NCBI GenBank assembly: GCA_019429005.1
Contig: JAHYJR010000003.1
Span: 76,026-140,025, forward strand
Length of the DNA stretch: 64,000 nucleotides
Origin: Nanobdellati archaeon
GTDB lineage: Archaea > EX4484-52 > GLR71
Direction: 5' to 3'
Every line of letters begins with the position of its first letter. Within the stretch, counting starts at the first letter, position 1. Below the pieces are notes generated by a model. That model saw only the letters and a list, made by a program, of their open reading frames with translations, searched no databases and was not told the origin of the DNA. Positions 1-64,000 of the stretch are shown here, in pieces. The translations under genes and the position numbers were made by a program.

Positions 1-3000
1 CTTACAACTTGAATCGCATGATGCACCACCATCACATTCTTCACCCGCATCAACATTGCCATCACCGCAATATGGCTGAAGTTCTCCCAAAACAAATCCT
101 GAAAAATTTGTAACCTCTGAACATAAAAAATTACTAGTAAAATAATTCTTTTCTAATACAGATAATTCACTTTGTGATGAACCGATACACGATTCTAATG
201 ACGCGTTCCATCCACATTTATAAATTCGTGATTTTTGCACATTTATAGAAATATTAGTAACATTAAAACACACTAAGGTATTATTCCATGATGAGTTTGT
301 ACTGAAATCAAAAACAAAAGGTTCACTTTTAAATATAACATTTGATATCGAAGAGAAATCAGATATATTTGCATCTTTATAGGTAATATTCAAAATAACA
401 TCATTTGTAAGATTCATATTTTCAACAATAACAAAACTAATATTATTAGGATGTATCGAAACATCATAAATACCTTCAACAACAGTACTATTATGTGTCA
501 TATTTGAATAATAAACATTTGAAAAATAACTAGTGTTTGAATTATAGAACTCTAAATTAAGATAAGAATTATTTGCTACATCACTATTAACAAAAACAGA
601 TACAGGATTTTTGACCTCAAATAAAAATGTTTTGTTATTCCTAGTTCCAACACTATCATTGACATACAATTCAACACTATAATTACCAATACTTGATGTG
701 TTCAAAAAAGAATAATTATATTGAATTAGATATTCTAAAGACTCATTAATTTTCACAAAAATATCATCCAAAATATAAGTTCCATTAAAATAAAAAATAC
801 CCCACACTGTAACATTTGTAAAATATATCACACCAATATTCAAATCATATGAATCATTAATATAGATTATATCGTTCTTAATCAAATTACCACTTATTAC
901 AGGATCACTAAAATCTAAAGTTGCAAAATAATCATAAGTGATATTTGAATTACCCGCAAAATCATAAACTATTGCATTGACATGATACACACCTTCGGTC
1001 AAGTTTGTATAATTTAAAGATACAGTATTATTTGTATACACATTAGAAACCAAAAAACCTGTTGAATTATAAAGAGTAATTGTCAAATTTGCAAAATTTA
1101 AATCAGACGCAGTAATATTTACAAAAATCCAATCATCAGAATATGTTGAACCATTTAAAACCATATTCGAACCATACGAAACAGACGGATTTATAGTATC
1201 TATAGTAAATGTCCTAATTCCAGATAAATTAAAATGTCCAAACGTGTCATTCATATAAACGGAATAATTATATATACCTTCAGATAATTCAGTAATATTT
1301 GCATAACAAGTGTTTTGTAACAGATTCATCACAACGCTTTCATTACTATAATTCAAAATACACATATCAAAATTAGGTTCAATAAAAGTCAAATTAACAT
1401 AAAAACTGTTTTCTGAAACATAAGTACCATTATCATTCGTTGGATAAACAAAAGATAATAGTGGTCCTATAGTATCTACTTCAAAAATAACAGGATTTGA
1501 AGAAATAAAACCTAAACTATTATTTGCATATAAAATTAAATAGTTAGCACCTTCAGATGCTACAATCTGTATTGAACCGTTTGTCATGTTTGAACCAACT
1601 GATGAATTAACTATAGTAATGTTACCATTCAGATCGTACCAGATTGTACTAATATTATAGACATCCATAACAGAATAATTCAACAAAAGGGTATTATTAG
1701 TATAAGTGATATTTGTTGGATTCAAAATAGTAACATTAAAACTAAAAACAATTGTAAAATTAACAGAAGACACATTATAATTACCCTCAGCATCAAAAAC
1801 AGTCACATAAACAGTATGACCACCATCAGACAAATTAGAAATATTAATAACAGAATACAGCTCTTCAGATTTAGAATCAAAAAGACCATCTAAAGCAGTC
1901 ATATTGTAAATCGTACTATTTGTATCAACATAATATTCGGCAGAACTTATGTTATTCAAAGCATCATAAACCGAAACATTAAAACTGGGATTAATATTTG
2001 TAACATTCGGCACAATACTTATTTCAGATATTATTGGTGCATCATTATCAAGCGATAAGATTGCAGCAAAAACATTAATCCGGCTAAAAATTGTACTTGT
2101 CCCAACATCATAGATAGGTTTTCCCGTATCATTTAATATTGACCGAATCTGCACAGGCGTCAAAGTTGCACCATTCAACTGTTTATTTGCCTGCTGAATC
2201 AATGCCGCAGCTCCCGCAACATGCGGTGTCGCTTGAGATGTCCCCCACATCAAAACATAAGGCGTTGAAGCGTATGTCGAATTTATTGATGCACCAGGTG
2301 CAAGAAGCATATATGGGAACTTCACACTTCTATCTGTAAAACATGCAACCTCATCAAACTCTGAATCTGTATCGTTACAAATAGTCCATGATTTAGACCC
2401 GTAATCTTCCTTATAAGTCGCACCAACAGGAATAACTCCCGAAATACATGCAGGAGATGAAATTCCTGTAGAATTCCCACTATTTCCTGTAGCAACAACC
2501 ACTGTAATATTATTGTTAATAGCCGAACTGATAGCAGCAGCTAAAGTACTATAACTAGAATCACAATTTGAACTATGTGAACTGAAACCAAGACTCATAG
2601 AAATTACTGAAATATTATACACAGTACGATTAAAATTACAATCATCAATTGCAGCAATAATATCTATAAGATTACCAAAACCACTTGAATCCAATACTTT
2701 CATTGAAAAAATTTTCGCACCTGGTGCAACACCCATAACAGTACCATTTGCAGCGACAATACCAGTCACATGCGTACCATGGCCATTATCATCCATAGGG
2801 ATGCCATCATCATTCACATAATCATAACCACCTATGACCTTATAAGAACCACCAAAACCACCACCTAAATCAGGATGTGAATAATTAACACCTGTATCTA
2901 TAACACAAACAGTCTCGTCAGCACCTGTAAAATTAACACCGCTAGACTGGACATCCCAAACATCACTAGCTGAAATCACACCAACAGAATCCATAAGCAT

Positions 3001-3396
3001 TGTATAAAATCTCTTATTCTCTTCAACATACAAAACATTAGGATCTTTTACAATACGGTCCAATGCCGAACGCGGAATTTTAGCCGAGACCGCATTCACA
3101 GTCTCATACTTATACTTAACATCACCACCAAAAGATTTAATATCAATCTCAAGAGAATCCGAAACTACAACATCAGCACTCAAAACACCAAAAAATTTTT
3201 TCTTAACAACAGTCCTATCCCTATACGAGATTATAACATCAACAAAGTCATCATCTACACCAGAAAGCGTTTTTTCAATCTTAGAATCAACTGCAAAAGT
3301 CTTGAACTCACCCCCAGACGAAAAAGAGGGAATAATAACTAACAAAAAGATTAAAGAAATTACAAATATCAAAGATTTACGCGTATAATAAGACAT
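1..3396 (-). CDS. Large secreted/surface subtilisin-like S8 peptidase with low-complexity repeat domains and a Cys-rich C-terminal repeat (runs off the window; absent from the ORF track)
   Basis: ATG at 3396; the same frame carries the catalytic motifs VIDTG (~2898), HGTHVTG (~2780) and GTSQATPH (~2240), a signal-like N-terminus, a propeptide, many N-x-S/T sequons and CGDGNVDAGEECDG near position 60. Frame spot-checked as continuous to position 1. Confidence 0.9.
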   Translation of the reverse strand, partial: MSYYTRKSLIFVISLIFLLVIIPSFSSGGEFKTFAVDSKIEKTLSGVDDDFVDVIISYRDRTVVKKKFFGVLSADVVVSDSLEIDIKSFGGDVKYKYETVNAVSAKIPRSALDRIVKDPNVLYVEENKRFYTMLMDSVGVISASDVWDVQSSGVNFTGADETVCVIDTGVNYSHPDLGGGFGGSYKVIGGYDYVNDDGIPMDDNGHGTHVTGIVAANGTVMGVAPGAKIFSMKVLDSSGFGNLIDIIAAIDDCNFNRTVYNISVISMSLGFSSHSSNCDSSYSTLAAAISSAINNNITVVVATGNSGNSTGISSPACISGVIPVGATYKEDYGSKSWTICNDTDSEFDEVACFTDRSVKFPYMLLAPGASINSTYASTPYVLMWGTSQATPHVAGAAALIQQANKQLNGATLTPVQIRSILNDTGKPIYDVGTSTIFSRINVFAAILSLDNDAPIISEISIVPNVTNINPSFNVSVYDALNNISSAEYYVDTNSTIYNMTALDGLFDSKSEELYSVINISNLSDGGHTVYVTVFDAEGNYNVSSVNFTIVFSFNVTILNPTNITYTNNTLLLNYSVMDVYNISTIWYDLNGNITIVNSSVGSNMTNGSIQIVASEGANYLILYANNSLGFISSNPVIFEVDTIGPLLSFVYPTNDNGTYVSENSFYVNLTFIEPNFDMCILNYSNESVVMNLLQNTCYANITELSEGIYNYSVYMNDTFGHFNLSGIRTFTIDTINPSVSYGSNMVLNGSTYSDDWIFVNITASDLNFANLTITLYNSTGFLVSNVYTNNTVSLNYTNLTEGVYHVNAIVYDFAGNSNITYDYFATLDFSDPVISGNLIKNDIIYINDSYDLNIGVIYFTNVTVWGIFYFNGTYILDDIFVKINESLEYLIQYNYSFLNTSSIGNYSVELYVNDSVGTRNNKTFLFEVKNPVSVFVNSDVANNSYLNLEFYNSNTSYFSNVYYSNMTHNSTVVEGIYDVSIHPNNISFVIVENMNLTNDVILNITYKDANISDFSSISNVIFKSEPFVFDFSTNSSWNNTLVCFNVTNISINVQKSRIYKCGWNASLESCIGSSQSELSVLEKNYFTSNFLCSEVTNFSGFVLGELQPYCGDGNVDAGEECDGGASCDSSCK

Positions 3397-3450
3397 TAGT
3401 CTTAAATTATAGATAATCGTTTAAATCTTTAATTGAAATAAAATATAAAA

Positions 3451-3525
3451 CGCCTCTGACGCGATTTGAACGCGCGACCCTTAGCTTAGGAGGCTAATGC
3501 TCTATCCAGACTGAGCTACAGAGGC
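3451..3525 (-). tRNA. tRNA-Arg (CCT), no intron, CCA not encoded
   Basis: Minus strand folds as a cloverleaf: acceptor GCCTCTG/CAGAGGC, D arm TAGCTCAGTCTGGATAGAGC, anticodon arm TTAGC-CTCCTAA-GCTAA, T loop GTTCAAATC. Confidence 0.97.
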
Positions 3526-3617
3526 ATACTCCGCATTCAATTTATATCTATTAAGTTATTTAAAATTAATCAAAAAAGCACAATTAAATTAAAATAGTTA
3601 AGAAATCATCTATAATT

Positions 3618-4262
3618 ATGGAAAAAAACTATAATTCTACAATTATCAAAAGCCTTAAACAAGAATATGAAATCAAAAAAAAAGATATAAAAAAGCGCCT
3701 TGATGATTTCAAAAAAATATCAAAACAAGATAATGATACAATATTCTATGAGCTATGTTTCTGCCTCCTCACACCACAATCAAGTGCAGTATCCTGTGAT
3801 AAAGCAATCCAAAAACTCAAAAAAGATCAATCAATAGAAAGTGAAGAAAAAATCAAAGAAGCACTTCAAGGAATAAGATTCAAAAACAACAAAACAAGAT
3901 ACATTATCGAAGCAAAAGAACAATTTTACAAAAAAGACAACCTAAAACATATTATAAATAACCCAAACAATCAAGAATCTCGTGAAATAATAGTTAAAAA
4001 CATCAAAGGTATAGGATATAAAGAAGCAAGTCATTTTCTTAGAAACACAGGACACGGAAAATCAATTTCAATCCTTGACAGACACATATTAAAGAACCTG
4101 AAAGCAAGTTATGTGATAGATGAAATACCCAAAACAATAACTAAAAAAAGATACATTGAAATTGAAAATAAAATGTTAGAATTTGCTGAATATATATCAA
4201 TACCAATTGAAGAATTAGATCTATTGTTCTGGTCAAAGGAAACAGGAATAATATTCAAATAG
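3618..4262 (+). CDS. ogg: 8-oxoguanine DNA glycosylase / N-glycosylase-DNA lyase (archaeal OGG type)
   Basis: HhH motif GIGYKEASHFLRNTG, ILDRHIL, N-terminal ELCFCLLTPQ. Confidence 0.9.
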   Translation: MEKNYNSTIIKSLKQEYEIKKKDIKKRLDDFKKISKQDNDTIFYELCFCLLTPQSSAVSCDKAIQKLKKDQSIESEEKIKEALQGIRFKNNKTRYIIEAKEQFYKKDNLKHIINNPNNQESREIIVKNIKGIGYKEASHFLRNTGHGKSISILDRHILKNLKASYVIDEIPKTITKKRYIEIENKMLEFAEYISIPIEELDLLFWSKETGIIFK

Positions 4263-4893
4263 ATTTTGAAAATTCACAAAAATAATTATCGTGAGACCTT
4301 TTACTCAACCCACAAACAAGACCTGATTCAGAGATAACCCTATCAAGTTCCCCTTCTTTAAAAAGATGATAAAACCGTTCATAAACATTATTCCACATGA
4401 CATTAACATCTTGTGATTTTTCATCCTTAAAACGCTCCTGTTCATACACCCATGCACTTACAAGACCACATCCATCAGATTTTAAAACAGTCTTTATTTC
4501 TAACAAAGAATCAAGTCGTGCCTTATCACTTACCATATGATGAACTGCAGCAATAAAAAGCACATTATCAAATACATCAGACTTAAACGGAAGATTTAAT
4601 GCATCACAACAAATTAAATTAATTGTCACATTTTCGCACTTAGCTTTCTCTTTTACAAGCTTTAAAAGAGCTAAAGAAATATCAACACCAACAACATAAA
4701 GCCCTTTTTTTGCAGCATAAATAGAATTTCGGCCGTTACCACACGCAACATCTATTAATAACCCTTTATCCAAAACATTTATAAAATCAGAACAATCTTT
4801 CCATATATAACCACGTGTAGCATCAAAATGCTCTGCGATAATATCATAAGTATCTTTAATATTATCACGTAATTGATTTTTAGATTGAACCAT
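4255..4893 (-). CDS. Class I SAM-dependent methyltransferase, Trm9/ALKBH8-like
   Basis: Motif I IDVACGNG, HFDATR N-terminal motif, IAAVHH post-motif, CDALNLPF. Confidence 0.8.
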   Translation of the reverse strand: MVQSKNQLRDNIKDTYDIIAEHFDATRGYIWKDCSDFINVLDKGLLIDVACGNGRNSIYAAKKGLYVVGVDISLALLKLVKEKAKCENVTINLICCDALNLPFKSDVFDNVLFIAAVHHMVSDKARLDSLLEIKTVLKSDGCGLVSAWVYEQERFKDEKSQDVNVMWNNVYERFYHLFKEGELDRVISESGLVCGLSKRSHDNYFCEFSKSI

Positions 4894-5031
4894 AATACAG
4901 TTTTATACTAAATATCTTATTAAATCTACTCAAAAAACAAAAACCTTTTAAAGCTTTTAGACATATAATTTTACTAACAGATAAGAAACATAATCTTATT
5001 CTATTAATTTTACACAATCAAGGGATTATAA

Positions 5032-5562
5032 ATGACACGATGTGAAATCTGCGGTAGTGCTGCAAAAATTAGAAAAGTAAATCTTGAAGGCGGGACTATA
5101 GAAGCATGCTTTTACTGCGTACCACGTACAAAAGTTGAAAGCCGAACTAAATTCGTTAAACGAAAACAGTTTGAAAATACAATAAACCGACCAAGAAAGG
5201 CATTGATAGATAACTATGCATCTTTAATCAAGAGTGAAAGAGAGAAAAATAATCTCACTCAAAAAGAATTTGCTCATAAAGTCGAAGAACATGAATCAAT
5301 TATTGTAAAAATTGAACAAGGTACATTCAGACCAAATTTTGCAGTTGCTAGAAAAATTGAACAATTATTCAAAATAACTCTTGTTAAACAGCTTGAAGTC
5401 AAAAAAGAGTTCGTTAAAAGCAATTACAAAAAAGATAATTACAAACCTAAAAATAAACTGGACAATATAATACATACTGAAAACAAAAAAAGACCAGCAC
5501 ATAGTATAGGTTGTACAATTGCAGATTATATTAAGATAAACAAAAAACAATCTAAATCTTAA
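5032..5562 (+). CDS. Archaeal multiprotein bridging factor aMBF1 (Zn ribbon + Cro-type HTH)
   Basis: CEICG...CFYC zinc ribbon; LTQKEFAHKVEEHESIIVKIEQG HTH. Confidence 0.88.
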   Translation: MTRCEICGSAAKIRKVNLEGGTIEACFYCVPRTKVESRTKFVKRKQFENTINRPRKALIDNYASLIKSEREKNNLTQKEFAHKVEEHESIIVKIEQGTFRPNFAVARKIEQLFKITLVKQLEVKKEFVKSNYKKDNYKPKNKLDNIIHTENKKRPAHSIGCTIADYIKINKKQSKS

Positions 5563-6010
5563 TTTTATCTATTATAATATGCGATAAATAGCCCACAAAA
5601 CCAAATAAACCAGGGCTTATATTTCTATTTAATATAAAAGCTATAGCAGATAATACAATCAAAAAAATAATGCTAGATGTAAACGTATGTGTAATACCTC
5701 TATGTTTTGGTTTTAAAAACAAAATTATTTTATCTGCTGACAAAAACCATACAAATAACATAAACAGCATAAGAGGGACATCATTTACAAGTGATACGAT
5801 AATATAAATTGAAAATAATATTATTATTAAATCCCTTAACGTTTTAAACGCTTTTGAATTCTTATGATCTATATCCGGAAACAAACTTCCAATAAAAAGA
5901 CATAATGCTGATAAGAAAAGAATCCCTTTATTTGCTATTGGAAAAATCGCATATAAAGCAATAAAAAACAAAAATCCAAACAATAGATGTGTCTTATAAT
6001 TAGGCATCAA
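5552..6010 (-). CDS. Membrane-bound metal-dependent hydrolase (YdjM/LexA-binding family)
   Basis: THLLFG, LFPDIDH, HRGITHT, SHIIID motifs with hydrophobic segments. Confidence 0.85.
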   Translation of the reverse strand: MMPNYKTHLLFGFLFFIALYAIFPIANKGILFLSALCLFIGSLFPDIDHKNSKAFKTLRDLIIILFSIYIIVSLVNDVPLMLFMLFVWFLSADKIILFLKPKHRGITHTFTSSIIFLIVLSAIAFILNRNISPGLFGFVGYLSHIIIDKIKI

Positions 6011-6013
6011 AAA

Positions 6014-6205
6014 TCAACTGAAATATCCTGTAGCATGATTCTCTTTTCCACATTTTGGACAAACATAATCAAAAGTATATTTAATCTGACTTATCATTGA
6101 ACCATCAACAACAAATATTTTTTCCATCTTTGGATTATCTAATCTAAATGTATTTCCGCATTTACATTTAATATACATCTGATTTTCAACACTCATAATA
6201 ATCAA
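6014..6205 (-). CDS. Small putative zinc-binding protein
   Basis: CKCG...CPKCG pair in 63 aa. Confidence 0.6.
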   Translation of the reverse strand: MIIMSVENQMYIKCKCGNTFRLDNPKMEKIFVVDGSMISQIKYTFDYVCPKCGKENHATGYFS

Positions 6206-6242
6206 TTAGTTTTTATTATATATATATATAGTATAGAAGAAA

Positions 6243-6257
6243 GCGGGCATAACCCGC
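6243..6257. terminator. GC-rich hairpin GCGGG-CATAA-CCCGC
   Basis: Perfect 5-bp GC stem flanked by A-runs (T-runs on minus) downstream of the small minus-strand ORFs. Confidence 0.35.
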
Positions 6258-6279
6258 AAAAAAATATGAAAAAATGACT

Positions 6280-6387
6280 TTAATAAAGCCATTTCATTGC
6301 TCTTGAACCAGTATAAACTTTATTTTTTTTATGCTGTTTCAAAAGCTGTGTCCACATTAAAGTTGGTTCTTCTGTATTTATCACCAT
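6280..6387 (-). CDS. 35-aa microprotein MVINTEEPTLMW... (not in ORF track)
   Basis: GAGGTG RBS 6 nt upstream of ATG 6387, overlapping the stop of the preceding ORF. Confidence 0.35.
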   Translation of the reverse strand: MVINTEEPTLMWTQLLKQHKKNKVYTGSRAMKWLY

Positions 6388-6392
6388 ACATA

Positions 6393-6775
6393 TCACCTCG
6401 AGATTAATTGTGTTATATATTCCTGTGCATATTGCTCTTTTCGATAAGTTCCAAATGCGTAAGGAAATAATTTTTCAAGCTCATCAATACGCAACCGTAC
6501 TTTAGTTTTAATATTATGCCATTTTTTCTGATCATCCATATTCATATCCCTAAATTCTTGTAACAAAATGCCTTTTGTAGAAAATCCTTCATTTCTTAAT
6601 TCATTTTTAATCATAGCCAATTCAATAGATGTTCTCATACTTAAAACCCCCATTTTTGTTTCATATGCATCTCATATCTTTTCTTTTTAAAATAAGGTAC
6701 AGAGCTCCATGCGGACTCAAACCCGATTCCATATTTGGAATTCATCAATATCATCTGATCATCACTTAATTGCAT
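6393..6775 (-). pseudogene. Hypothetical gene apparently split into 6641-6775 (44 aa) and 6393-6653 (86 aa)
   Basis: GAGGGG RBS before ATG 6775; two overlapping ORFs in different frames with a TGA just before DAYETKMGVLS. No family recognised. Confidence 0.35.
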
Positions 6776-7047
6776 ATATATCCCCTCTTAAACGAAAAAA
6801 GGTGTATTGGTTCTTTTTATGGTATAAATCCCAAAGACCAAAAGCACCTGTTATCATACCACCTGGATTGGTAGGTAAAATTAGATTAACATTCTGGATA
6901 TATACCCCTTCTGGATACAAATACTACCGGTTGGGCCGGTTAAGAATTAATTACAAAATCAAAAAAAAATCACCAGATAACACATTTTCAGATTTAAACG
7001 GTTATTAATCAAATTTAAAGATAAAAATAAAATTATCTAATCACAAT

Positions 7048-7815
7048 ATGTCAAGATATTTAAACATTAATTCTAAAAAATACATTATGACTGCAGAAAA
7101 CATAATCTTTTACAGTATACTTGCTGCTGTGATTACAATAGGTTCGGCAGGAATATTCCTAAAATATAAAAAATGGACACAAAATAATCTTATATTTCTT
7201 ATTTCGTTTGCTTCCGGTTTTCTCCTTTCTGCCGCATTCATACATCTTATTCCTGAAGCAATTGAACTTTCAGGAAATAACGCAATGCTTTTACTTTTAA
7301 TTGGTTTTTCACTCATATATGTTCTTGAAAAAACAATCATAATACATTCCTGTGCTGAAGCAAGTGAAGAACACTGTGAAGTACATAGCATGAGTAAAGG
7401 TGCAATAATTGGATTATCTATCCATTCCATATTTGATGGTATTGCAATCGGTGCTGGCTTTGAAATTAGCCAAACTATAGGACTTATTGCTGCAATAGGT
7501 GTTATCATACATAAACTTCCAGAAGGCCTATCAATTATGAGCATCATGCTTGCCGCAAAATATGATGATAAGAAAGCGATGACAAATGTAATAGGAATTG
7601 CACTTTGCACACCACTAGGTGCTATTCTCGCATATTTATTCTTACAAAATGTATCTCAAATATTTATAGGTTACGCACTTGCATTTTCAGCTGGAACATT
7701 CATCTATATCGCGGCATCAGACCTAATCCCACAAACCCATGAATACAAAAGTATCAATACACTTTTGATGTTTGGATTAGGAATTATTGTTTTATGGGCA
7801 ATTGTTGGGATTTAA
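7048..7815 (+). CDS. ZIP family divalent metal (zinc) transporter
   Basis: SFASGFLL, HLIPEA, His-rich loop HSCAEASEEHCEVH, HSIFDG, HKLPEG. Confidence 0.92.
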   Translation: MSRYLNINSKKYIMTAENIIFYSILAAVITIGSAGIFLKYKKWTQNNLIFLISFASGFLLSAAFIHLIPEAIELSGNNAMLLLLIGFSLIYVLEKTIIIHSCAEASEEHCEVHSMSKGAIIGLSIHSIFDGIAIGAGFEISQTIGLIAAIGVIIHKLPEGLSIMSIMLAAKYDDKKAMTNVIGIALCTPLGAILAYLFLQNVSQIFIGYALAFSAGTFIYIAASDLIPQTHEYKSINTLLMFGLGIIVLWAIVGI

Positions 7816-7916
7816 GATAATTAAATCTAAAAATACAAACCTAAAAAACAAAATTTAATAATTCTTTAAAACATATACCCAAACAGACTTATAAAGAACC
7901 GTATAAATACAATACT

Positions 7917-9089
7917 ATGTTTGATTTCATATTACCAAATTATCATGATGGAAGTATTATCAATTTGATGAGCTCAATCTCAAATAATTTTGAACAGAAA
8001 CATGAATACAAAGAACTACCTTCACTGACATCTGAAGAATTAAAGAGATCTCATAATGTCATATTGCTTGTGATTGATGGTCTTGGTTATGAATTTCTTA
8101 AAAAACAAAAAGAATCATACCTATTCGAAAATCTTAGAACTAATATTACTTCAACATTCATATCAACAACAGCTTGTGCCAACACAGCATTTAATGTAGG
8201 TTATCCGCCGCAACAACACGGATTAACTGGTTGGGATATCAACTTAAAAGAGGTTGGTTCAATAACAACAATTTTGCCTTTTGTACCTTTATTTGGTAAA
8301 GAGTCTTTAGATAAATCCAATTTTAAAATGGAAGATATCATAGATATGCCGTCATTTCATAAGAATTTTAATGCTAAATGTTTTGCATTAATCAATAAAA
8401 AACTAGCATCAAGCCAATTTACAAAAAATACATATAAAGACATGAAAATAATTCCAACAGCATCATACACAGATACATTTACAAAATTAAAAAAAATAAT
8501 TAATACAAAATCAAACAAACGAAAATTTGTTCATGCATACATAAACGATTTTGATTCTTATTCACATAATTACGGAATAAATAGCAGAACTGTTAAAGAA
8601 CTATTTTTAGATTTAGATAAAAAAATCAAAACATTTTCAAAACAAATTAAAGACACAAATACAAAACTAATTATTGTTGCCGACCATGGATTAATAGATG
8701 TCGAGATAGATAAACAAATTTGGGTTGAAAACATAGAAGGTTTAAGTGAATGTTTAACAATACCTCTTACAGGCGAATCCCGTCTTAGATATTGTTTTGT
8801 ACGCCCACATAAAGTAAAAGATTTTGAAAGGATTATGAAAACAAAACTTTCTAAATATTGTTGGTGTTACAAGGGCGAAGAATTAATTAAACAAAATTTA
8901 TATGGACTTGGAAAACCAAATAAAAAAATATTTGACCGTGTTGGAGATTATGTTTTAATCATGAAAGATAATTATCTCTTAAACGATAAATTAGCCAACT
9001 TCGAAAAACCAAAAAGATCTCTGAAATCACACCACGGTGGAGTCAGTCCCGACGAAATGCTTGTACCTTTAATTGTTTTAGATTGTTAA
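7917..9089 (+). CDS. Alkaline phosphatase superfamily (nucleotide pyrophosphatase/phosphodiesterase type)
   Basis: LLVIDGLG, STTAC nucleophile region, DSYSH, ADHG, HHGG metal ligands. Confidence 0.85.
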   Translation: MFDFILPNYHDGSIINLMSSISNNFEQKHEYKELPSLTSEELKRSHNVILLVIDGLGYEFLKKQKESYLFENLRTNITSTFISTTACANTAFNVGYPPQQHGLTGWDINLKEVGSITTILPFVPLFGKESLDKSNFKMEDIIDMPSFHKNFNAKCFALINKKLASSQFTKNTYKDMKIIPTASYTDTFTKLKKIINTKSNKRKFVHAYINDFDSYSHNYGINSRTVKELFLDLDKKIKTFSKQIKDTNTKLIIVADHGLIDVEIDKQIWVENIEGLSECLTIPLTGESRLRYCFVRPHKVKDFERIMKTKLSKYCWCYKGEELIKQNLYGLGKPNKKIFDRVGDYVLIMKDNYLLNDKLANFEKPKRSLKSHHGGVSPDEMLVPLIVLDC

Positions 9090-9221
9090 TATTTTATATT
9101 TTTGAGATTAATAACTATTCAAAAATTAAATAAATACATAATATTAAATAAAAACAAAATATTCTTGAAAATTAAATCATATACCAAATATTTAATAAAT
9201 CCCATACACAAATTTAAAAAT

Positions 9222-9392
9222 ATGGATAATTTGAAACCAGGACAAATTATCGATATGAACGGCGAAGAAAACAGCTCTCTTTTTTATAAATTATTAAAAG
9301 ATGTTATTAATCAGACTAATTTTGATGAGATACAGACAAAAGTAAATAATTATCTTAAAAAATATGAAGATGATTCAACACCAAATTCTTGA
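9222..9392 (+). CDS. Small hypothetical protein (likely start ATG 9222)
   Basis: The upstream part of track ORF 9102 is AT-rich non-coding-like; MDNLKPGQIID... reads as protein-like. Confidence 0.4.
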   Translation: MDNLKPGQIIDMNGEENSSLFYKLLKDVINQTNFDEIQTKVNNYLKKYEDDSTPNS

Positions 9393-9532
9393 GGTTCTAA
9401 ATTATAAAGAATAAATATTTAATTCAAACAATATCTCATTTTAGATTCACTTTTCCTTAAATAAATAGAACTCAGATAAACCAAACAATTTATAAAGAAA
9501 TATAGATATAATGAATATTCCACAAAAAATAA

Positions 9533-10075
9533 GTGATATCAATGGTAAAAATAAAAGGACATGAAATTAATCCGGTACTTACTAAAGTAGCATTTAATCG
9601 TAAAGCTTTACAATTCAAGAATGATCTAATTTCAATCTTAAAAGAAATTGGTGTTGATGAGTACGACATAAAAATACCTCTAGAAGCAATCGCAATAAAA
9701 AATGTAAAAGCATCTGCAACTTGGTATGTTGATAACCATAGAATGCATTATAGTTATAATTTACAAAATAAATTTGTAGATAACCTATATGTTGTATTGA
9801 AAGTTATACAACTTGAAACAAAACAGGTTCTTTCTAAAGAAAAAACAATTAACGAATTTGTTTCAGCATTCAAAGAAGACAAAGATGTTGATAAAAAACG
9901 AATCGAAGCAAGGAAACATCTAGGCCTCGAACATGATGAAACTGATTTTAACGTAATAAATAAAAAATACAAAGACATGGCAAGAGTATTACATCCAGAT
10001 ATGCCAACAGGAGATATCGAAAAATTCAAAGATTTAAATGAAGCACATAAAACTCTGAAACGTGAATTAAGTTAA
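9533..10075 (+). CDS. Protein with C-terminal DnaJ (J) domain
   Basis: ARKHLGL...KYKDMARVLHPD...FKDLNEAHKTL with the HPD motif. Confidence 0.85.
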   Translation: MISMVKIKGHEINPVLTKVAFNRKALQFKNDLISILKEIGVDEYDIKIPLEAIAIKNVKASATWYVDNHRMHYSYNLQNKFVDNLYVVLKVIQLETKQVLSKEKTINEFVSAFKEDKDVDKKRIEARKHLGLEHDETDFNVINKKYKDMARVLHPDMPTGDIEKFKDLNEAHKTLKRELS

Positions 10076-10294
10076 AAACGTCTTTTCATTAATAGAATAT
10101 AACAACCAATAATGAAAAGTCTTAATTTTTGGAATACATAAAACATAATTTTTGAAAGTATCCAAAATGGTATACAACCAAAGAGAATATCTTATAAATT
10201 AAATATAACTTTTTTTGAAAAAATATAAAACATATGATACAAATAGTATCGGAAGTGATTCTTAGGGAACAACAAAAAAATAAAAGAAAATAAA

Positions 10295-10657
10295 ATGAAT
10301 GCAATTTATACAGCGTCAGATATAAATCTAAAAGATATAAAAGAACTTTTTAATTATAATATAATATCTTTTAAAAGAACAACAATCATATATAAAATAG
10401 TCGAAAACAGCTACCTATTTATCTATAAATTAGGTTCTGTTATATTTTACAATGTAGATAAAAACACACAAGAGATGATAATTAAAAAAATTAAATCAAA
10501 AATAGATACAAAAAATATTATTGATACATATTTCTATGAGACCTATAACCTATATGAAGATAAATCCTTAAAATCAAATCATATAATAGAATTCAATAGC
10601 ACAAATCTTAAGAACATAAACTTTGAAAATATCAATATATTAAGCATGATTCTTGCA
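10295..10657 (+). pseudogene. 5' fragment of an RMD1/YagE (DUF155)-like gene, truncated at the mosaic junction
   Basis: YLFIYKLGSVIFYNV, ETY and INILSMILA resemble the RMD1 family; similarity stops abruptly at 10657, after which the frame is antisense rpl14. Confidence 0.6.
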
Positions 10658-10956
10658 ATTTTATCAACAGCAAGGAATCTTTCAACAACTTCTTTAGCAA
10701 CAATACCTTTGATTTCTTTACCCCTTGGTTCAAGTGTATCTTGTAATAATATAGCTGTATTTTCTGCAAATTTTATCCTGATTCCATTAGATCTTCTATA
10801 TTCTGCTCTTTGAGTAACTATAACAGCTTTAACAATTTCATATGCAATTTTTTGGTTTCCTTTTTTTACAGCACAGACTACAACATCACCAACACCTGCT
10901 TTAGGTTGTCTTCCACGTACACCTCTATAACCTCTAACAGATATGATTTCTAGCAT
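10648..10956 (-). pseudogene. rpl14: Fragment of ribosomal protein uL14 lacking its N-terminus
   Basis: IISVRGYRG...AGVGDVVVCAVKKG...AVIVTQRAEYRR..G.RIKF..N...P.GKEIKG.VAKEVVER, the archaeal L14 signature, outside any ribosomal protein operon. Confidence 0.85.
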
Positions 10957-11646
10957 TCCATCAGGAAATTTTGGAGATATGATGGGGACAATATTAACAA
11001 AAGAAATGGGATTACCTATTAAAAAAATCATTTGTGGCGTGAATGAGAATACAGAATTTCCACATTTCATAAACACGGAAAAATATGTTGTTTCACAGTC
11101 AAAAAATACACCTTCATCTGCAATGGATGTTTCACACCCAAGTAATTTGGCAAGATTAATTGAATTTTATGGTGGCTATATGTTTGATGAGAAAGATCCA
11201 CAAACAAATAATATTATAAAACAAGAAATAATTGATAAAATGCCAAATTTAGAAACAATGAAAAAAGATATATATTCAATTGGAATTACAAATCCTAAAC
11301 ATTATGAAACCATGAAAAAAGTATTTTATAAATACAACATAATCCTAGATTCTCATGGTGCTGTCGGATGGGACGCTCTTGAATATTACTTAGAAAATAA
11401 ACATAACCAACTTTCAATAATTTATGAGACACAAAACCCTGAAAATTTCCAAACGCTGTTAAAAAAGCAATTGGAATCACACCAGAAATCCCTAATAGGA
11501 TGAAAGAACAAACAAAATCAAATGAAATATTTAATTCAATCCATAGCAGTCCATATAAGACTGAACAGGGTTTAAAATTAAGTAATTCTCAAATAACTAA
11601 AGCTAAATCAAAGATTAAAGATTTGTTTATAACAGTAATTATTTGA
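10952..11646 (+). pseudogene. thrC: 3' half of threonine synthase, with a frameshift near 11437
   Basis: IPSGNFGD, EMGLPIKKII, SSAMDVSHPSN, DSHGAVG, YET...P(E)KFP; the C-terminus continues in another frame to TGA 11646. The N-terminal PLP-lysine region is absent. Confidence 0.8.
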
Positions 11647-11868
11647 GAAACAACTGATTTAATCTTTCCAGAATATATTAAAAGAATTCGTTAATTTTTA
11701 TCAACAATTGCAACAGTTATTGGTTTTATAGAACCCTAAGCAATTAATTGTCTCATTATTTTTTTATTTGGATAAATCATAATAATAATTAACTTCAATC
11801 ATTAAAATAGTCTAAGTTTATAACCCAATTATCAAAAAAATATATACTTTAAACGTTAATATAAAATT

Positions 11869-12318
11869 ATGAAGATTAATTTTATTTATTCACAAGTCTA
11901 TTTTAGAAGTCTCAATCAACACAAGTCTGTAAAAAGAACATGGGATGAAGTCAAAAAAATAGGTACACAATTTGAAATAAAATATAAAACTGAAATAAAT
12001 AAAATTATTGATATAATCCCAAAAGTCACAAAGAAACCTTGGAGAAAAGAAAATACAGACATATATATTATCGATTGGGTCGGTCCTAGTTTTTCTCACC
12101 CCCTCACATTAAAAGTTAGAAATGACTTACTCCTTATGCTTGTAATATTAACTCATGAACTGTTACATGACTTTTACTTAAATGAAAAAGACATAGAACA
12201 CATCGAGGAAACAATCAACAAAAATGTTGAAAATGTATTTAAAGAATTAAATATTGATGTTAAAGAACAACTACATATTCTACAAAGTTTTCACGAGAAA
12301 CGATTTGGAAAAAAATGA
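11869..12318 (+). CDS. Hypothetical protein with HExxH zincin-like motif
   Basis: LTHELLH motif in a 149-aa ORF. Confidence 0.6.
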   Translation: MKINFIYSQVYFRSLNQHKSVKRTWDEVKKIGTQFEIKYKTEINKIIDIIPKVTKKPWRKENTDIYIIDWVGPSFSHPLTLKVRNDLLLMLVILTHELLHDFYLNEKDIEHIEETINKNVENVFKELNIDVKEQLHILQSFHEKRFGKK

Positions 12319-12403
12319 AAAAAATAACTGATCTGATTCATAAACAACCAAATCAAACCAGATTCAAAATAAAAAATCTCTAACTATTCTCAGTCTTCCC
12401 AAC

Positions 12404-13837
12404 CTATTTGATTTCCTTTTCCTTACCTGAAAAAAACGTAATTGCCTCAGCAAGTTCAGGATGTTTTTTTGAATATTTAACAAGTTCAATACCCTTAAGA
12501 TACGCATCACATGCTTGAACTAACGCACGAGCTCCAGCCTTTGTACCACTCGGATGTGCATGACACCCAGCACCCATGGTAGTTATAAAATCTACACCGC
12601 CAATTGCATCAATAAATGGTTTTAATAGTACGGGATTAAGACCGCCTGATACAATAGGACAACATTTTTTCAAACCTCTCCAACTATCATCAGATAATAT
12701 AACATGGTGTGCAACATCTTCATGAACAAGTCTCAAAACATCTTCATCATTTTCAGGAACGTTTGCCCAGGACTGACTAAAGAAATGCCCTTGTGCTGAT
12801 AGATTCAATATATTATGTGCTGCAGTAATATCCTCTTTTTTATCACCCTTCATCTTTCCGATACCAGCCGTACCTGTATGAATTCCTGATGCACCAGCCA
12901 AACGCGCAAACTTAGACAAGACTAAAACTGAAAAACCGAATGGGCTTTCAGGCCGTGTAAATGCACCATGGGCAGCTCTATGGAAATGCAAAAACACACC
13001 AGGATACCGTCTCCTTAAAGTCTGCACAGCCATCCAACCTGCAGTAATACCATCAATCAAAAAAGCATAACTTCCAGATTCAAAACCAGCATTACGAATC
13101 AATTCACAACGCTCAATCATTGTATCAAAATCGGATGCAGATACATTAAAAGAATGCACTTTTTTCCGCCCAGTCTCTTTTACAGCCTTATCCATAGCTT
13201 CCTTAACATGCCGGACCATCTTATCATAAGGACAAAAATCTTGATTTGCTTGAGGTTCATCATTTTTTACAAAATCGCCACCACCAACCCAGAAATCATA
13301 GCAGACTTCTGCATATTCGGCTGATGTAAGCCCCATCTTAGGTTTTACAATAGTCCCTAATATTGGTCTATCATATACATCAAGATATTTTCGCATATCA
13401 TCAATAGTATAACTAGGACCATCATATTGTTCAAGCATAGCTGGAGGGAACCAAAGGTCAAGTAACTTAAGAGCATCAACCTGTTTCATTCCAAGAACAT
13501 TACCAACAACATATGTCAATATGTTCTGAATATTACCCATACGATCAAAAAGTCTCCATGGATATGCAATCCACACAAGATTTTGTTTCAAGTCAACCTT
13601 ATAGACAAGTGCATTCATCTCCCTTGAAAAAGGAGTTTCAGTAGTAACTTTAAAATTGGTTCCAGTTGATGACTCTGCCGCGATTTCAGCAGCAGCTTGA
13701 AGCGTATTTAAACCATCACCAGGAATAAAATGAAAAACACATAAAAGATATTCTCCATTACGTGGATTAGATAAATCCAGATTAACATAAGCCGCTTGTT
13801 TTGAGTTCAATGATTTCAAATATTTCTTCAATGTCAT
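12404..13837 (-). CDS. rbcL: RuBisCO form II/III (Methanococcoides-type) with assembly-domain insert
   Basis: AAESSTGT, GTIVKPK, GGDFVKNDE, HFHRAAHG, HTGTAGIGKMKG, PIVSGG, TTMGAG; ~27-aa insert NVPENDEDVLRLVHEDVAHHVILSDD. Likely start ATG 13837 after a GGTG RBS. Confidence 0.95.
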   Translation of the reverse strand: MTLKKYLKSLNSKQAAYVNLDLSNPRNGEYLLCVFHFIPGDGLNTLQAAAEIAAESSTGTNFKVTTETPFSREMNALVYKVDLKQNLVWIAYPWRLFDRMGNIQNILTYVVGNVLGMKQVDALKLLDLWFPPAMLEQYDGPSYTIDDMRKYLDVYDRPILGTIVKPKMGLTSAEYAEVCYDFWVGGGDFVKNDEPQANQDFCPYDKMVRHVKEAMDKAVKETGRKKVHSFNVSASDFDTMIERCELIRNAGFESGSYAFLIDGITAGWMAVQTLRRRYPGVFLHFHRAAHGAFTRPESPFGFSVLVLSKFARLAGASGIHTGTAGIGKMKGDKKEDITAAHNILNLSAQGHFFSQSWANVPENDEDVLRLVHEDVAHHVILSDDSWRGLKKCCPIVSGGLNPVLLKPFIDAIGGVDFITTMGAGCHAHPSGTKAGARALVQACDAYLKGIELVKYSKKHPELAEAITFFSGKEKEIK

Positions 13838-13865
13838 TTTAAAGCACCATTTCAAGTTTTAAAAA

Positions 13866-13884
13866 TATCATAATAATATTATGA
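13866..13884. promoter_or_regulatory. Inverted repeat ATCATAAT-AAT-ATTATGAT upstream of rbcL
   Basis: 8-bp perfect arms about 30-50 bp upstream of the start; AT-rich, so it may be chance. Confidence 0.3.
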
Positions 13885-14453
13885 TTTATACAAATAAATG
13901 TTATTAACAATAACACAAATTAAACATAATACATAATATTCAATTAATTTAGACAGATATAAATATATTCATACTAGCTTATCAAAAAGATATACAAACA
14001 TAAATTGCTTTTAAAAAACACAATAAAATGTAAAAATTAAATTAAAATTTAAATAGATTTTAAACTAAATAATTACTCTAAATATATTTAAAACTAAGAT
14101 TATATATATGAAAACTAAATTAACTCAATTAATAACGATTTTAATAATAACACTTTTTGCCTACATTTAGATAAAAAATCAGAACCTAACGATTCTAGAT
14201 TATAATCAACCCGACCATCCATCATATGTCATTCTTCTAAAAACTTTTCATCTTCCATTTCTTCTAAAATACGTTTAAATTTTTTCCAAAGAAACGTCAT
14301 CATCTTAGGCATAATCTTTAAGTTTATTTACAGTTAAAAAATTCCTAATCGATAAAAAGGTATGTCCTATATGAACACCAGAATAAGTCTTTTGTGTCAA
14401 TAAATATAAAATTCCACATTTAATACAAAGTTTATCCATAATATTATACTAAA

Positions 14454-14570
14454 TATTCCTTTTTATTAAACTATTTATAACAAAATAAACAGTATTCCTT
14501 TTTATTAAACTATTTATAACAAAATAAACAGTATTCCTTTTTATTAAACTATTTATAACAAAATAAACAG
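14454..14570 (+). repeat. Perfect 39-bp tandem repeat x3
   Basis: TATTCCTTTTTATTAAACTATTTATAACAAAATAAACAG at 14454, 14493 and 14532. Confidence 0.95.
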
Positions 14571-14650
14571 AATTTATAAAAAATAATTAATTCTAACAAC
14601 CCATCTAAAAAGAAAAATTTATAAATATCAAAATATCAATACATATTGAT

Positions 14651-14908
14651 ATGAATAAAGACTTAGCCTTAAAAATATTCAAAACGTTGGGCGAAAAAAC
14701 ACGATTTAAAATAATTGAAACCTTACTAGATAAAGAACTTTGCGCTTGCGAAATCCCAAAAATTATAAACAGAACACAAAGCAATACATCTATGCACCTT
14801 ACAAAACTGCAAGATCTAGATATGATTAAATCAAGACGTGATGGCAAAAAAAGATTATATTCAATAAAAAATGAAAATATCAAAAAAATTATGAAGATGA
14901 TTAAATGA
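14651..14908 (+). CDS. arsR: ArsR/SmtB family transcriptional regulator
   Basis: FKTLGEKTRFKII...ELCACEI...SQSNTSMHLTKL, RRDGK wing. Confidence 0.9.
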   Translation: MNKDLALKIFKTLGEKTRFKIIETLLDKELCACEIPKIINRTQSNTSMHLTKLQDLDMIKSRRDGKKRLYSIKNENIKKIMKMIK

Positions 14909-15138
14909 AAATTGAAATACTTGGAACCGGTTGTAATAATTGCTTAAAACTTGAAGAAAACGCAAAAAAAGCATTAAAAGACATAAATAAAAAAGATGTA
15001 GAACTCATAAAAATTACAGATATAACAGAAATACTAAGGTACGGTATAATGTCAACCCCTGCAATAATTATTGATGGCGAAATCAAAGCATATGGCAGAA
15101 TCCCTGATATTGACGAGATTAAAACATGGGTAAAATAA
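14905..15138 (+). CDS. Small thioredoxin-like redox protein (MTH895 family)
   Basis: MKIEILGTGCNNC, YGIMSTPAIIIDG; ATGA overlap with arsR. Confidence 0.92.
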   Translation: MKIEILGTGCNNCLKLEENAKKALKDINKKDVELIKITDITEILRYGIMSTPAIIIDGEIKAYGRIPDIDEIKTWVK

Positions 15139-15139
15139 A

Positions 15140-16093
15140 ATGATTGATTTATTCTATCCATTTCAATGGGTTGCAAACAATATTACAAATAGACTTAATC
15201 TTGAAGGACACATCGCAGATAGTGTAAACTTCATAATCTATGACGTAATAAAAATATTTTTTTTACTTATTGTGATGATATTCGCAATTTCATACATTAG
15301 AAGCTATATCACACCTGAAAAAACAAGAACAGTTATAGGCAATAAAAAAGGTCTTCGCTATCATTTTCTAGCATCAATAACAGGTGTCTTCACACCATTT
15401 TGTTCATGTTCATCAGTACCATTATTTATTGGTTTTATTGAAGCTGGCGTTCCTTTAGGCGTAACATTCTCATTTTTAATAACAAGCCCGCTTGTTAATG
15501 AAGCCGCAATTGCGATTCTTTGGGCAACATTCGGACTTAAATTAACAATAATATATGTGATATCTGGAATATTAATCGGTGTTATCTCGGGTTACATAAT
15601 TGGACTTTTAAAAATGGAAAAATATGTTGCAAGTTTTGTCTATGACATTAAAATGATGAAAATTAAAGAAGAAAAAAAGACACAAAAAGATAGAATCAAA
15701 TATGCTAAAAAAGAAGTCAGAAATATTGTATCAAAAGTATGGCTATACATCATAATAGGTGTCACATTAGGTGGCTTATTCCACAGTTTTGCTCCAGAAG
15801 GTATACTTGAAAAATATGCAGGAAACAGTATCATTGGAGTACCCATCGCAACATTAATAGGTATACCATTATATTCAAATGCAATCGCAATGATACCAAT
15901 CATTGAGAGCCTTGTTGGGAAAGGATTACCACTTGGAACTGCCTTAGCATTCCTTATGGCTGTAACCGCATTATCATTACCAGAAATAATTATATTAAAA
16001 AAAGTCCTTAAAAAAGAATTAATTGCTGTTTTTGTAGGAATAACAGGATTTGCGATAATGATTACGGGGTACTTGTTTAATTTTATCGTTTGA
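15140..16093 (+). CDS. Permease, ArsP/DUF318 family
   Basis: TPFCSCSSVP, FLITSPLVNE, GIPLYSN, ALSLPE motifs. Confidence 0.9.
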   Translation: MIDLFYPFQWVANNITNRLNLEGHIADSVNFIIYDVIKIFFLLIVMIFAISYIRSYITPEKTRTVIGNKKGLRYHFLASITGVFTPFCSCSSVPLFIGFIEAGVPLGVTFSFLITSPLVNEAAIAILWATFGLKLTIIYVISGILIGVISGYIIGLLKMEKYVASFVYDIKMMKIKEEKKTQKDRIKYAKKEVRNIVSKVWLYIIIGVTLGGLFHSFAPEGILEKYAGNSIIGVPIATLIGIPLYSNAIAMIPIIESLVGKGLPLGTALAFLMAVTALSLPEIIILKKVLKKELIAVFVGITGFAIMITGYLFNFIV

Positions 16094-16183
16094 TAAAATA
16101 ATTATAAAAATTATATCAAATTTTACAGAAACTGTTATAAAGTTATCTTTACTAAGTAATAACATATAAACTAGGTGTTAATT

Positions 16184-17659
16184 ATGATTAAAGAAATCAA
16201 AATAAATAATAATAATAAATCGTTAATGGGTACCCCCAAAGAAATGAGACTCATTCTTCAAAAAATTGGATATGATAATGTTATTGTTTATGGATACGCT
16301 GGTACGCTTATTGCAGATAGTATCGATGACGAAACTAATGAAAAAATGAAAGATTTTAACAGAAAAAAATTACTATCTAACGTAACATACCATGAAACAC
16401 CGATAGGTACAATATATAACACAGAGGGTAGTCTAAATAAACATGCAATTGCAGATGACCTTAAAATAGCAGTACTTGATAAAGAAATAGAATCTCAAGA
16501 ACTTGTTGCCACAATAAAAACAGTTGCAGATCAAGTTTCAAAATATATTGGTGATGAATTATTAACAGGAACTGGTACTTTATCAGCAATAAGTGCCTAT
16601 TTTAGCAGCACCCTTACAGACGAAGATATTAATAAATATCCAGAATATTTTAATGAAAAAAATGGACAGATAACACTTTCTGAAGAAGGAAACAACATGC
16701 TAAATATACTTAAAGACAGTTGGGATTATCTTCCACGAAATCTACGTTCTGCATGTAAAATGAATATAAAACCATATCTTTTAGAAGTATTTAAAGATGT
16801 ATCTGAAAATATACCCGTACAACTGGATAAATTCCAAGATTATATTCAAAAAGAATTAACATCAGAAACAATCAAGAAAAAAATCGACCAAGATTCTAAA
16901 TTATTACGAAAATTAATTGATGATGGATATTATTGTGATTATTTTATTAATACAGATTATGATGAATTAATAAAAATCATAGAAATGGATCAAAATAATT
17001 TAATCAACAATGAGACTTTTAAGAAAATAAAAAAATCAATACCTGTAAGACATCTAGACTCACAAAAATACCAACGACATCAAAAGGATAAAAAATATTA
17101 TGAACTAGAACAAGAACATAAATTATATAACGAATGGGGAAAAAAAATAAAAGATACAATAATGTCAATTGAAACAAACCAAAAAATAATCGAAGGACAT
17201 GGTATAGACCCATTAAAACAACTAAAAATGCTTGAAGATACAGGATATATTTTTTTAAGAGAAGATGATAAAAAAATAAATATATACAAAGGACAAAACT
17301 TTAATCTGCTTAATGAGGATAACACATCTTTCTGTCCAATAGGTCTTTCAGATAAATGGGATTCATGGAAAATTGAAAGACAGGGAAATATAACAATTTT
17401 AACAAAATATTTTAAAAATGTAAATGATAAATTAATAAGAATCTCAGTTAATTCATTAGGAAAATATAGCGTTGAAGGTAATGATCTAACTGTTTTTGAT
17501 GAAAATGTTAAAAAGGAATTAAATCTTGTTGAAGAAGTTATAAATTATAATCTTCCTAAAAACAAACGCAAAACTTTAGATTGGACAGAATATAATGAAT
17601 CACAACCAAAAACAAATACAATAAAACCTGTTAAACAAATCAAAAAACAATTATTTTAA
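16184..17659 (+). CDS. Large hypothetical protein (likely start ATG 16184)
   Basis: Open 490-aa frame with AGGTG RBS 6 nt upstream; no motif recognised. Confidence 0.75.
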   Translation: MIKEIKINNNNKSLMGTPKEMRLILQKIGYDNVIVYGYAGTLIADSIDDETNEKMKDFNRKKLLSNVTYHETPIGTIYNTEGSLNKHAIADDLKIAVLDKEIESQELVATIKTVADQVSKYIGDELLTGTGTLSAISAYFSSTLTDEDINKYPEYFNEKNGQITLSEEGNNMLNILKDSWDYLPRNLRSACKMNIKPYLLEVFKDVSENIPVQLDKFQDYIQKELTSETIKKKIDQDSKLLRKLIDDGYYCDYFINTDYDELIKIIEMDQNNLINNETFKKIKKSIPVRHLDSQKYQRHQKDKKYYELEQEHKLYNEWGKKIKDTIMSIETNQKIIEGHGIDPLKQLKMLEDTGYIFLREDDKKINIYKGQNFNLLNEDNTSFCPIGLSDKWDSWKIERQGNITILTKYFKNVNDKLIRISVNSLGKYSVEGNDLTVFDENVKKELNLVEEVINYNLPKNKRKTLDWTEYNESQPKTNTIKPVKQIKKQLF

Positions 17660-17696
17660 TAATAAACGACCAATACAAATATTATAAGGTAAGATT

Positions 17697-17996
17697 ATAG
17701 ATATTAAAGAAGCTCAAGACACAGTTTATGAACACTTAGTAAAGATATGTTATACAAAAAGCGAGACAACACCAACACATTCATTTTTGCATCTTGTTGA
17801 AGAAGTGGGTGAAGTCTCAAGAACATTGTTATACAAAGAAACAGAACGTGTTAACTTCAAAAATAACACAGATCCAGGTAAACTTGAAGATGAGATTGCT
17901 GACATATTCTGGCAGACACTCAAACTAGCGTAATATCTAAAAATAGATCTTGACCAAGCATTCATCAATAAGCTAGAAAAAAATAGGAATAAATAA
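17697..17996 (+). pseudogene. MazG-like nucleotide pyrophosphohydrolase, ATA at the start position and an in-frame TAA at 17931
   Basis: HLVEEVGEVSR...LEDEIADIFWQTLKLA*YLKIDLDQAFINKLEKN: the EExxE/ExxD MazG motifs. Confidence 0.85.
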
Positions 17997-18080
17997 AACT
18001 CAAAAACAGATAAACAAATATCTAATAATTTATCAAAAAAATAAACCCAATATTAAATATATAACATAACAAATATTATC

Positions 18081-18731
18081 ATGGAACAACAAAAAATTAT
18101 CAATAAAACTATTGATTTTGTAAAAGAAACATTACAAGATACAGAAAGTGGCCACGACTGGTGGCATACATATCGTGTCTGGAAACTATCTAAACACATT
18201 GCAAAAACAGAAAATGCAGATAATTTTATTGTTGAATTAGGCGCACTATTACATGATATAGCAGATTCAAAATTTCATGATAAAAACGAAAATATTGGAC
18301 CCAAAAAAGCAGAAGAATTTCTAAAAACCTTAAACTTAGACAGTAATATTATAGAACAGATCAAGAATATTATAAGTAACATATCTTTCAGAACACGGAA
18401 TGAGACAACATTCAAATCAGTAGAACTTGACATTATACAAGATGCAGACCGCTTAGATGCACTTGGAGCTATCGGTATTGCAAGAGCCTTCAATTTCGGT
18501 GGCCATAAAAACAACACAATATATAATCCCTATATAAAACCAAATACTAACATGACAAAAGAAGAATACAAAATGCGAGATAAACCGACAATAAATCATT
18601 TCTATGAGAAACTCTTATTATTAAAAGATCTTATGAACACAAAAGGCGGACAAAAAATTGCAGAACAAAGACACGCATTTATGGAACAATACCTTACCGA
18701 ATTCTATAATGAATGGGAAGGTAAATCATAA
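18081..18731 (+). CDS. HD-domain phosphohydrolase (YedJ-like)
   Basis: GHDWWHTYRV, LLHDIAD, QDADRLDALGAIG. Confidence 0.92.
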   Translation: MEQQKIINKTIDFVKETLQDTESGHDWWHTYRVWKLSKHIAKTENADNFIVELGALLHDIADSKFHDKNENIGPKKAEEFLKTLNLDSNIIEQIKNIISNISFRTRNETTFKSVELDIIQDADRLDALGAIGIARAFNFGGHKNNTIYNPYIKPNTNMTKEEYKMRDKPTINHFYEKLLLLKDLMNTKGGQKIAEQRHAFMEQYLTEFYNEWEGKS

Positions 18732-18782
18732 AGATATTAAAAAAACATAAAGCTTTTAAAGAGAATCCTATTAAATAAAATC

Positions 18783-19322
18783 ATGAAAATCTTAGTTGAC
18801 ATGGATGGAGTTATTGCAGATTTCGAAAAAGGATTCCTGACCAATTTCACAGAAAAATACCCTGAAGAACAATTCATACCACTTAATAAAAGAACAGAGT
18901 TCAAACCACGAGATCAATACACAATAAAACAAAAACCTCTTGTTGAAAGCATATACAACGCACCTGGTTTTTATACGTCCTTACCGCCTATTGATGGTGG
19001 ACTTGACGCATTAAAAGAAATTTCAGATAAAGGCCATAATGTATTTATTTGTACATCGCCACTTTCAAACTATCAAAATTGTGTTTCTGAAAAATATCAA
19101 TGGGTAGATAATAACCTTGGTATAGATTGGACTAAAAAAATTATTATTATAAAAGATAAGACATTAATTTCAGCAGACCTACTTATCGACGATAAACCCG
19201 AAATAACAGGTTTAGAAACGCCATCATGGGAACATATAATATATGACCAACCATATAATCAAAATGTTAATTATAAAAGACGGATTAATTGGGCGAATTA
19301 TAAAACTATTTTAGACCTTTAA
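18783..19322 (+). CDS. 5'(3')-deoxyribonucleotidase (NT5C-type HAD)
   Basis: DMDGVIAD, ICTSP, EKYQWV, KDKT, LLIDDKP. Confidence 0.92.
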   Translation: MKILVDMDGVIADFEKGFLTNFTEKYPEEQFIPLNKRTEFKPRDQYTIKQKPLVESIYNAPGFYTSLPPIDGGLDALKEISDKGHNVFICTSPLSNYQNCVSEKYQWVDNNLGIDWTKKIIIIKDKTLISADLLIDDKPEITGLETPSWEHIIYDQPYNQNVNYKRRINWANYKTILDL

Positions 19323-19456
19323 AAACGTACTCTTGTAACACACTAACCTATAAACCAAAATTACTTTTTTCTTAAAAACACAACTAAATCAACATAAAAT
19401 CACTAATTTTATTATAATATATAATATATTTAAAATTTACTCGACATCATAACATT

Positions 19457-20322
19457 ATGAATCCAGATATAATCATATCTAATCCAAAAAAACTTGAAAT
19501 TCTTAAAAATAAAATAGCTTTAGATGGAATAAAAAACATACATATTATCTCTGATTTTGACAGAACCTTTACAAAAGCATTTGTTAATAGACAAAAAGTA
19601 CCGTCTATGATTTCAGAATTACCTAATGGAAATTACTTAACAGACGATTATGCAAAAAAAGCTCATGCACTTTTCAATAAATACCATCCTATTGAAATAG
19701 ATATAAACATAACCGAAGAAAACAAAAAAAAGCTATGCATACTTGGTGGACTGAACATTTCAACCTTCTTATTGAATCTAAACTAAACAAAAAAGATCTT
19801 GATAAAGTAATAACCTCCGAAAATATCTGTCTTAGAGATGGCTCATATGAATTCATAAAAACCTTACATACAAATAATATACCGCTTATCATCATGTCTT
19901 CAAACGGTCTTGGTGGCGATACAATTTCAATGTTTCTTGAAAAAGAAAAAAGATTATATAATAATATTCACATAATATCAAACACATACATATGGGATAA
20001 AGATGGATTTGCTATTGATATAAAAAAAACAATAATACATGTTGCAAACAAAGATGAAACCTCAATAAAAGATTATCCTGTTTTTAATAAAATAAAAGCA
20101 AGAAAAAATGTTATCCTTATTGAAGATTCCCTAACAGATGTTGATATGGTTAAAGGCTTTGATTATGACAATATTATAAAAATAGGATTTATAAATGACA
20201 ATATAGAAAAACATCTTGATTCGTACAAAAAAACTTTTGATGTTGTAATACTAAATGATTCAGATATGAGTTATATAAATCAATTATTAGATTATATAAT
20301 AAACAACAAAAAAGTCAAATAA
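19457..20322 (+). pseudogene. Pyrimidine 5'-nucleotidase (cN-III/UMPH-1-like HAD), split by a -1 frameshift at A8 (19724-19731)
   Basis: SDFDRTFT motif I in the first ORF; SSNGLG, NVILIEDSLTDVDM and KIGFIND in the second; one extra A gives ...NKKKAMHTWW. Confidence 0.85.
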
Positions 20323-20331
20323 AAAACAATT

Positions 20332-21351
20332 TCAATTAATCTCATAATTTCGCCATCTACCAGAACCTATAGATTTCACAAGATTTTGTCTAACTAGTGA
20401 TTCCATATGTTTACGATATGTTCTCTCAAGAATATCATCACCTGTAAGCTCAACATATTGTCTTAAAAGATCTCCTGAAGATATAGGACCTGAAGATTTC
20501 AAAATATCATAAAGTGTCTTTTTAATATCATCAAGAACAACCGTACGCTCATCTTTTTTGGAATCACAAACATTATCACATGCACGAATAACATCTTCTA
20601 TAGAAATTGTATCCTTCGCCTGATTTTCAGCAAAAAGCGCAGAATTCCGTAAAATATCAATTGCAACACGCGAATCCCCATGGGATTTATGCGATATTAT
20701 CTTAAGATATTCAATCTTAATAGAGCCTGGATACAAAGCATATTCCGAACGTTCTTTCAATATATCAAAAAGCTCATCTGGTTTATATTCTGGAAATTCA
20801 ATAGTTTCAAACGCAAGAGATGATTTAATCCTAGAATCAACATCAAAAAAGGCATACTTATTGTTTGAAACAAGAACAAGACCATAATTTTCTCTTGAAA
20901 ACACATAAAGAAGTTCTTTTTCTTTCAACTGATCAACTTCATCAAGACAGATTATTACTTTTTTAGATGTTTTTTTTACATAATTACTAATAGCTTTAAC
21001 AAGCTCATCTCGCGGCTGCTTAAGATTTGTAAACACATTAAGAGAACTCACAATCTCATTAAGTATAGAATGTGAAGTCGAACATTTCCAACAATTAACA
21101 TAAACCGTTTTTACAGATTGTGTATGTCCCTCAAACTCCGAAAATATCCATTTAACAAGAGATGTCTTTCCAACACCCGTTGCTCCAAATAAAAATATAT
21201 TACGAGGGGTTCGACCAAAAGATGCGGGTTTCAAAGCATTTGCAACGGCTTCAACTTGACCTTCACGATGCAATATTTTCTCAGGAATAAATACCTCAAG
21301 AAGTATTGATTCGTCTTTTATCACAGATTTTACCATATCAAAAAGTCCCAT
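20332..21351 (-). CDS. cdc6: Cdc6/Orc1 family AAA+ ATPase with winged helix
   Basis: LHREGQ, Walker A GATGVGKT, YVNC, Walker B LDEVD, GDSRVAIDIL. Confidence 0.9.
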   Translation of the reverse strand: MGLFDMVKSVIKDESILLEVFIPEKILHREGQVEAVANALKPASFGRTPRNIFLFGATGVGKTSLVKWIFSEFEGHTQSVKTVYVNCWKCSTSHSILNEIVSSLNVFTNLKQPRDELVKAISNYVKKTSKKVIICLDEVDQLKEKELLYVFSRENYGLVLVSNNKYAFFDVDSRIKSSLAFETIEFPEYKPDELFDILKERSEYALYPGSIKIEYLKIISHKSHGDSRVAIDILRNSALFAENQAKDTISIEDVIRACDNVCDSKKDERTVVLDDIKKTLYDILKSSGPISSGDLLRQYVELTGDDILERTYRKHMESLVRQNLVKSIGSGRWRNYEIN

Positions 21352-21451
21352 ATTATGGTTTCATCTAAGATAAAATATAAATATATCTATACTTTAATAA
21401 ACCGAACAACAAACCAAACAGATTTAAATCAACTAACACCAAAAAAACAAC

Positions 21452-21703
21452 ATGGAAACACTCATAATTGGATTTATAGCATCAATCCTTACAACAATAT
21501 CCTTTATACCTCAAATTGTAACAATATATAAAACTAAAGACACTAAAAGCATCTCACTAAAAATGTACTTATTATTCTGTTCAGGTATAACATTATGGTT
21601 AATCTATGGACTACTAAAAAAAGATTTGCCAATAATTTTAGCAAATAGTATCACTTTAATATTATCTCTAATAATATTATCTATGAAATTAAAATATAAA
21701 TAG
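21452..21703 (+). CDS. SemiSWEET / PQ-loop sugar transporter
   Basis: TTISFIPQ, DISL-like segment, LWLIYG, PIILAN. Confidence 0.92.
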   Translation: METLIIGFIASILTTISFIPQIVTIYKTKDTKSISLKMYLLFCSGITLWLIYGLLKKDLPIILANSITLILSLIILSMKLKYK

Positions 21704-21739
21704 ATTAATCAGAATGACACAACATAAAATATCAAAAGA

Positions 21740-22324
21740 TTACCTTTTTAAAACAGCATATAATTCTTTATTTAGAACAATCTTATTGATTTTACCATAT
21801 CTCTCTTTTTCGATTATACCTTTTAATTTAAGATTTTCTAAAATCCTATGAGTTTTTACTTTGTTAAGATCTGGAAGACGGCTTAACTCATATTGTGGAA
21901 TACTACCACCTGACGATATTAAAGTATCAATCACTTTCTGTTCATATTTATTCAAAAATTTAAGTATTATTCGTGTATTTACATCAAGACTTTTTTCTTG
22001 TATGAATATCTTTTCAGACATGATATAATAAACAATAAGACCAACAATAATCCCTAAAAAGGCAAAAAAGGGTAAAAAATAAAAACTAGGTATTGCGATA
22101 GTATCATTTTGACGCTCAACTATGGATTCTTTCAATTCGTCAAGAGACATACTATCAATAAGATCTACATTTAATCTTGTGCTCTGCTTAGTATCATGTT
22201 GATAATTATAATACATACTTACCGTCAATGCCAGAAATATAAAAGACATTATAATACCTATACCTAACAACATATTTCTGTTATTAGTAGATGGTTTTAA
22301 TTGTGCCATAAATATAAAGTACAA
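21740..22324 (-). CDS. Membrane-anchored winged-HTH protein (putative regulator)
   Basis: Two hydrophobic helices, then EQKVIDTL...IPQYEL...KVKTHRILENL..KGIIEKERYG. Confidence 0.75.
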   Translation of the reverse strand: MYFIFMAQLKPSTNNRNMLLGIGIIMSFIFLALTVSMYYNYQHDTKQSTRLNVDLIDSMSLDELKESIVERQNDTIAIPSFYFLPFFAFLGIIVGLIVYYIMSEKIFIQEKSLDVNTRIILKFLNKYEQKVIDTLISSGGSIPQYELSRLPDLNKVKTHRILENLKLKGIIEKERYGKINKIVLNKELYAVLKR

Positions 22325-22469
22325 TTAAACTTTAAATAAATTAAACATAAAAACAACCAAAAATACGCAATTTCGTAATAGTTTCAAAAAAACAAAACAA
22401 TGTTTCAAAGAATAATCAATAGTTTCAGAAAGGTATATCTATAGTTTCAAACTAAAAATATTTAAGAAT

Positions 22470-22916
22470 GTGGAGGTGTCTACAATGACAAAAAATACAA
22501 AATATAAAATGAGTGTCTTGTTAATCGGCGCTTTAGTATTATTTAGTATAGTTGGTATGGTAAGTGCATACAAAGGTAATGCTACACCTGTAGGTCCTAA
22601 CTATAATGAAGACATACATGAAGCAATGAAACAGGCTATAGAAAACGGAGATTATGATGCATGGATACAAATAAGAGAAGATAATAACATGCCAATGCAT
22701 TGTCGAATGTTTTCTATAATAAATGAAGAAAATTTCCATCTTTTTGCAGAAATGCATGAAGCAAATGAAAATGGTGATTTAGACAGAGCTGCAGAAATAA
22801 AAGCTGAACTTGGTCTAGGTCAAGGAAATGGAAACTGTGGAATGGGAACTCATATGGGAAATAAAGGAAACGCACAAGGAACTCAATCAAATTTTGGTAA
22901 CTGCCAATATCATTGA
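22470..22916 (+). CDS. Secreted hypothetical protein with Gly/Asn-rich tail
   Basis: Signal-like hydrophobic N-terminus; AIENGDYDAW; GxG-rich C-terminus. Confidence 0.75.
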   Translation: MEVSTMTKNTKYKMSVLLIGALVLFSIVGMVSAYKGNATPVGPNYNEDIHEAMKQAIENGDYDAWIQIREDNNMPMHCRMFSIINEENFHLFAEMHEANENGDLDRAAEIKAELGLGQGNGNCGMGTHMGNKGNAQGTQSNFGNCQYH

Positions 22917-22944
22917 GATGAGTAACAAACAAAAAAAATAAGTT

Positions 22945-22968
22945 TTAAGGGGTTTAAAAAACCCTTAA
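22945..22968. terminator. Imperfect hairpin TTAAGGG...CCCTTAA
   Basis: 7-bp arms between two plus-strand genes. Confidence 0.25.
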
Positions 22969-23013
22969 GAACCCTAATATAATAAAATAATATACGAACA
23001 AAGGTGATAATAT

Positions 23014-23217
23014 ATGTATATGTACCCCGGATTAAATTTTATATCAATGATATTATTCAATGGACTCTTTTTCATAATAACTGTTGTATTAGTGTTATGG
23101 CTTGCAAAAAATATCAAATTAAGTTCAGACCCAATAAAAATACTTGATTCAAGATATGCTAAAGGTGAAATTACTAAAAAAGAATATATCGAAATAAAAA
23201 AAGATTTACAAAACTAA
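23014..23217 (+). CDS. SHOCT-domain membrane protein
   Basis: TM helix followed by DPIKILDSRYAKGEITKKEY; GGTGA RBS. Confidence 0.85.
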   Translation: MYMYPGLNFISMILFNGLFFIITVVLVLWLAKNIKLSSDPIKILDSRYAKGEITKKEYIEIKKDLQN

Positions 23218-23219
23218 AT

Positions 23220-23257
<38 letters not shown>

Positions 23258-23309
23258 AAAAAATTAAATTATATAACATATCAGATAGAAATATCTCTTG
23301 TTGATAAAA

Positions 23310-23665
23310 ATGCCACAAATAACACCGATTAAAAAAATGTTTTTCAAAGAAAAATACATAAATATGATTCTTAAAGGTGAAAAGAGTCTTGAAGGAAAAT
23401 CGGTTACAATAACATCAAAAAAATAAAAGTTAATGATTATATCTATATAAATGAAATCCATAAAACAAAAATCATAAGTATACACACTTATGACACATTC
23501 GAAAACGCATTGAAACATCATAATTTCAAACAACTTATACCAGATGCAAAATCACTTGAAGACACATTAAAAATATACAATAAATTATTTCCATCTTGGA
23601 AACAAGAAAAATATGGTGTATATATTTTCGGGATTAAGTTATTTAAAACGAAATCAAATTTATAA
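23310..23665 (+). pseudogene. ASCH-domain protein with a frameshift near 23398
   Basis: MILKGEKSLEG(K) followed in another frame by IKVND...TYDTFENAL...LIPDAKSLED...KYGVYIF, matching archaeal ASCH proteins. Confidence 0.75.
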
Positions 23666-23683
23666 ACATCAGACAAAAATACA

Positions 23684-24056
23684 ATATTTATCTACAAACT
23701 TATCCGACGTTATATTCTCTATCTTGTACGATGGCAGTTAAGCACACCAATATTAGCAATAGTCTTGATTGCCTTATCAATAATGAACAAATGGCATGCA
23801 ACAGCAATTGCAAACCTTATCTGAGGTCTCATGTTTTTTGGGGTAGATAGATTCATATTTACCTCAGATCTCTAGGTACTCAATGGGATGTCAAAGACAA
23901 TATTAAATGTTCAGATTGTAAAAAAACGGCTCGAAGATACCGTCTTATAAAAACACGAAACTATGACAAGACCAAAGATAATAATCCAAAATTTAGATGT
24001 GAAACTTGCTCCCAAAAAAAACAAAACAACTAAAGAAAAGTGGGGTTAAAATCTAA
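23684..24056 (+). pseudogene. Decayed small membrane / Zn-finger hypothetical
   Basis: YLVRWQLSTPILA...IANLI*GLMFF(W)VDRFIF...CSDC...YDKTKD..PKFRCETC; TGA at 23822, a TAG, and several frameshifts. Confidence 0.7.
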
Positions 24057-24123
24057 CAAAAACCCAAAAATACAATAACAAACTCAAAAGAAATATAATA
24101 ATAACAACACAAATAATTATTAT

Positions 24124-26376
24124 ATGAAACCTATAAAGATAATAACATTAATTTCAATAATTCTGCTCTTATTACCTTTTACAGTTTCAGGTCTTCTCGG
24201 ATATTATCACGAACAAAACATTGGTATCTCAACAGGAAACAATAATTATGAATTAAGAAATCCTACAAGTGTTACATCCACACTTGAATATATCTATATT
24301 GTAGATTCACTTAACAATAGAATACAAGTTTTTAATAAAAATAATACTTATGTAACAACAATAGGTGGTATCTTTGGTTCGGGAGATTATAGCTTAAAAT
24401 ATCCAAGAGATCTTGCAATAGATGGTGACATAATATACATAGCAGATACCGAAAATAATCGTATACAAATCTTCAAAGGAATATCCTATTATGGAACAAT
24501 CGGAACATATGGTACTGAAAATGGTAATTTCAAATACCCAACAGGGGTTGAAACAGACGAAAACGGAACCTTATATGTAGCAGATAAAAATAACAACAGA
24601 ATACAGATATTTTATCCAAATGGAACTTATAAGACTAAAATAGGATATAACAACGGTACTGGAAATTATGAATTCCAAGCACCAACAGATATTGCAGTAA
24701 CATCAAAAAATGATATACTAGTTATTGATTCAAAAAACAATAGAATTCAAATATACAACAACGATTTGACATACAAAAAAACTATTGGTGGAACTGAAGG
24801 CGTTGGAGATTATCAGTTTAATAACCCTAATGGAATTTCAATTGATGATTATGACAATATATATGTTTCTGATACAGGAAACAATAGAATTCAAATATTT
24901 TCTAAAGATTACAAATATTCAAAAACACTTTTTTATAATGGACAAAGTGAATTCGCACTATCTAAACCTTCAAATTCTTATGTAGATTACAGAACATTAT
25001 ATATCGCAGATACTGGAAACAATAAAATAAAAATATTTAGAATGGATTGCCTTACAAATTCAGATTGTTATGATAAAAATCCGGGAACTATTGACACTTG
25101 CATAAAAACAAGTACTGAAAATTATTGTAAAAATGAACAGATTACAAACTGTGTTACAGGAGATAATTATTGTCCAATAACATGCACATATAAAACAGAT
25201 TATGATTGCACACCAGAATGTGGAAATAATATTTGTGAAAAAGATGAAAATCAAACATGCTGTATTGACTGTGGAAACAAAGAAGGATACTCTTGTGCAA
25301 ACAATTTCTTATATGAAAAGATACCTGTCTGTGGCGATGGTGTCTTAGATGACAATGAAATCTGCTGTCTTGATAGTGGCTGCAAAGAGGGTTATACTTG
25401 TGTTGATGACTATACATGCCGAATCGATGGAACTTGTGGCGACAGAACCTGTAACTGGAATGAGAATGAAAAAAACTGTTGTACGGACTGTAACTATTGT
25501 CTTCCAGGATACACTTGCATTACAAACCAATGTAGTCCTTCAAACATAAATAAAATACAAAATTACTGTGAAAATGACGCTTCTTGTAATGATAACAACA
25601 CATGCACAAAAAATACATGTAATTTATACCCTCGATATTGTATAACTGAAACAATTGAACAATGCATAAATGATGATAGTTGTTGTCAAAGCCCATGCAC
25701 ACATCTAAACGATAATGATTGTCAAAAACCAATAGCACCAGAAAAAACCTATGGCGCTATATGTGGTAATAAACAATGTGATATATTAGAATCAACTGAA
25801 ACTTGTTGTATTGACTGTGGATGTAAAACAGACTATGAATGCGGCAAAGAAACAAACAAATGTGAAAAAACAAAAGAACTTCTAATAAAAGAAAGTATAG
25901 AAAAACAAGATTCATTCAAAACAAAAGATATGAACCTAAAAGATAATGGATTCACCCTTATCTCAAGTGCAATAATAACAGACACATTAGAAAACAATAA
26001 TATCATTAAATTTGTATATACTTATTCAAACAATAAACAAGAAACAGTAAACATTGAAGGTATAGCAGACGGATCTGGATACATTACATATATTGAAGGC
26101 AGCTATGTAAATATCACAATATACTTTGTCTACGCATTCATATTTTTCATAATATTTATTATAATACTGTTCTTATACATAAGACAAAAATTAATTAAAA
26201 AAGAAATTAAAAAAACAAAAGATAAAACACGAAAAATATTCAATGACCACATAACCGAATTTGATCAACTTATAGATAACTTAAAAAATAATGAAAAAGG
26301 ATTTTTGAAAAGACGTCTTAATAGATGGGAAAATGAAGTTAAAGAAACTTATAAAAAAGATAAGAGTGAAGATTAA
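24124..26376 (+). CDS. Surface protein: NHL beta-propeller, Cys-rich repeats and a C-terminal TM anchor
   Basis: Signal peptide; six xIYxADxxNNRIQxF repeats; repeated CGxxxCxxxE..CCxDC units; hydrophobic helix before a basic cytoplasmic tail. Confidence 0.88.
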   Translation: MKPIKIITLISIILLLLPFTVSGLLGYYHEQNIGISTGNNNYELRNPTSVTSTLEYIYIVDSLNNRIQVFNKNNTYVTTIGGIFGSGDYSLKYPRDLAIDGDIIYIADTENNRIQIFKGISYYGTIGTYGTENGNFKYPTGVETDENGTLYVADKNNNRIQIFYPNGTYKTKIGYNNGTGNYEFQAPTDIAVTSKNDILVIDSKNNRIQIYNNDLTYKKTIGGTEGVGDYQFNNPNGISIDDYDNIYVSDTGNNRIQIFSKDYKYSKTLFYNGQSEFALSKPSNSYVDYRTLYIADTGNNKIKIFRMDCLTNSDCYDKNPGTIDTCIKTSTENYCKNEQITNCVTGDNYCPITCTYKTDYDCTPECGNNICEKDENQTCCIDCGNKEGYSCANNFLYEKIPVCGDGVLDDNEICCLDSGCKEGYTCVDDYTCRIDGTCGDRTCNWNENEKNCCTDCNYCLPGYTCITNQCSPSNINKIQNYCENDASCNDNNTCTKNTCNLYPRYCITETIEQCINDDSCCQSPCTHLNDNDCQKPIAPEKTYGAICGNKQCDILESTETCCIDCGCKTDYECGKETNKCEKTKELLIKESIEKQDSFKTKDMNLKDNGFTLISSAIITDTLENNNIIKFVYTYSNNKQETVNIEGIADGSGYITYIEGSYVNITIYFVYAFIFFIIFIIILFLYIRQKLIKKEIKKTKDKTRKIFNDHITEFDQLIDNLKNNEKGFLKRRLNRWENEVKETYKKDKSED

Positions 26377-26435
26377 TATAATATACATAAAAAAGGGTAA
26401 ACGCTATCGAAAAAAAATTATTTATTATTGTCTTA

Positions 26436-26699
26436 TTGCTTTTCACAACGGGAACAATAGTATATCATGAACTTGAAACTTGGTCTTGGGTTGATTCCAT
26501 ATATTTCTCAGTCACAACACTTACGACCATAGGTTACGGTGATCTTTATCCAACACGAGATATAACAAAAATATTCACTGTATTATATATTTTCAGTGGT
26601 ATCTCAACAATATTTTATGTAATTACACACTCTAACAAATATATAATGCGACTTGAAAGAAAAATAGAAAACCTGTCAAAAAAAGTGTTAAAATCTTAA
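26436..26699 (+). CDS. Two-TM potassium channel pore (Ion_trans_2); 5' end uncertain
   Basis: WSWVDSIYFSVTTLTTIGYGD selectivity filter; the frame extends upstream to 26391 without ATG/GTG. Confidence 0.8.
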   Translation: MLFTTGTIVYHELETWSWVDSIYFSVTTLTTIGYGDLYPTRDITKIFTVLYIFSGISTIFYVITHSNKYIMRLERKIENLSKKVLKS

Positions 26700-26740
26700 T
26701 AAACTAATAAATAACAAAATCAAATAATAAGGTGATTTGA

Positions 26741-27049
26741 ATGAATTACGACAAAAAAATTGAAACTCTTTCAAAAAATATTGAAGATCTTAAAAAGATG
26801 ATATTAATTATTGGAAAAAATATAGATTCATACAAAAAAACTATAGATACTACAAATCAAAATCTTGAAACATTGCCTGTAAAATTAGAAGCAATATTTT
26901 CAAAAATAGATTCTGAAGTAACATTAAGTCAACTTAAAGCGGGACTAGATGAACTTAAACTTACAACAAATGATATACAGACAAACGTTGATGAGATTTC
27001 AAGAATACTTATTGAAGAAGTTGCAGAAGGATCAAAAAGACTTTACTAA
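26741..27049 (+). CDS. Coiled-coil hypothetical protein
   Basis: Heptad-like I/L pattern; AGGTG RBS. Confidence 0.7.
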   Translation: MNYDKKIETLSKNIEDLKKMILIIGKNIDSYKKTIDTTNQNLETLPVKLEAIFSKIDSEVTLSQLKAGLDELKLTTNDIQTNVDEISRILIEEVAEGSKRLY

Positions 27050-27058
27050 CTTAAAAAA

Positions 27059-28330
27059 GTGATTATCTTGCCTGAACAAAATATAGATATATCTAAAAAT
27101 GTATATCCCGCAGACATAATTAAAATAAAATGGATATATAAAAATATTAGAGATACACTAAACAGCATTGGATTCAAAGAAGTTGAACCGACTTCAAAAA
27201 ACAGTAAAGATTTGACCGAAATACTCCAAAAAGAAGGTGTAGAGGATTTATGCCTAATTAATTATGAAAATAACAAAAAAGACTCCTTTGTATATGATAC
27301 TTCAACTAACATAATTGAAATGTCAAAAGAAGTAAGATTACCAAAACCAATGAGATGGTATGCAATCTCAAAAATATACAGAAAAGAACAGAATAAATTA
27401 AAAAACAAAAGATCATGTTCAGCATGCATAATGGGTTCAAAAGATGTTTTTGCAGACTCTGAACAAATATATGCAATATTAAATATTCTAACACCTCTTG
27501 GAATTGAACCCGTTGTACATATAGGACACAGAGAACTTATGTCTGAAATTTTAAAATATATGGGCATCGAAGAGAACGTTATAGACCAAGCACTAACTAT
27601 ATTTAAAGACTCAAAAATTGATGGAATTCAAGCAACATTTAAAAAATTTAATTTGTTAGGCGTTGAAAAAATTATTGTAACAGAAATACTTAATTTACTC
27701 AAATTTGAAGGATTATCAAAAGACCTTATAAATCATCTTAAAAACACATTTAATGACAATGATGAAATTAGTATACTTATAGAAGAACTCAATCTGTTTA
27801 TAGATGAATTAGACAATTATAATATATTACGATTCTGTAAACTAGATCTTAAAATAATAGGTACAACCTACAACGATGGTATTGTATTTGAAGTATATGA
27901 TATTAAAAATAATAAATTCCAAATTGCTTCAGGTGGACGAGTTAACATGCTTGCCGAACTTCTTTCAAACAATGAAATGCCATCAACTGCATTAAATATA
28001 GATGTTGATATGATTTACAATTTAATTGAAAAGAAAAAAATTGTGACTAAAATTGAACAAACTATAGATATTTATGTCGCACCAGAAAGCCTAAATTCTA
28101 GACGTAATGCAATAATGATTGCAAAACAATTTAGAAAGAAAAAAGGTATCGTTGAAATTGACATAAGTGGCAGAAGTTTGGACAAACAAATATTACATGC
28201 AAAAAAACTTAAAATTCCAAAAATAATAATAATACGAGATGATGACCTTAAAAATGGATTTGTCATAATGGAAGATTTTAAAACAAAAGAAAACACAAAA
28301 ATCATTCTAAAAGGTAAAACAATAAAATAA
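27059..28330 (+). CDS. Histidyl-tRNA synthetase-like protein with degenerate active site and intact anticodon-binding domain
   Basis: HisRS layout recognisable (GFKEV, PKPMRWY, ADSE, IGHR, ASGGR, DIYV...VEIDISGRSLDKQILHAKKLKIPKIIII), but the catalytic motifs are replaced. Confidence 0.8.
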   Translation: MIILPEQNIDISKNVYPADIIKIKWIYKNIRDTLNSIGFKEVEPTSKNSKDLTEILQKEGVEDLCLINYENNKKDSFVYDTSTNIIEMSKEVRLPKPMRWYAISKIYRKEQNKLKNKRSCSACIMGSKDVFADSEQIYAILNILTPLGIEPVVHIGHRELMSEILKYMGIEENVIDQALTIFKDSKIDGIQATFKKFNLLGVEKIIVTEILNLLKFEGLSKDLINHLKNTFNDNDEISILIEELNLFIDELDNYNILRFCKLDLKIIGTTYNDGIVFEVYDIKNNKFQIASGGRVNMLAELLSNNEMPSTALNIDVDMIYNLIEKKKIVTKIEQTIDIYVAPESLNSRRNAIMIAKQFRKKKGIVEIDISGRSLDKQILHAKKLKIPKIIIIRDDDLKNGFVIMEDFKTKENTKIILKGKTIK

Positions 28331-28340
28331 TTTTAAAGGG

Positions 28341-30140
28341 ATGTCAAATATGATATACATACCAGATACTAGTGTAATTATTGATGGAAAAATAACTGAA
28401 CTAATAAAAAACAAAAAATTAAAAGGTACTATAATTATTCCAGAATTTGTAATCTGTGAACTTGAAAATCAAGCAAACCGTGGACGTGAAACTGGTTTTA
28501 TTGGTCTTGACGAAATAAAAAATATTCGAGAATTAGCTAAAAAAAATAAAATAACAATTTCTGAACTTGGTCGAAAACCAACATCTGAAGAAATCAAACT
28601 TGCAAATACAGGCCGTATTGATGCACTTATTAGGGATATTGCAAAAAATGAAAAAGGCGAACTTCTTACATCAGACATTGTACAAGCAAAAACTGCTGAA
28701 GCTCAAGGTATAAAAGTAACTTATTTTGAAAAAATAAAAATAAAAACAGAACATCTCAAAAAATACTTTGATAAAAACACTATGAGTGTACACCTTAAAG
28801 ATGGTATGAGACCAAAAGCAAAAAAAGGTCTCCCTGGACAATTTAAACTAGTTGAAATTGGAAAAGAAATATTAACAAAAGAACAACTTGAAGAGATTGC
28901 AATTGAGATACTTGAAGCACAAAGAACAAGCGATAAATCATTTATTGAAATAGCAAAACATAAAGTAACAGTAATACAACTTGGAAATTGTAGAATTGCA
29001 ATCACAAGACCACCTTTTTCAGAAAAGATGGAAATAACAGCAGTAAGACCAATTGTAAATGTAAACCTTGATAGTTATAAAATACCAAAAAGACTTAAAG
29101 AACGTCTTGATACAAAATCAGAAGGCATAATTGTTGCAGGACCTCCAGGTCATGGGAAATCAACATTATCACAAGCACTTGCAAATTATTTTGACGAAAA
29201 GAAAATGATTGTAAAAACAATGGAACAACCAAGAGATTTACAATTAAATCCATCAATAACACAATATGGGCCACTTGAAGGTAGCATGGAAAAAACAGCA
29301 GACATACTTCTTCTTGTAAGACCTGATTTAACTATATATGACGAAATTAGAAAAACATCAGATTTTAAAATATTTGCAGATATGCGACTTGCAGGTGTCG
29401 GTATGATTGGTGTTATACACGCAACAAGACCAATTGATGCAATACATAGATTTCTCGGACGAACCGAACTTGGACTTTTACCACAAATCATTGATACAAT
29501 ACTTTTTGTATATGAAGGTAAGATTTCTAAAGTTTACTCACTTAAGCTTATGATTAAAGTGCCAACAGGCATGGTTGAACAAGACCTTGCAAGACCTGTC
29601 ATAGAGGTTACAGATTTTGAAACAGGTACCTTAGAGTATGAGATTTACACCTATGGTGAACAAACAATCGCAATAGCTATAGAAGGCGAAGCAACTTCAA
29701 AAATACAAAAACTCGCAGAAGAGCAGATTAAAAAAGTTGTAGGTCAATTTTCAAAAGATATAAAAATCACAATCGTATCAGATGATCGTGTTGTACTAAA
29801 TATACCAGATAGAGATATTGCGTCATTTATAGGTACAAAAGGTAAAAATATTTCAAAAATAGAAGAAAAACTAGGAATACATATTAGCGTAGAACCAATT
29901 ATAGACACACTCAAAAGAACCGTATCCTATGCTATTACAGAATCTGGAGGATATCTCAATATGCAAATTACAGACACATTAAAAATAAATGAAAAATTTG
30001 CAGACATCTACAAAGATAAAGAATTTCTTTTTAATGCTACAATAGGTAAAAAAGATATAATTAAAATAAAAAAAATCTCTGAAATTGGACAAAAAGTGCT
30101 TCAAGCATTCACACTTAAAAATTTGAGAGTTCTTGTATAA
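28341..30140 (+). CDS. PIN-domain / P-loop ATPase / KH protein (PINA, PINc-VapC ATPase)
   Basis: IPDTSVIIDG PIN, Walker A GPPGHGKST, LVRPD..IYDE, HAT, KH motif FIGTKG. Confidence 0.93.
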   Translation: MSNMIYIPDTSVIIDGKITELIKNKKLKGTIIIPEFVICELENQANRGRETGFIGLDEIKNIRELAKKNKITISELGRKPTSEEIKLANTGRIDALIRDIAKNEKGELLTSDIVQAKTAEAQGIKVTYFEKIKIKTEHLKKYFDKNTMSVHLKDGMRPKAKKGLPGQFKLVEIGKEILTKEQLEEIAIEILEAQRTSDKSFIEIAKHKVTVIQLGNCRIAITRPPFSEKMEITAVRPIVNVNLDSYKIPKRLKERLDTKSEGIIVAGPPGHGKSTLSQALANYFDEKKMIVKTMEQPRDLQLNPSITQYGPLEGSMEKTADILLLVRPDLTIYDEIRKTSDFKIFADMRLAGVGMIGVIHATRPIDAIHRFLGRTELGLLPQIIDTILFVYEGKISKVYSLKLMIKVPTGMVEQDLARPVIEVTDFETGTLEYEIYTYGEQTIAIAIEGEATSKIQKLAEEQIKKVVGQFSKDIKITIVSDDRVVLNIPDRDIASFIGTKGKNISKIEEKLGIHISVEPIIDTLKRTVSYAITESGGYLNMQITDTLKINEKFADIYKDKEFLFNATIGKKDIIKIKKISEIGQKVLQAFTLKNLRVLV

Positions 30141-30271
30141 AATTAATACATAACCACACACAAAAGATAAAGGTACCGTAATTCACATCTTTAAGTGGTA
30201 AGGCGTATATAATTACAAAAAAATACATACTAATTCTATAACAGCAATATAACTCAAAAAAGGAGATAGCT

Positions 30272-30502
30272 ATGGTAGAATTTATAACAATAAAACAAAA
30301 AGAGATGAAATTTGGGACCAACAACTTTGTTGAAGTCGCAAACAAGAAAGCAGTGACAAGTGACGGTGAAAAGCCATTCATATCAATAACAAGAGGCTAT
30401 TACACAGAAGACAAACAAAAAAAATTCACAAAAGCAATATCACTACCACTAGAAGAAACTTTAATAAATGAAGTAATTGACGCAATTGGAAAAGTTATTT
30501 AA
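30272..30502 (+). CDS. Small conserved protein, PC4-like fold suspected (paralogue A)
   Basis: GGAGA RBS; FISITRGYY...KFTKAISLP; clear paralogue at 32843-33097. Confidence 0.75.
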   Translation: MVEFITIKQKEMKFGTNNFVEVANKKAVTSDGEKPFISITRGYYTEDKQKKFTKAISLPLEETLINEVIDAIGKVI

Positions 30503-30534
30503 GCGATTCATTTCGCTTATTTTTTATTTTTTTA

Positions 30535-31323
30535 TTATGGCACAAGCTCAAGTCTTAATTTGCCATCTTTAAACTCTTTCTTTTCAAGACGCCACTCTTC
30601 TGGAATTTGTATTATTTTAAAATATAATTTATCTTGAGTCAATGCACGAATTTCAATAGATTCTTTAAACCGCTTAATCTCAATATCAGATACAGACTTA
30701 ACATCTGGTAAATTTGTCTCAATAATAATTTCGGTAGGAAGTCGTTTTATATTTATTTCAGGTTCTTCAGTTTTTGTTGGTATTTTTTTTAGATTAGACA
30801 GATCCTCTTTTAGTTCAGAATCTTTTCGGATAGAAAAATCACTTTTAGGAACACGAATACCAAATTGATTTGCAATTTCTTTCTCAAGATGAGCTTTATC
30901 AACATCGCCAATAGTCCGTATATTCACTATAGGTTTCATACCTGAACCTGTTTTTATACTGATGCTAAAACCGGATTTCTTTATATTGGGCTTAGCACTC
31001 ATATTAAAAGGTGTTATATTAAAGAATTCAATATCTCTGTCTCTATTTTTAATATCTTTCTCAAATTGTTTCTTAATAAAACCCATATCCTTATTTAGAC
31101 TTTCAAAAATATTGTTAATAGAAAAATCACCGCTTATATGCAAAGGTTTGCCAGAAGGCAAAGGTTTATCAGATTGCATAGGTTTATCAGAATGTATAGA
31201 TTTACCAGATTGCATAGGTTTATCAAACTGTATAGGTTTTAATAACTTAAATCCGCACTTGGAACAAAATTCCCAAGTTTCGTCAACCTTATTTCCACAT
31301 TTAGGACAATACATAGATACCAA
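30535..31323 (-). CDS. Zinc-ribbon + Hsp20/CS-like domain protein
   Basis: CPKCG...CSKCG; C-terminal IIIETNLPDVKS...ESIEIRA...FKDGKLRLEL. Confidence 0.75.
   Translation of the reverse strand: MVSMYCPKCGNKVDETWEFCSKCGFKLLKPIQFDKPMQSGKSIHSDKPMQSDKPLPSGKPLHISGDFSINNIFESLNKDMGFIKKQFEKDIKNRDRDIEFFNITPFNMSAKPNIKKSGFSISIKTGSGMKPIVNIRTIGDVDKAHLEKEIANQFGIRVPKSDFSIRKDSELKEDLSNLKKIPTKTEEPEINIKRLPTEIIIETNLPDVKSVSDIEIKRFKESIEIRALTQDKLYFKIIQIPEEWRLEKKEFKDGKLRLELVP
31136..31240. repeat. Imperfect 18-bp coding repeats (DKPMQS/GKSIHS/DKPMQS/DKPLPS/GKPLHI)
   Basis: Hexapeptide periodicity in the translated protein and in the DNA. Confidence 0.8.
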
Positions 31324-31500
31324 AGATATATAGTTTCCAATATTTTTTATAATTTTCTATTAATTAAAAAATAATAACTCCTTATAATCCTAAAAAAGAT
31401 TTAAAAATTAATAACAACAAATTAACAATATAATATCAACATTAACATAATAACTCTCGTCGACAATATAGGATTTAACAGACATTATTAATTATATATC

Positions 31501-31612
31501 TAAAAACAACAAAAAAAACTAAAAACAACAAAAAAAACTAAAAACAACAAAAAAAACTAAAAACAACAAAAAAAACTAAAAACAACAAAAAAAACTAAAA
31601 ACAACAAAAAAA
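31501..31612 (+). repeat. 19-bp tandem repeat TAAAAACAACAAAAAAAAC, five full copies plus one partial
   Basis: Units start at 31501, 31520, 31539, 31558, 31577 and 31596. Confidence 0.92.
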
Positions 31613-31642
31613 TATAAAATATAAGATTATTAAGATGATTAC

Positions 31643-32755
31643 ATGGTTATCCAAAATATTAAAAATAATGTTATAGACAACATAAACAAATATCTAAAAA
31701 TAATGTCAGATATAGAAAAAAAACAAATAAAAGATAGAATAACAAAAATAAATTCAAAATATAAAACAATAATAAGCCTTAAAAACTCTGAAAAAACAAA
31801 AAAAGACATCGACACAACCTTTTTCAGTTTTGAAGACCTACCACCCACTGGAAAAGAATATTGGTTTCTTAAATTCGTATCAACTAAAAAAGACGATAAC
31901 AGACAACTTATCTTAATGTTTGGCGAAGGTGCTGAAACAATAAAAATAAATAAACAGCAAATAGATCAAAATACAAATCAAGATAACAAACAAGATAAAA
32001 ATGGATATATGACCGTTTGGTATTATGATTCAAATAAAAAATTAATATTTGACGAAAAATGTACAATATCAATAGACAAAAATAACATAAAAACCACAAA
32101 CAAACAAAACCATATCAATTATAATGGTAAATTTCCAAAATATTCACTTGATATAACAAAAAATAACAAAACAATATGTAACCTTAAAATAAAAATACCT
32201 GAAAAAACAACAAATTCTTTTGAATTTTATCATAACTTCAAATCCCTCCTTGGTTTTGCATTAATTAATATATACCTCGATTTTGATGGAACACTTAATG
32301 GTAAAAATTTTAAAGGTAAAGCATATATCCAAAAAGTAATTGTTATAGGTCCATTTATACCTTGGAGATGGGGTCGAATTGTATTTTCAAACGGGTCCAT
32401 ATTAACATATTATGTACCAACAATAGATATAATGAAACTCAGTTACAAACTAGATTCAATTCTTGAATTTTATGATAACACTACAAACAAAAAATATAGT
32501 TATCAAGATATAAAAATCAAAAAAATTGGACATATCAACCCACGATGGATTATTACAGCAGATAATGATAATTTTTTTGTATCTATAAAAACATATTCAT
32601 CCCATAAATTTGGATTTAAAAAAATAGGATCTTTCACTTACATAGAATATTTAAGCAAAGTGACTGACATATTTATAGAAAATTCAAAAATAGATACAAC
32701 AAAATTAGGTTCTGGTTTGGGATTAACCGAAGATGCAACAGGTTATATTTTATAA
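31643..32755 (+). CDS. Hypothetical all-beta protein (possibly lipocalin/tocopherol-cyclase-like)
   Basis: EYWFLKF, PWRWGRIVF and two-fold beta-rich organisation; the family call is tentative. Confidence 0.6.
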   Translation: MVIQNIKNNVIDNINKYLKIMSDIEKKQIKDRITKINSKYKTIISLKNSEKTKKDIDTTFFSFEDLPPTGKEYWFLKFVSTKKDDNRQLILMFGEGAETIKINKQQIDQNTNQDNKQDKNGYMTVWYYDSNKKLIFDEKCTISIDKNNIKTTNKQNHINYNGKFPKYSLDITKNNKTICNLKIKIPEKTTNSFEFYHNFKSLLGFALINIYLDFDGTLNGKNFKGKAYIQKVIVIGPFIPWRWGRIVFSNGSILTYYVPTIDIMKLSYKLDSILEFYDNTTNKKYSYQDIKIKKIGHINPRWIITADNDNFFVSIKTYSSHKFGFKKIGSFTYIEYLSKVTDIFIENSKIDTTKLGSGLGLTEDATGYIL

Positions 32756-32842
32756 AAATAAGTGAAAACAAGACTAAAAATCAAAAATAAATATAATGTC
32801 TACCAAAAATAATGGTAGAACATAAAACCAACAAAAAATAAT

Positions 32843-33097
32843 TTATTTTGTCTTTAAAACATCAAGAAGTGCTTTTGATATTGCTTCAATTACTTCTTTA
32901 TCACTAGGCATAGCAACAGATTTCTTAAATCGTGGTTCTTCTTCTTCTTTTGTGAAGAAACCTCTTGAAATGGAGATAAATGTATTCTCTTCACCATCTT
33001 CAGGTATCGCTTTTTTCTTAGCAATTTCAATAAAGTTGTTTTCACCAAACTTAACTTCAATAGATTTTATTGTTTCAAATGTTACGTTTCCAGACAT
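32843..33097 (-). CDS. Small conserved protein, PC4-like fold suspected (paralogue B)
   Basis: KFGENNFIEIAKKKA...FISISRGFF...RFKKSVAMP aligns with 30272-30502. Confidence 0.78.
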   Translation of the reverse strand: MSGNVTFETIKSIEVKFGENNFIEIAKKKAIPEDGEENTFISISRGFFTKEEEEPRFKKSVAMPSDKEVIEAISKALLDVLKTK

Positions 33098-33321
33098 TTA
33101 TTTCACCCAAATCAAAGATTATTGATTCAAATATAATAACACACATATTTTTATATATCTTTTGTTAACAAAAAAGGACTGCTAGACCTATAAAAACGAC
33201 AAATACCGACATAATCGTGCAACCTTAAAAAAGTTTTATAAAACAGCATCAACTCAATAGAATTATATTCTATTTGTATCTTAAATAAAACAAAAATAAC
33301 TAAAAAACAGAAATAACCATT

Positions 33322-34218
33322 ATGTATAACAAAAAAAGAACCAATTCTAATTAAAGCACCTTACACAGATAAAAGAACCATAAATAATAAGATATGGCAA
33401 AATAACAAATGTGAATGCACATTAAGAGATGGTTCAGACGCCTTATTGAACAATATAAACCCACAATATAATATAACTACAATAAATATCCCCAATTATA
33501 TTAAAAGCGAACTTAATGTTCAAAATTACGAAAGATTTGAACAATTCTATTCAGACAAATACAAAAACGACAAAATCCCAATAACAATCGGTGGTGTACA
33601 TGGAATTAGTGTTCCTGCAACAATTGCACTTTCAAAAACAAATAAAAAAGAATCAACAATAAAAGACTAAACAGAGATCTTGATGCCCTAGGATATAAAC
33701 AAGATAATATATCACCATGGAATTGAACAAAACCTTGGCTTGATAAATTTGAATTTTATATGATAATAGATTCAGTACCAAAAATAGATGCAATGCATAT
33801 CAGAAGTTATTATGATGAAAAAAATAACAATAACAACCTATTTACACGAAGTCTTGAAGAAGAAATAAGTAGAACAATAACAGCAATTAAAACCGATAAA
33901 AATATTGAATTTATAACAAAACAAAACATACCCAATATTTTAGATAAAACAAAAGAATTTTGCAACAAATTAAATAAAAAACCATTATATTTATCAATAG
34001 ATGTTGACGTTTTCAAAGAGGTTAATGCAAGTAAAATAGGTTTAACGTCATTAACTTATGGAACTATTGATGTAAACCATTTTGAAACAATATTTGACAC
34101 AATATTACAAAACGCAAATATATGTGGTATCGATATAACAGAAGTAAATACACTAGACCCTAAATCTATTGATTGTGGAAATATCGTTTTATCCACAATA
34201 CTTGAAAAATTAACATAA
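33322..34218 (+). pseudogene. Fragmented arginase/agmatinase-fold gene
   Basis: TIGGVHGIS, HIRSY, YLSIDVDV, ICGIDITEVN motifs; frameshift at A7 33331, a second frameshift near 33650, and a TGA near 33724. Confidence 0.7.
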
Positions 34219-34451
34219 AAACTAAAAAATATAAAAAAGTTATCAGCCCGCCCATCAATCATCATATATCAGTATCAAATAAGCTCATCATCTAACTAAA
34301 TTATTATTAGTAAGTTATCTTTAAAAAAACCATATTATATTTATAAAAATCAAAATAAACGTCAAAACACGTATAAAACGACATTTGACGAACGAAACTT
34401 TATATCGTAACGAATTAAAATATAGATACAAGTAACTAACAAGGTAATTAA

Positions 34452-35201
34452 ATGAATAAAAAAGGACTTTTTATAACAGATCTTGATATGTCTGCAATAA
34501 ACATGCATTCTGTACTTAAACTTGCAATAGATACAATAGACTATTTCAAAAAAACAGATGACCCTAGATATGAATATGCAAAAGAGACATATAAACAAAT
34601 AATGCACTCAGATAAAAAAAGACAAGAAACAGGTGAAATAGATACAATCCTACATAATGGTAAAAGAATGAAAATACTTACAGAGAACATAATAGGATTA
34701 CCTGCAACATATCTTGATGCAATAAAAAAACAAGTAAATAACACAATCATGCCAGGTTTTGATAATGCAATCAATCATGCAAATAGTAAAGGATTAAAAT
34801 CACATATTATCACAATGAGTTTTGATTACTTTATTTCTGACATTGCAGACAAATGGTCTTCAAATTATTATGCAAATAAAATCAAACTCGATGAAACGCA
34901 CCAAAATATAGAAAGCACAAATATTTTAGTTCAAGATGGGATATCTAAAGCAAATATAATCGACACACTTATACAAAATTATACAGATGAAACGGGAGAA
35001 CTACCAGACATACACATCCATGGTGATGGTGAAAGTGATATGGATATGTTTAGAAAAGCTATAAAACTTAAAGAATTAGGAAAAATAGAACAATTATTCA
35101 TATATGTGCCTATAAATGGAACAAAAGAAGCACTAGATATTGCAACAAACCCATATACCATAGGTGATATAGACACACACCTTATAAATAATACAAAATA
35201 A
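34452..35201 (+). CDS. HAD-superfamily phosphatase (SerB-like)
   Basis: TDLD motif I, IMPG...IITMS motif II, SKA motif III, GDGESD motif IV. Confidence 0.75.
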   Translation: MNKKGLFITDLDMSAINMHSVLKLAIDTIDYFKKTDDPRYEYAKETYKQIMHSDKKRQETGEIDTILHNGKRMKILTENIIGLPATYLDAIKKQVNNTIMPGFDNAINHANSKGLKSHIITMSFDYFISDIADKWSSNYYANKIKLDETHQNIESTNILVQDGISKANIIDTLIQNYTDETGELPDIHIHGDGESDMDMFRKAIKLKELGKIEQLFIYVPINGTKEALDIATNPYTIGDIDTHLINNTK

Positions 35202-35238
35202 TTTAAAAAATATGATTAATAACAATTAAAAAAACAGC

Positions 35239-35258
35239 TTTGTGTCAATTGACACAAA
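35239..35258. other. Perfect 20-bp palindrome TTTGTGTCAATTGACACAAA
   Basis: Self-complementary; lies between convergent genes. Confidence 0.8.
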
Positions 35259-35321
35259 ATTAAAAATTAATTCTAAAAAACTGAAAAAGAATCAAACAAA
35301 ATCATAAAATATAAATCAATT

Positions 35322-35864
35322 TTAATCTTCTGGTATAATAGTACTTTTGCCTTTAGCTTGAGGTATAACACGTATATTTGCACCACTAAATTCTTTCTCA
35401 AGCTGCTTACCTGAAAATATACGATCTAAAGTTAATGCAAGCGCACTCACTTCTGAATGCGGTGAATTACCAACAGCAACATTAAAATCTGCAAGATCAT
35501 ACATCTCACCAGGAACTTTTTGTGAACCTATTACTATTAACATACTACCTTTTAACTTAATACTATCTTTAATTTTATCAATCACAGTCGGTAAATTAAG
35601 CCCATACATAGTTAAGTGAACAATCACTGAAGTATCAATATATGGTTTTATTGCTTTTTTCCAGTTTTTAATATATTCTACAGTAAAATCACCACCCCAA
35701 CGAGAAGATGTTTTCTTAAGACTTTCAATAGTATTATCTTCCCTATCTCCTGTAATAATTATTTTAGATGCACCAAAAGACCGTGCAACAAGACCACAAT
35801 GTGTAGTAATTCGTGAATCTCTACCAATCCTATGTCCAAGACGCAAAACTGTTATATCAACCAT
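35322..35864 (-). CDS. trm56: tRNA (cytidine56-2'-O)-methyltransferase aTrm56
   Basis: LRLGHRIGRDSRITTHCGLVARSFGA, VHLTMYG, VIGSQKVP, PHSEVSALA. Confidence 0.95.
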   Translation of the reverse strand: MVDITVLRLGHRIGRDSRITTHCGLVARSFGASKIIITGDREDNTIESLKKTSSRWGGDFTVEYIKNWKKAIKPYIDTSVIVHLTMYGLNLPTVIDKIKDSIKLKGSMLIVIGSQKVPGEMYDLADFNVAVGNSPHSEVSALALTLDRIFSGKQLEKEFSGANIRVIPQAKGKSTIIPED

Positions 35865-36045
35865 ATTTATCAAATATTATAGTATATCCAAAATTATATT
35901 ATATCGATTATTATATTATATCCAAAATGATATTATATCTAAACTCATATTATATACAAAACTTTAAGTTTATGTGTATATTTACATCAAAAATACAATC
36001 TACAATAAAAACAAGACACACCAACAATAATTTAAAGATTCCGTA

Positions 36046-36319
36046 ATACTTCAGTGAAGTAAAGTTCACTGAACAATTAATACATAACTTAATAAATTAA
36101 TAATAAAACGCCATTATTTTTATAAAAATCAAATAAAGATCAAATAACAAACTATAAATTAAAAAAAATAAAATAAAAAAGATTTAAACATATTCAAAAA
36201 ATCTTGAAAATTATTTTTTATAAAAATATAACAAAATAAGTAACAAAAATAAAAAAAGTAAACATAAAAACAGACACCCTTTCAAATAAATACAGTTCAG
36301 TCTTAATTCACTGAAGTAT
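36046..36319. repeat. 274-bp AT-rich segment bounded by inverted repeats (ATACTTCAGTGAA / TTCACTGAAGTAT)
   Basis: 13-bp perfect arms, extendable imperfectly through a shared ACTGAAC; an extra TTCACTGAA copy at 36065. Confidence 0.65.
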
Positions 36320-36461
36320 ATATAACCCAAACAACACAAATTAATACAAAATCAAAAACAAAATATAAAACAACAAAAGGGATAATACAACATATAAAAT
36401 CGATAACAATCAAATAAGTATCTATTTATAGATATACTCTACAACCCATAAAAATTCAAGA

Positions 36462-37388
36462 TTATTTACGTTCAAGAAGAACAACACGACTTGCTTCACT
36501 TTCATTAGTAACTGAATAATTTAATAATTTTGCAAGTTTTTCTGCAAAATGTAAAACTTCACTATGAACAGGCATAGCATCATAATCTAAACGATGCTTA
36601 GAAAAACCAACCCACATATAGGCTTTAACCTCAACAAACTTTGGATTTACCTTCAATATCAATTTCACATAATTCTCAAAATCATCCATATTGAGTCCTT
36701 TTACAAGAGTAAGTCTAACTGCTTTTTTACCTTTGAATTTACTAAGAGTATTAATAGTCTTTTCAAACCGAGACCAATAATCCTTAAACATAGGAACACA
36801 GGTTTTTTTATACAGCTCTTTTGTTGGTGCATCAATAGATAAATAAAATTGAGTCGGCCCACCCATATCACAGATTTTTTGAACAGTATCAGGAAATTGT
36901 CCATTTGTTACAAGAAATGTCGTAAACCCTCGCTTATTACAAACATCAATAAGACCCGCAATCTTAGGATATGCTGTAGGTTCCCCAGTTAATGATATTG
37001 CAACATTTATAGGATCTTGTGCTTCTTCCCATTTAACCATATCAGTACCACTAAAACCCTTAAACCCCGTTATAAGAGACCTCTGCATACGAATTGCACC
37101 ATCAAGTATTTCTTCAGGATCATCAGAATCAGAACCCAATTCAGAAGCTTCAGTTTTATCAGTAGAACGCCAACAAAACACACATTTATTTGGGCACCAG
37201 GCCACAGCAGGTGTCATTTGCAAACAACGATGACTTTTGATACCATAAAATTTTTCTTTATAACAAACACTGTCACCACGAAGACTTTTCTTTAACCAAG
37301 TACATAACTTTACAGCCGAATGATTACCTACAATACGATATTGCTGTTTTTCAAGAAGTAATTTATAATTATCATCAAGTTTTACCAT
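36462..37388 (-). CDS. taw1: 4-demethylwyosine synthase TYW1/Taw1 (radical SAM)
   Basis: HSAVKLCTW, CYKEKFYGIKSHRCLQMTP, CPNKCVFCWR, SLTGEPT, LVTNG, EVKAYM. Confidence 0.95.
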   Translation of the reverse strand: MVKLDDNYKLLLEKQQYRIVGNHSAVKLCTWLKKSLRGDSVCYKEKFYGIKSHRCLQMTPAVAWCPNKCVFCWRSTDKTEASELGSDSDDPEEILDGAIRMQRSLITGFKGFSGTDMVKWEEAQDPINVAISLTGEPTAYPKIAGLIDVCNKRGFTTFLVTNGQFPDTVQKICDMGGPTQFYLSIDAPTKELYKKTCVPMFKDYWSRFEKTINTLSKFKGKKAVRLTLVKGLNMDDFENYVKLILKVNPKFVEVKAYMWVGFSKHRLDYDAMPVHSEVLHFAEKLAKLLNYSVTNESEASRVVLLERK

Positions 37389-37440
37389 AATAACTATTAG
37401 AATAAACAAATTTTATTAAATAATAAGTCTAAAAAAACAT

Positions 37441-39120
37441 TCATTCAATATAATCTAAAAGGGATTTAAACACAACAGGATCATCAATAAGTACTTCAAG
37501 ATCCATTTTACTTAAAGGCCGATTATCTACGATAGTTAAAGCACGTTTTGGTCCAATTCCAGGAACAAATTCAAGACATTTTTTAGAACAATTATTAATA
37601 TCAAGAGGATAAGGCACACAAGTTATAGACCTATAACCCCACCCAACAACTTTTGCATCAAACATACCTTTGTTTATAACGCAAGGAATTCCAACAAGAA
37701 TTGGATAAGATCCAGATTGCCTTGCAAAAGCAATATCTTTATCTTGAAATTCAAATTTAAGATTTGTAAGCAAAACACCTTTAGGCACTAGTCGTTCTAA
37801 TATCACACGATCTATCTCAGTACGCACTTTATATTTATAATGAGTAAAGTAACGATGATGTTTACGCACTAACTTATCACCTAAAGATTCCATACGCGTA
37901 CCTGGAAAAACTGCAACCTGCCTAAGATTAATTCTGCGAACAAGAAGACCCTCATCAAGAAGAGATTTAAGAAACGCAAAATTAAGTTGAAATGTCTTTT
38001 TAGTCTCACCAAAAAGCCCAAAAACAAAATTAATTCCAGGGAGAAGCATAGGCATACCGTTATTACCACGAACAGCACCAACTTTATTTAAAAGCCGCAC
38101 TGCAAAAAGAACCTCATCAGGTGTAGTATTAAGATTATTTGCCAAAATCACAACAGGATCAGCACTTTCCATACCAAAAGCAGCAACATTACCAGGTGTA
38201 CAATATTTAACAAGTGTTTTTGCTATTTTTTCGCATTCGACTGGATATTTTGCGATAACGTGAGGATTCGCATTATCTATATGAAGTGTTTTTAGTTCGG
38301 GTGCAACTTTACATATACCCGAAAACAACAATTCTATAGATTCAGGATTAGGAACACTATCTTTTGACATATATGAAAAGATACATGGTTGTCTACCTAA
38401 ACGAAAATGCCTAGCTCCAAAGGAATAAAGAGCTTGAACCTCATCAATTATATCTTTCTCTAACCTAAACTTAGATTTACCAAAACGCAACGGCTCAGTA
38501 CAAAATGAACAAAACGAATCACGACCACAACCACGATACGACTCTAACTCACACATTAACAAACTATCAAAATCAGGATGCTGTGTTATAATTTCAGCAC
38601 CAAGTATTGCAAAATCACGTAAAAGTTTGTAATCACGCAATTTTGTAACATCTAAAGATTCAGCAGAACCGCCCGATTTAAGATAACTATAAATAAAAAG
38701 TTCAATATCTCCAGAAACAACAAAATCAAAGACAGATTTAAGTTTTTCAAGTTCAGTATTCTTTATTACAGAACCGCCACAAGCAGATGTCCCTGAAGCT
38801 GCAACCGGACCACCTAGAAACTTTAAGCATTTAAGAGGTACAAAATAAGTAACAATTTCTTCAAAAGAAATAGGTGTACCTGCAATATACTTACCAGGCG
38901 TATGAACTCCTGCTATTGCAATAACAATATCAGCCTTATACAATAGAGCAGATTTATCATTTTGAGAACGCACATCATCAATTGTCAAATAATTAATTTC
39001 TTCAGATATACCTAAAACTTTACGTATAGCACCAAAAACATATCTCGGATAGGTACCAATGTAGGGTGGCACACCAAGACCTGCAGGTTCATCTGTATAT
39101 CCATCAAAAATGACAATCAT
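37441..39120 (-). CDS. Radical SAM enzyme with TRAM-like and C-terminal HhH motif (COG1031-like)
   Basis: DGYTDEPAGLGVPPY N-terminus, ESYRGC...CSFCTE, LHIDNANP, ESAD, VPGIG HhH. Confidence 0.88.
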   Translation of the reverse strand: MIVIFDGYTDEPAGLGVPPYIGTYPRYVFGAIRKVLGISEEINYLTIDDVRSQNDKSALLYKADIVIAIAGVHTPGKYIAGTPISFEEIVTYFVPLKCLKFLGGPVAASGTSACGGSVIKNTELEKLKSVFDFVVSGDIELFIYSYLKSGGSAESLDVTKLRDYKLLRDFAILGAEIITQHPDFDSLLMCELESYRGCGRDSFCSFCTEPLRFGKSKFRLEKDIIDEVQALYSFGARHFRLGRQPCIFSYMSKDSVPNPESIELLFSGICKVAPELKTLHIDNANPHVIAKYPVECEKIAKTLVKYCTPGNVAAFGMESADPVVILANNLNTTPDEVLFAVRLLNKVGAVRGNNGMPMLLPGINFVFGLFGETKKTFQLNFAFLKSLLDEGLLVRRINLRQVAVFPGTRMESLGDKLVRKHHRYFTHYKYKVRTEIDRVILERLVPKGVLLTNLKFEFQDKDIAFARQSGSYPILVGIPCVINKGMFDAKVVGWGYRSITCVPYPLDINNCSKKCLEFVPGIGPKRALTIVDNRPLSKMDLEVLIDDPVVFKSLLDYIE

Positions 39121-39142
39121 ACTAATGTTTAAGTAAGTTAAT

Positions 39143-39210
39143 TTTAAAAACAATAAGACAAATTTAAAAACAATAAGACAAATTTAAAAACAATAAGACA
39201 AATTTAAAAA
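39143..39210 (+). repeat. 20-bp tandem repeat TTTAAAAACAATAAGACAAA x3 plus partial
   Basis: Read directly upstream of the radical SAM gene start. Confidence 0.9.
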
Positions 39211-39287
39211 TAATTTAAAAATAAAAAAAGATTCAAAAACCTTTAAAATACCTTTAAAAATTAGTCTCAACTCTCACATTTAAAAGC

Positions 39288-40196
39288 CTATTTTATCTCA
39301 AGAGTTAAAAAATCGTATGCAAGCAGAGTATTCTTAAACACAGAAGTTGCATCCTTAAGAAGTTCTAATAAAGTATCATCACCCTCATTCTGATACCTCC
39401 TACTTATATGCGTAAGAATAAGTTGTTTCACACCTGCAAGCTTTGCAACATTTGCAGCATCGAGAGATGTGGAATGTCCTCGCTCATCAACATGTTCCAT
39501 ATTTGATGAAAATGTCGCATCATGTATAAGAAGATCTGCACTTTCAGAATATTTTATTACGTTACGACTATACCTAGTATCACCAGTATATACAACTTTA
39601 CGACCAGGAATCTCAACAACTATATCTTCAGGACGAATAACTTCACCCTTAAACTTTATTGTCTTACCAGACTTAAGTTCCCCTACAATAGGACTTGTTT
39701 CAAGTCCCAGAGCTTTTGCTTTATCCATATCTGCTTTTTTCCGTAAATCCTCACAAAGTGAATACCCAAGAGATGGAATGCCATGAAGTGTCTTAAAAGC
39801 TATTATCTCATAACCATCACACCTAACAACATCAGCATCCTTAAGCTCAATTGCTTCAACTTCAAAACCCCTATAATAATAACCAATATTCAAAAATTGT
39901 TCTAAAAACTTTTTTGTTCCCTCTGGACCATATACCAAAAGTTTCTTTTTTCGACCCTCAAGAGACATTGTCTGCACAAGACCAAGGATACCCGCAAAAT
40001 GATCAGCATGCCAATGTGTAATAAAAATCTTATCAATTTTCATAAATTTAAGATTCTTATCCATAAGCTGTCTTTGAGTACCTTCACCACAATCAAAAAG
40101 AATCCGATCACCTTTGAACATAACAAAGACAGATGGTAAATTTCTTTCACGTGTTGGTATACTTGCAGTTGTTCCAAGAAATGTAACTGTAATCAT
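39288..40196 (-). CDS. rnz: Ribonuclease Z
   Basis: FLGTTASIPT, FDCGEGTQ, THWHADH, YTGDT, HDATF, GHST, LTHIS. Confidence 0.96.
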   Translation of the reverse strand: MITVTFLGTTASIPTRERNLPSVFVMFKGDRILFDCGEGTQRQLMDKNLKFMKIDKIFITHWHADHFAGILGLVQTMSLEGRKKKLLVYGPEGTKKFLEQFLNIGYYYRGFEVEAIELKDADVVRCDGYEIIAFKTLHGIPSLGYSLCEDLRKKADMDKAKALGLETSPIVGELKSGKTIKFKGEVIRPEDIVVEIPGRKVVYTGDTRYSRNVIKYSESADLLIHDATFSSNMEHVDERGHSTSLDAANVAKLAGVKQLILTHISRRYQNEGDDTLLELLKDATSVFKNTLLAYDFLTLEIK

Positions 40197-40288
40197 AATA
40201 ATATTTTAACACCAAATCTTTTATTTTAATAAGCAAACTCTCACATTTTAACAATCATTTTAAAAAAATAAATATATATAATACAAAA

Positions 40289-40738
40289 ATGGTAAAATAC
40301 CCACTAGCAGTAAAAAATAAAATCCCAAACCCTGAAGAACAAGATGAATTTGATGAGTCTTGGGAAGCTGTATATAGACTTTTGGGTGTTGGAAATTCAT
40401 TTGATACAGAAAACCACAAAATGCATACATTACCAACAACAAACACAAATACAAAATTCATCAACTACCTTGACACACAGACAGATACAATAACAAACAT
40501 AAAAGAAGACCTTGAATCAATGAACATCTTTGGCTATGAAAGTCAAGATAAAACATACCTTGAAAAACTTGTAAAAGATATTTCTGAAAATCTAGAATAT
40601 GGCGAAATCAACAAAAAACAAATTGAAGACGCAAAAAATCTTAGAGACTCACTCAAACAAGAATACATAACATGGCAAAATAACAATTCACGCAAAGATT
40701 TGCACGAAGAAACAAAGGAATGGTATAAAATACGATAA
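40289..40738 (+). CDS. Hypothetical helical protein
   Basis: 149-aa ORF filling the gap between two minus-strand genes; no motif. Confidence 0.65.
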   Translation: MVKYPLAVKNKIPNPEEQDEFDESWEAVYRLLGVGNSFDTENHKMHTLPTTNTNTKFINYLDTQTDTITNIKEDLESMNIFGYESQDKTYLEKLVKDISENLEYGEINKKQIEDAKNLRDSLKQEYITWQNNNSRKDLHEETKEWYKIR

Positions 40739-40819
40739 AACATCAAAAAAAGCAAACAAATTAATTAAACAGCTAATTCTCCGAAAAATACAAAAAACAA
40801 TCTAAAGTACACTTTACCC

Positions 40820-41812
40820 TTATACCAACTTAAAAAGATAAATGTATTTTGTAAGATTTTTATGTATGTAACTCTCACATTTTCTAACCAATTTTAAAAA
40901 ATGAGGTATTTCTATATCGCCCACATTGGTTGATACAGCAGCATAACATCCAATTTTAAGCATATTAGGAATCAATAACAAAAATTGTTGCATAAAATCT
41001 TTAGGTGTGACATCAAGTTTTGTATTTCGACCATAAGGCAAATCTGTAACAATACAATCAAACTTATCCTTAAAAGACTTAGATGCAATAAAAGAATCCG
41101 CACATAAAATATTATGCTCCAAAATACCATAATGTTTAAGATTAGCTATTGTACCTTCAACCATTACCCTATCAAGATCAATTCCAGTAATTTTTGCACC
41201 AATAAGAGCTGACTCAATCAAAAGCCCACCTGTACCTACAAAAGGATCAATAACAGATTTACCCGAAGAAACTCTTGCAATGTTACACATAGCTTTTGCA
41301 ACTTTAGGCTTCAAAGACACAGGATGAAAAAAGGGACGTTTAACAGGCATTCTTTCTGAAAATGACGACACTCCAAATTCTTTGATAAGTATACCAAAAA
41401 TCTGTTCACTACCAAAAAGATAAACACGGAAACTAGTCTTTGGATCCTTAAGATTAAACTTATACCCTAAGTTAAACAAAAATGCACCCATCTTCTTTTC
41501 AATAACACTTCTATCTTGATTTTGTTCGGGATTTATTCTTGTAACTCTCACATTTACAGGTGATTTTATTAGATGTTGATACATATTAAAATCAACAACA
41601 TCAAGACCATTCATACCCCCTATACACAGACCAACCTCTCTAGTATGTGACAAGTCAGTAAAATCAATGTTTTCAGCTATAGATTCAATAATAATTGCAT
41701 TATCTAAATCCTGCTTAACAGAATACGATATATTTTGCACCTCAAGGCGTGAAAAAAGATCTTCTTTCGCAAGACAAAGATTATCTTTTGAAAAAACAAT
41801 AATATACTCCAT
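40820..41812 (-). CDS. tRNA G10 N2-methyltransferase (Trm11/TrmG10; THUMP + MTase)
   Basis: RPFFHPVSLKP, DPFVGTGG, TDLPYG. Confidence 0.88.
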   Translation of the reverse strand: MEYIIVFSKDNLCLAKEDLFSRLEVQNISYSVKQDLDNAIIIESIAENIDFTDLSHTREVGLCIGGMNGLDVVDFNMYQHLIKSPVNVRVTRINPEQNQDRSVIEKKMGAFLFNLGYKFNLKDPKTSFRVYLFGSEQIFGILIKEFGVSSFSERMPVKRPFFHPVSLKPKVAKAMCNIARVSSGKSVIDPFVGTGGLLIESALIGAKITGIDLDRVMVEGTIANLKHYGILEHNILCADSFIASKSFKDKFDCIVTDLPYGRNTKLDVTPKDFMQQFLLLIPNMLKIGCYAAVSTNVGDIEIPHFLKLVRKCESYIHKNLTKYIYLFKLV

Positions 41813-42057
41813 ATTTAACCCAGTTCAATACTTTAAAACGTAATTTTATTATATTTACTGCATTTTTAACACTTTTTAGTTATTTTTTAAGATTTTTACA
41901 AACATTATCATATTTTAAATTTTCGGCATAACACACAATAAATCTATAGCTATATATCAATATAAAATTATACTTAATATACACAGATATTTAATATATT
42001 TTTATAAATTTATGAAAGTATAAGATAATACAAATATACAATAATATATTTAGATAT

Positions 42058-42113
42058 TTATACAATTATACAATTATACAATTATACAATTATACAATTA
42101 TACAATTATACAA
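42058..42113 (+). repeat. (TTATACAA)x7 tandem repeat
   Basis: Seven perfect 8-bp units in a ~620-bp AT-rich intergenic region. Confidence 0.95.
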
Positions 42114-42453
42114 ATATAAACAAAACACAATACATAACTATACACTTATAATAAAATATAATTACAAAATAATTATAATACATAATAATAAATTAATACT
42201 AATATATTATCATAAAACAATAATCAAAGATAAGTATAAAAGCATATTAAAAAACGAAAGAGATAAATAGATTAGATTAATTTAAATATAGGCACTAGGC
42301 ACTTTAAAAATTTAAAAAAATAAAAAATAAAAAATAAAAAATAAAATTCAACTAAATGAAAACTAAAAATAAAAATAATACAAAATTCATGCTTAGACAC
42401 TAGTAACCAAAAAATAAAAACGATAAATTAAAAACAAAAATTATTAGCAATTT

Positions 42454-43701
42454 CTATTTTTTTATTCTTATATCTGCTGCATTTTTATGTCCTTTAAGTC
42501 CTTCAAGATCAGCCATTCGGGATGCAATTTTACCTAAAGCAATACAACTATTTTTATCAATCTCTTGATAAGTTAAAATTTTAATAAAATCTTTAACAGA
42601 TAATCCTCCAGTATATTTTGAAGCACCATTAGTTGGTAATGTATGATTAGTCCCACTACAATAATCACCAAATACTTCTGCAGAATAATTTCCAATAAAC
42701 AAAGATCCATAATTAGTCAATTCAGAAATTAACTGTTCCTTATCTTTAACTTGTATTTCTAAATGTTCTGGTGCTCTTCTATTAGCGATTTTAATTGCTT
42801 CAGTCAAATTATTAACAAGAACAATTTTACCATTATTCAAAGCGATTTTTGCAACATCTTTAGTTGATAATTTTTCCAATTGAATTTTTAACTCATTATT
42901 AACTTCTTCTGCTAGTTCTTTAGAAGTTGTCAATAAATCACATCTTGCATTTGGATCGTGTTCTGCTTGAGCCAATAAATCTGCTGCAATAAATTCCGGA
43001 TTACCCGTTTCATCTGCAATAATCAAAACTTCGCTTGGACCAGCAATAAAATCAATACCTACAAAACCATAAACTTCTTTTTTTGCAACAGCAACAAATT
43101 CATTTCCCGGTCCAACTATTTTATTTACTTTAGGTACTAATTTTGTACCATAAGCCATAGCTCCTATAGCTTGAATTCCACCAATATTAAATATTTTATC
43201 CGCACCAGCAATATCTGCTGCAACAATAGTTATAGAATCAATTTTAGGTGAACATACGATTATTTCTTTTACGCCAGCAACTTTTGCAGGAATCACACTC
43301 ATCAAAGCTGAAGAAGGTAAAGGATATCTTCCCCCTGGAACATAACAACCCACTTTTTCTATTGGAATTATTTTTTGTCCAAGTATAACTCCGTCTTTTT
43401 TAATTTCGAAATTTTTAAATGTTTTAAATTGTTCTTTTGCAAAAAATGTTATATTTTTGGCAGCTTCCTTAAGAATTGAAACATCTTCTGAATTAACTTT
43501 TTTATATGCATCTTCAATTTGTTTTTTTGTAATTAAAGTATTTTCTAAATCTAAATTATCAAACTTCTTTGTGTATTTATTAACGGCTTTATCTCCATCT
43601 GTTTTAACTTCATTTAATATTTGATTTACAACTTCAATTTTTTCTAGTTCTAGATATTCATAATATTTATTTGTTAAATCATTAGAATTTATTATCTCCA
43701 T
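42454..43701 (-). CDS. hisD: Histidinol dehydrogenase
   Basis: YVPGG, GGIQAI, GPGN, AGPSE, QAEHD, PEHLE, GDYCSGTNHTLPT, EGLKGH. Confidence 0.95.
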   Translation of the reverse strand: MEIINSNDLTNKYYEYLELEKIEVVNQILNEVKTDGDKAVNKYTKKFDNLDLENTLITKKQIEDAYKKVNSEDVSILKEAAKNITFFAKEQFKTFKNFEIKKDGVILGQKIIPIEKVGCYVPGGRYPLPSSALMSVIPAKVAGVKEIIVCSPKIDSITIVAADIAGADKIFNIGGIQAIGAMAYGTKLVPKVNKIVGPGNEFVAVAKKEVYGFVGIDFIAGPSEVLIIADETGNPEFIAADLLAQAEHDPNARCDLLTTSKELAEEVNNELKIQLEKLSTKDVAKIALNNGKIVLVNNLTEAIKIANRRAPEHLEIQVKDKEQLISELTNYGSLFIGNYSAEVFGDYCSGTNHTLPTNGASKYTGGLSVKDFIKILTYQEIDKNSCIALGKIASRMADLEGLKGHKNAADIRIKK

Positions 43702-43801
43702 AGTATTACATTACATTATTGTTATATATAAATCCTTTTATAGAGAATTTCAAAACTATAATTACATATAACAACCTTTAAACAACAAAAATAATAACAT
43801 C

Positions 43802-44596
43802 TCATACAGATTTAATCCAACTCTTAAACAGCAAAGCATCTTGTTCAATAAGGGGACTTTCAGAAATGATTGTAACATTATACTGATTTTCATTAAGAAT
43901 TTCTGCCAAAAGCCTAAAGTCTGGCTCACTTGAAGACAATGGAAGATGATGCTTTTCGTTACCATTCTCATATTTTATACCAGTCATATGACAATGCAAC
44001 TGCTTTACACCTATTTTATCAAACTTGTCAAGAATTACCTTAAAATCCTCTTTAGTTTTCAATCCACCATTACCCCTTGCATGTACATGCGCAAAATCTA
44101 TAACAGGCGCAACATTTTCACAATCTTCAGTTAATTTTACAATTTCATTAACCGTACCAAACTGTTTCTGACGACCCATCGTCTCAATACCAAGTTTAGC
44201 TTTACTTTCAAATTGACAACATGCATCCTTTATCATTTTATAAACATCTTGTGCAGGTCGCTCCATATAAAAACCAGCATGAACAACAACAATTTTAGCA
44301 CCGCAAATATCTGCAATGTTTAATGTTTCAGCTATAAGATTTTTACTATTTTCAATAACTTTTGGATTTTTTGATGCAAGATTAATAAAATATGGTGCAT
44401 GGCACGACAGAGAAACATCAAATTTGCGCGCAACTTTACCTACTTCTCGTGCAGATTCCTCTGTAAGATAAATACGTTTGACAAACTCTAATTCAAGTGC
44501 AGACAAACCTAACTTTGACACGCAATCTATTGCATCAGCGGTTTTCTTTCCCTTACAAATAAGCGGAATCCCTGCAGAACCAATACGAATTCTCAT
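43802..44596 (-). CDS. Endonuclease IV-like TIM-barrel protein
   Basis: HAPYFINL, VVHAG, ETMG, DFAH, HCH, HHLP, ISESP. Confidence 0.85.
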   Translation of the reverse strand: MRIRIGSAGIPLICKGKKTADAIDCVSKLGLSALELEFVKRIYLTEESAREVGKVARKFDVSLSCHAPYFINLASKNPKVIENSKNLIAETLNIADICGAKIVVVHAGFYMERPAQDVYKMIKDACCQFESKAKLGIETMGRQKQFGTVNEIVKLTEDCENVAPVIDFAHVHARGNGGLKTKEDFKVILDKFDKIGVKQLHCHMTGIKYENGNEKHHLPLSSSEPDFRLLAEILNENQYNVTIISESPLIEQDALLFKSWIKSV

Positions 44597-44698
44597 AGCT
44601 TATTATTAGGTTTTAGGTTATATATTTCTTGAGAAATATTACAAAACTTATACTAAACAAAACCAACCTTTTTAAATTTAATTCTATGTACACAGATT

Positions 44699-45425
44699 AT
44701 GTCTAAAGTCTATTTACTACAAGACGGTGATATTCAACCTAGTGACGATGATGAAATATACGCACCTCTAACAATTAAACTGGTAGAATATATTATGGAT
44801 CCAGCATCAGCTAAATTTAGAAATCTCAAGATAAATATGAATCCACAATACCTATTAATTGACGCAGGTGGACCAACAGATACTGTAGAAGACCTTAATA
44901 CTTAGCTAGAAAAAGCTAAAATCACAAATCAAGATATTAATTAAGTCATAACCACGCACAACCACCCCCAATCACGTAGGACTTGCAAAATTTATAGGCG
45001 ATGAAAATGGCACAACAATATATGGTCCTGATTCAACATACCACAACAGAAAAGGTTTATATTCAGAAAGAACACCTGAACATAATTTTAATTGGGACAT
45101 AACTTTTGTTGACACATCGGGCCACGAAAGTACTAAAGACAGATCTGTAATTGTAACTAAAGATGATGGTTTTACAGCAATTGTAGGCGATTTAATGCTT
45201 AACAGACTAGAATATGACGAGCCATATAATATAAAACAATGGGAACCAGACAACAGCTCAGACATTAACAACTCAAGACTAGATATACTTATGGGTTATC
45301 CAGACATTACTGAAATAATACCTGGCCATGGTGCACCTTTTAAAGTAAACAGAATTAAAAAAATATCAAAATTAAAAAACAAAAAAAATATTGAATTTAA
45401 GATAAAATCAAAAAAACAATCTTAA
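44699..45425 (+). pseudogene. Metallo-beta-lactamase-fold hydrolase, inactivated
   Basis: LLIDAG...THNHP(N)HVG...TSGH...GDL...IPGHG; TAG 44903, TAA 44942 and a frameshift at C5 44965-44969. Confidence 0.85.
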
Positions 45426-45431
45426 TTTATC

Positions 45432-47369
45432 TCAATCAATCTTTTTAGTATCAATCTTATCTGTAATTTCTTTTATAAAAGCATCAACCGATACACCATA
45501 TGTAACTTTACCCAAACGTGTCCTGACTGTAACTGATTTTTTCTCAATCTCTTTATCACCAACAACTAGCATATACGGGATTTTCTGAAGCTGAGCCTCA
45601 CGTATCTTATACTCAACAGTCTCAGTCCTGAAATCACTCTCAACACGAATACCTAAAGCAGATAATTTAGCAATAACTTCTTCAGCATAATCTTGATGCC
45701 TATCAGCAATTGTTATCATCTTAACTTGAACTGGCGCAATCCATGTTGGGAATGCTCCTGCATATTTCTCAATAAGCATAGCAAGCGTTCGCTCATAACA
45801 GCCAATAGATGAACGATGTACAACCATAGGTCTTTGCTTAGAATTATCTTTAGCCACATAAGTCATATCAAATCGCTCAGGTAATGCAAAATCAATCTGT
45901 ACAGTTATGATAGTATCTTCTTTACCATACACATTTTTAGCTTGAATATCTAATTTAGGGCCATAAAATGCAGCTTCACCATTGGCCTCAACATAATCAA
46001 GTTTAAGATGATCTAAAATAGTCTTCATCATCTTCTGTGATTTATCCCAAGCATCCGGATTATCAATATATTTTTTCTTATTAGCAGGATCCCATTTAGA
46101 GAACCTATACCAAATATCTTTATCAATACCCAATATTTTCATAACTGATGTTATAAAACTAAGAGCCTTCTTAAATTCATCCTCAAGCTGTTCCTGCATA
46201 CAGATGATATGACCTTCAGATAAAGTAAACTGTCTCATCCGTGTAAGACCATGCATCTCACCTGAAGACTCATTTCTAAACAAACTAGACGTTTCATAAT
46301 ATCTTAAAGGCAAATCTTTGTAACTTCGTTGACTTGATTTATAAATCATAAATTGGAAAGGACATGTCATAGGCCTTAAAGCTAAAATCTCATCTTTACC
46401 ATCAATCAAAAACATATCATCTTTATAATGATCCCAATGCCCAGAGATTTTATACAAATCACTTTTTGCCATAAATGGTGTTTTTGTAACTTGATATCCT
46501 CTTTTTTCTTCTTCATCCTCAATAAATCTCTGAAGAATCTGTATAATCTTTGCACCCTTAGGCATAAGAAGCGGTAACCCTTGACCTATAGCATCATTAG
46601 TTGTAAAAAGTTCAAGCTCACGCCCAATCTTGTTATGATCCCTCTTTTCAGCCTCAGCAATCATCTCAAGATGCTCTGATAACTCACTTTTTTTAGGAAA
46701 AGACACACCATAAATCCTTGAAAGCATCTTATTCTTAGAGTCCCCCTTCCAATATGCACCAGACACTTTAGTAAGCTTAATAGCTTTCAAAACACCACTT
46801 GATGCGACATGAGGTCCACGGCAAAGATCAATAAAATCACCAGATTTATAGAATGTAATTTCTTCACCATCAGGAATCACATTGATAAGCTCCACCTTAT
46901 ACTCATTTTTATCTTTCTTGAAATGTGCCAAAGCATCCTTTTTGCTCATTACAATTCGCTCAAAAGATTCATCTTTTTTAATAATCTCTTTCATCTTAGA
47001 TTCAATTTTGTAAAGGTCTTCAGGCGAAAAAGGTTTAGCTACATCAAAATCATAATAAAAACCATCTTCAATTGAAGGACCAATTGTAGGTTTTGCATCT
47101 GGATAAAGTGTAATTACAGCCTGTGCTAAAACATGTGCAGTTGAATGCCGAAATATGTCAAGACCTTCAGGAGATTTCATTGTGATTATTGATATCTTTG
47201 TATCGCCCATAATCTTATGTGTCATATCAACAAGGGTGCCATCAATCTTTCCAGCAACAGCAGCTCTCGCAAGACCCTCACCAATCGATAATGCCACATC
47301 TTTGACTGTTGTGCCCTTAATGACTTTAATCTTAGAATTATCCGGAAGTATTATTGTAATATTGCTCAT
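45432..47369 (-). CDS. thrS: Threonyl-tRNA synthetase (bacterial-type, TGS + editing domains)
   Basis: RHSTAH, DLCRGPH, RDHNKIG, RPMTCP, RMRQF, AAFYGPKLD, HRSSIGCYER. Confidence 0.97.
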   Translation of the reverse strand: MSNITIILPDNSKIKVIKGTTVKDVALSIGEGLARAAVAGKIDGTLVDMTHKIMGDTKISIITMKSPEGLDIFRHSTAHVLAQAVITLYPDAKPTIGPSIEDGFYYDFDVAKPFSPEDLYKIESKMKEIIKKDESFERIVMSKKDALAHFKKDKNEYKVELINVIPDGEEITFYKSGDFIDLCRGPHVASSGVLKAIKLTKVSGAYWKGDSKNKMLSRIYGVSFPKKSELSEHLEMIAEAEKRDHNKIGRELELFTTNDAIGQGLPLLMPKGAKIIQILQRFIEDEEEKRGYQVTKTPFMAKSDLYKISGHWDHYKDDMFLIDGKDEILALRPMTCPFQFMIYKSSQRSYKDLPLRYYETSSLFRNESSGEMHGLTRMRQFTLSEGHIICMQEQLEDEFKKALSFITSVMKILGIDKDIWYRFSKWDPANKKKYIDNPDAWDKSQKMMKTILDHLKLDYVEANGEAAFYGPKLDIQAKNVYGKEDTIITVQIDFALPERFDMTYVAKDNSKQRPMVVHRSSIGCYERTLAMLIEKYAGAFPTWIAPVQVKMITIADRHQDYAEEVIAKLSALGIRVESDFRTETVEYKIREAQLQKIPYMLVVGDKEIEKKSVTVRTRLGKVTYGVSVDAFIKEITDKIDTKKID

Positions 47370-47632
47370 AAAAAATCACTTTTATCTATAATTATATTTC
47401 TAATACTAATAGAACTAGTTATATTTAAATTATATATAGGATGAACTAAAGAAACCACTGATTCAAATTTACCGTACTGTAAAGCATCCACCCATAAAAA
47501 CCAATTAATAGTTAGATATTTAGCTTTATAAATGTTTTTAAAATTAAATAAAAGAAAAAGATATTAAGATTCACACAAACCTATACTTTAAAAAAAATTA
47601 AACGGTTTATTAAAAATAATCCTTAAACAAAC

Positions 47633-48493
47633 CTATTTTTTAAATTCCTTATCAAAAGAAGCATCAACACGTTTCTGATATTCATCAATGTCCTCATCAG
47701 TCAAATGCTTAAATCTCTTCTGAGCACGCAAATAATCCTTAACAGGTACACCCTTAGGCTTATGAGTTAAAGTCTTTTCACCATCAATAATCTCAAACAA
47801 GGACCACATCTTACTTTCAACTGCAAGCTTTGCAACGTCAACAGTCTTTGATGACTCAAAATACCATCCGACAGGACACGGTGCATGGATATGAACATAT
47901 TTAGGACCCTTGATGCTAAGTGCTTTTCTAATTTTCATTTTTAAATCAGCCGGAAATGCAATTGATGCAGTTGCAACATAAGGCAGATTATGGGCAACAG
48001 CAATAGCAGGCACATCTTTTTTCCATTGAATCTTACCTTTACTTACTAAACCCGATGGTGTTGTAGTAGTTGACGCACGCCATGGAGTTGAACCAGATCT
48101 CTGTATACCTGTATTCATATATGCCTCATTATCATAACAAATTACAAGAACATCTTGACCACGCTCCCAAAGACCGCTTACAGCCTGAAAACCAATATCA
48201 AGCATACCACCATCACCGCCTAAAGCAATAACAGCCGTTTTATCATTACCTTGAGCAATAAGTGCTTCCTTAACACCAGATGCAACAGCTGCCGCATTTT
48301 CAAATGTTACATGTATCCATGGAACTTTCCAAGATGTCATAGGATACTGACTTGTTGTAACTTCAATACACCCTGTAGCATTACATATAACAATATCTTC
48401 ACCTGTAGCTTCAAGAAGAGTCCTTATAGCAATCGCTGGACCGCATCCAGCACAAGTGCTATATCCCGGTGCAAGTAAACTTTTATCATCCAT
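47633..48493 (-). CDS. porB: Pyruvate/2-oxoacid:ferredoxin oxidoreductase beta subunit
   Basis: CAGCG, ATGC, GGDG TPP motif, YDNEAYMNTGIQ, APCPVGW. Confidence 0.93.
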   Translation of the reverse strand: MDDKSLLAPGYSTCAGCGPAIAIRTLLEATGEDIVICNATGCIEVTTSQYPMTSWKVPWIHVTFENAAAVASGVKEALIAQGNDKTAVIALGGDGGMLDIGFQAVSGLWERGQDVLVICYDNEAYMNTGIQRSGSTPWRASTTTTPSGLVSKGKIQWKKDVPAIAVAHNLPYVATASIAFPADLKMKIRKALSIKGPKYVHIHAPCPVGWYFESSKTVDVAKLAVESKMWSLFEIIDGEKTLTHKPKGVPVKDYLRAQKRFKHLTDEDIDEYQKRVDASFDKEFKK

Positions 48494-48508
48494 AAATATC
48501 ACAAATTT

Positions 48509-49648
48509 TTAACTTAACCACACAATCTTCCCATTATCCATAGTATCTGCAGATTCAATTATCTTTTCAATGTCATCAGTTTTCACATCAACACCGCCAA
48601 TACCACAAACAACACCAATTATTTTCGGTTTTTTATCCAATGAATAAAGAGCACTTCTAATCTCTTCAAAAAGAGATCCACCAGAAGTTCCAAGAGATAT
48701 ATCTTTTTCAAAAATTATTACAGTTTCTTTATCTTTAAGTGCATCTATAATGTCACATTTAGGAAACGGTCTAAATGACACAATCCTAAGAAGCCCGCAA
48801 TCATCCCGTTTGTTAACAACATAACGCAAATTTCCTGCAAGAGAACCCATTGTAATTATAGATATTTTCCTATCATTTTTATAAGTATCAATAAGACCAT
48901 TACCAGATGACCTCTTGAACTTTTTTGAAAACTCCTCATTCACTTCACGTATAACAATATTAGATTTATCAATCGTTTTACTAAGCTCATGACGAAGTGT
49001 ATTATATGGCTTAGGATATGCAAATGTCCCTTGAGACATTGGCCTTTTAGAATCTAAATAAGCATGCGTAGGTTTATATTTTGGAATAAAATTACCGATA
49101 CTTTTAGGGATATCAACAGGTTCCATTGTATGTGATAAGAAAAATCCATCCATACATACCATAATCGGTAACAAAACACGTTTGTCTTCAGCAATCCTAA
49201 ACGCTTTAATTGTAAGATCAACAGCTTCCTGATTAGTCTCAGCATAAAGCTGTATCCAACCAGTATCTCTTTCAGATACAGAATCTTGATAATCATTCCA
49301 AATATTAATAGGTGCAGATAACGCACGGTTTACAACATTCATAACAATAGGAAGTCTCATACCAGCTGCAGCAAATAAAACCTCATGCATAAGAGCTAAA
49401 CCTTGAGATGATGTTGCAGTATAAGATCTTGATCCTGCCGCACTTGAACCAATAACAGCAGAAAGTGCAGAAAACTCCGATTCAACCTCAATATGCTGAC
49501 ACTTCAATTTGCCATCTGCGATAAGTGTTGCAATCTCTTGAGCAATATGTGTCTGCGGTGTTATAGGATAAAATGCAATTACATCAGGATTGCACAACCT
49601 AACAGATTCGGCAACAGCCATACTTCCTTCAAGAACATTAAGTGTCAT
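48509..49648 (-). CDS. porA: Pyruvate/2-oxoacid:ferredoxin oxidoreductase alpha subunit
   Basis: FYPITPQT, ESEFSA, TATSSQGL, VNRALSAP, FRPFP. Confidence 0.93.
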   Translation of the reverse strand: MTLNVLEGSMAVAESVRLCNPDVIAFYPITPQTHIAQEIATLIADGKLKCQHIEVESEFSALSAVIGSSAAGSRSYTATSSQGLALMHEVLFAAAGMRLPIVMNVVNRALSAPINIWNDYQDSVSERDTGWIQLYAETNQEAVDLTIKAFRIAEDKRVLLPIMVCMDGFFLSHTMEPVDIPKSIGNFIPKYKPTHAYLDSKRPMSQGTFAYPKPYNTLRHELSKTIDKSNIVIREVNEEFSKKFKRSSGNGLIDTYKNDRKISIITMGSLAGNLRYVVNKRDDCGLLRIVSFRPFPKCDIIDALKDKETVIIFEKDISLGTSGGSLFEEIRSALYSLDKKPKIIGVVCGIGGVDVKTDDIEKIIESADTMDNGKIVWLS

Positions 49649-49917
49649 TTGTCTTCCCTCTTACTTGTTATAGACTTAAAAGGACACACATTTTCACAAA
49701 TAAGGCATCCTTTACAATAATCATAATCAATAATACATTTTTTATTTTCAATAACAATACAACCATCTGGACAAAACTGCTTACAAATACCACAACCAGT
49801 ACATATATCCATGTTGACAGTGGGTATCTCAGTTCGCCATGAACCTGTTTTTTTCATTTTAGTGTTTCCAACATCTGTTACAATACCAGCAATATTAACT
49901 TTTTCATCTTCTGCCAT
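49645..49917 (-). CDS. porD: Oxidoreductase delta subunit (2x[4Fe-4S])
   Basis: TGSWRT, CTGCGICKQFCP, CKGCLICENVCP; ATG 49917 after a GGTGA RBS. Confidence 0.92.
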   Translation of the reverse strand: MAEDEKVNIAGIVTDVGNTKMKKTGSWRTEIPTVNMDICTGCGICKQFCPDGCIVIENKKCIIDYDYCKGCLICENVCPFKSITSKREDK

Positions 49918-49921
49918 GACA

Positions 49922-50452
49922 TCACCTACACTCCTTATATGCACGCTTCACAGCTTCAACATTTTTATCAGCAATATCGCCTTTAAAATGTTCTTTAATA
50001 GCAGCGATAAGAGACTTAAATGTAACTTGACCTGTTGCTTTCACAAAAGCACCCAATATCGGTGTATTTACAAGATTTTTTCCAAAAATATCAAAAGCAA
50101 TCTTTGTCGCATCAACCCTAAAGACTTTAGCATCAGACTTAAAATCAACTGAAACGTCTGAATTAACAATAATAACACCACCTTCTTTAAGTCCTGCTAG
50201 AACATCAACTACACCTATAAGTGTTTTATCTAAAATCATAACATAATCAGGAGTATATACTTGTTGACGTACAAGAATAAATGAATCATCAATTCGACAA
50301 TACGCTTCAACGGGACTACCACGTCTATCTACACCAAAAAACGGAAAAGCTTGACAAGATTTACCATCTTTAAATGCAGCACTTGCAAGAAGTTTTGCTG
50401 ATGTAACGGCACCCATTCCACCCCTTCCATGAATACGTATTTCTTTAATTAT
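49922..50452 (-). CDS. porG: Oxidoreductase gamma subunit; apparent non-ATG start (ATA 50452 or ATT 50449)
   Basis: KEIRIHGRGGMG, FPFFGVDRRGSPV, NTPILGA; in-frame TAA at 50464 with no ATG/GTG/TTG before the conserved N-terminus. Confidence 0.9.
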   Translation of the reverse strand: MIKEIRIHGRGGMGAVTSAKLLASAAFKDGKSCQAFPFFGVDRRGSPVEAYCRIDDSFILVRQQVYTPDYVMILDKTLIGVVDVLAGLKEGGVIIVNSDVSVDFKSDAKVFRVDATKIAFDIFGKNLVNTPILGAFVKATGQVTFKSLIAAIKEHFKGDIADKNVEAVKRAYKECR

Positions 50453-50585
50453 TATGCACCTTTAACTAATTGAATATTTTAAGTAAAACATAATTATACG
50501 CCATCCCTATTTATTAGTTACGGTCAAATCGAAATTAAAACAAAAAGCAGAATAATAACTCAATATAATAAATCAATATATTAAC

Positions 50586-51389
50586 TCAATAAAATAATTG
50601 TACAAATTTTAACATAACATCAAAACCAAAAAAGGACAAAAGTATAATCATAGCTAAAACCTCTAAATAAGACCATTTCTTTGTACCTTTAATTAAATCA
50701 GTTACAGTAAGGCATATCCACAGCAAAAAGACATAACCGCTCATAAGCGAAAAAAGTGAAAAACTAGAATGTGACCAAGCACCTAAAATCTCACCTGCAA
50801 TTTCATCAAAAACTGTAAAAAGTCCGACAAAAAATGCAAGACGCATCATATTCGCAGTTTTAAATATCAAAAATGCAAACGCAAACTCAAATAATATCAA
50901 AAAAGGTTTCAAAGCCAAATCCAAAAAGAAATAATCAATTATAAACATAGCAAAAATAAAAAATAAAATGAAATAATTTACATATGAAAACCATTTATGT
51001 TCCGAATATTTTTGTTCAAAAACTTTCCACAAATTATAAGATGCCCAAAATATAGCACCATAACCAGGAATAACCCAAAGAGGAACACCGCCTATAACAC
51101 CATTAAGATATGTAAAATAGCCAATCTTAACACCAATCAATTCATGCACAAAACCTATAACAGATGCAAGAACTAAAAAGACTTTACCACGAAGATCACT
51201 TTCTTTCCAGAAAAACAACCAAAGAATAAAAAGCACAAAAGCTGATGTGAACTCATCACCAGTCTGTGTATAAAATATCAAAGTGCCAACTATTGATATG
51301 ACCATGAACAAGAAAAAATCCCACGCATTATTAAGTAAAATCTTTTTATCCTTATCAAAAGCCGCTTTTAATGACTGGAAATTGAACAT
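50586..51389 (-). CDS. Polytopic membrane protein with internal duplication (DUF2878-like)
   Basis: Repeated halves (HELIGVKIGYFTY / DEIAGEILGAWSH), about 8 TM helices. Confidence 0.7.
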   Translation of the reverse strand: MFNFQSLKAAFDKDKKILLNNAWDFFLFMVISIVGTLIFYTQTGDEFTSAFVLFILWLFFWKESDLRGKVFLVLASVIGFVHELIGVKIGYFTYLNGVIGGVPLWVIPGYGAIFWASYNLWKVFEQKYSEHKWFSYVNYFILFFIFAMFIIDYFFLDLALKPFLILFEFAFAFLIFKTANMMRLAFFVGLFTVFDEIAGEILGAWSHSSFSLFSLMSGYVFLLWICLTVTDLIKGTKKWSYLEVLAMIILLSFFGFDVMLKFVQLFY

Positions 51390-51534
51390 AAGTATATAAT
51401 CGCAAGTAAGATTTATAAACTTTGAATAAACTAGTGAAAATCAAAAAACAGATAAAAATTGACTATTATTTGAGTATAACAAATGACAAAAACGTTAATA
51501 AAAAACAAAAACGAATATCTTATTAGTGATAAAT

Positions 51535-51741
51535 ATGCCAACCTATTCAACTCAACCAAATAAAGAAGAATATTGTGGATTATCTATTAAAACAAATGAA
51601 GCAGGTAAAGAATTTAACATATACGGTGGTGGCATTGTAGGTGATATAAATTTTAATATAGCTGAAAAAATAAAACCAACTAATATAAATGATAAAATTC
51701 AAGAAACTAAAGACATAATTCATAAGATTTTAACAAAATAA
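51535..51741 (+). CDS. Small hypothetical protein (tandem paralogue 1)
   Basis: TTAGTGATA RBS; FNIYGGGIVGDINF...KIQETK. Confidence 0.65.
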   Translation: MPTYSTQPNKEEYCGLSIKTNEAGKEFNIYGGGIVGDINFNIAEKIKPTNINDKIQETKDIIHKILTK

Positions 51742-51894
51742 AAATCTAACCAATTTAAACCCCACACAATTTTATAACAAATACAAAAAGTTCTATTAAA
51801 ATAAAAAAGCTAATTATCAAAATAACAAATCTTACATTAATAATAAAAACAAACAATTAATAAAATCCGAAAACTAATATTTATTAGTGATAAT

Positions 51895-52101
51895 ATGACA
51901 AAACTTATAACGCCTTCAGATAATAATCCAAATGGTAGGATTCAAACTAAATTAGATTAATATGGACGTGGATATAATGTATACCGTGGCGGATTCAAAG
52001 GCAATATTAATTTTGAACTAGATATCCAAAACAAAAGTATCATTAACGAACAAAAGATTCAAGATACAAAAAACAAGATCATTGAATTAATAAAAAAATA
52101 A
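51895..52101 (+). pseudogene. Tandem paralogue 2 with an internal TAA at 51958
   Basis: MTKLITPSD...LD*YGRGYNVYRGGFKGNINF...KIQDTK; same TTATTAGTGATA leader. Confidence 0.65.
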
Positions 52102-52233
52102 AACTAAAATCAAATTAGATGCCACCACAAGCATAACAACCACAACGATTTCTCTTTAAAACATCCAAACCAGATACAAAACATTTTAACATATAACAAA
52201 ACCTATAAATTAATTTCGCGATAAATACAGATT

Positions 52234-53268
52234 ATGGGAATCAAAATTGGAAAAATCATACCCAAAAAAGAAATCACACTTCAAGAACTAAAGGGTAAAA
52301 CAGTTGCAATTGATGCATTTAACATAATATACCAATTCTTAACAACAATAAAAGATTGGGAAACTGGCGAACCGTTCAAAAACAGTAAAGGTAATGTGAC
52401 ATCACACATATCTGGACTTTTCTATAGAAGCATAAATCTTATGAATGAAGGTATAAATCTCGTTTATGTGTTTGACGGCAAGAAACCAGATTTCAAATCA
52501 AAAACAACTGAAATGAGAAAAGAAACAAAAATAGCTGCAAAAGAAAAACTAAATATTGCGCTTAAAGAAAATGATAAAGAAGGCATAAAAAGATATGCTC
52601 AAGCAACATCCTATATCACAAGTGAAATGATTAAAGATGCAAAAGAACTTCTTGACGCAATGGGAATCCCTTATGTTCAGGCACCAAGCGAAGGTGAAGC
52701 ACAAGCATCTGTAATGACTAGAAACGGTACTGTCTATGCTACAGTCAGCCAAGATATAGACACAATGCTTTTCGGTTGCCCTAGACTAATTAGAAATCTG
52801 TCAACAACACAAAAGAAAAAAGTTCCAGGCAGAAATATCTGGATTAAAACATCGCCTGAAATCATAACACTTGCAGATGTACTAAACGAACTTGAACTAA
52901 CACAAGATCAAATAATTGTACTTGGCATTTTGGTTGGAACCGATTTCAATCCAGGCGGTATCCTTGGCCTTGGACCTAAAAAAGCATTAAAACTAGTAAA
53001 AGAGAAAAAGACACTTGAAGCCACAATAAACTCAGTAGAATGGAACACAGAGGTAAACGCTAAAGACATATTTGATTTCTTTAAATCACCACCAGTAACA
53101 GATGATTATTCGTTAGAACAACGAAAACCAGACATAGATAAAATCCATAAACTCCTTATAGGTAAACATGAATTCGCAATAGAGCGCGTTGATAACTCAC
53201 TTAAAAAATTAGAAAACATCAAAAAGAAAAAACAACAAAGCAGTCTTTTTCAATGGAAACAAAAATAA
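52234..53268 (+). CDS. fen: Flap endonuclease 1
   Basis: AIDAFN, YQFL, VFDG, APSEGEAQ, SQDID, GTDFNPGG, PIP box QSSLFQW. Confidence 0.97.
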   Translation: MGIKIGKIIPKKEITLQELKGKTVAIDAFNIIYQFLTTIKDWETGEPFKNSKGNVTSHISGLFYRSINLMNEGINLVYVFDGKKPDFKSKTTEMRKETKIAAKEKLNIALKENDKEGIKRYAQATSYITSEMIKDAKELLDAMGIPYVQAPSEGEAQASVMTRNGTVYATVSQDIDTMLFGCPRLIRNLSTTQKKKVPGRNIWIKTSPEIITLADVLNELELTQDQIIVLGILVGTDFNPGGILGLGPKKALKLVKEKKTLEATINSVEWNTEVNAKDIFDFFKSPPVTDDYSLEQRKPDIDKIHKLLIGKHEFAIERVDNSLKKLENIKKKKQQSSLFQWKQK

Positions 53269-53271
53269 ATA

Positions 53272-53904
53272 TTATTTAAATCCTGATTTGCCTTTCATAC
53301 TTACAAACCGACAGACCCCATAATTTGTTTTTTCGATTGCATTACCACGTTTTGTACCAACAATAAGTTCCTGCATAAGTACTGTACCGATAGGTATCAC
53401 AATAAGCCCATTCTCTTTAAGCTGACTACTAAGTTCTTCTGGAATCTTGGGAGCTGCACAAGTTACAATAATCTTATCATATGGAGCATATTCTTTAAGC
53501 CCAATACTTCCATCACCCTTCACAATATCTACATTTTTATATTCCTTAAGATACTTTTTAGATAAATCATAAAGACCATCAACAATCTCAACAGTATGAA
53601 TTTTTCCAGAATCTGATACAAGCTTAGACATTATAGCAGCATTCCAACCAGACCCCGTACCAATCTCAAGAACGTTATCACCCTCTTTAAGATCAAGTAA
53701 TTCTATCATGATAGCAACCATATGTGGCGCACTCATAGTCTGATCAAAACCAATCGGAATAGGTTCATCAACATACGCATAAGGCTTACCTTCTTTAAGC
53801 AAGAAATCAATCCGAGGCACACTATAAAACGCACTAATAATTTTTTCAGTCTTGAGATGACCCTCACTTATAAGACGACTTATAAGGTGCGAATATTCAT
53901 TCAT
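53272..53904 (-). CDS. pcm: Protein-L-isoaspartate O-methyltransferase
   Basis: VPRIDF, QTMSAPHMV, LEIGTGSGW, APYDKI, FVSM. Confidence 0.95.
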   Translation of the reverse strand: MNEYSHLISRLISEGHLKTEKIISAFYSVPRIDFLLKEGKPYAYVDEPIPIGFDQTMSAPHMVAIMIELLDLKEGDNVLEIGTGSGWNAAIMSKLVSDSGKIHTVEIVDGLYDLSKKYLKEYKNVDIVKGDGSIGLKEYAPYDKIIVTCAAPKIPEELSSQLKENGLIVIPIGTVLMQELIVGTKRGNAIEKTNYGVCRFVSMKGKSGFK

Positions 53905-54078
53905 ATATTTTATTTGTCTAGAAAACTAAAAAATGTGTTGGATTGTTTTATTATGTCACCAATAAAATCACAAAAACAAACTATACTATACCCAAACCCG
54001 CACAAAGATTACAACCCAACAACAACTTTCTACCCCAAAAAAAGAAAATTTAATATACATTAGAAACTAAACTAAAAT

Positions 54079-55026
54079 ATGGCAATTTTTAGATGGATCT
54101 ACAACCGATTTAATACGGATAAAAAACAGAACCTAAAAGATATAAAAGATCATAATGAGACCCATAAGAAGCATCATGAAGACCTTGTTAATGTTATATC
54201 ACAAGGTTTTTCAATACACAAGAACAAAATTGATTCAATACATAATCGTATGAATGACCTTGAAAATAGACCACATCACGTTGTGACTGAAAAAATTCTA
54301 CAACCTCAATACATAAAAGTCCAGGACTCTGAACAGCTAATTGAGCTTGAAAACATGATAAGAAATGAAATACTGAAAATTAATTCTAATATAAGTGACA
54401 TGGCAAAAAATATCAATATATTAAATCAAGAAAAAAATACAACTGAACTTTCAAAAGAAGTACATCACCTATACAAAAAGATAGATAATATTGAAAACAG
54501 GTTACAGACAATCATACCAAACGAGAAAATAGATAATATAACACATGAACTTAATCAAATTAAAACAGATTTCAATCAAATTACAAAAGATATAAATGAA
54601 AAGATTGATGTCAAACTCAAAAAAATTGAAGATAACCAAAAAAAAATAAATGATTTTAAATATGAAACAAACCACATCGTCAATATACAACCGATTAACG
54701 ATAATCTATATGAAATAACAGAAGATAGTCTTACAGATGCACAAAAAAAAGCTCTTATAATAATAATTGCATTGTCAGGTGAATCAAAAACAAACAAAGC
54801 TGCAAACGAAGATATAATAAAAGAAATGTATCCGCAACATAAAGTTGAAGATAGAAGATCAACTGTCGCAAATTATATCAGAGAACTTGAAAAGATAGGA
54901 CTTATAAGCCGTGAAAAAAAAGGTAGGAACACATTTATTTCTGCAACAGATAAAGCACATGAACTTATAGATAACCATAAAAATAAGACACTATTGCGTA
55001 AGAAAAAAATGATTAAACAAGAATAA
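54079..55026 (+). CDS. Coiled-coil protein with C-terminal winged-HTH
   Basis: Long heptad region; LTDAQK...RSTVANYIRELEKIGLISREKKGR. Confidence 0.8.
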   Translation: MAIFRWIYNRFNTDKKQNLKDIKDHNETHKKHHEDLVNVISQGFSIHKNKIDSIHNRMNDLENRPHHVVTEKILQPQYIKVQDSEQLIELENMIRNEILKINSNISDMAKNINILNQEKNTTELSKEVHHLYKKIDNIENRLQTIIPNEKIDNITHELNQIKTDFNQITKDINEKIDVKLKKIEDNQKKINDFKYETNHIVNIQPINDNLYEITEDSLTDAQKKALIIIIALSGESKTNKAANEDIIKEMYPQHKVEDRRSTVANYIRELEKIGLISREKKGRNTFISATDKAHELIDNHKNKTLLRKKKMIKQE

Positions 55027-55053
55027 TCATAAATTTAAATACGCAAAAACCAA

Positions 55054-55986
55054 ATGATGTGGATACCAATGGAAACCATTAATAAACAGATACAACAGAT
55101 AATGCAAGATATCAAAAATCTTAAGGTTCAAGGTGCTAGTGAAGTTGCAAAAGCAGGAATCCACTGTATAAAAATTATAATTAAAAATAATCCAAAACTA
55201 TCAAAAAAAGAACTATTACAAACTATACAAAAAAATACAAAAGACTTGATTAGATTAAGACCAACGGAACCAGCACTTCAAAATAGCTTAAAACAATTAA
55301 TTAGGGAATTTAACAAAACCAATCTTGAAGGCCAAAAACTCAATAAACATATGATTATATTTTGTGATAATTATATAGATAACATAAAAGATATTGTAAT
55401 AAAAATCGCAAAAAGTGGTTCTGAAATCATCAAAGATAATGATATAATTATGACACATTGTCACAGTCATACGGTTGTCGCCATACTTAAAGAAGCAAAA
55501 AAACAAGGTAAAAAGTTCAATGTAATTGTAACCGAAACAAGACCGCGACTTCAAGGAAAAATAACGGCCAACGAACTTTCAAAAGTAAATATCCCTGTAA
55601 CTTATATCGTTGATTCAGCAGCCGCCCTATTTATGAAAGATACAACAAAGGTACTTGTAGGTGCAGATGCAATAAGTCTGGATGGTAGTGTCACAAACAA
55701 GATAGGAACATATTTAATTGCTCTTGCTGCAAAAGACTTTAATGTGCCTGTATTTGTAGCATGTGCAAGCCATAAATTTGATTCCAGAACAATTCTCGGT
55801 TTTGATGTACCTATTGAAGAGCGAGACACAGATGAGATTATCACCAAAAAAGAACTTAATTACAAGACATTAAAAATTATAAATCCTGCATTTGATACCA
55901 CCCCCAAAAAATACATAAAACAAATAATAACTGAAAAAGGTATCTTAACACCTTCAAACATAAATAAATTATCTAAATTAATGTGA
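55054..55986 (+). CDS. Ribose-1,5-bisphosphate isomerase (eIF2B-alpha-like family)
   Basis: VQGA, RPTEPAL, THCHS catalytic Cys, ETRPRLQG, VGAD catalytic Asp, NKIGT, NPAFDTTP. Confidence 0.9.
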   Translation: MMWIPMETINKQIQQIMQDIKNLKVQGASEVAKAGIHCIKIIIKNNPKLSKKELLQTIQKNTKDLIRLRPTEPALQNSLKQLIREFNKTNLEGQKLNKHMIIFCDNYIDNIKDIVIKIAKSGSEIIKDNDIIMTHCHSHTVVAILKEAKKQGKKFNVIVTETRPRLQGKITANELSKVNIPVTYIVDSAAALFMKDTTKVLVGADAISLDGSVTNKIGTYLIALAAKDFNVPVFVACASHKFDSRTILGFDVPIEERDTDEIITKKELNYKTLKIINPAFDTTPKKYIKQIITEKGILTPSNINKLSKLM

Positions 55987-55990
55987 TAAT

Positions 55991-57367
55991 ATGGTTAAAA
56001 AACAATTGAAAAGCGATGTTATTATTATTGGTGCAGGTATAAGTGGACTTCTTACAGCTCTTGCACTTACAAAAGAAGGTAAAAAAGTTATAATTATAGA
56101 AAAATCAAAAATTCTTGGTGGAAATGCTAGAAGCTACGACATATCAGGATTTAGAGTAGATACAGGTGTTCATGCCATAACAAGCACAAATGAAGGTCCA
56201 TTATTTGAACTTGTTGAAAAATATTTCGACAAAAAACCAAAATATTTACCTCACGGCGAATATTACATAAGAACAAAAGACAAATTGGTGCAAATGCCAT
56301 GGACAATAAATGAATGGCGAAAGATAGACATATTTCCACAAAAAGACAAACTGATAATGCTCGGACTTCTTACAAAAAATATTGTAAAAACCACCATAAC
56401 AAAAAAAGAAAGCAAAGAATCTGTATATGATGTCATAAAAATATATTCATTAACAGACAATAGTATGCGATTTATAGATATGTTATGTTACCTATTGACA
56501 GGCGAATCAATGAGAGAAACTCCTGCTTGGAGAATTACAAAAGGTGCAGGATACATATCTGAAAACAAAATTAAAAAAATAGAAATGCTATATATGATTA
56601 AAAATCTCTTCAGATTCAATGGTTCAACAGTCCAAGGATATCCAAAAGGTGGCATAGGTACAATAACTAACGCTTTGATAAAATCAATTCCAATAGATAA
56701 AATACAATATCTACTTGAAGAACAAGTTACAGAAATAATTACTAAAAACAATAAAGCCATTGGTGTAGAAACTGAAATCGGAACATATAAAGCAAACACA
56801 ATCGTATATTCAGGTTTCATGAAAGACCTTCCTAACTTAACAGATAGTTTGCCTCAAGATTTCAAAAATAAACTAAAAAAAATAAAACAAACTGAAAGTC
56901 TTACAATCTGGCTTGGACTTAAAAAACCTCTTCACTGGTTCAATTATAAAGGTTCTGAAATGTGGTATGAGGATGGCGAATATTTCTGGGCTATGCCTGT
57001 ATCAAATTATGATCTTGACCTTGCACCAGGCGGTATGCAACTTGTAGGTTTTACATTCATAATAAAAGGCGATAAAAAAGAATTTGAAAAAAAGGCAGAA
57101 AAAACAATATACAAAACATTTCCCGGCATAGAAAAACAGATGGCTATGAAACATATACAGATAACAATACCTGAAAAAGCAGCAATAACAAAAGATACAT
57201 TTTTCCCAAACCCAAAATCACCAATTGATAATCTATACCTTGTCGGAACAGATACAGATTATAGAAGCATGGGTCTTACAAGAGCAGCATACTCAGTAAT
57301 TGAAGCACTCAATTATATGAGACAAGACAATGTCATAACAAACGATGACAAAATCAATGAAAAATAA
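55991..57367 (+). CDS. FAD-dependent oxidoreductase (phytoene-desaturase-like family)
   Basis: IIGAGISGL, EKS..LGGNARS, DTGVH, YPKGG, LYLVGTD. Confidence 0.85.
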   Translation: MVKKQLKSDVIIIGAGISGLLTALALTKEGKKVIIIEKSKILGGNARSYDISGFRVDTGVHAITSTNEGPLFELVEKYFDKKPKYLPHGEYYIRTKDKLVQMPWTINEWRKIDIFPQKDKLIMLGLLTKNIVKTTITKKESKESVYDVIKIYSLTDNSMRFIDMLCYLLTGESMRETPAWRITKGAGYISENKIKKIEMLYMIKNLFRFNGSTVQGYPKGGIGTITNALIKSIPIDKIQYLLEEQVTEIITKNNKAIGVETEIGTYKANTIVYSGFMKDLPNLTDSLPQDFKNKLKKIKQTESLTIWLGLKKPLHWFNYKGSEMWYEDGEYFWAMPVSNYDLDLAPGGMQLVGFTFIIKGDKKEFEKKAEKTIYKTFPGIEKQMAMKHIQITIPEKAAITKDTFFPNPKSPIDNLYLVGTDTDYRSMGLTRAAYSVIEALNYMRQDNVITNDDKINEK

Positions 57368-57452
57368 CTTTAACAAAACATAAAATAACATTCATAACAA
57401 TATTTATAACCCAAAAGACATAATTTATATATTAAAGATATAGGTGAAATGA

Positions 57453-58091
57453 TTGAAAATAATAATTGTTGGTGGCGGAGCAATAGGTAAACATGCAGCA
57501 GATATACTTTCAAAAAAGAATAACAATATCACAATTTTAGAAAAAGATAAAAAAAGAGCTAATGAACTTGCAAATTCCCTTGATTCTCTAGTTATAAATG
57601 ATGAAGGTACAGATATGATATCTTTAAAGAATGCGGGTATTGAGACAACAGACGCTTTTATCGCATTAACTGGTGATGATAAAGTAAATCTTATGGGTTG
57701 TGAAATTGCAAAAAATATAGGTGTTCCTCATATAATAACAAGAATAAACAATCCCGGAAATGAAGAACTATTTGTAAAACTAGGTATAAACATGCTAATT
57801 CCAGTAACACAAGATGCTGTAAACCTTATTGACAATCACTTAAGTTCTCCAGGAACAAGAGTTCTTGCAGAGATTGGAGACAATAAAGCACAAATTATTG
57901 AGATCATGATTCCTGAATCAAGCAAATTTGTAGGTCATAAGGGTGTGAAAATTGATGACGGTACAATAAGTGCAATATATCGTAACGGACTTATAATCAT
58001 GCCAGAAAAAAACATAACAATCAATGCTGGTGATGTTGTCATAATTGTCGCAAAAACCGAACATATATCAAAAATAACAAAACAATTATAA
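57453..58091 (+). CDS. trkA: Trk K+ uptake NAD-binding subunit
   Basis: IVGGGAIG, RCK-N and RCK-C domains; TTG start after AGGTGA. Confidence 0.92.
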   Translation: MKIIIVGGGAIGKHAADILSKKNNNITILEKDKKRANELANSLDSLVINDEGTDMISLKNAGIETTDAFIALTGDDKVNLMGCEIAKNIGVPHIITRINNPGNEELFVKLGINMLIPVTQDAVNLIDNHLSSPGTRVLAEIGDNKAQIIEIMIPESSKFVGHKGVKIDDGTISAIYRNGLIIMPEKNITINAGDVVIIVAKTEHISKITKQL

Positions 58092-58135
58092 TTAAATATA
58101 ATAGGTGAAATAAGATAAAAACTGTTATAAGCACA

Positions 58136-59497
58136 ATGGGATTGCTTCTTGAGATTTTTTCAATATTTCTAATTATACCAATAACAGTTGCATTCCTATA
58201 TAATGAACCCACAACACCTTTTTTTATAACACTTACAATATCAATATTATTAGGCGTATTACTTGAAAAATCATTCAAAAGAGAAGAACTTACACTTGGA
58301 CGCGGTATAGCATTAACAGCATTATCCTTTGTTGTATTCTCACTACTTGGTTCAATACCTTTTGGATTCCTAATCGAAAATATGCATACAAACACAAATA
58401 TAATTGATCCTCTTTTTGAAAGTGTAAGTGGATTCACAACAACCGGACTTACCATATTTAAGAGCGTTGAAATTCTACCAAAAAGCATACTATTTTGGAG
58501 AAGTATGACACAATGGCTTGGTGGTATGGGTATCATTATAATATTCTTATCTTTACTTAGAGGACTTCCAACATCATCAATCGCATTATATCAGGCGCAA
58601 GGCCTTCCAGAAAAAACAGAACCATCAATCAACCAAACAACAAAAGTCATGCTTAAGATATATCTGACATATACAATACTTGGAATCATTGCACTTTATC
58701 TTGCAGGACTCAATCTTTTTGATGCAACAAACACTACATTTACCGCAATCTCAACCGGAGGCTTTGCCGTAGTTGATACATTTTATGACAATAATCTAAT
58801 TCTTGGAATCATATCAATCCTTATGCTTCTAGGTTCAATCAATTTCATACTTCACGACAAATTATTCAAAAAAAGATTTAAAGAATTTATAGAATCAATA
58901 GAAGTCAAATCATTTTCAATATTCCTATTGACCATAATAACTCTAACATACATATCAACAGGAATGCTTAAAATTAGCATTTTTGAGATGATAAGCACAC
59001 TTACTGCAACAGGTTTTTCAATCACTAACATATCACTTCTTGGAGCCCCTATTATACTTATAATGATAATTTCAATGATTGTCGGTAGTTTTGCAGGTTC
59101 AACTGCAGGTGGTATAAAACAATTACGATTTTTCGTATCTATAAAATCAACAATTTGGACAATACAAAAATTCATCAGCCCAAAAAACGCAATAATTCCG
59201 TTCAAAATTGGAAAGACTGTGGTTGATGAGGATACAATAAAAGTAACTCAAATTTTTGTAATAACATATCTTGGTATACTTGTGCTTGGAACAATCATGT
59301 TATCTTTCAGCGGATATTCTCTTGAAGATTCACTATTCCAAGCTGCATCTGCACAAGGTACTGTTGGGCTTAATACCGTACCAATTCACGATATGCCCCT
59401 CTTTGGAAAAATAACCCTTATCTGTATGATGCTTCTTGGCCGTCTTGAGATATTTCCAATATTTATACTAATCAAAAAAAGTCTTGAAAAATTTTAA
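58136..59497 (+). CDS. trkH: Trk K+ uptake membrane subunit
   Basis: FESVSGFTTTG, QWLGGMG, STGGF, GSTAGGIK, GRLE. Confidence 0.95.
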   Translation: MGLLLEIFSIFLIIPITVAFLYNEPTTPFFITLTISILLGVLLEKSFKREELTLGRGIALTALSFVVFSLLGSIPFGFLIENMHTNTNIIDPLFESVSGFTTTGLTIFKSVEILPKSILFWRSMTQWLGGMGIIIIFLSLLRGLPTSSIALYQAQGLPEKTEPSINQTTKVMLKIYLTYTILGIIALYLAGLNLFDATNTTFTAISTGGFAVVDTFYDNNLILGIISILMLLGSINFILHDKLFKKRFKEFIESIEVKSFSIFLLTIITLTYISTGMLKISIFEMISTLTATGFSITNISLLGAPIILIMIISMIVGSFAGSTAGGIKQLRFFVSIKSTIWTIQKFISPKNAIIPFKIGKTVVDEDTIKVTQIFVITYLGILVLGTIMLSFSGYSLEDSLFQAASAQGTVGLNTVPIHDMPLFGKITLICMMLLGRLEIFPIFILIKKSLEKF

Positions 59498-59737
59498 AAA
59501 GACCTTAGATTTTTTAATCCAATCAAGAAAAAACATAATAAAACAAGAACCCATTAGAATATATACTAATTAAAATTATCAAAATTATAATAATACGCTA
59601 AATCAAAATAATAATAATAATAATAGAACTCAAAATAATCTTTATAAATCAAAAATAATAACATAAATCAAAATAAACAAAATCAAATTATAATAATTAT
59701 TATAATAATAATAATAACAAAAAATAGGTGTTTTAAA

Positions 59738-61237
59738 TTGTTAGAACTAAAAGTTAAATTTATTGATATAGACCCTAATTATCCTCTAGTCATATTAAAT
59801 AAAGAAGATATGGCAGATATCGCTGCAAATACAACAGATCGTGTTGAAGTTACATACGGAAACAAAAGTAAAATTGTAGTTGTAGATAGCACAGAAAAAC
59901 TTGTTAAAAAAGGTTACATAGGCTTAAACAGAAAAGCTATGAAATACGGTATTACAAGCGGAACAAAAGTATTTATAGATCCAGCTGAAACACCTGAAAG
60001 TGTAGAATACATAAAGAAAAAGCTCAAAGGAATTGAACTTTCAAGAAAAGAATGTAACACAATAATAGATGATATAAATGCAAACAAATTAAGTGATATT
60101 GAACTTGGAGCATTTGTATCTGCAATATATGTTCATGATTACACACCTAAAGAACTTGTCGCAATCACAGAACGAATGGTATCAACAGGAATCCAATTCA
60201 AATGGAAAAATAATACTGTTGTTGCAGACAAACACTGTATAGGTGGCGTTCCCGGAAACAGAACAACGCCAATTGTAATTGCAATTGCTGCTACATGCGG
60301 TATCACAATACCAAAAACAAGTTCTCGTGCAATAACCTCTCCTGCAGGCACAGCAGATACACTTGAAGTATTTTGTAATGTTAACTTAACAATGAAACAG
60401 ATTGAAAAAATTGTTGAAAAAACAGGTGCTTGTTTTGCTTGGGGTGGTTCAGTTGACCTTGCACCATCAGATGATAAAATAATCAAAGCAGAATATCCGC
60501 TATCTCTTGACCCTGAAGGGCAATTAATAGCATCAGTTCTTGCAAAGAAAAAAGCAATCGGTTCAAATGCAGTTGTAATAGATATCCCTTATGGCTTTGA
60601 ATCTAAAGTAGACAGCCTTGAAAATGCAGAAAAACTTGCAGGAAAATTCAAGATGGTAGGTAAAAAACTTGATATGAACGTAGACTGTGCTATAACACAC
60701 GGTAACCAACCAATTGGAAACGGTATAGGCCCAGTCCTTGAATGCATTGATATAATTGAAGTATTGAATGGTCGAGGTCCAGATGACTTGAGAGAAAAAT
60801 GTCTTGAACTTGCTGGAATTCTTTTGAGACTTGTTGGAAAAGGCGATATAAAAACAGCAGAAAATATCCTTGATTCAAAAAAAGCATTAAAAAAATTCAA
60901 TGACATAATCGTAATGCAAGGTGGTAAAAAAGATATTGATTTATACAAACTTCTTGGAAAATATAAAAAGACCATATTTGCAAAAAGCAATGGAAAAGTC
61001 ACAAAAATCTTTAACAAACAAATTACACGCATAGCAAGAATTGCGGGTGCACCAAAAGACAAAGGTGCTGGAATTTACCTATACACTAAACTTGATACAA
61101 ATATCAAAAAAGGCGATAGATTATTTGATATATATGCCGAAACGGAATTCAAGCTCAAACATGCATTATATCTTTTAAAAGCTAAAAACCCTGTTCTTAT
61201 TGAAGCAAAAAAAGGTATTCTCGTCGAAGAAATTTGA
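59738..61237 (+). CDS. AMP/NMP phosphorylase (archaeal)
   Basis: N-terminal extension, DKHCIGGVPGN, KTSSRAITSPAGTAD, QPIGNGIGP, APKDKGAG. Confidence 0.93.
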   Translation: MLELKVKFIDIDPNYPLVILNKEDMADIAANTTDRVEVTYGNKSKIVVVDSTEKLVKKGYIGLNRKAMKYGITSGTKVFIDPAETPESVEYIKKKLKGIELSRKECNTIIDDINANKLSDIELGAFVSAIYVHDYTPKELVAITERMVSTGIQFKWKNNTVVADKHCIGGVPGNRTTPIVIAIAATCGITIPKTSSRAITSPAGTADTLEVFCNVNLTMKQIEKIVEKTGACFAWGGSVDLAPSDDKIIKAEYPLSLDPEGQLIASVLAKKKAIGSNAVVIDIPYGFESKVDSLENAEKLAGKFKMVGKKLDMNVDCAITHGNQPIGNGIGPVLECIDIIEVLNGRGPDDLREKCLELAGILLRLVGKGDIKTAENILDSKKALKKFNDIIVMQGGKKDIDLYKLLGKYKKTIFAKSNGKVTKIFNKQITRIARIAGAPKDKGAGIYLYTKLDTNIKKGDRLFDIYAETEFKLKHALYLLKAKNPVLIEAKKGILVEEI

Positions 61238-61279
61238 AAAGATATATAAAGTTTTTCCCTAGTAGTAATAACAGTTAAA

Positions 61280-62524
61280 ATGTTAGATTTACAATTTAAA
61301 GGTTATGATGCTACACAGCATCAATTATGTTTTACATATCTTTCAGATTTCAAAAAAAACAAAAAAGATTATACAACAAAAATAGACAAATACAGATTAA
61401 TCTTAAAAGAAGATATAACACATATTTTTGAAAATATTGAACAAGATATTTCTAAAAAAACTATTAATGAATATAACGATATAATTACAAAAATAATAGA
61501 TCAAGATAAACTAAGTACTAAAGAATTAATAAACGTTGTAACTAATTTTGAAGATATTATGAATTCAACACTAACATATCTTAAATCTAATAATTTAGAA
61601 TTTCCTATATATGAAACATATATTGAAACCTATAAACAACTAAATCAAAAAGATATTGAACTCAAAAAAATCAGTAAAACAATGGAAAGACAAAACTCAA
61701 AAAAGATATCACGCGACCCCAAAAAAAGCACAAAAACAGAAAATCTACAAACAAATTTAAAAATAATGATTGAATTTAATTTTGAAGATAATAAACGAAA
61801 AAAAATAATATCTAAATTAAATAAAATTGAAAAAAGTAATGAATTCTTAAAAGAATGTGAAACATTAAAAAATTATATTATTTCTGAAAAAGAAAAAACT
61901 GAACAAAAATTAGAAAACACGCACAAGAACATACAATATATCAAAAACATAATACAGATTAATAATTGTATAGTTGAAGAGTTACGAAACTCAGATGCGA
62001 CTGCAATTGAAAATGAGATACATGCCACAATTATTGAACCTAATATGACAGAGATACAAAAAATTATAGCTTCTAAAAAAAATCTAATATCTGAAAAAAC
62101 AAAACGTCTTGATAACCTTATAACACATATTGAACTTGATAAAAAACATTTAGATGCACTACATAATTATCAGGATCCAAATACTAACCTAGATTACAAC
62201 ACATTATTATCAATCAAAAACTACAACGTCTACAAAATTGGTGACAAATCAACTGCAAAGGCAAAAAATATTCTTTCTGAACTATCAAATGAAAATATTG
62301 AATACTTATCTTCATATTTAAAATTGAGAAAAACAATTGAACAGGATAATAACTGTGTAACAACAACAGAAAAAAGACTTGAAAATGATAGTATAGAACA
62401 TGTGCCTTGTGAAACTACAAGAAATATTATAGAACAAATAAACGATGCTAAACAGATGATACAGAAACTTGAAAAAACAGAACTACCTATAGACTGGGTT
62501 ATTAATCATAATAATAAATATTAA
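61280..62524 (+). CDS. Helical/coiled-coil hypothetical protein (paralogue 1)
   Basis: 414-aa ORF; C-terminal two thirds align with 62537-63913. Confidence 0.75.
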   Translation: MLDLQFKGYDATQHQLCFTYLSDFKKNKKDYTTKIDKYRLILKEDITHIFENIEQDISKKTINEYNDIITKIIDQDKLSTKELINVVTNFEDIMNSTLTYLKSNNLEFPIYETYIETYKQLNQKDIELKKISKTMERQNSKKISRDPKKSTKTENLQTNLKIMIEFNFEDNKRKKIISKLNKIEKSNEFLKECETLKNYIISEKEKTEQKLENTHKNIQYIKNIIQINNCIVEELRNSDATAIENEIHATIIEPNMTEIQKIIASKKNLISEKTKRLDNLITHIELDKKHLDALHNYQDPNTNLDYNTLLSIKNYNVYKIGDKSTAKAKNILSELSNENIEYLSSYLKLRKTIEQDNNCVTTTEKRLENDSIEHVPCETTRNIIEQINDAKQMIQKLEKTELPIDWVINHNNKY

Positions 62525-62536
62525 GAGACGATAAAA

Positions 62537-63913
62537 ATGGAAAATACTGAAATTGGATATGATGAAGAATTACATAAAAAAAGCACTTTTTGGCTTAAGA
62601 CTTTAACAAACTTAAGAGATGAATATGCTGAAAATGTAGTTGGATATACTGAAGTTATTGATAGCACTGAAACAGAACCAGAATACACATTTGAAGCAAT
62701 TAGTAAATATATCACACATGAGACAAATCAAAACGAAATTGATAAGTTATATCATCAATATCATAAAATAATGGACTACCCCGAAGAGTCAAAAGAGGAT
62801 TTTATACATTTTGCAGACCGTACACTCCACATAAAAACATCAGCAGCAGAATATCTTGAACAAAATGGATTACAAATACCATTATACAGAAAACATATAA
62901 AATGGGGTAAAAAACTTAACGAATTACAAGATACTTATATTGGATATATGAGAGAACTTGATAATAACATACAAAAAATATGTACTAAAGGATTAAAACC
63001 AAAAGATATCGACAAAATGAAAATAACTGAAAAAACATTTAAAAATAATTTTAAAGATCTAGATATTAAAAAAGAAGAGTATCGTTATAAATTAAAAAAA
63101 ATTAATAACAGCGATGAATTCAAAACAGAATGCGAAAATGTTAGAAAATATATAAAGGATAAAAAGATTAAAGCTGAAAAATGCATAGAAATTATAAATA
63201 ATAAAATTGAGATATTTAAAGATTATGTTGAACACAGCGATTCCATAGTTTCAACAATCAATTCATCTCAACATTATGCTATCGAAGAACTTGAGCTTAA
63301 ACCAATTATTGAGCGAAGCAGAGATATACTAAAAACGGTTTTAGATGATAAAAATACAGAATATTTAGGTTTAACAAAACGAAATAAAATACTTAGAGAA
63401 TCTATTGACCTTAAACTTTCTGATATCTCAACCCTAAATGACCTTGATAATATAAAACTCAAGATGGATTATATTACAATTAAAGAGATTAAAAACGGAG
63501 AACATGATGATCTCATTAAATATATGAACAAAAGCCCTGCAAAAATCCAAAAGATATTATCAAAAACAAGCGATTCAGATATTGAGCATTTAGTAGCACA
63601 CCTTGCTCTTAAGAAAAAAATCGAAATGACAAATGATTATATAATAGATTTAGAGCAAGCTCTTGAAGGAAACTATAATGTAAATACAGACGAATTAAAA
63701 CCTATTATAAATGAAATCCAAACAGCAACAAGCCATATAGAAAACCTTCCAGACTTTGATTTGAACACAACATCAGTAATGTCAATAGAAGCAAAAATGC
63801 CTATCCTATCAGACCTTAAAGCACTAGATATTGAGTTTATAAAAAAGTTAGATCTAAACAATCTGGATTTTGAAAATCTAGATTTAAACAATCTAGGTTC
63901 AAAAAAGATTTGA
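62537..63913 (+). CDS. Helical/coiled-coil hypothetical protein (paralogue 2)
   Basis: 458-aa ORF sharing NS.EF..ECE...YI, DY.T...IKN and KS.AK...ILS blocks; short LD..NL repeats at the C-terminus. Confidence 0.75.
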   Translation: MENTEIGYDEELHKKSTFWLKTLTNLRDEYAENVVGYTEVIDSTETEPEYTFEAISKYITHETNQNEIDKLYHQYHKIMDYPEESKEDFIHFADRTLHIKTSAAEYLEQNGLQIPLYRKHIKWGKKLNELQDTYIGYMRELDNNIQKICTKGLKPKDIDKMKITEKTFKNNFKDLDIKKEEYRYKLKKINNSDEFKTECENVRKYIKDKKIKAEKCIEIINNKIEIFKDYVEHSDSIVSTINSSQHYAIEELELKPIIERSRDILKTVLDDKNTEYLGLTKRNKILRESIDLKLSDISTLNDLDNIKLKMDYITIKEIKNGEHDDLIKYMNKSPAKIQKILSKTSDSDIEHLVAHLALKKKIEMTNDYIIDLEQALEGNYNVNTDELKPIINEIQTATSHIENLPDFDLNTTSVMSIEAKMPILSDLKALDIEFIKKLDLNNLDFENLDLNNLGSKKI

Positions 63914-63926
63914 TTTGAAAAAAGTT

Positions 63927-63950
63927 TCTGTCTTAAATTTTTAAGACAGA
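63927..63950. terminator. Near-perfect 24-bp inverted repeat TCTGTCTTAAA-TT-TTTAAGACAGA
   Basis: 11-bp arms 14 bp after the stop of 62537-63913. Confidence 0.5.
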
Positions 63951-64000
63951 TTCAACTTAAATCATTAAAAAAAATTAAAGAACAATATCAAGTTCTAAAA

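Follow-up and report, generated by a model that had tools for sequence, protein, structure and literature searches.

A probable repair scar in a reduced Nanobdellati genome: remnants of a DUF155 gene and of thrC joined by an inverted copy of rpl14

Introduction

How do pieces of three unrelated genes come to abut, with no spacer between them, in the genome of a small archaeon? The question is raised by a locus in a 64,000-nt stretch of DNA from a Nanobdellati archaeon (GCA_019429005.1 JAHYJR010000003.1:76026-140025), hereafter the window, whose first letter is position 1 of all coordinates given here. The contig that carries the locus (C8) belongs to a genome of 1.08 Mb in 15 contigs, with 30% G+C and an estimated completeness of 93.5%. 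In an initial annotation, made from the sequence alone, positions 10295-11646 had been read as the 5′ part of an RMD1-like gene, an inverted fragment of rpl14 and the 3′ part of thrC, and either microhomology-mediated end joining of chromosome fragments or an assembly chimera had been offered as the cause. Profile and homology searches have now identified all three pieces. The features discussed below are as follows.

9533-10075, + strand: small DnaJ-domain protein gene, left flank (Pfam DnaJ, E = 7e-8; tblastn/blastn)
10079-12427, no strand: lineage-specific 2.35-kb island, which sister-genus genomes lack between the two flanking genes
10295-10657, + strand: 5′ remnant of a DUF155/RMND1 (RMD1)-family gene, comprising codons 1-121 of about 263, its start codon and the region upstream both preserved
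10295-10813, + strand: chimeric 172-aa open reading frame, in which 121 aa of DUF155 are followed by an rpl14-antisense tail of 51 aa
10579-11076, − strand: chimeric 165-aa open reading frame with a thrC-antisense leader, truncated uL14 and a DUF155-antisense tail
10646-10657, no strand: junction 1 overlap ATGATTCTTGCA, 12 nt, identical in native rpl14
10646-10957, − strand: internal fragment of rpl14 (the patch), 312 bp, inverted relative to the flanking remnants, uL14 positions 27-130 of 131
10943-10957, no strand: junction 2 overlap ATGATTTCTAGCATT, 15 nt, with an 8-nt perfect core at 10950-10957
10943-11441, + strand: thrC 3′ remnant, first frame, approximately residues 256-425 of a threonine synthase of about 487 aa
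11441-11442, + strand: 1-nt deletion that shifts the frame of the thrC remnant (cct-ga-aaa-ttt-cca; P-[GA]-K-F-P in homologues)
11443-11646, + strand: thrC 3′ remnant, second frame, up to the natural stop codon, matching the tails of homologues
11869-12318, + strand: intact conserved hypothetical gene of 149 aa in the island, with a THELLHD motif (HExxH-like)
12404-13855, − strand: RuBisCO large-subunit gene, right flank, 89-90% identical in the sister genus

Results

The two outer remnants

The left piece retains its start codon with 220 bp of upstream sequence. Its match to Pfam PF02582 is faint (E = 9e-4, 19.8 bits against a cut-off of 27, positions 1-81 of about 174), a word-based homology search gave nothing, and an exhaustive HMMER search was needed, in which phmmer matched 31 proteins among 1.8 billion representatives. 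The full-length homologues so obtained have 259-284 aa and score 98-112 bits across the full domain, residues 1-121 of the query aligning to their residues ~6-123, and the five that were scanned are clear DUF155 proteins with E values of 1e-28 to 1e-32. The two best homologues sit on contigs of just 1.1-1.5 kb. The C-terminal half of the gene was found nowhere in the genome (93.5% complete), the bin contains no intact DUF155 gene, and none was found in 40 relatives of the same order.

The right piece comprises the last ~232 codons of thrC (10943-11646), corresponding to positions 187-329 of 340 in TIGR00260, and scores 63.6 bits, where the cut-off is 167. With the C-terminal ~230 residues of threonine synthases of about 480 aa, at 80 loci from DPANN and other metagenome-assembled genomes (MAGs), it shares 55-67% identity, and it keeps the PSGNFGDMMG motif that is invariant among them; its best relatives, like those of the 149-aa gene in the same island, are in Nanoarchaeota and Woesearchaeota MAGs, which, like the archaeal type of uL14, accords with a DPANN host. 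In the homologues the tail follows the main match in the same frame, whereas here it is split by the 1-nt deletion at 11441/2, a feature additional to those described in the initial annotation. This is the one indel over 700 bp, and no stop codon occurs. The N-terminal ~255 residues, the PLP-binding half with the SFKD motif seen in 4/4 full-length homologues, are missing from the whole genome, and neither an intact thrC in the bin nor a thrB in the genome was found. Among nine other genomes of the same family none has thrC, which is present in two other families. A conserved pair of DUF155 and thrC was found at none of the 80 thrC loci.

The thrC subfamily concerned (loci L060-L139) carries an insert of ~12 residues in the FDEKDPQTNNIIKQEI region. 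At 50-67% identity it extends over Nanoarchaeota, Woesearchaeota and Iainarchaeum as well as MAGs of Syntrophorhabdaceae, Desulfobacterota and Spirochaetota, a spread that suggests inter-domain transfer or mis-binning.

The inverted patch and its native donor

The middle piece matches the archaeal uL14 model TIGR03673 (Pfam family PF00238) with E = 1e-33 and 115.9 bits, below the cut-off of 191.45. As had been noticed from the sequence, it lies outside the ribosomal operon and lacks the N terminus, and what is left of uL14 is placed between two unrelated remnants. The native copies were sought, as the initial annotation had proposed: in contrast to thrC and DUF155, rpl14 is intact, as a single full copy on another contig (C13) within the operon L29-SUI1-Rpp29-S17-L14-L24-S4e. 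Homology between patch and native gene spans exactly 10646-10957, with 97.8% identity (7/312 bases differ). A weak gapped similarity to rpl14 left of 10646, reported by BLAST, was taken as chance in AT-rich DNA.

Read in the L14 frame, the differences are three synonymous and four non-synonymous changes (H65Y, V67I, P121L and G124D). At H65Y, P121L and G124D, 15 relatives agree with the native residue; G124 is otherwise invariant in 16 sequences, and neither L121 nor Y65 was ever seen in the relatives. Wherever a strong base stands against a weak one (6/6 differences), the native gene has G/C and the patch A/T. The seventh difference, a T at 10951, is unlike native rpl14 and also unlike the thrC sequence deduced from homologues. 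Patch-specific variants occur 6-16 nt from both junctions. On this substitution pattern, we regard the patch as a resident non-functional copy in neutral decay under the AT-biased pressure of a 30% G+C genome. In a whole-genome self-comparison it was the sole interspersed duplicate above 95% identity, the others being tandem or contig-end repeats.

Repeats at contig ends form a separate observation: the start of C1 and the end of C4, the start of C5 and the end of C6, and the ends of C3 and C5 share tandem-repeat units of 96-137 bp at 99-100% identity. Contigs with matching repeat ends probably abut, the assembly having broken at tandem repeats.

Overlaps at both junctions

Each junction falls in a short stretch that reads as part of both adjoining genes. 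The initial annotation had located these stretches correctly and made them slightly too short: junction 1, given as 10648-10657, extends over 10646-10657, and junction 2, given as 10952-10957, extends over 10943-10957, the 8-nt core being the part that is perfect. On the + strand junction 1 reads M-I-L-A, in accordance with the DUF155 consensus x-[IV]-[LI]-A before QS, and on the − strand A-R-I-I of uL14; among DUF155 homologues the A of x-[IV]-[LI]-A-Q-S is nearly invariant. A further match, of STA in the antisense tail to DUF155 after A121, was dismissed because its S is a patch-specific substitution.

Junction 2 reads M-I-S-S-I on the + strand, where the thrC consensus is M-I-A-S-[IV], and M-L-E-I-I of uL14 on the − strand. 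The 80 thrC homologues have E-P-M-I-A-S-[IV]-P-S-G-N-F-G-D-M-M-G at this place and the window has D-M-I-S-S-I-P-S-G-N-F-G-D-M-M-G. Close homologues code M-I-A-S-I as ATGATTGCAAGCATT, which we take for the ancestral thrC sequence, and the native rpl14 antisense strand, ATGATTTCAAGCATT, agrees with it at 14/15 positions; the lengths of both overlaps thus rest on the protein consensus together with homologues of 30-67% identity, not on ancestral recipient DNA.

Codon windows that mimic the consensus of the partner gene make up 0.33% of all windows for the DUF155 pattern and 0.15% for the thrC pattern (six frames, whole genome), and among antisense rpl14 windows 3/376 and 1/376 fit the respective patterns. 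Since such mimicry is rare in the genome, the breakpoints fall where rpl14 happens to resemble both recipient genes, and by these counts the overlaps exceed chance. The two overlaps are also alike, ATGATTCTTGCA (10646-10657) and ATGATTTCTAGCA (10943-10955) both beginning with ATGATT; that this hexamer is common to DUF155, thrC and both patch ends is probably chance in AT-rich DNA.

An island between two conserved neighbours

The flanks are those of an ordinary locus. On the left, the DnaJ-like gene has ~71-73% amino acid identity to the sister genus (73% in genome G002), where it adjoins the RuBisCO gene that forms the right flank here, presumably of form III. In G002 the two genes are convergent and adjacent with a 60-bp spacer, and in a second sister-genus genome, G008, they are ~0.95 kb apart. 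Because the two genes adjoin in these genomes, the contig is not made up of unrelated regions. When the window was compared by blastn with three sister-genus loci (L055, L056, L057), DNA homology ended at 10078 and restarted at 12428, which places the mosaic inside a lineage-specific island of 2.35 kb.

Besides the mosaic, the island holds the intact 149-aa gene, whose product has ~30 homologues of 48-70% identity in Woesearchaeota, Paceibacterota and other small-genome MAGs and no match in Pfam or NCBIfam. In one Woesearchaeota contig (L140) the homologue lies 1.2 kb away from a RuBisCO gene. The island is without a nearby tRNA, the sole tRNA of positions 1-20000 being at 3450-3526, and terminal inverted or direct repeats above AT-rich chance matches were not found; a mobile-element origin was rejected for these reasons.

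Some observations concern the flanking genes themselves. The DnaJ-like protein (9533-10075) has 180 aa with a C-terminal J-domain and no other domain. The RuBisCO large subunit shares 89-90% identity with those of four sister-genus genomes, while uL14 is 63-67% identical to that genus, and RuBisCO matches elsewhere in the family reach just 38-40%; either unusual constraint or a recent exchange inside the family would account for these values. In another sister-genus genome, G004 (contig C65, locus L056), a direct duplicate of ~290 bp of the 3′ end of its own RuBisCO gene (10539-10817 vs 11691-11980) lies ~870 bp downstream of the full gene, at 87% DNA identity and with a 92-aa open frame, and a 262-aa membrane-protein gene separates the two. 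It is a second gene-fragment scar at the RuBisCO-downstream spot.

Discussion

A deletion probably bridged by copying

From sequence comparison we regard as established what the three pieces are, which native gene was the donor, how the patch has decayed, that the junctions overlap and that the flanks are syntenic. Taken together they make it likely, in our judgement, that the mosaic is a repair scar in a reduced DPANN genome, in which an internal deletion was bridged by a microhomology-primed copy of rpl14. To arrive at this model we infer a single event, an ancestral gene order and the enzymology. The ancestral island between the DnaJ-like and RuBisCO genes would have held DUF155, threonine synthase and the 149-aa gene, all on the + strand; that DUF155 and thrC adjoined before the event is assumed, and they are not neighbours at any of the 80 thrC loci. 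A break, or a stalled or collapsed fork, would have deleted the 3′ half of DUF155, the 5′ half of thrC and the sequence between, a loss of at least 1.2 kb, to which DUF155 contributes ~430 bp and thrC ~765 bp. On the DUF155 side, the 3′ end may then have paired with the 12-nt rpl14 match ATGATTCTTGCA and been extended by ~300 nt along the rpl14 antisense strand, after which the released end would have paired with the thrC side through the 14/15-nt match ATGATT-CAAGCATT. Such a course would amount to microhomology-primed synthesis-dependent repair or template switching. The scar would look no different had a free rpl14 fragment been annealed at its two ends through microhomology, an equivalent route. 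Afterwards all three pieces would have drifted neutrally, the patch by 7 substitutions, mostly from G/C to A/T, and thrC by the loss of 1 nt.

Microhomology-mediated joining, as the initial annotation had it, is thus supported and can be made more precise. The dual-coding overlaps, the decaying patch and the syntenic flanks speak for it; as to the substrate, an internal deletion with a copied patch fits better than free chromosome fragments that were joined. At their outer sides the remnants have natural gene ends, namely the DUF155 start with its upstream region and the thrC stop, which favours an internal deletion over the capture of random fragments. The patch divergence of 2.2% matches the state of thrC, with a single indel and without stops, and a single, fairly recent event is therefore plausible. 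Classical NHEJ is considered unlikely because no Ku was found in the genome, and the capture of a cDNA of the rpl14 message is likewise considered unlikely, no reverse transcriptase having been found there.

Other explanations

The mosaic might be real and yet have arisen in several steps, or a single break downstream of RuBisCO might have taken up three unrelated fragments: a foreign DUF155 piece, a piece of the genome's own rpl14 and a thrC piece. None of 40 relatives in the order has DUF155 and the family lacks thrC, so both could have been imported, and the spot downstream of RuBisCO is variable, with a 0.95-kb insert in G008 and an extra gene plus the 290-bp RuBisCO 3′ duplicate in G004. 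Against this, natural gene boundaries at both outer ends would be rare for random fragments, and the concordant decay of thrC and patch is consistent with one recent event. We consider a multi-step origin unlikely.

It is quite improbable, in our estimate, that the mosaic is an assembly or library artefact, whether reads of three loci or of a co-occurring strain were joined or an amplification chimera was formed. The genome is a 15-contig assembly of the metagenome type, inverted joins with microhomology are typical of multiple displacement amplification (MDA) chimeras, and we found no independent assembly that contains either junction or the patch-specific variants: the three junction-spanning open reading frames have no exact record in public assemblies, and exact DNA across junctions 1 and 2 or with the variants was found in no metagenome or genome collection, where the window's own records are possibly masked. 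The patch itself argues the other way. Had resident DNA been joined into a chimera, the patch would equal native rpl14, and the identity that the initial annotation had taken to favour an artefact is absent, some of the 7 differing sites lying within 16 nt of the junctions; the patch is thus unlikely to be an amplification or assembly chimera of the resident gene. Nor is it likely to be a co-assembled functional allele, to judge from its decay, for the functional allele of another strain would not have G124D, P121L and H65Y at conserved columns. Moreover, an artefact would take two chimeric joins within 312 bp, and overlaps of 12-15 nt are below the k-mers that assemblers usually employ. The two flanking genes do adjoin in the sister genus, the thrC remnant has a frameshift of its own, the bin offers no intact thrC or DUF155 to mis-join, and the genome has no other duplicates of this kind. 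The scar is therefore probably not an assembly error, as far as these comparisons go.

There remains the reading that the mosaic is functional. Both chimeric open reading frames of the initial annotation, 172 aa (+) and 165 aa (−), are present, and a transcript of ~200-300 nt from the DUF155 promoter, being a near-perfect complement of the rpl14 message, might act as an antisense regulator of L14 synthesis in trans or yield a new protein in which DUF155 is fused to a hydrophobic tail. In favour of this, the DUF155 start codon and the region before it are undamaged, read-through meets no stop for 51 codons, and the patch shows 97.8% complementarity to the native rpl14 message along its 312 nt. 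Yet the antisense frame of the 51-aa tail is also present in native rpl14, open to the same stop, so that the open tail was inherited and not selected. Oligo-T runs terminate archaeal transcription, and the T6/T7 runs at 10853-10873 probably stop it within the patch. Given also the neutral pattern, with 4 non-synonymous to 3 synonymous changes and strong/weak changes toward A/T, and an arrangement found in no relative, we give a regulatory RNA or a fusion protein hardly any credence and see in the chimeric frames, on their sequence, by-products with no sign of function.

Relation to known events

Templated or filler insertions are known from synthesis-dependent microhomology-mediated end joining (MMEJ) and from MMBIR/FoSTeS template switching, in eukaryotes and E. 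coli. The bridged deletion favoured here has in common with them a deletion junction that holds a stretch copied from the same genome, in either orientation, with microhomology on both sides. It differs from typical cases in that the donor is on another contig, the patch has 312 bp, the microhomologies have 8-15 nt and the host is a DPANN archaeon without Ku. A literature search found no natural example of a templated insertion in a Ku-less DPANN archaeon, the archaeal query giving eukaryotic and CRISPR papers.

In Haloferax volcanii, Ku-independent MMEJ uses microhomologies of >2 and <50 nt, and deletions are described, the word ‘insertion’ occurring 0 times in the main text (PMC12281630). 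For the replicative primase PriSL of Saccharolobus islandicus, microhomology annealing and primer extension are reported, with small insertions or deletions as outcome (PMC12019639). By analogy, the event proposed here would resemble these systems in its independence of Ku, its short microhomologies and the order of annealing and polymerase extension; unlike what those studies describe, an ectopic template of 312 bp appears to have been copied.

The scar can also be set beside the pseudogenes of symbionts with reduced genomes, to which the truncated and frameshifted thrC, in a pathway otherwise lost (no thrB), is similar. In contrast to ordinary pseudogene remnants, an identifiable donor marks the truncation point and the mode of inactivation is readable. 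With chimeras of MDA or assembly it shares the inverted microhomology join in a metagenome-type assembly, and it is set apart from them by a diverged patch with neutral, AT-biased changes, by two junctions in 312 bp and by syntenic flanks. It belongs to known kinds of events, filler or templated insertion and gene decay in reduced genomes, and reveals no new gene, system or function.

If the junctions are real, the locus is a clean natural record of gene loss in a reduced archaeal genome, in which donor, microhomologies and drift can all be read. The 7 differences between the patch and its parent gene are at the same time a small sample of the neutral mutation spectrum, strongly directed from G/C to A/T. 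Should the proposed origin be true, it would mean that DPANN archaea lacking Ku mend breaks by copying an ectopic template, with microhomology as the primer.

Follow-up and report, generated by a model that had tools for sequence, protein, structure and literature searches.

A Degenerate HisRS-Like Gene at the hisS Position Upstream of PINA in an Archaeal Genome With Two Intact HisRS Copies

Gene Organization of the Locus

The window, i.e., the whole 64,000-nucleotide stretch of DNA analysed from an uncultured DPANN archaeon, carried a string of four genes on the plus strand. A degenerate HisRS-like gene, designated P0001, was located in this string between a coiled-coil gene and PINA. The gaps around P0001 were 9 bp and 10 bp, as the initial annotation had given them. 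The genes of the string and two further genes nearby are listed below.

20332 to 21351, minus strand: Orc1/Cdc6-type AAA+ gene, 339 aa (Pfam Cdc6_lid and AAA_22)
26741 to 27049, plus strand: gene for a small coiled-coil protein, 102 aa, opening the string (weak coiled-coil-type profile matches only)
27059 to 28330, plus strand: P0001, degenerate HisRS-like gene, 423 aa, GTG start (Pfam/NCBIfam, motifs and fold)
28341 to 30140, plus strand: PINA gene, 599 aa (NF010335, 770 bits; Pfam PIN, T2SSE and KH_1)
30272 to 30502, plus strand: small conserved protein gene, 76 aa, 3' of PINA (open reading frame; homologues after PINA in relatives)
32843 to 33097, minus strand: paralogue of the 76-aa protein, 84 aa (46–59% identical to the copies of relatives)

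The proposed identity of PINA was borne out. The PIN domain, the RecA-type (T2SSE-type) ATPase and the KH domain were all present, the NF010335 score exceeded its cut-off of 340 bits, and the protein was 59–63% identical to the PINA of relatives. The score on the Sulfolobus-type PINA equivalog NF053733 was 464 bits, which was below the cut-off of 800. The 76-aa protein, which had been called PC4-like, had no Pfam or NCBIfam match in the profile search. The Orc1/Cdc6-type gene provided an upstream synteny anchor; it shared 49% identity with its positional counterpart in the relative G008, and the anchor was found in G002 too. Homologues of the coiled-coil protein (96–113 aa, 30% identity) were also found in both genomes: in G008 immediately 5' of canonical hisS, and in G002 as the first gene of the equivalent locus. 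The GTG start of P0001 had no clear Shine-Dalgarno-like motif upstream, in contrast to the three neighbouring genes. An alternative start, TTG at 27068 after AGTGAT, corresponds to the 420-aa form in a public protein collection.

Fold and Catalytic Motifs of P0001

The layout of HisRS was followed by P0001 from end to end, in agreement with the initial annotation. The Pfam matches were tRNA-synt_His (PF13393) at residues 14–318 and HGTP_anticodon (PF03129) at residues 346–415. The AlphaFold2 model had a pLDDT of 74.6, with 80–91 in the C-terminal domain, and low confidence was limited to residues 1–15, 45–81 and 108–115. Foldseek aligned the model from end to end with solved structures of HisRS (TM 0.65–0.70); together with the Pfam matches, this shows a HisRS fold followed by a C-terminal anticodon-binding domain. 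Among proteins of solved structure, the closest in sequence was the canonical archaeal HisRS of Thermoplasma acidophilum (PDB 1wu7; 8.1e-22, TM 0.68). The length, domain order and fold of P0001 were those of the canonical enzyme, i.e., a class II core, an insertion domain and a C-terminal anticodon-binding domain. Unlike the canonical enzyme, P0001 scored only 130.6 bits on the hisS profile TIGR00442 (130 bits in the whole-genome search), for which the cut-off is 286.75, and its motifs were degenerate. The motif calls were made by aligning P0001 with the two canonical HisRS of the same genome and 149 others, and gave the following features.

27287 to 27304, plus strand: histidine-binding LRPExT, read as FVYDTS, residues 77–82
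27377 to 27421, plus strand: motif 2 (fRYErPQxGRxREFxQ), read as YRKEQNKLKNKRSCS, residues 107–121
27851 to 27880, plus strand: HisA RGLxYYTG (RGxxYY), read as KIIGTTYNDG, residues 265–274
27989 to 28015, plus strand: motif 3 (GxxxGxER or GxGMGD), read as ALNIDVDMI, residues 311–319
28049 to 28327, plus strand: C-terminal anticodon-binding domain, residues 331–423 (Pfam HGTP_anticodon 346–415; pLDDT 80–91)

The degeneration claimed earlier for LRPExT, motif 2, HisA and motif 3 was confirmed by these alignments, and it extended to HisB, in which GGGRYD was replaced by SGGRVN. Class II motifs 2 and 3, HisA and HisB were therefore not intact in P0001. Motif 2 had a deletion of 3–4 residues; R108 and E110 were retained, the Gly-Arg and Gln of the loop were gone, and residues 108–115 had a pLDDT below 50. 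The arginine of HisA was deleted and the second Tyr was replaced by Asn (-GTTYN). Both glycines of motif 3 were gone. The histidine pocket was partly retained (E135, Y271 and G292-G293-R294). Forty-three columns were each at least 85% conserved among the 149 canonical HisRS; P0001 kept 17 of them, versus a canonical median of 41, and the sole other low scorer was the HisZ-like protein P0087 (21/43). Judged from the sequence, P0001 is very probably catalytically dead.

The divergence was unevenly distributed between the domains. The identity of P0001 to relatives was 28–29% in the anticodon-binding domain, versus 33–34% for canonical HisRS between families, and 21–30% in the catalytic half, versus 35–58%; this contrast is soft, since all identity values were near saturation. 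About half of the expected identity had been lost from the catalytic core, whereas the anticodon-binding domain, which had been described as well preserved, indeed diverged about as much as that of a normal HisRS.

Two Intact HisRS Copies on Another Contig

Three HisRS-like genes were found in the genome, so that P0001 was not the sole HisRS, a possibility that the initial annotation had set against its own reading. The other two, P0002 and P0003, were intact and were both located on contig C10. Their TIGR00442 scores (350.9 bits for P0002 and 375.8 bits for P0003) were above the cut-off, and all motifs were intact. P0002 was a "GMGD"-type HisRS. P0003 was Methanobacteriota-like and lay within hisG-hisS-hisI-hisE, and the hisG gene for which a search had been suggested was thus present, adjoining P0003. 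A gene for tRNA-His was located at C11:278066–278139. The phylum as defined by GTDB comprised 42 species genomes of one order; no orthologue of P0002 or P0003 was found in the 41 other genomes, and the relatives had one hisS copy apiece.

The genome was a 1.08 Mb metagenome assembly in 15 contigs, and the claim that the three HisRS genes share one cell rests on its binning (93.6% complete, 1.1% contamination). Contig C10 and the contig of the window were alike in GC (0.300 and 0.305) and in tetranucleotide profile (r = 0.99). Neither measure gave any sign of mis-binning or contamination, although a metagenome-assembled genome may contain such a contig.

Gene Order Around hisS and PINA in Other Archaea

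P0001 occupied the hisS position of its relatives. The arrangement in G008 was an upstream Orc1/Cdc6 gene, the coiled-coil gene, canonical hisS after 10 bp and PINA after 140 bp. In four other genomes (G002, G004, G038 and G039), hisS was located 0.3–1.5 kb upstream of PINA, and a homologue of the 76-aa protein gene lay directly 3' of PINA in G002, G038 and G032. The hisG gene was directly 5' of hisS at the equivalent locus in G002 and G005. Moreover, the order hisS-hisI-PINA was found in 32 of 33 informative loci of Methanobacteriaceae. Hence, hisS was next to PINA in two distant archaeal groups, with hisI between them in Methanobacteriaceae.

Canonical hisS stood at PINA in both the relatives and Methanobacteriaceae; therefore, the adjacency of P0001 and PINA predates the loss of catalysis. 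It is inherited hisS gene order and no evidence for a new partnership. The initial annotation had regarded the pair as a possible module of a pseudo-synthetase and PINA. This view was not upheld, because relatives with canonical hisS share the order of coiled-coil gene, hisS, PINA and small protein gene. The question of whether the linkage to PINA is unique to this genome had a divided answer: the linkage recurred with canonical hisS, and the dead form was found only here.

Uniqueness and Phylogeny of P0001

To see whether P0001 belongs to a family of similarly dead HisRS, 5.8 billion proteins were screened by a word-indexed search, which returned P0001 itself only. An exhaustive phmmer search of 1.84 billion representative proteins gave none above 31% identity except P0001 itself, and the motifs were intact in all of the near matches. 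P0001 was thus a singleton. Furthermore, the literature search found no archaeal protein described as a dead HisRS that stands alone and carries an anticodon-binding domain.

A careful tree, to which Methanobacteriota sequences were added and which contained no HisZ sequences, separated the three copies with support. P0001 was grouped with relatives of families f1, f3, f4 and f8 (14 rows, 97/89), P0003 was sister to Methanobacteriota hisS (100/97), and P0002 fell with the GMGD clade (100/99). The end branch of P0001 was 3.02, against a median of 0.61. In AU tests on a quick 60-row tree, grouping P0001 either with P0003 or with the f1 clade gave p-AU values of 0.64 and 0.63, respectively, both with higher likelihoods than the free search, and its grouping with P0002 was not rejected (p 0.175). 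The quick tree and the AU tests were indecisive because the branch of P0001 is long, and phylogeny as the sole proof of orthology was dropped. The orthology argument is carried by position, as phylogeny alone is not decisive.

Selection or Decay of the Open Frame

The frame of P0001 was intact over 423 codons in DNA of 30% GC, and every indel was in frame. With 10%, 20% and 25% extra divergence at the amino-acid level, neutral simulation left the frame open in 65/2000, 3/2000 and 1/2000 runs, respectively. According to these simulations, the open frame is unlikely under purely neutral decay, which argues against the neutral evolution that the initial annotation had named as a possible objection. 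However, the frame could stay open without a function of the protein if premature stops had polar effects on PINA, which lies downstream.

Origin and Possible Role of P0001

The observed positional orthology, motif loss, intact additional copies, singleton status and retained fold are best accounted for if foreign copies displaced a native hisS, which persists as a pseudo-synthetase still kept by selection (probability of roughly 0.6). P0001 would be the lineage's own vertically inherited hisS at its ancestral site, in the order of coiled-coil gene, hisS, PINA and small protein gene. The genome, alone in its phylum, would have gained cover for tRNA-His charging from the two intact HisRS of other clades on C10, and the native copy would thereby have been freed of catalytic constraint. 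The histidine- and ATP-binding residues and the motif-2 loop would then have been lost. P0001 would no longer aminoacylate, and it would probably still be kept by selection as a protein, to judge from the intact frame, the exclusively in-frame indels and the near-normal anticodon-binding domain. Some non-catalytic role is plausible on the basis of the sequence; the most likely one would be that of a tRNA/RNA-binding or scaffolding protein from the old operon.

This case resembles xenologous displacement of an aaRS, in that the native-clade copy is degenerating and the copies of other clades are intact. Such displacement is usually seen only once the native gene is gone, whereas here the old operon still contains the native copy, with its frame open. 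To our knowledge, intermediates of this kind are rarely seen. If the displacement reading holds, the process would have been caught midway, with the native gene open and stripped of its catalytic residues. Such a case could tell if a synthetase, once displaced, first finds new use in RNA binding or plainly decays.

The latter outcome is the main alternative, and it is a secondary, rather unlikely possibility. P0001 would be a late-stage relic, a redundant native hisS heading for loss with an idle protein, and its frame would be open owing to recent inactivation or polarity. The singleton status without a conserved dead family, the two intact replacements, an end branch 4–5 times the median and the missing Shine-Dalgarno-like motif are consistent with this explanation, and with the genes packed so closely in the operon, polar effects on PINA and the small gene are plausible. 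However, neutral simulation seldom left the frame open at the observed excess divergence, and all indels were in frame. Moreover, an almost normal anticodon-binding domain beside a catalytic core that had lost about half of its expected identity, in a sequence that still folds in silico as HisRS, speaks against a relic.

It is quite improbable that P0001 has become a stand-alone non-catalytic binder of tRNA-His or RNA that modulates PINA or reports histidine or tRNA-His status to it, and that has remained in the ancient hisS-PINA operon for this reason. If such a role were true, P0001 would be a prokaryotic counterpart of the HisRS-like sensor of GCN2 that had evolved independently, in a single lineage. 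The reading in the initial annotation, in which P0001 and PINA form a tRNA/RNA-sensing module after the HisRS-like domain of GCN2, is very improbable. It drew on the 10-bp gap, the retained anticodon-binding domain and the PIN and KH domains of PINA, and the linkage in two distant archaeal groups may reflect a general functional tie between HisRS and PINA. Nevertheless, the linkage everywhere else involved canonical hisS, and the dead form was found once. The HisRS-like domain of the eukaryotic GCN2 kinase binds uncharged tRNA and is a catalytically inactive HisRS-like module, as P0001 appears to be. Unlike it, P0001 is prokaryotic, stand-alone and without a family; profile searches found only the HisRS and anticodon-binding domains, and no kinase or further output domain was fused to them.

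A HisZ-like regulatory subunit of the ATP phosphoribosyltransferase HisG is highly improbable. HisZ proteins (TIGR00443; PDB 3od1; short-form ATP phosphoribosyltransferase) are HisRS-derived paralogues without the catalytic residues, and some subfamilies keep the C-terminal domain, as P0001 does. The earlier statement that HisZ normally lacks this domain was too strong, since several curated HisZ models span 380–434 positions and cover it; the 380-residue Bacillus HisZ structure (3od1) also matched the P0001 model. The presence of hisG in the genome, the partly retained histidine pocket and the position of hisG directly 5' of hisS at the equivalent locus in G002 and G005 would suit this assignment. 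However, P0001 scored 88.5 bits on the HisZ profile, below the cut-off of 271.65 and below its HisS score, which was itself below cut-off; P0087, for contrast, scored 208 on HisZ and 149 on HisS. Furthermore, HisZ is usually encoded in the his operon with its short-form HisG partner, and hisG lay far from P0001, on another contig beside P0003. The encoded HisG (288 aa) had a weak match to the full-length C-terminal regulatory domain over residues 193–285, i.e., the long-form architecture. Long-form HisG functions without HisZ. The tree, from which HisZ sequences were absent, placed P0001 in the native HisRS clade of the relatives, from which it would have arisen independently of HisZ. The profile scores, the genomic location and the form of HisG led to rejection of the HisZ assignment. 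Least probable of all is that P0001 still works as a HisRS by means of an unorthodox active site: the full-length fold and the retained R108, E110, E135, Y271 and GGR292–294 would allow it, but the HisA arginine, LRPE and the Gly-Arg and Gln of a shortened motif-2 loop were gone, motif 3 had neither the GxxxGxER nor the GxGMGD form, and 0/149 canonical sequences came near this pattern.

P0001 opens no new system: hisS beside PINA is the ordinary, inherited arrangement, and only one metagenome-assembled genome had the dead form. The hisS–PINA linkage was not found described in the literature, and a paper on PINA mentions neither hisS nor an operon. As a by-product, the hisS–PINA neighbourhood in two distant archaeal groups is the more general observation.

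Locus, motifs and predicted fold of P0001

The window is AT-rich (GC about 26–34%) and is part of contig C8 in a 15-contig, 1.08-Mb assembly (93.6% complete, 1.1% contaminated). The ORF calls placed the gene for P0001, a HisRS-like protein, in the following string:

26741–27049, +, coiled-coil protein gene, 102 aa
27059–28330, +, P0001 gene, 423 aa
28341–30140, +, PINA gene, 599 aa
30272–30502, +, small protein gene, 76 aa

The identity of PINA was unambiguous (NF010335, 770 bits; PIN, ATPase and KH domains). A GGTGA/AGGG/GGAGA-type motif preceded the coiled-coil, PINA and small genes by a few bases, whereas the GTG start of P0001 lacked one (27040–27075 read). An alternative TTG start at 27068, three codons downstream and preceded by AGTGAT, is used in a 420-aa database entry.

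P0001 matched the Pfam families tRNA-synt_His (residues 14–318) and HGTP anticodon-binding domain (346–415). Its score on the hisS equivalog model was 130.6 bits, below the cut-off of 286.75, and that on the HisZ model was 88.5 bits. P0001 was aligned with the two other HisRS of the same genome and 149 canonical HisRS. LRPExT was replaced by FVYDTS, motif 2 by YRKEQNKLKNKRSCS with 3–4 residues deleted, RGxxYY by -GTTYN with the arginine deleted, GGGRYD by SGGRVN, and motif 3 by ALNIDVDMI. Among the 43 columns conserved in at least 85% of the 149 canonical HisRS, P0001 retained 17, compared with a canonical median of 41; apart from P0001, only the HisZ-like P0087 fell below 31. These alignments confirmed the catalytically degenerate HisRS-like protein described in the initial annotation, and they strongly suggest that catalysis was lost. 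The AlphaFold2 model of P0001 had a pLDDT of 74.6, with low-confidence stretches only at 1–15, 45–81 and 108–115 (the N-terminus and active-site loops) and values of 80–91 in the C-terminal domain. The model matched solved HisRS structures over its full length (TM 0.65–0.70), and the HisRS fold is predicted to be retained.

Probable retention of the degenerate protein

Searches for a dead HisRS family, one word-indexed over 5.8 billion proteins and the other an exhaustive phmmer run over 1.84 billion representatives, returned P0001 alone; the next-best matches had at most 31% identity and intact motifs. PINA of this genome shared 59–62% identity with that of relatives, the level also found when relatives from different families are compared with each other. 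Across those families, canonical hisS showed 38–41% identity, whereas P0001 showed 27–30% to the relatives. The excess divergence fell mostly in the catalytic core (21–30% identity versus 35–58% between canonical sequences), and the anticodon-binding domain was near normal (28–29% versus 33–34%). Neutral evolution of the 423-codon frame was simulated 2000 times by point substitution only, at the genome's base composition; indels would lower the open-frame counts further. The frame was still open in 65, 3, 1 and 0 runs at 10%, 20%, 25% and 30% extra amino-acid divergence, respectively. The rarity of open frames, together with observed indels that were all in frame, suggests that selection still acts on the product, or if not on the product then on the frame, which could be kept open simply by polar effects on PINA. 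We favor P0001 as a retained non-catalytic protein, with a probability of about 0.6. That P0001 is a late relic seems less likely.

Native and probably acquired HisRS genes

A search for a second canonical hisS and for hisG found, on contig C10 (L008:5150–9225), hisG and two HisRS genes that pass the curated cut-off. P0003 (424 aa) had all motifs, including GLERL, and lay between hisG and hisI–hisE. P0002 (425 aa) also had all motifs, with motif 3 in the "GMGD" form common among database matches, and was convergent to the hisG–hisS–hisI–hisE operon. GC and tetranucleotide use did not distinguish C10 from C8. HisG (288 aa; C-terminal regulatory domain match weak but full-length) has long-form architecture, and P0003 might double as its partner. 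With these two HisRS and such a HisG, P0001 is neither the only HisRS nor a HisZ alongside a short hisG.

Queries from the his operon of the relative G014 recovered only hisG, hisI, hisE and hisD, the last in the window:

about 42457–43620, −, hisD

No match to hisB, hisC, hisH, hisA or hisF was found in the genome with these queries at E below 1e-8; either the pathway is partial or the missing part falls within the unassembled 6%.

No other sequences matched P0001 as well as the relatives' HisRS (25–32% identity), which ranked above P0002 (26%) and P0003 (22%) of its own genome. The relatives' motifs were intact in all 19 aligned sequences. G008 shared an Orc1/Cdc6 gene with the window and had a homologous 96-aa coiled-coil gene, canonical hisS 10 bp after it, and then PINA. 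The order in G002 was coiled-coil gene, hisI, hisG, canonical hisS, two small genes, PINA and the small protein, and in three further relatives (G004, G038, G039) hisS preceded PINA at 0.3–1.1 kb. P0001 therefore occupies the exact place of the lineage's normal hisS. In the careful tree, P0001 grouped with hisS of four families (f1, f3, f4 and f8; 97/89) on an end branch of 3.02 (median 0.61), P0003 was sister to Methanobacteriota hisS (100/97), and P0002 fell within the GMGD clade (100/99). P0001 is thus probably orthologous to the native hisS, mainly by gene position, with which the tree agrees. P0002 had no orthologue in the 41 other genomes of the phylum. The 40 nearest genomes carried one HisRS each, with one partial exception, and a second hisS was seen in none of the relatives. 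The two intact copies were therefore probably acquired; ancient paralogy would require many losses and is less parsimonious. In all, this 1.08-Mb genome combines three HisRS-type genes, each of a different clade.

Comparison with known systems and the hisS–PINA linkage

P0001 shares the fold and descent of HisRS but fails the family's defining catalytic features. Assignment as HisZ was ruled out by profile, gene location and HisG type, and P0001 is unlike GCN2 in architecture. The premise that HisZ normally lacks the C-terminal domain was too strong: P0087 (421 aa, representative library), another HisRS-like protein whose motifs are degenerate, has a complete C-terminal domain, and its top scores came from HisZ models (TIGR00443, 208 bits; hisS, 149 bits), which shows that HisZ also comes in long forms carrying an anticodon-binding-like domain. 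The nearest parallel is the replacement of a native aminoacyl-tRNA synthetase by foreign copies, here with the native gene caught before its disappearance.

The initial annotation had also proposed a novel tRNA-sensing module with PINA. Among 80 PINA loci from named genomes, 38 had a same-strand hisS just upstream, including 32 of the 33 Methanobacteriaceae loci with enough upstream DNA. All five such loci read in detail had the order hisS–hisI–PINA, and in four the hisI stop overlapped or abutted the PINA start:

L060:2222–5842
L042:2208–5824
L074:2165–6049
L099:2343–5812
L065:1223–3426

Normal hisS has thus long been a neighbor of PINA, in two or more distant archaeal groups, so a pseudo-synthetase–PINA partnership cannot be deduced from adjacency, and the proposed module is not supported. 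The linkage recurs in relatives and Methanobacteriaceae, whereas the dead state occurs in this genome only. The finding therefore reduces to one instance, from one MAG, of a displaced, degenerate native synthetase. The hisS–hisI–PINA string, also seen in a few other archaea (e.g., one Hydrothermarchaeota locus), unites a synthetase, a histidine-pathway enzyme (phosphoribosyl-AMP cyclohydrolase, hisI) and a DNA/RNA-remodelling ATPase.

In three relatives (G005, L034:1118–3057; G002, L029:2676–5383; G014, L035:705–9087), the sole canonical hisS was the last his-operon gene. In G005, it directly followed a short HisG (217 aa, without the C-terminal domain), an arrangement in which a single HisRS might act as both synthetase and HisZ-like partner.

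The small protein, 76–95 aa in length (130 aa in the L036 call), occurred twice in the window, at 30272–30502 (+) and 32843–33097 (−). It matched nothing in Pfam or NCBIfam, so the label "PC4-like" stays putative. In several relatives, a copy directly followed PINA:

L029:8721–8963
L032:4714–5001
L036:507–899

Its conserved place after PINA may mean more than the linkage of hisS does.
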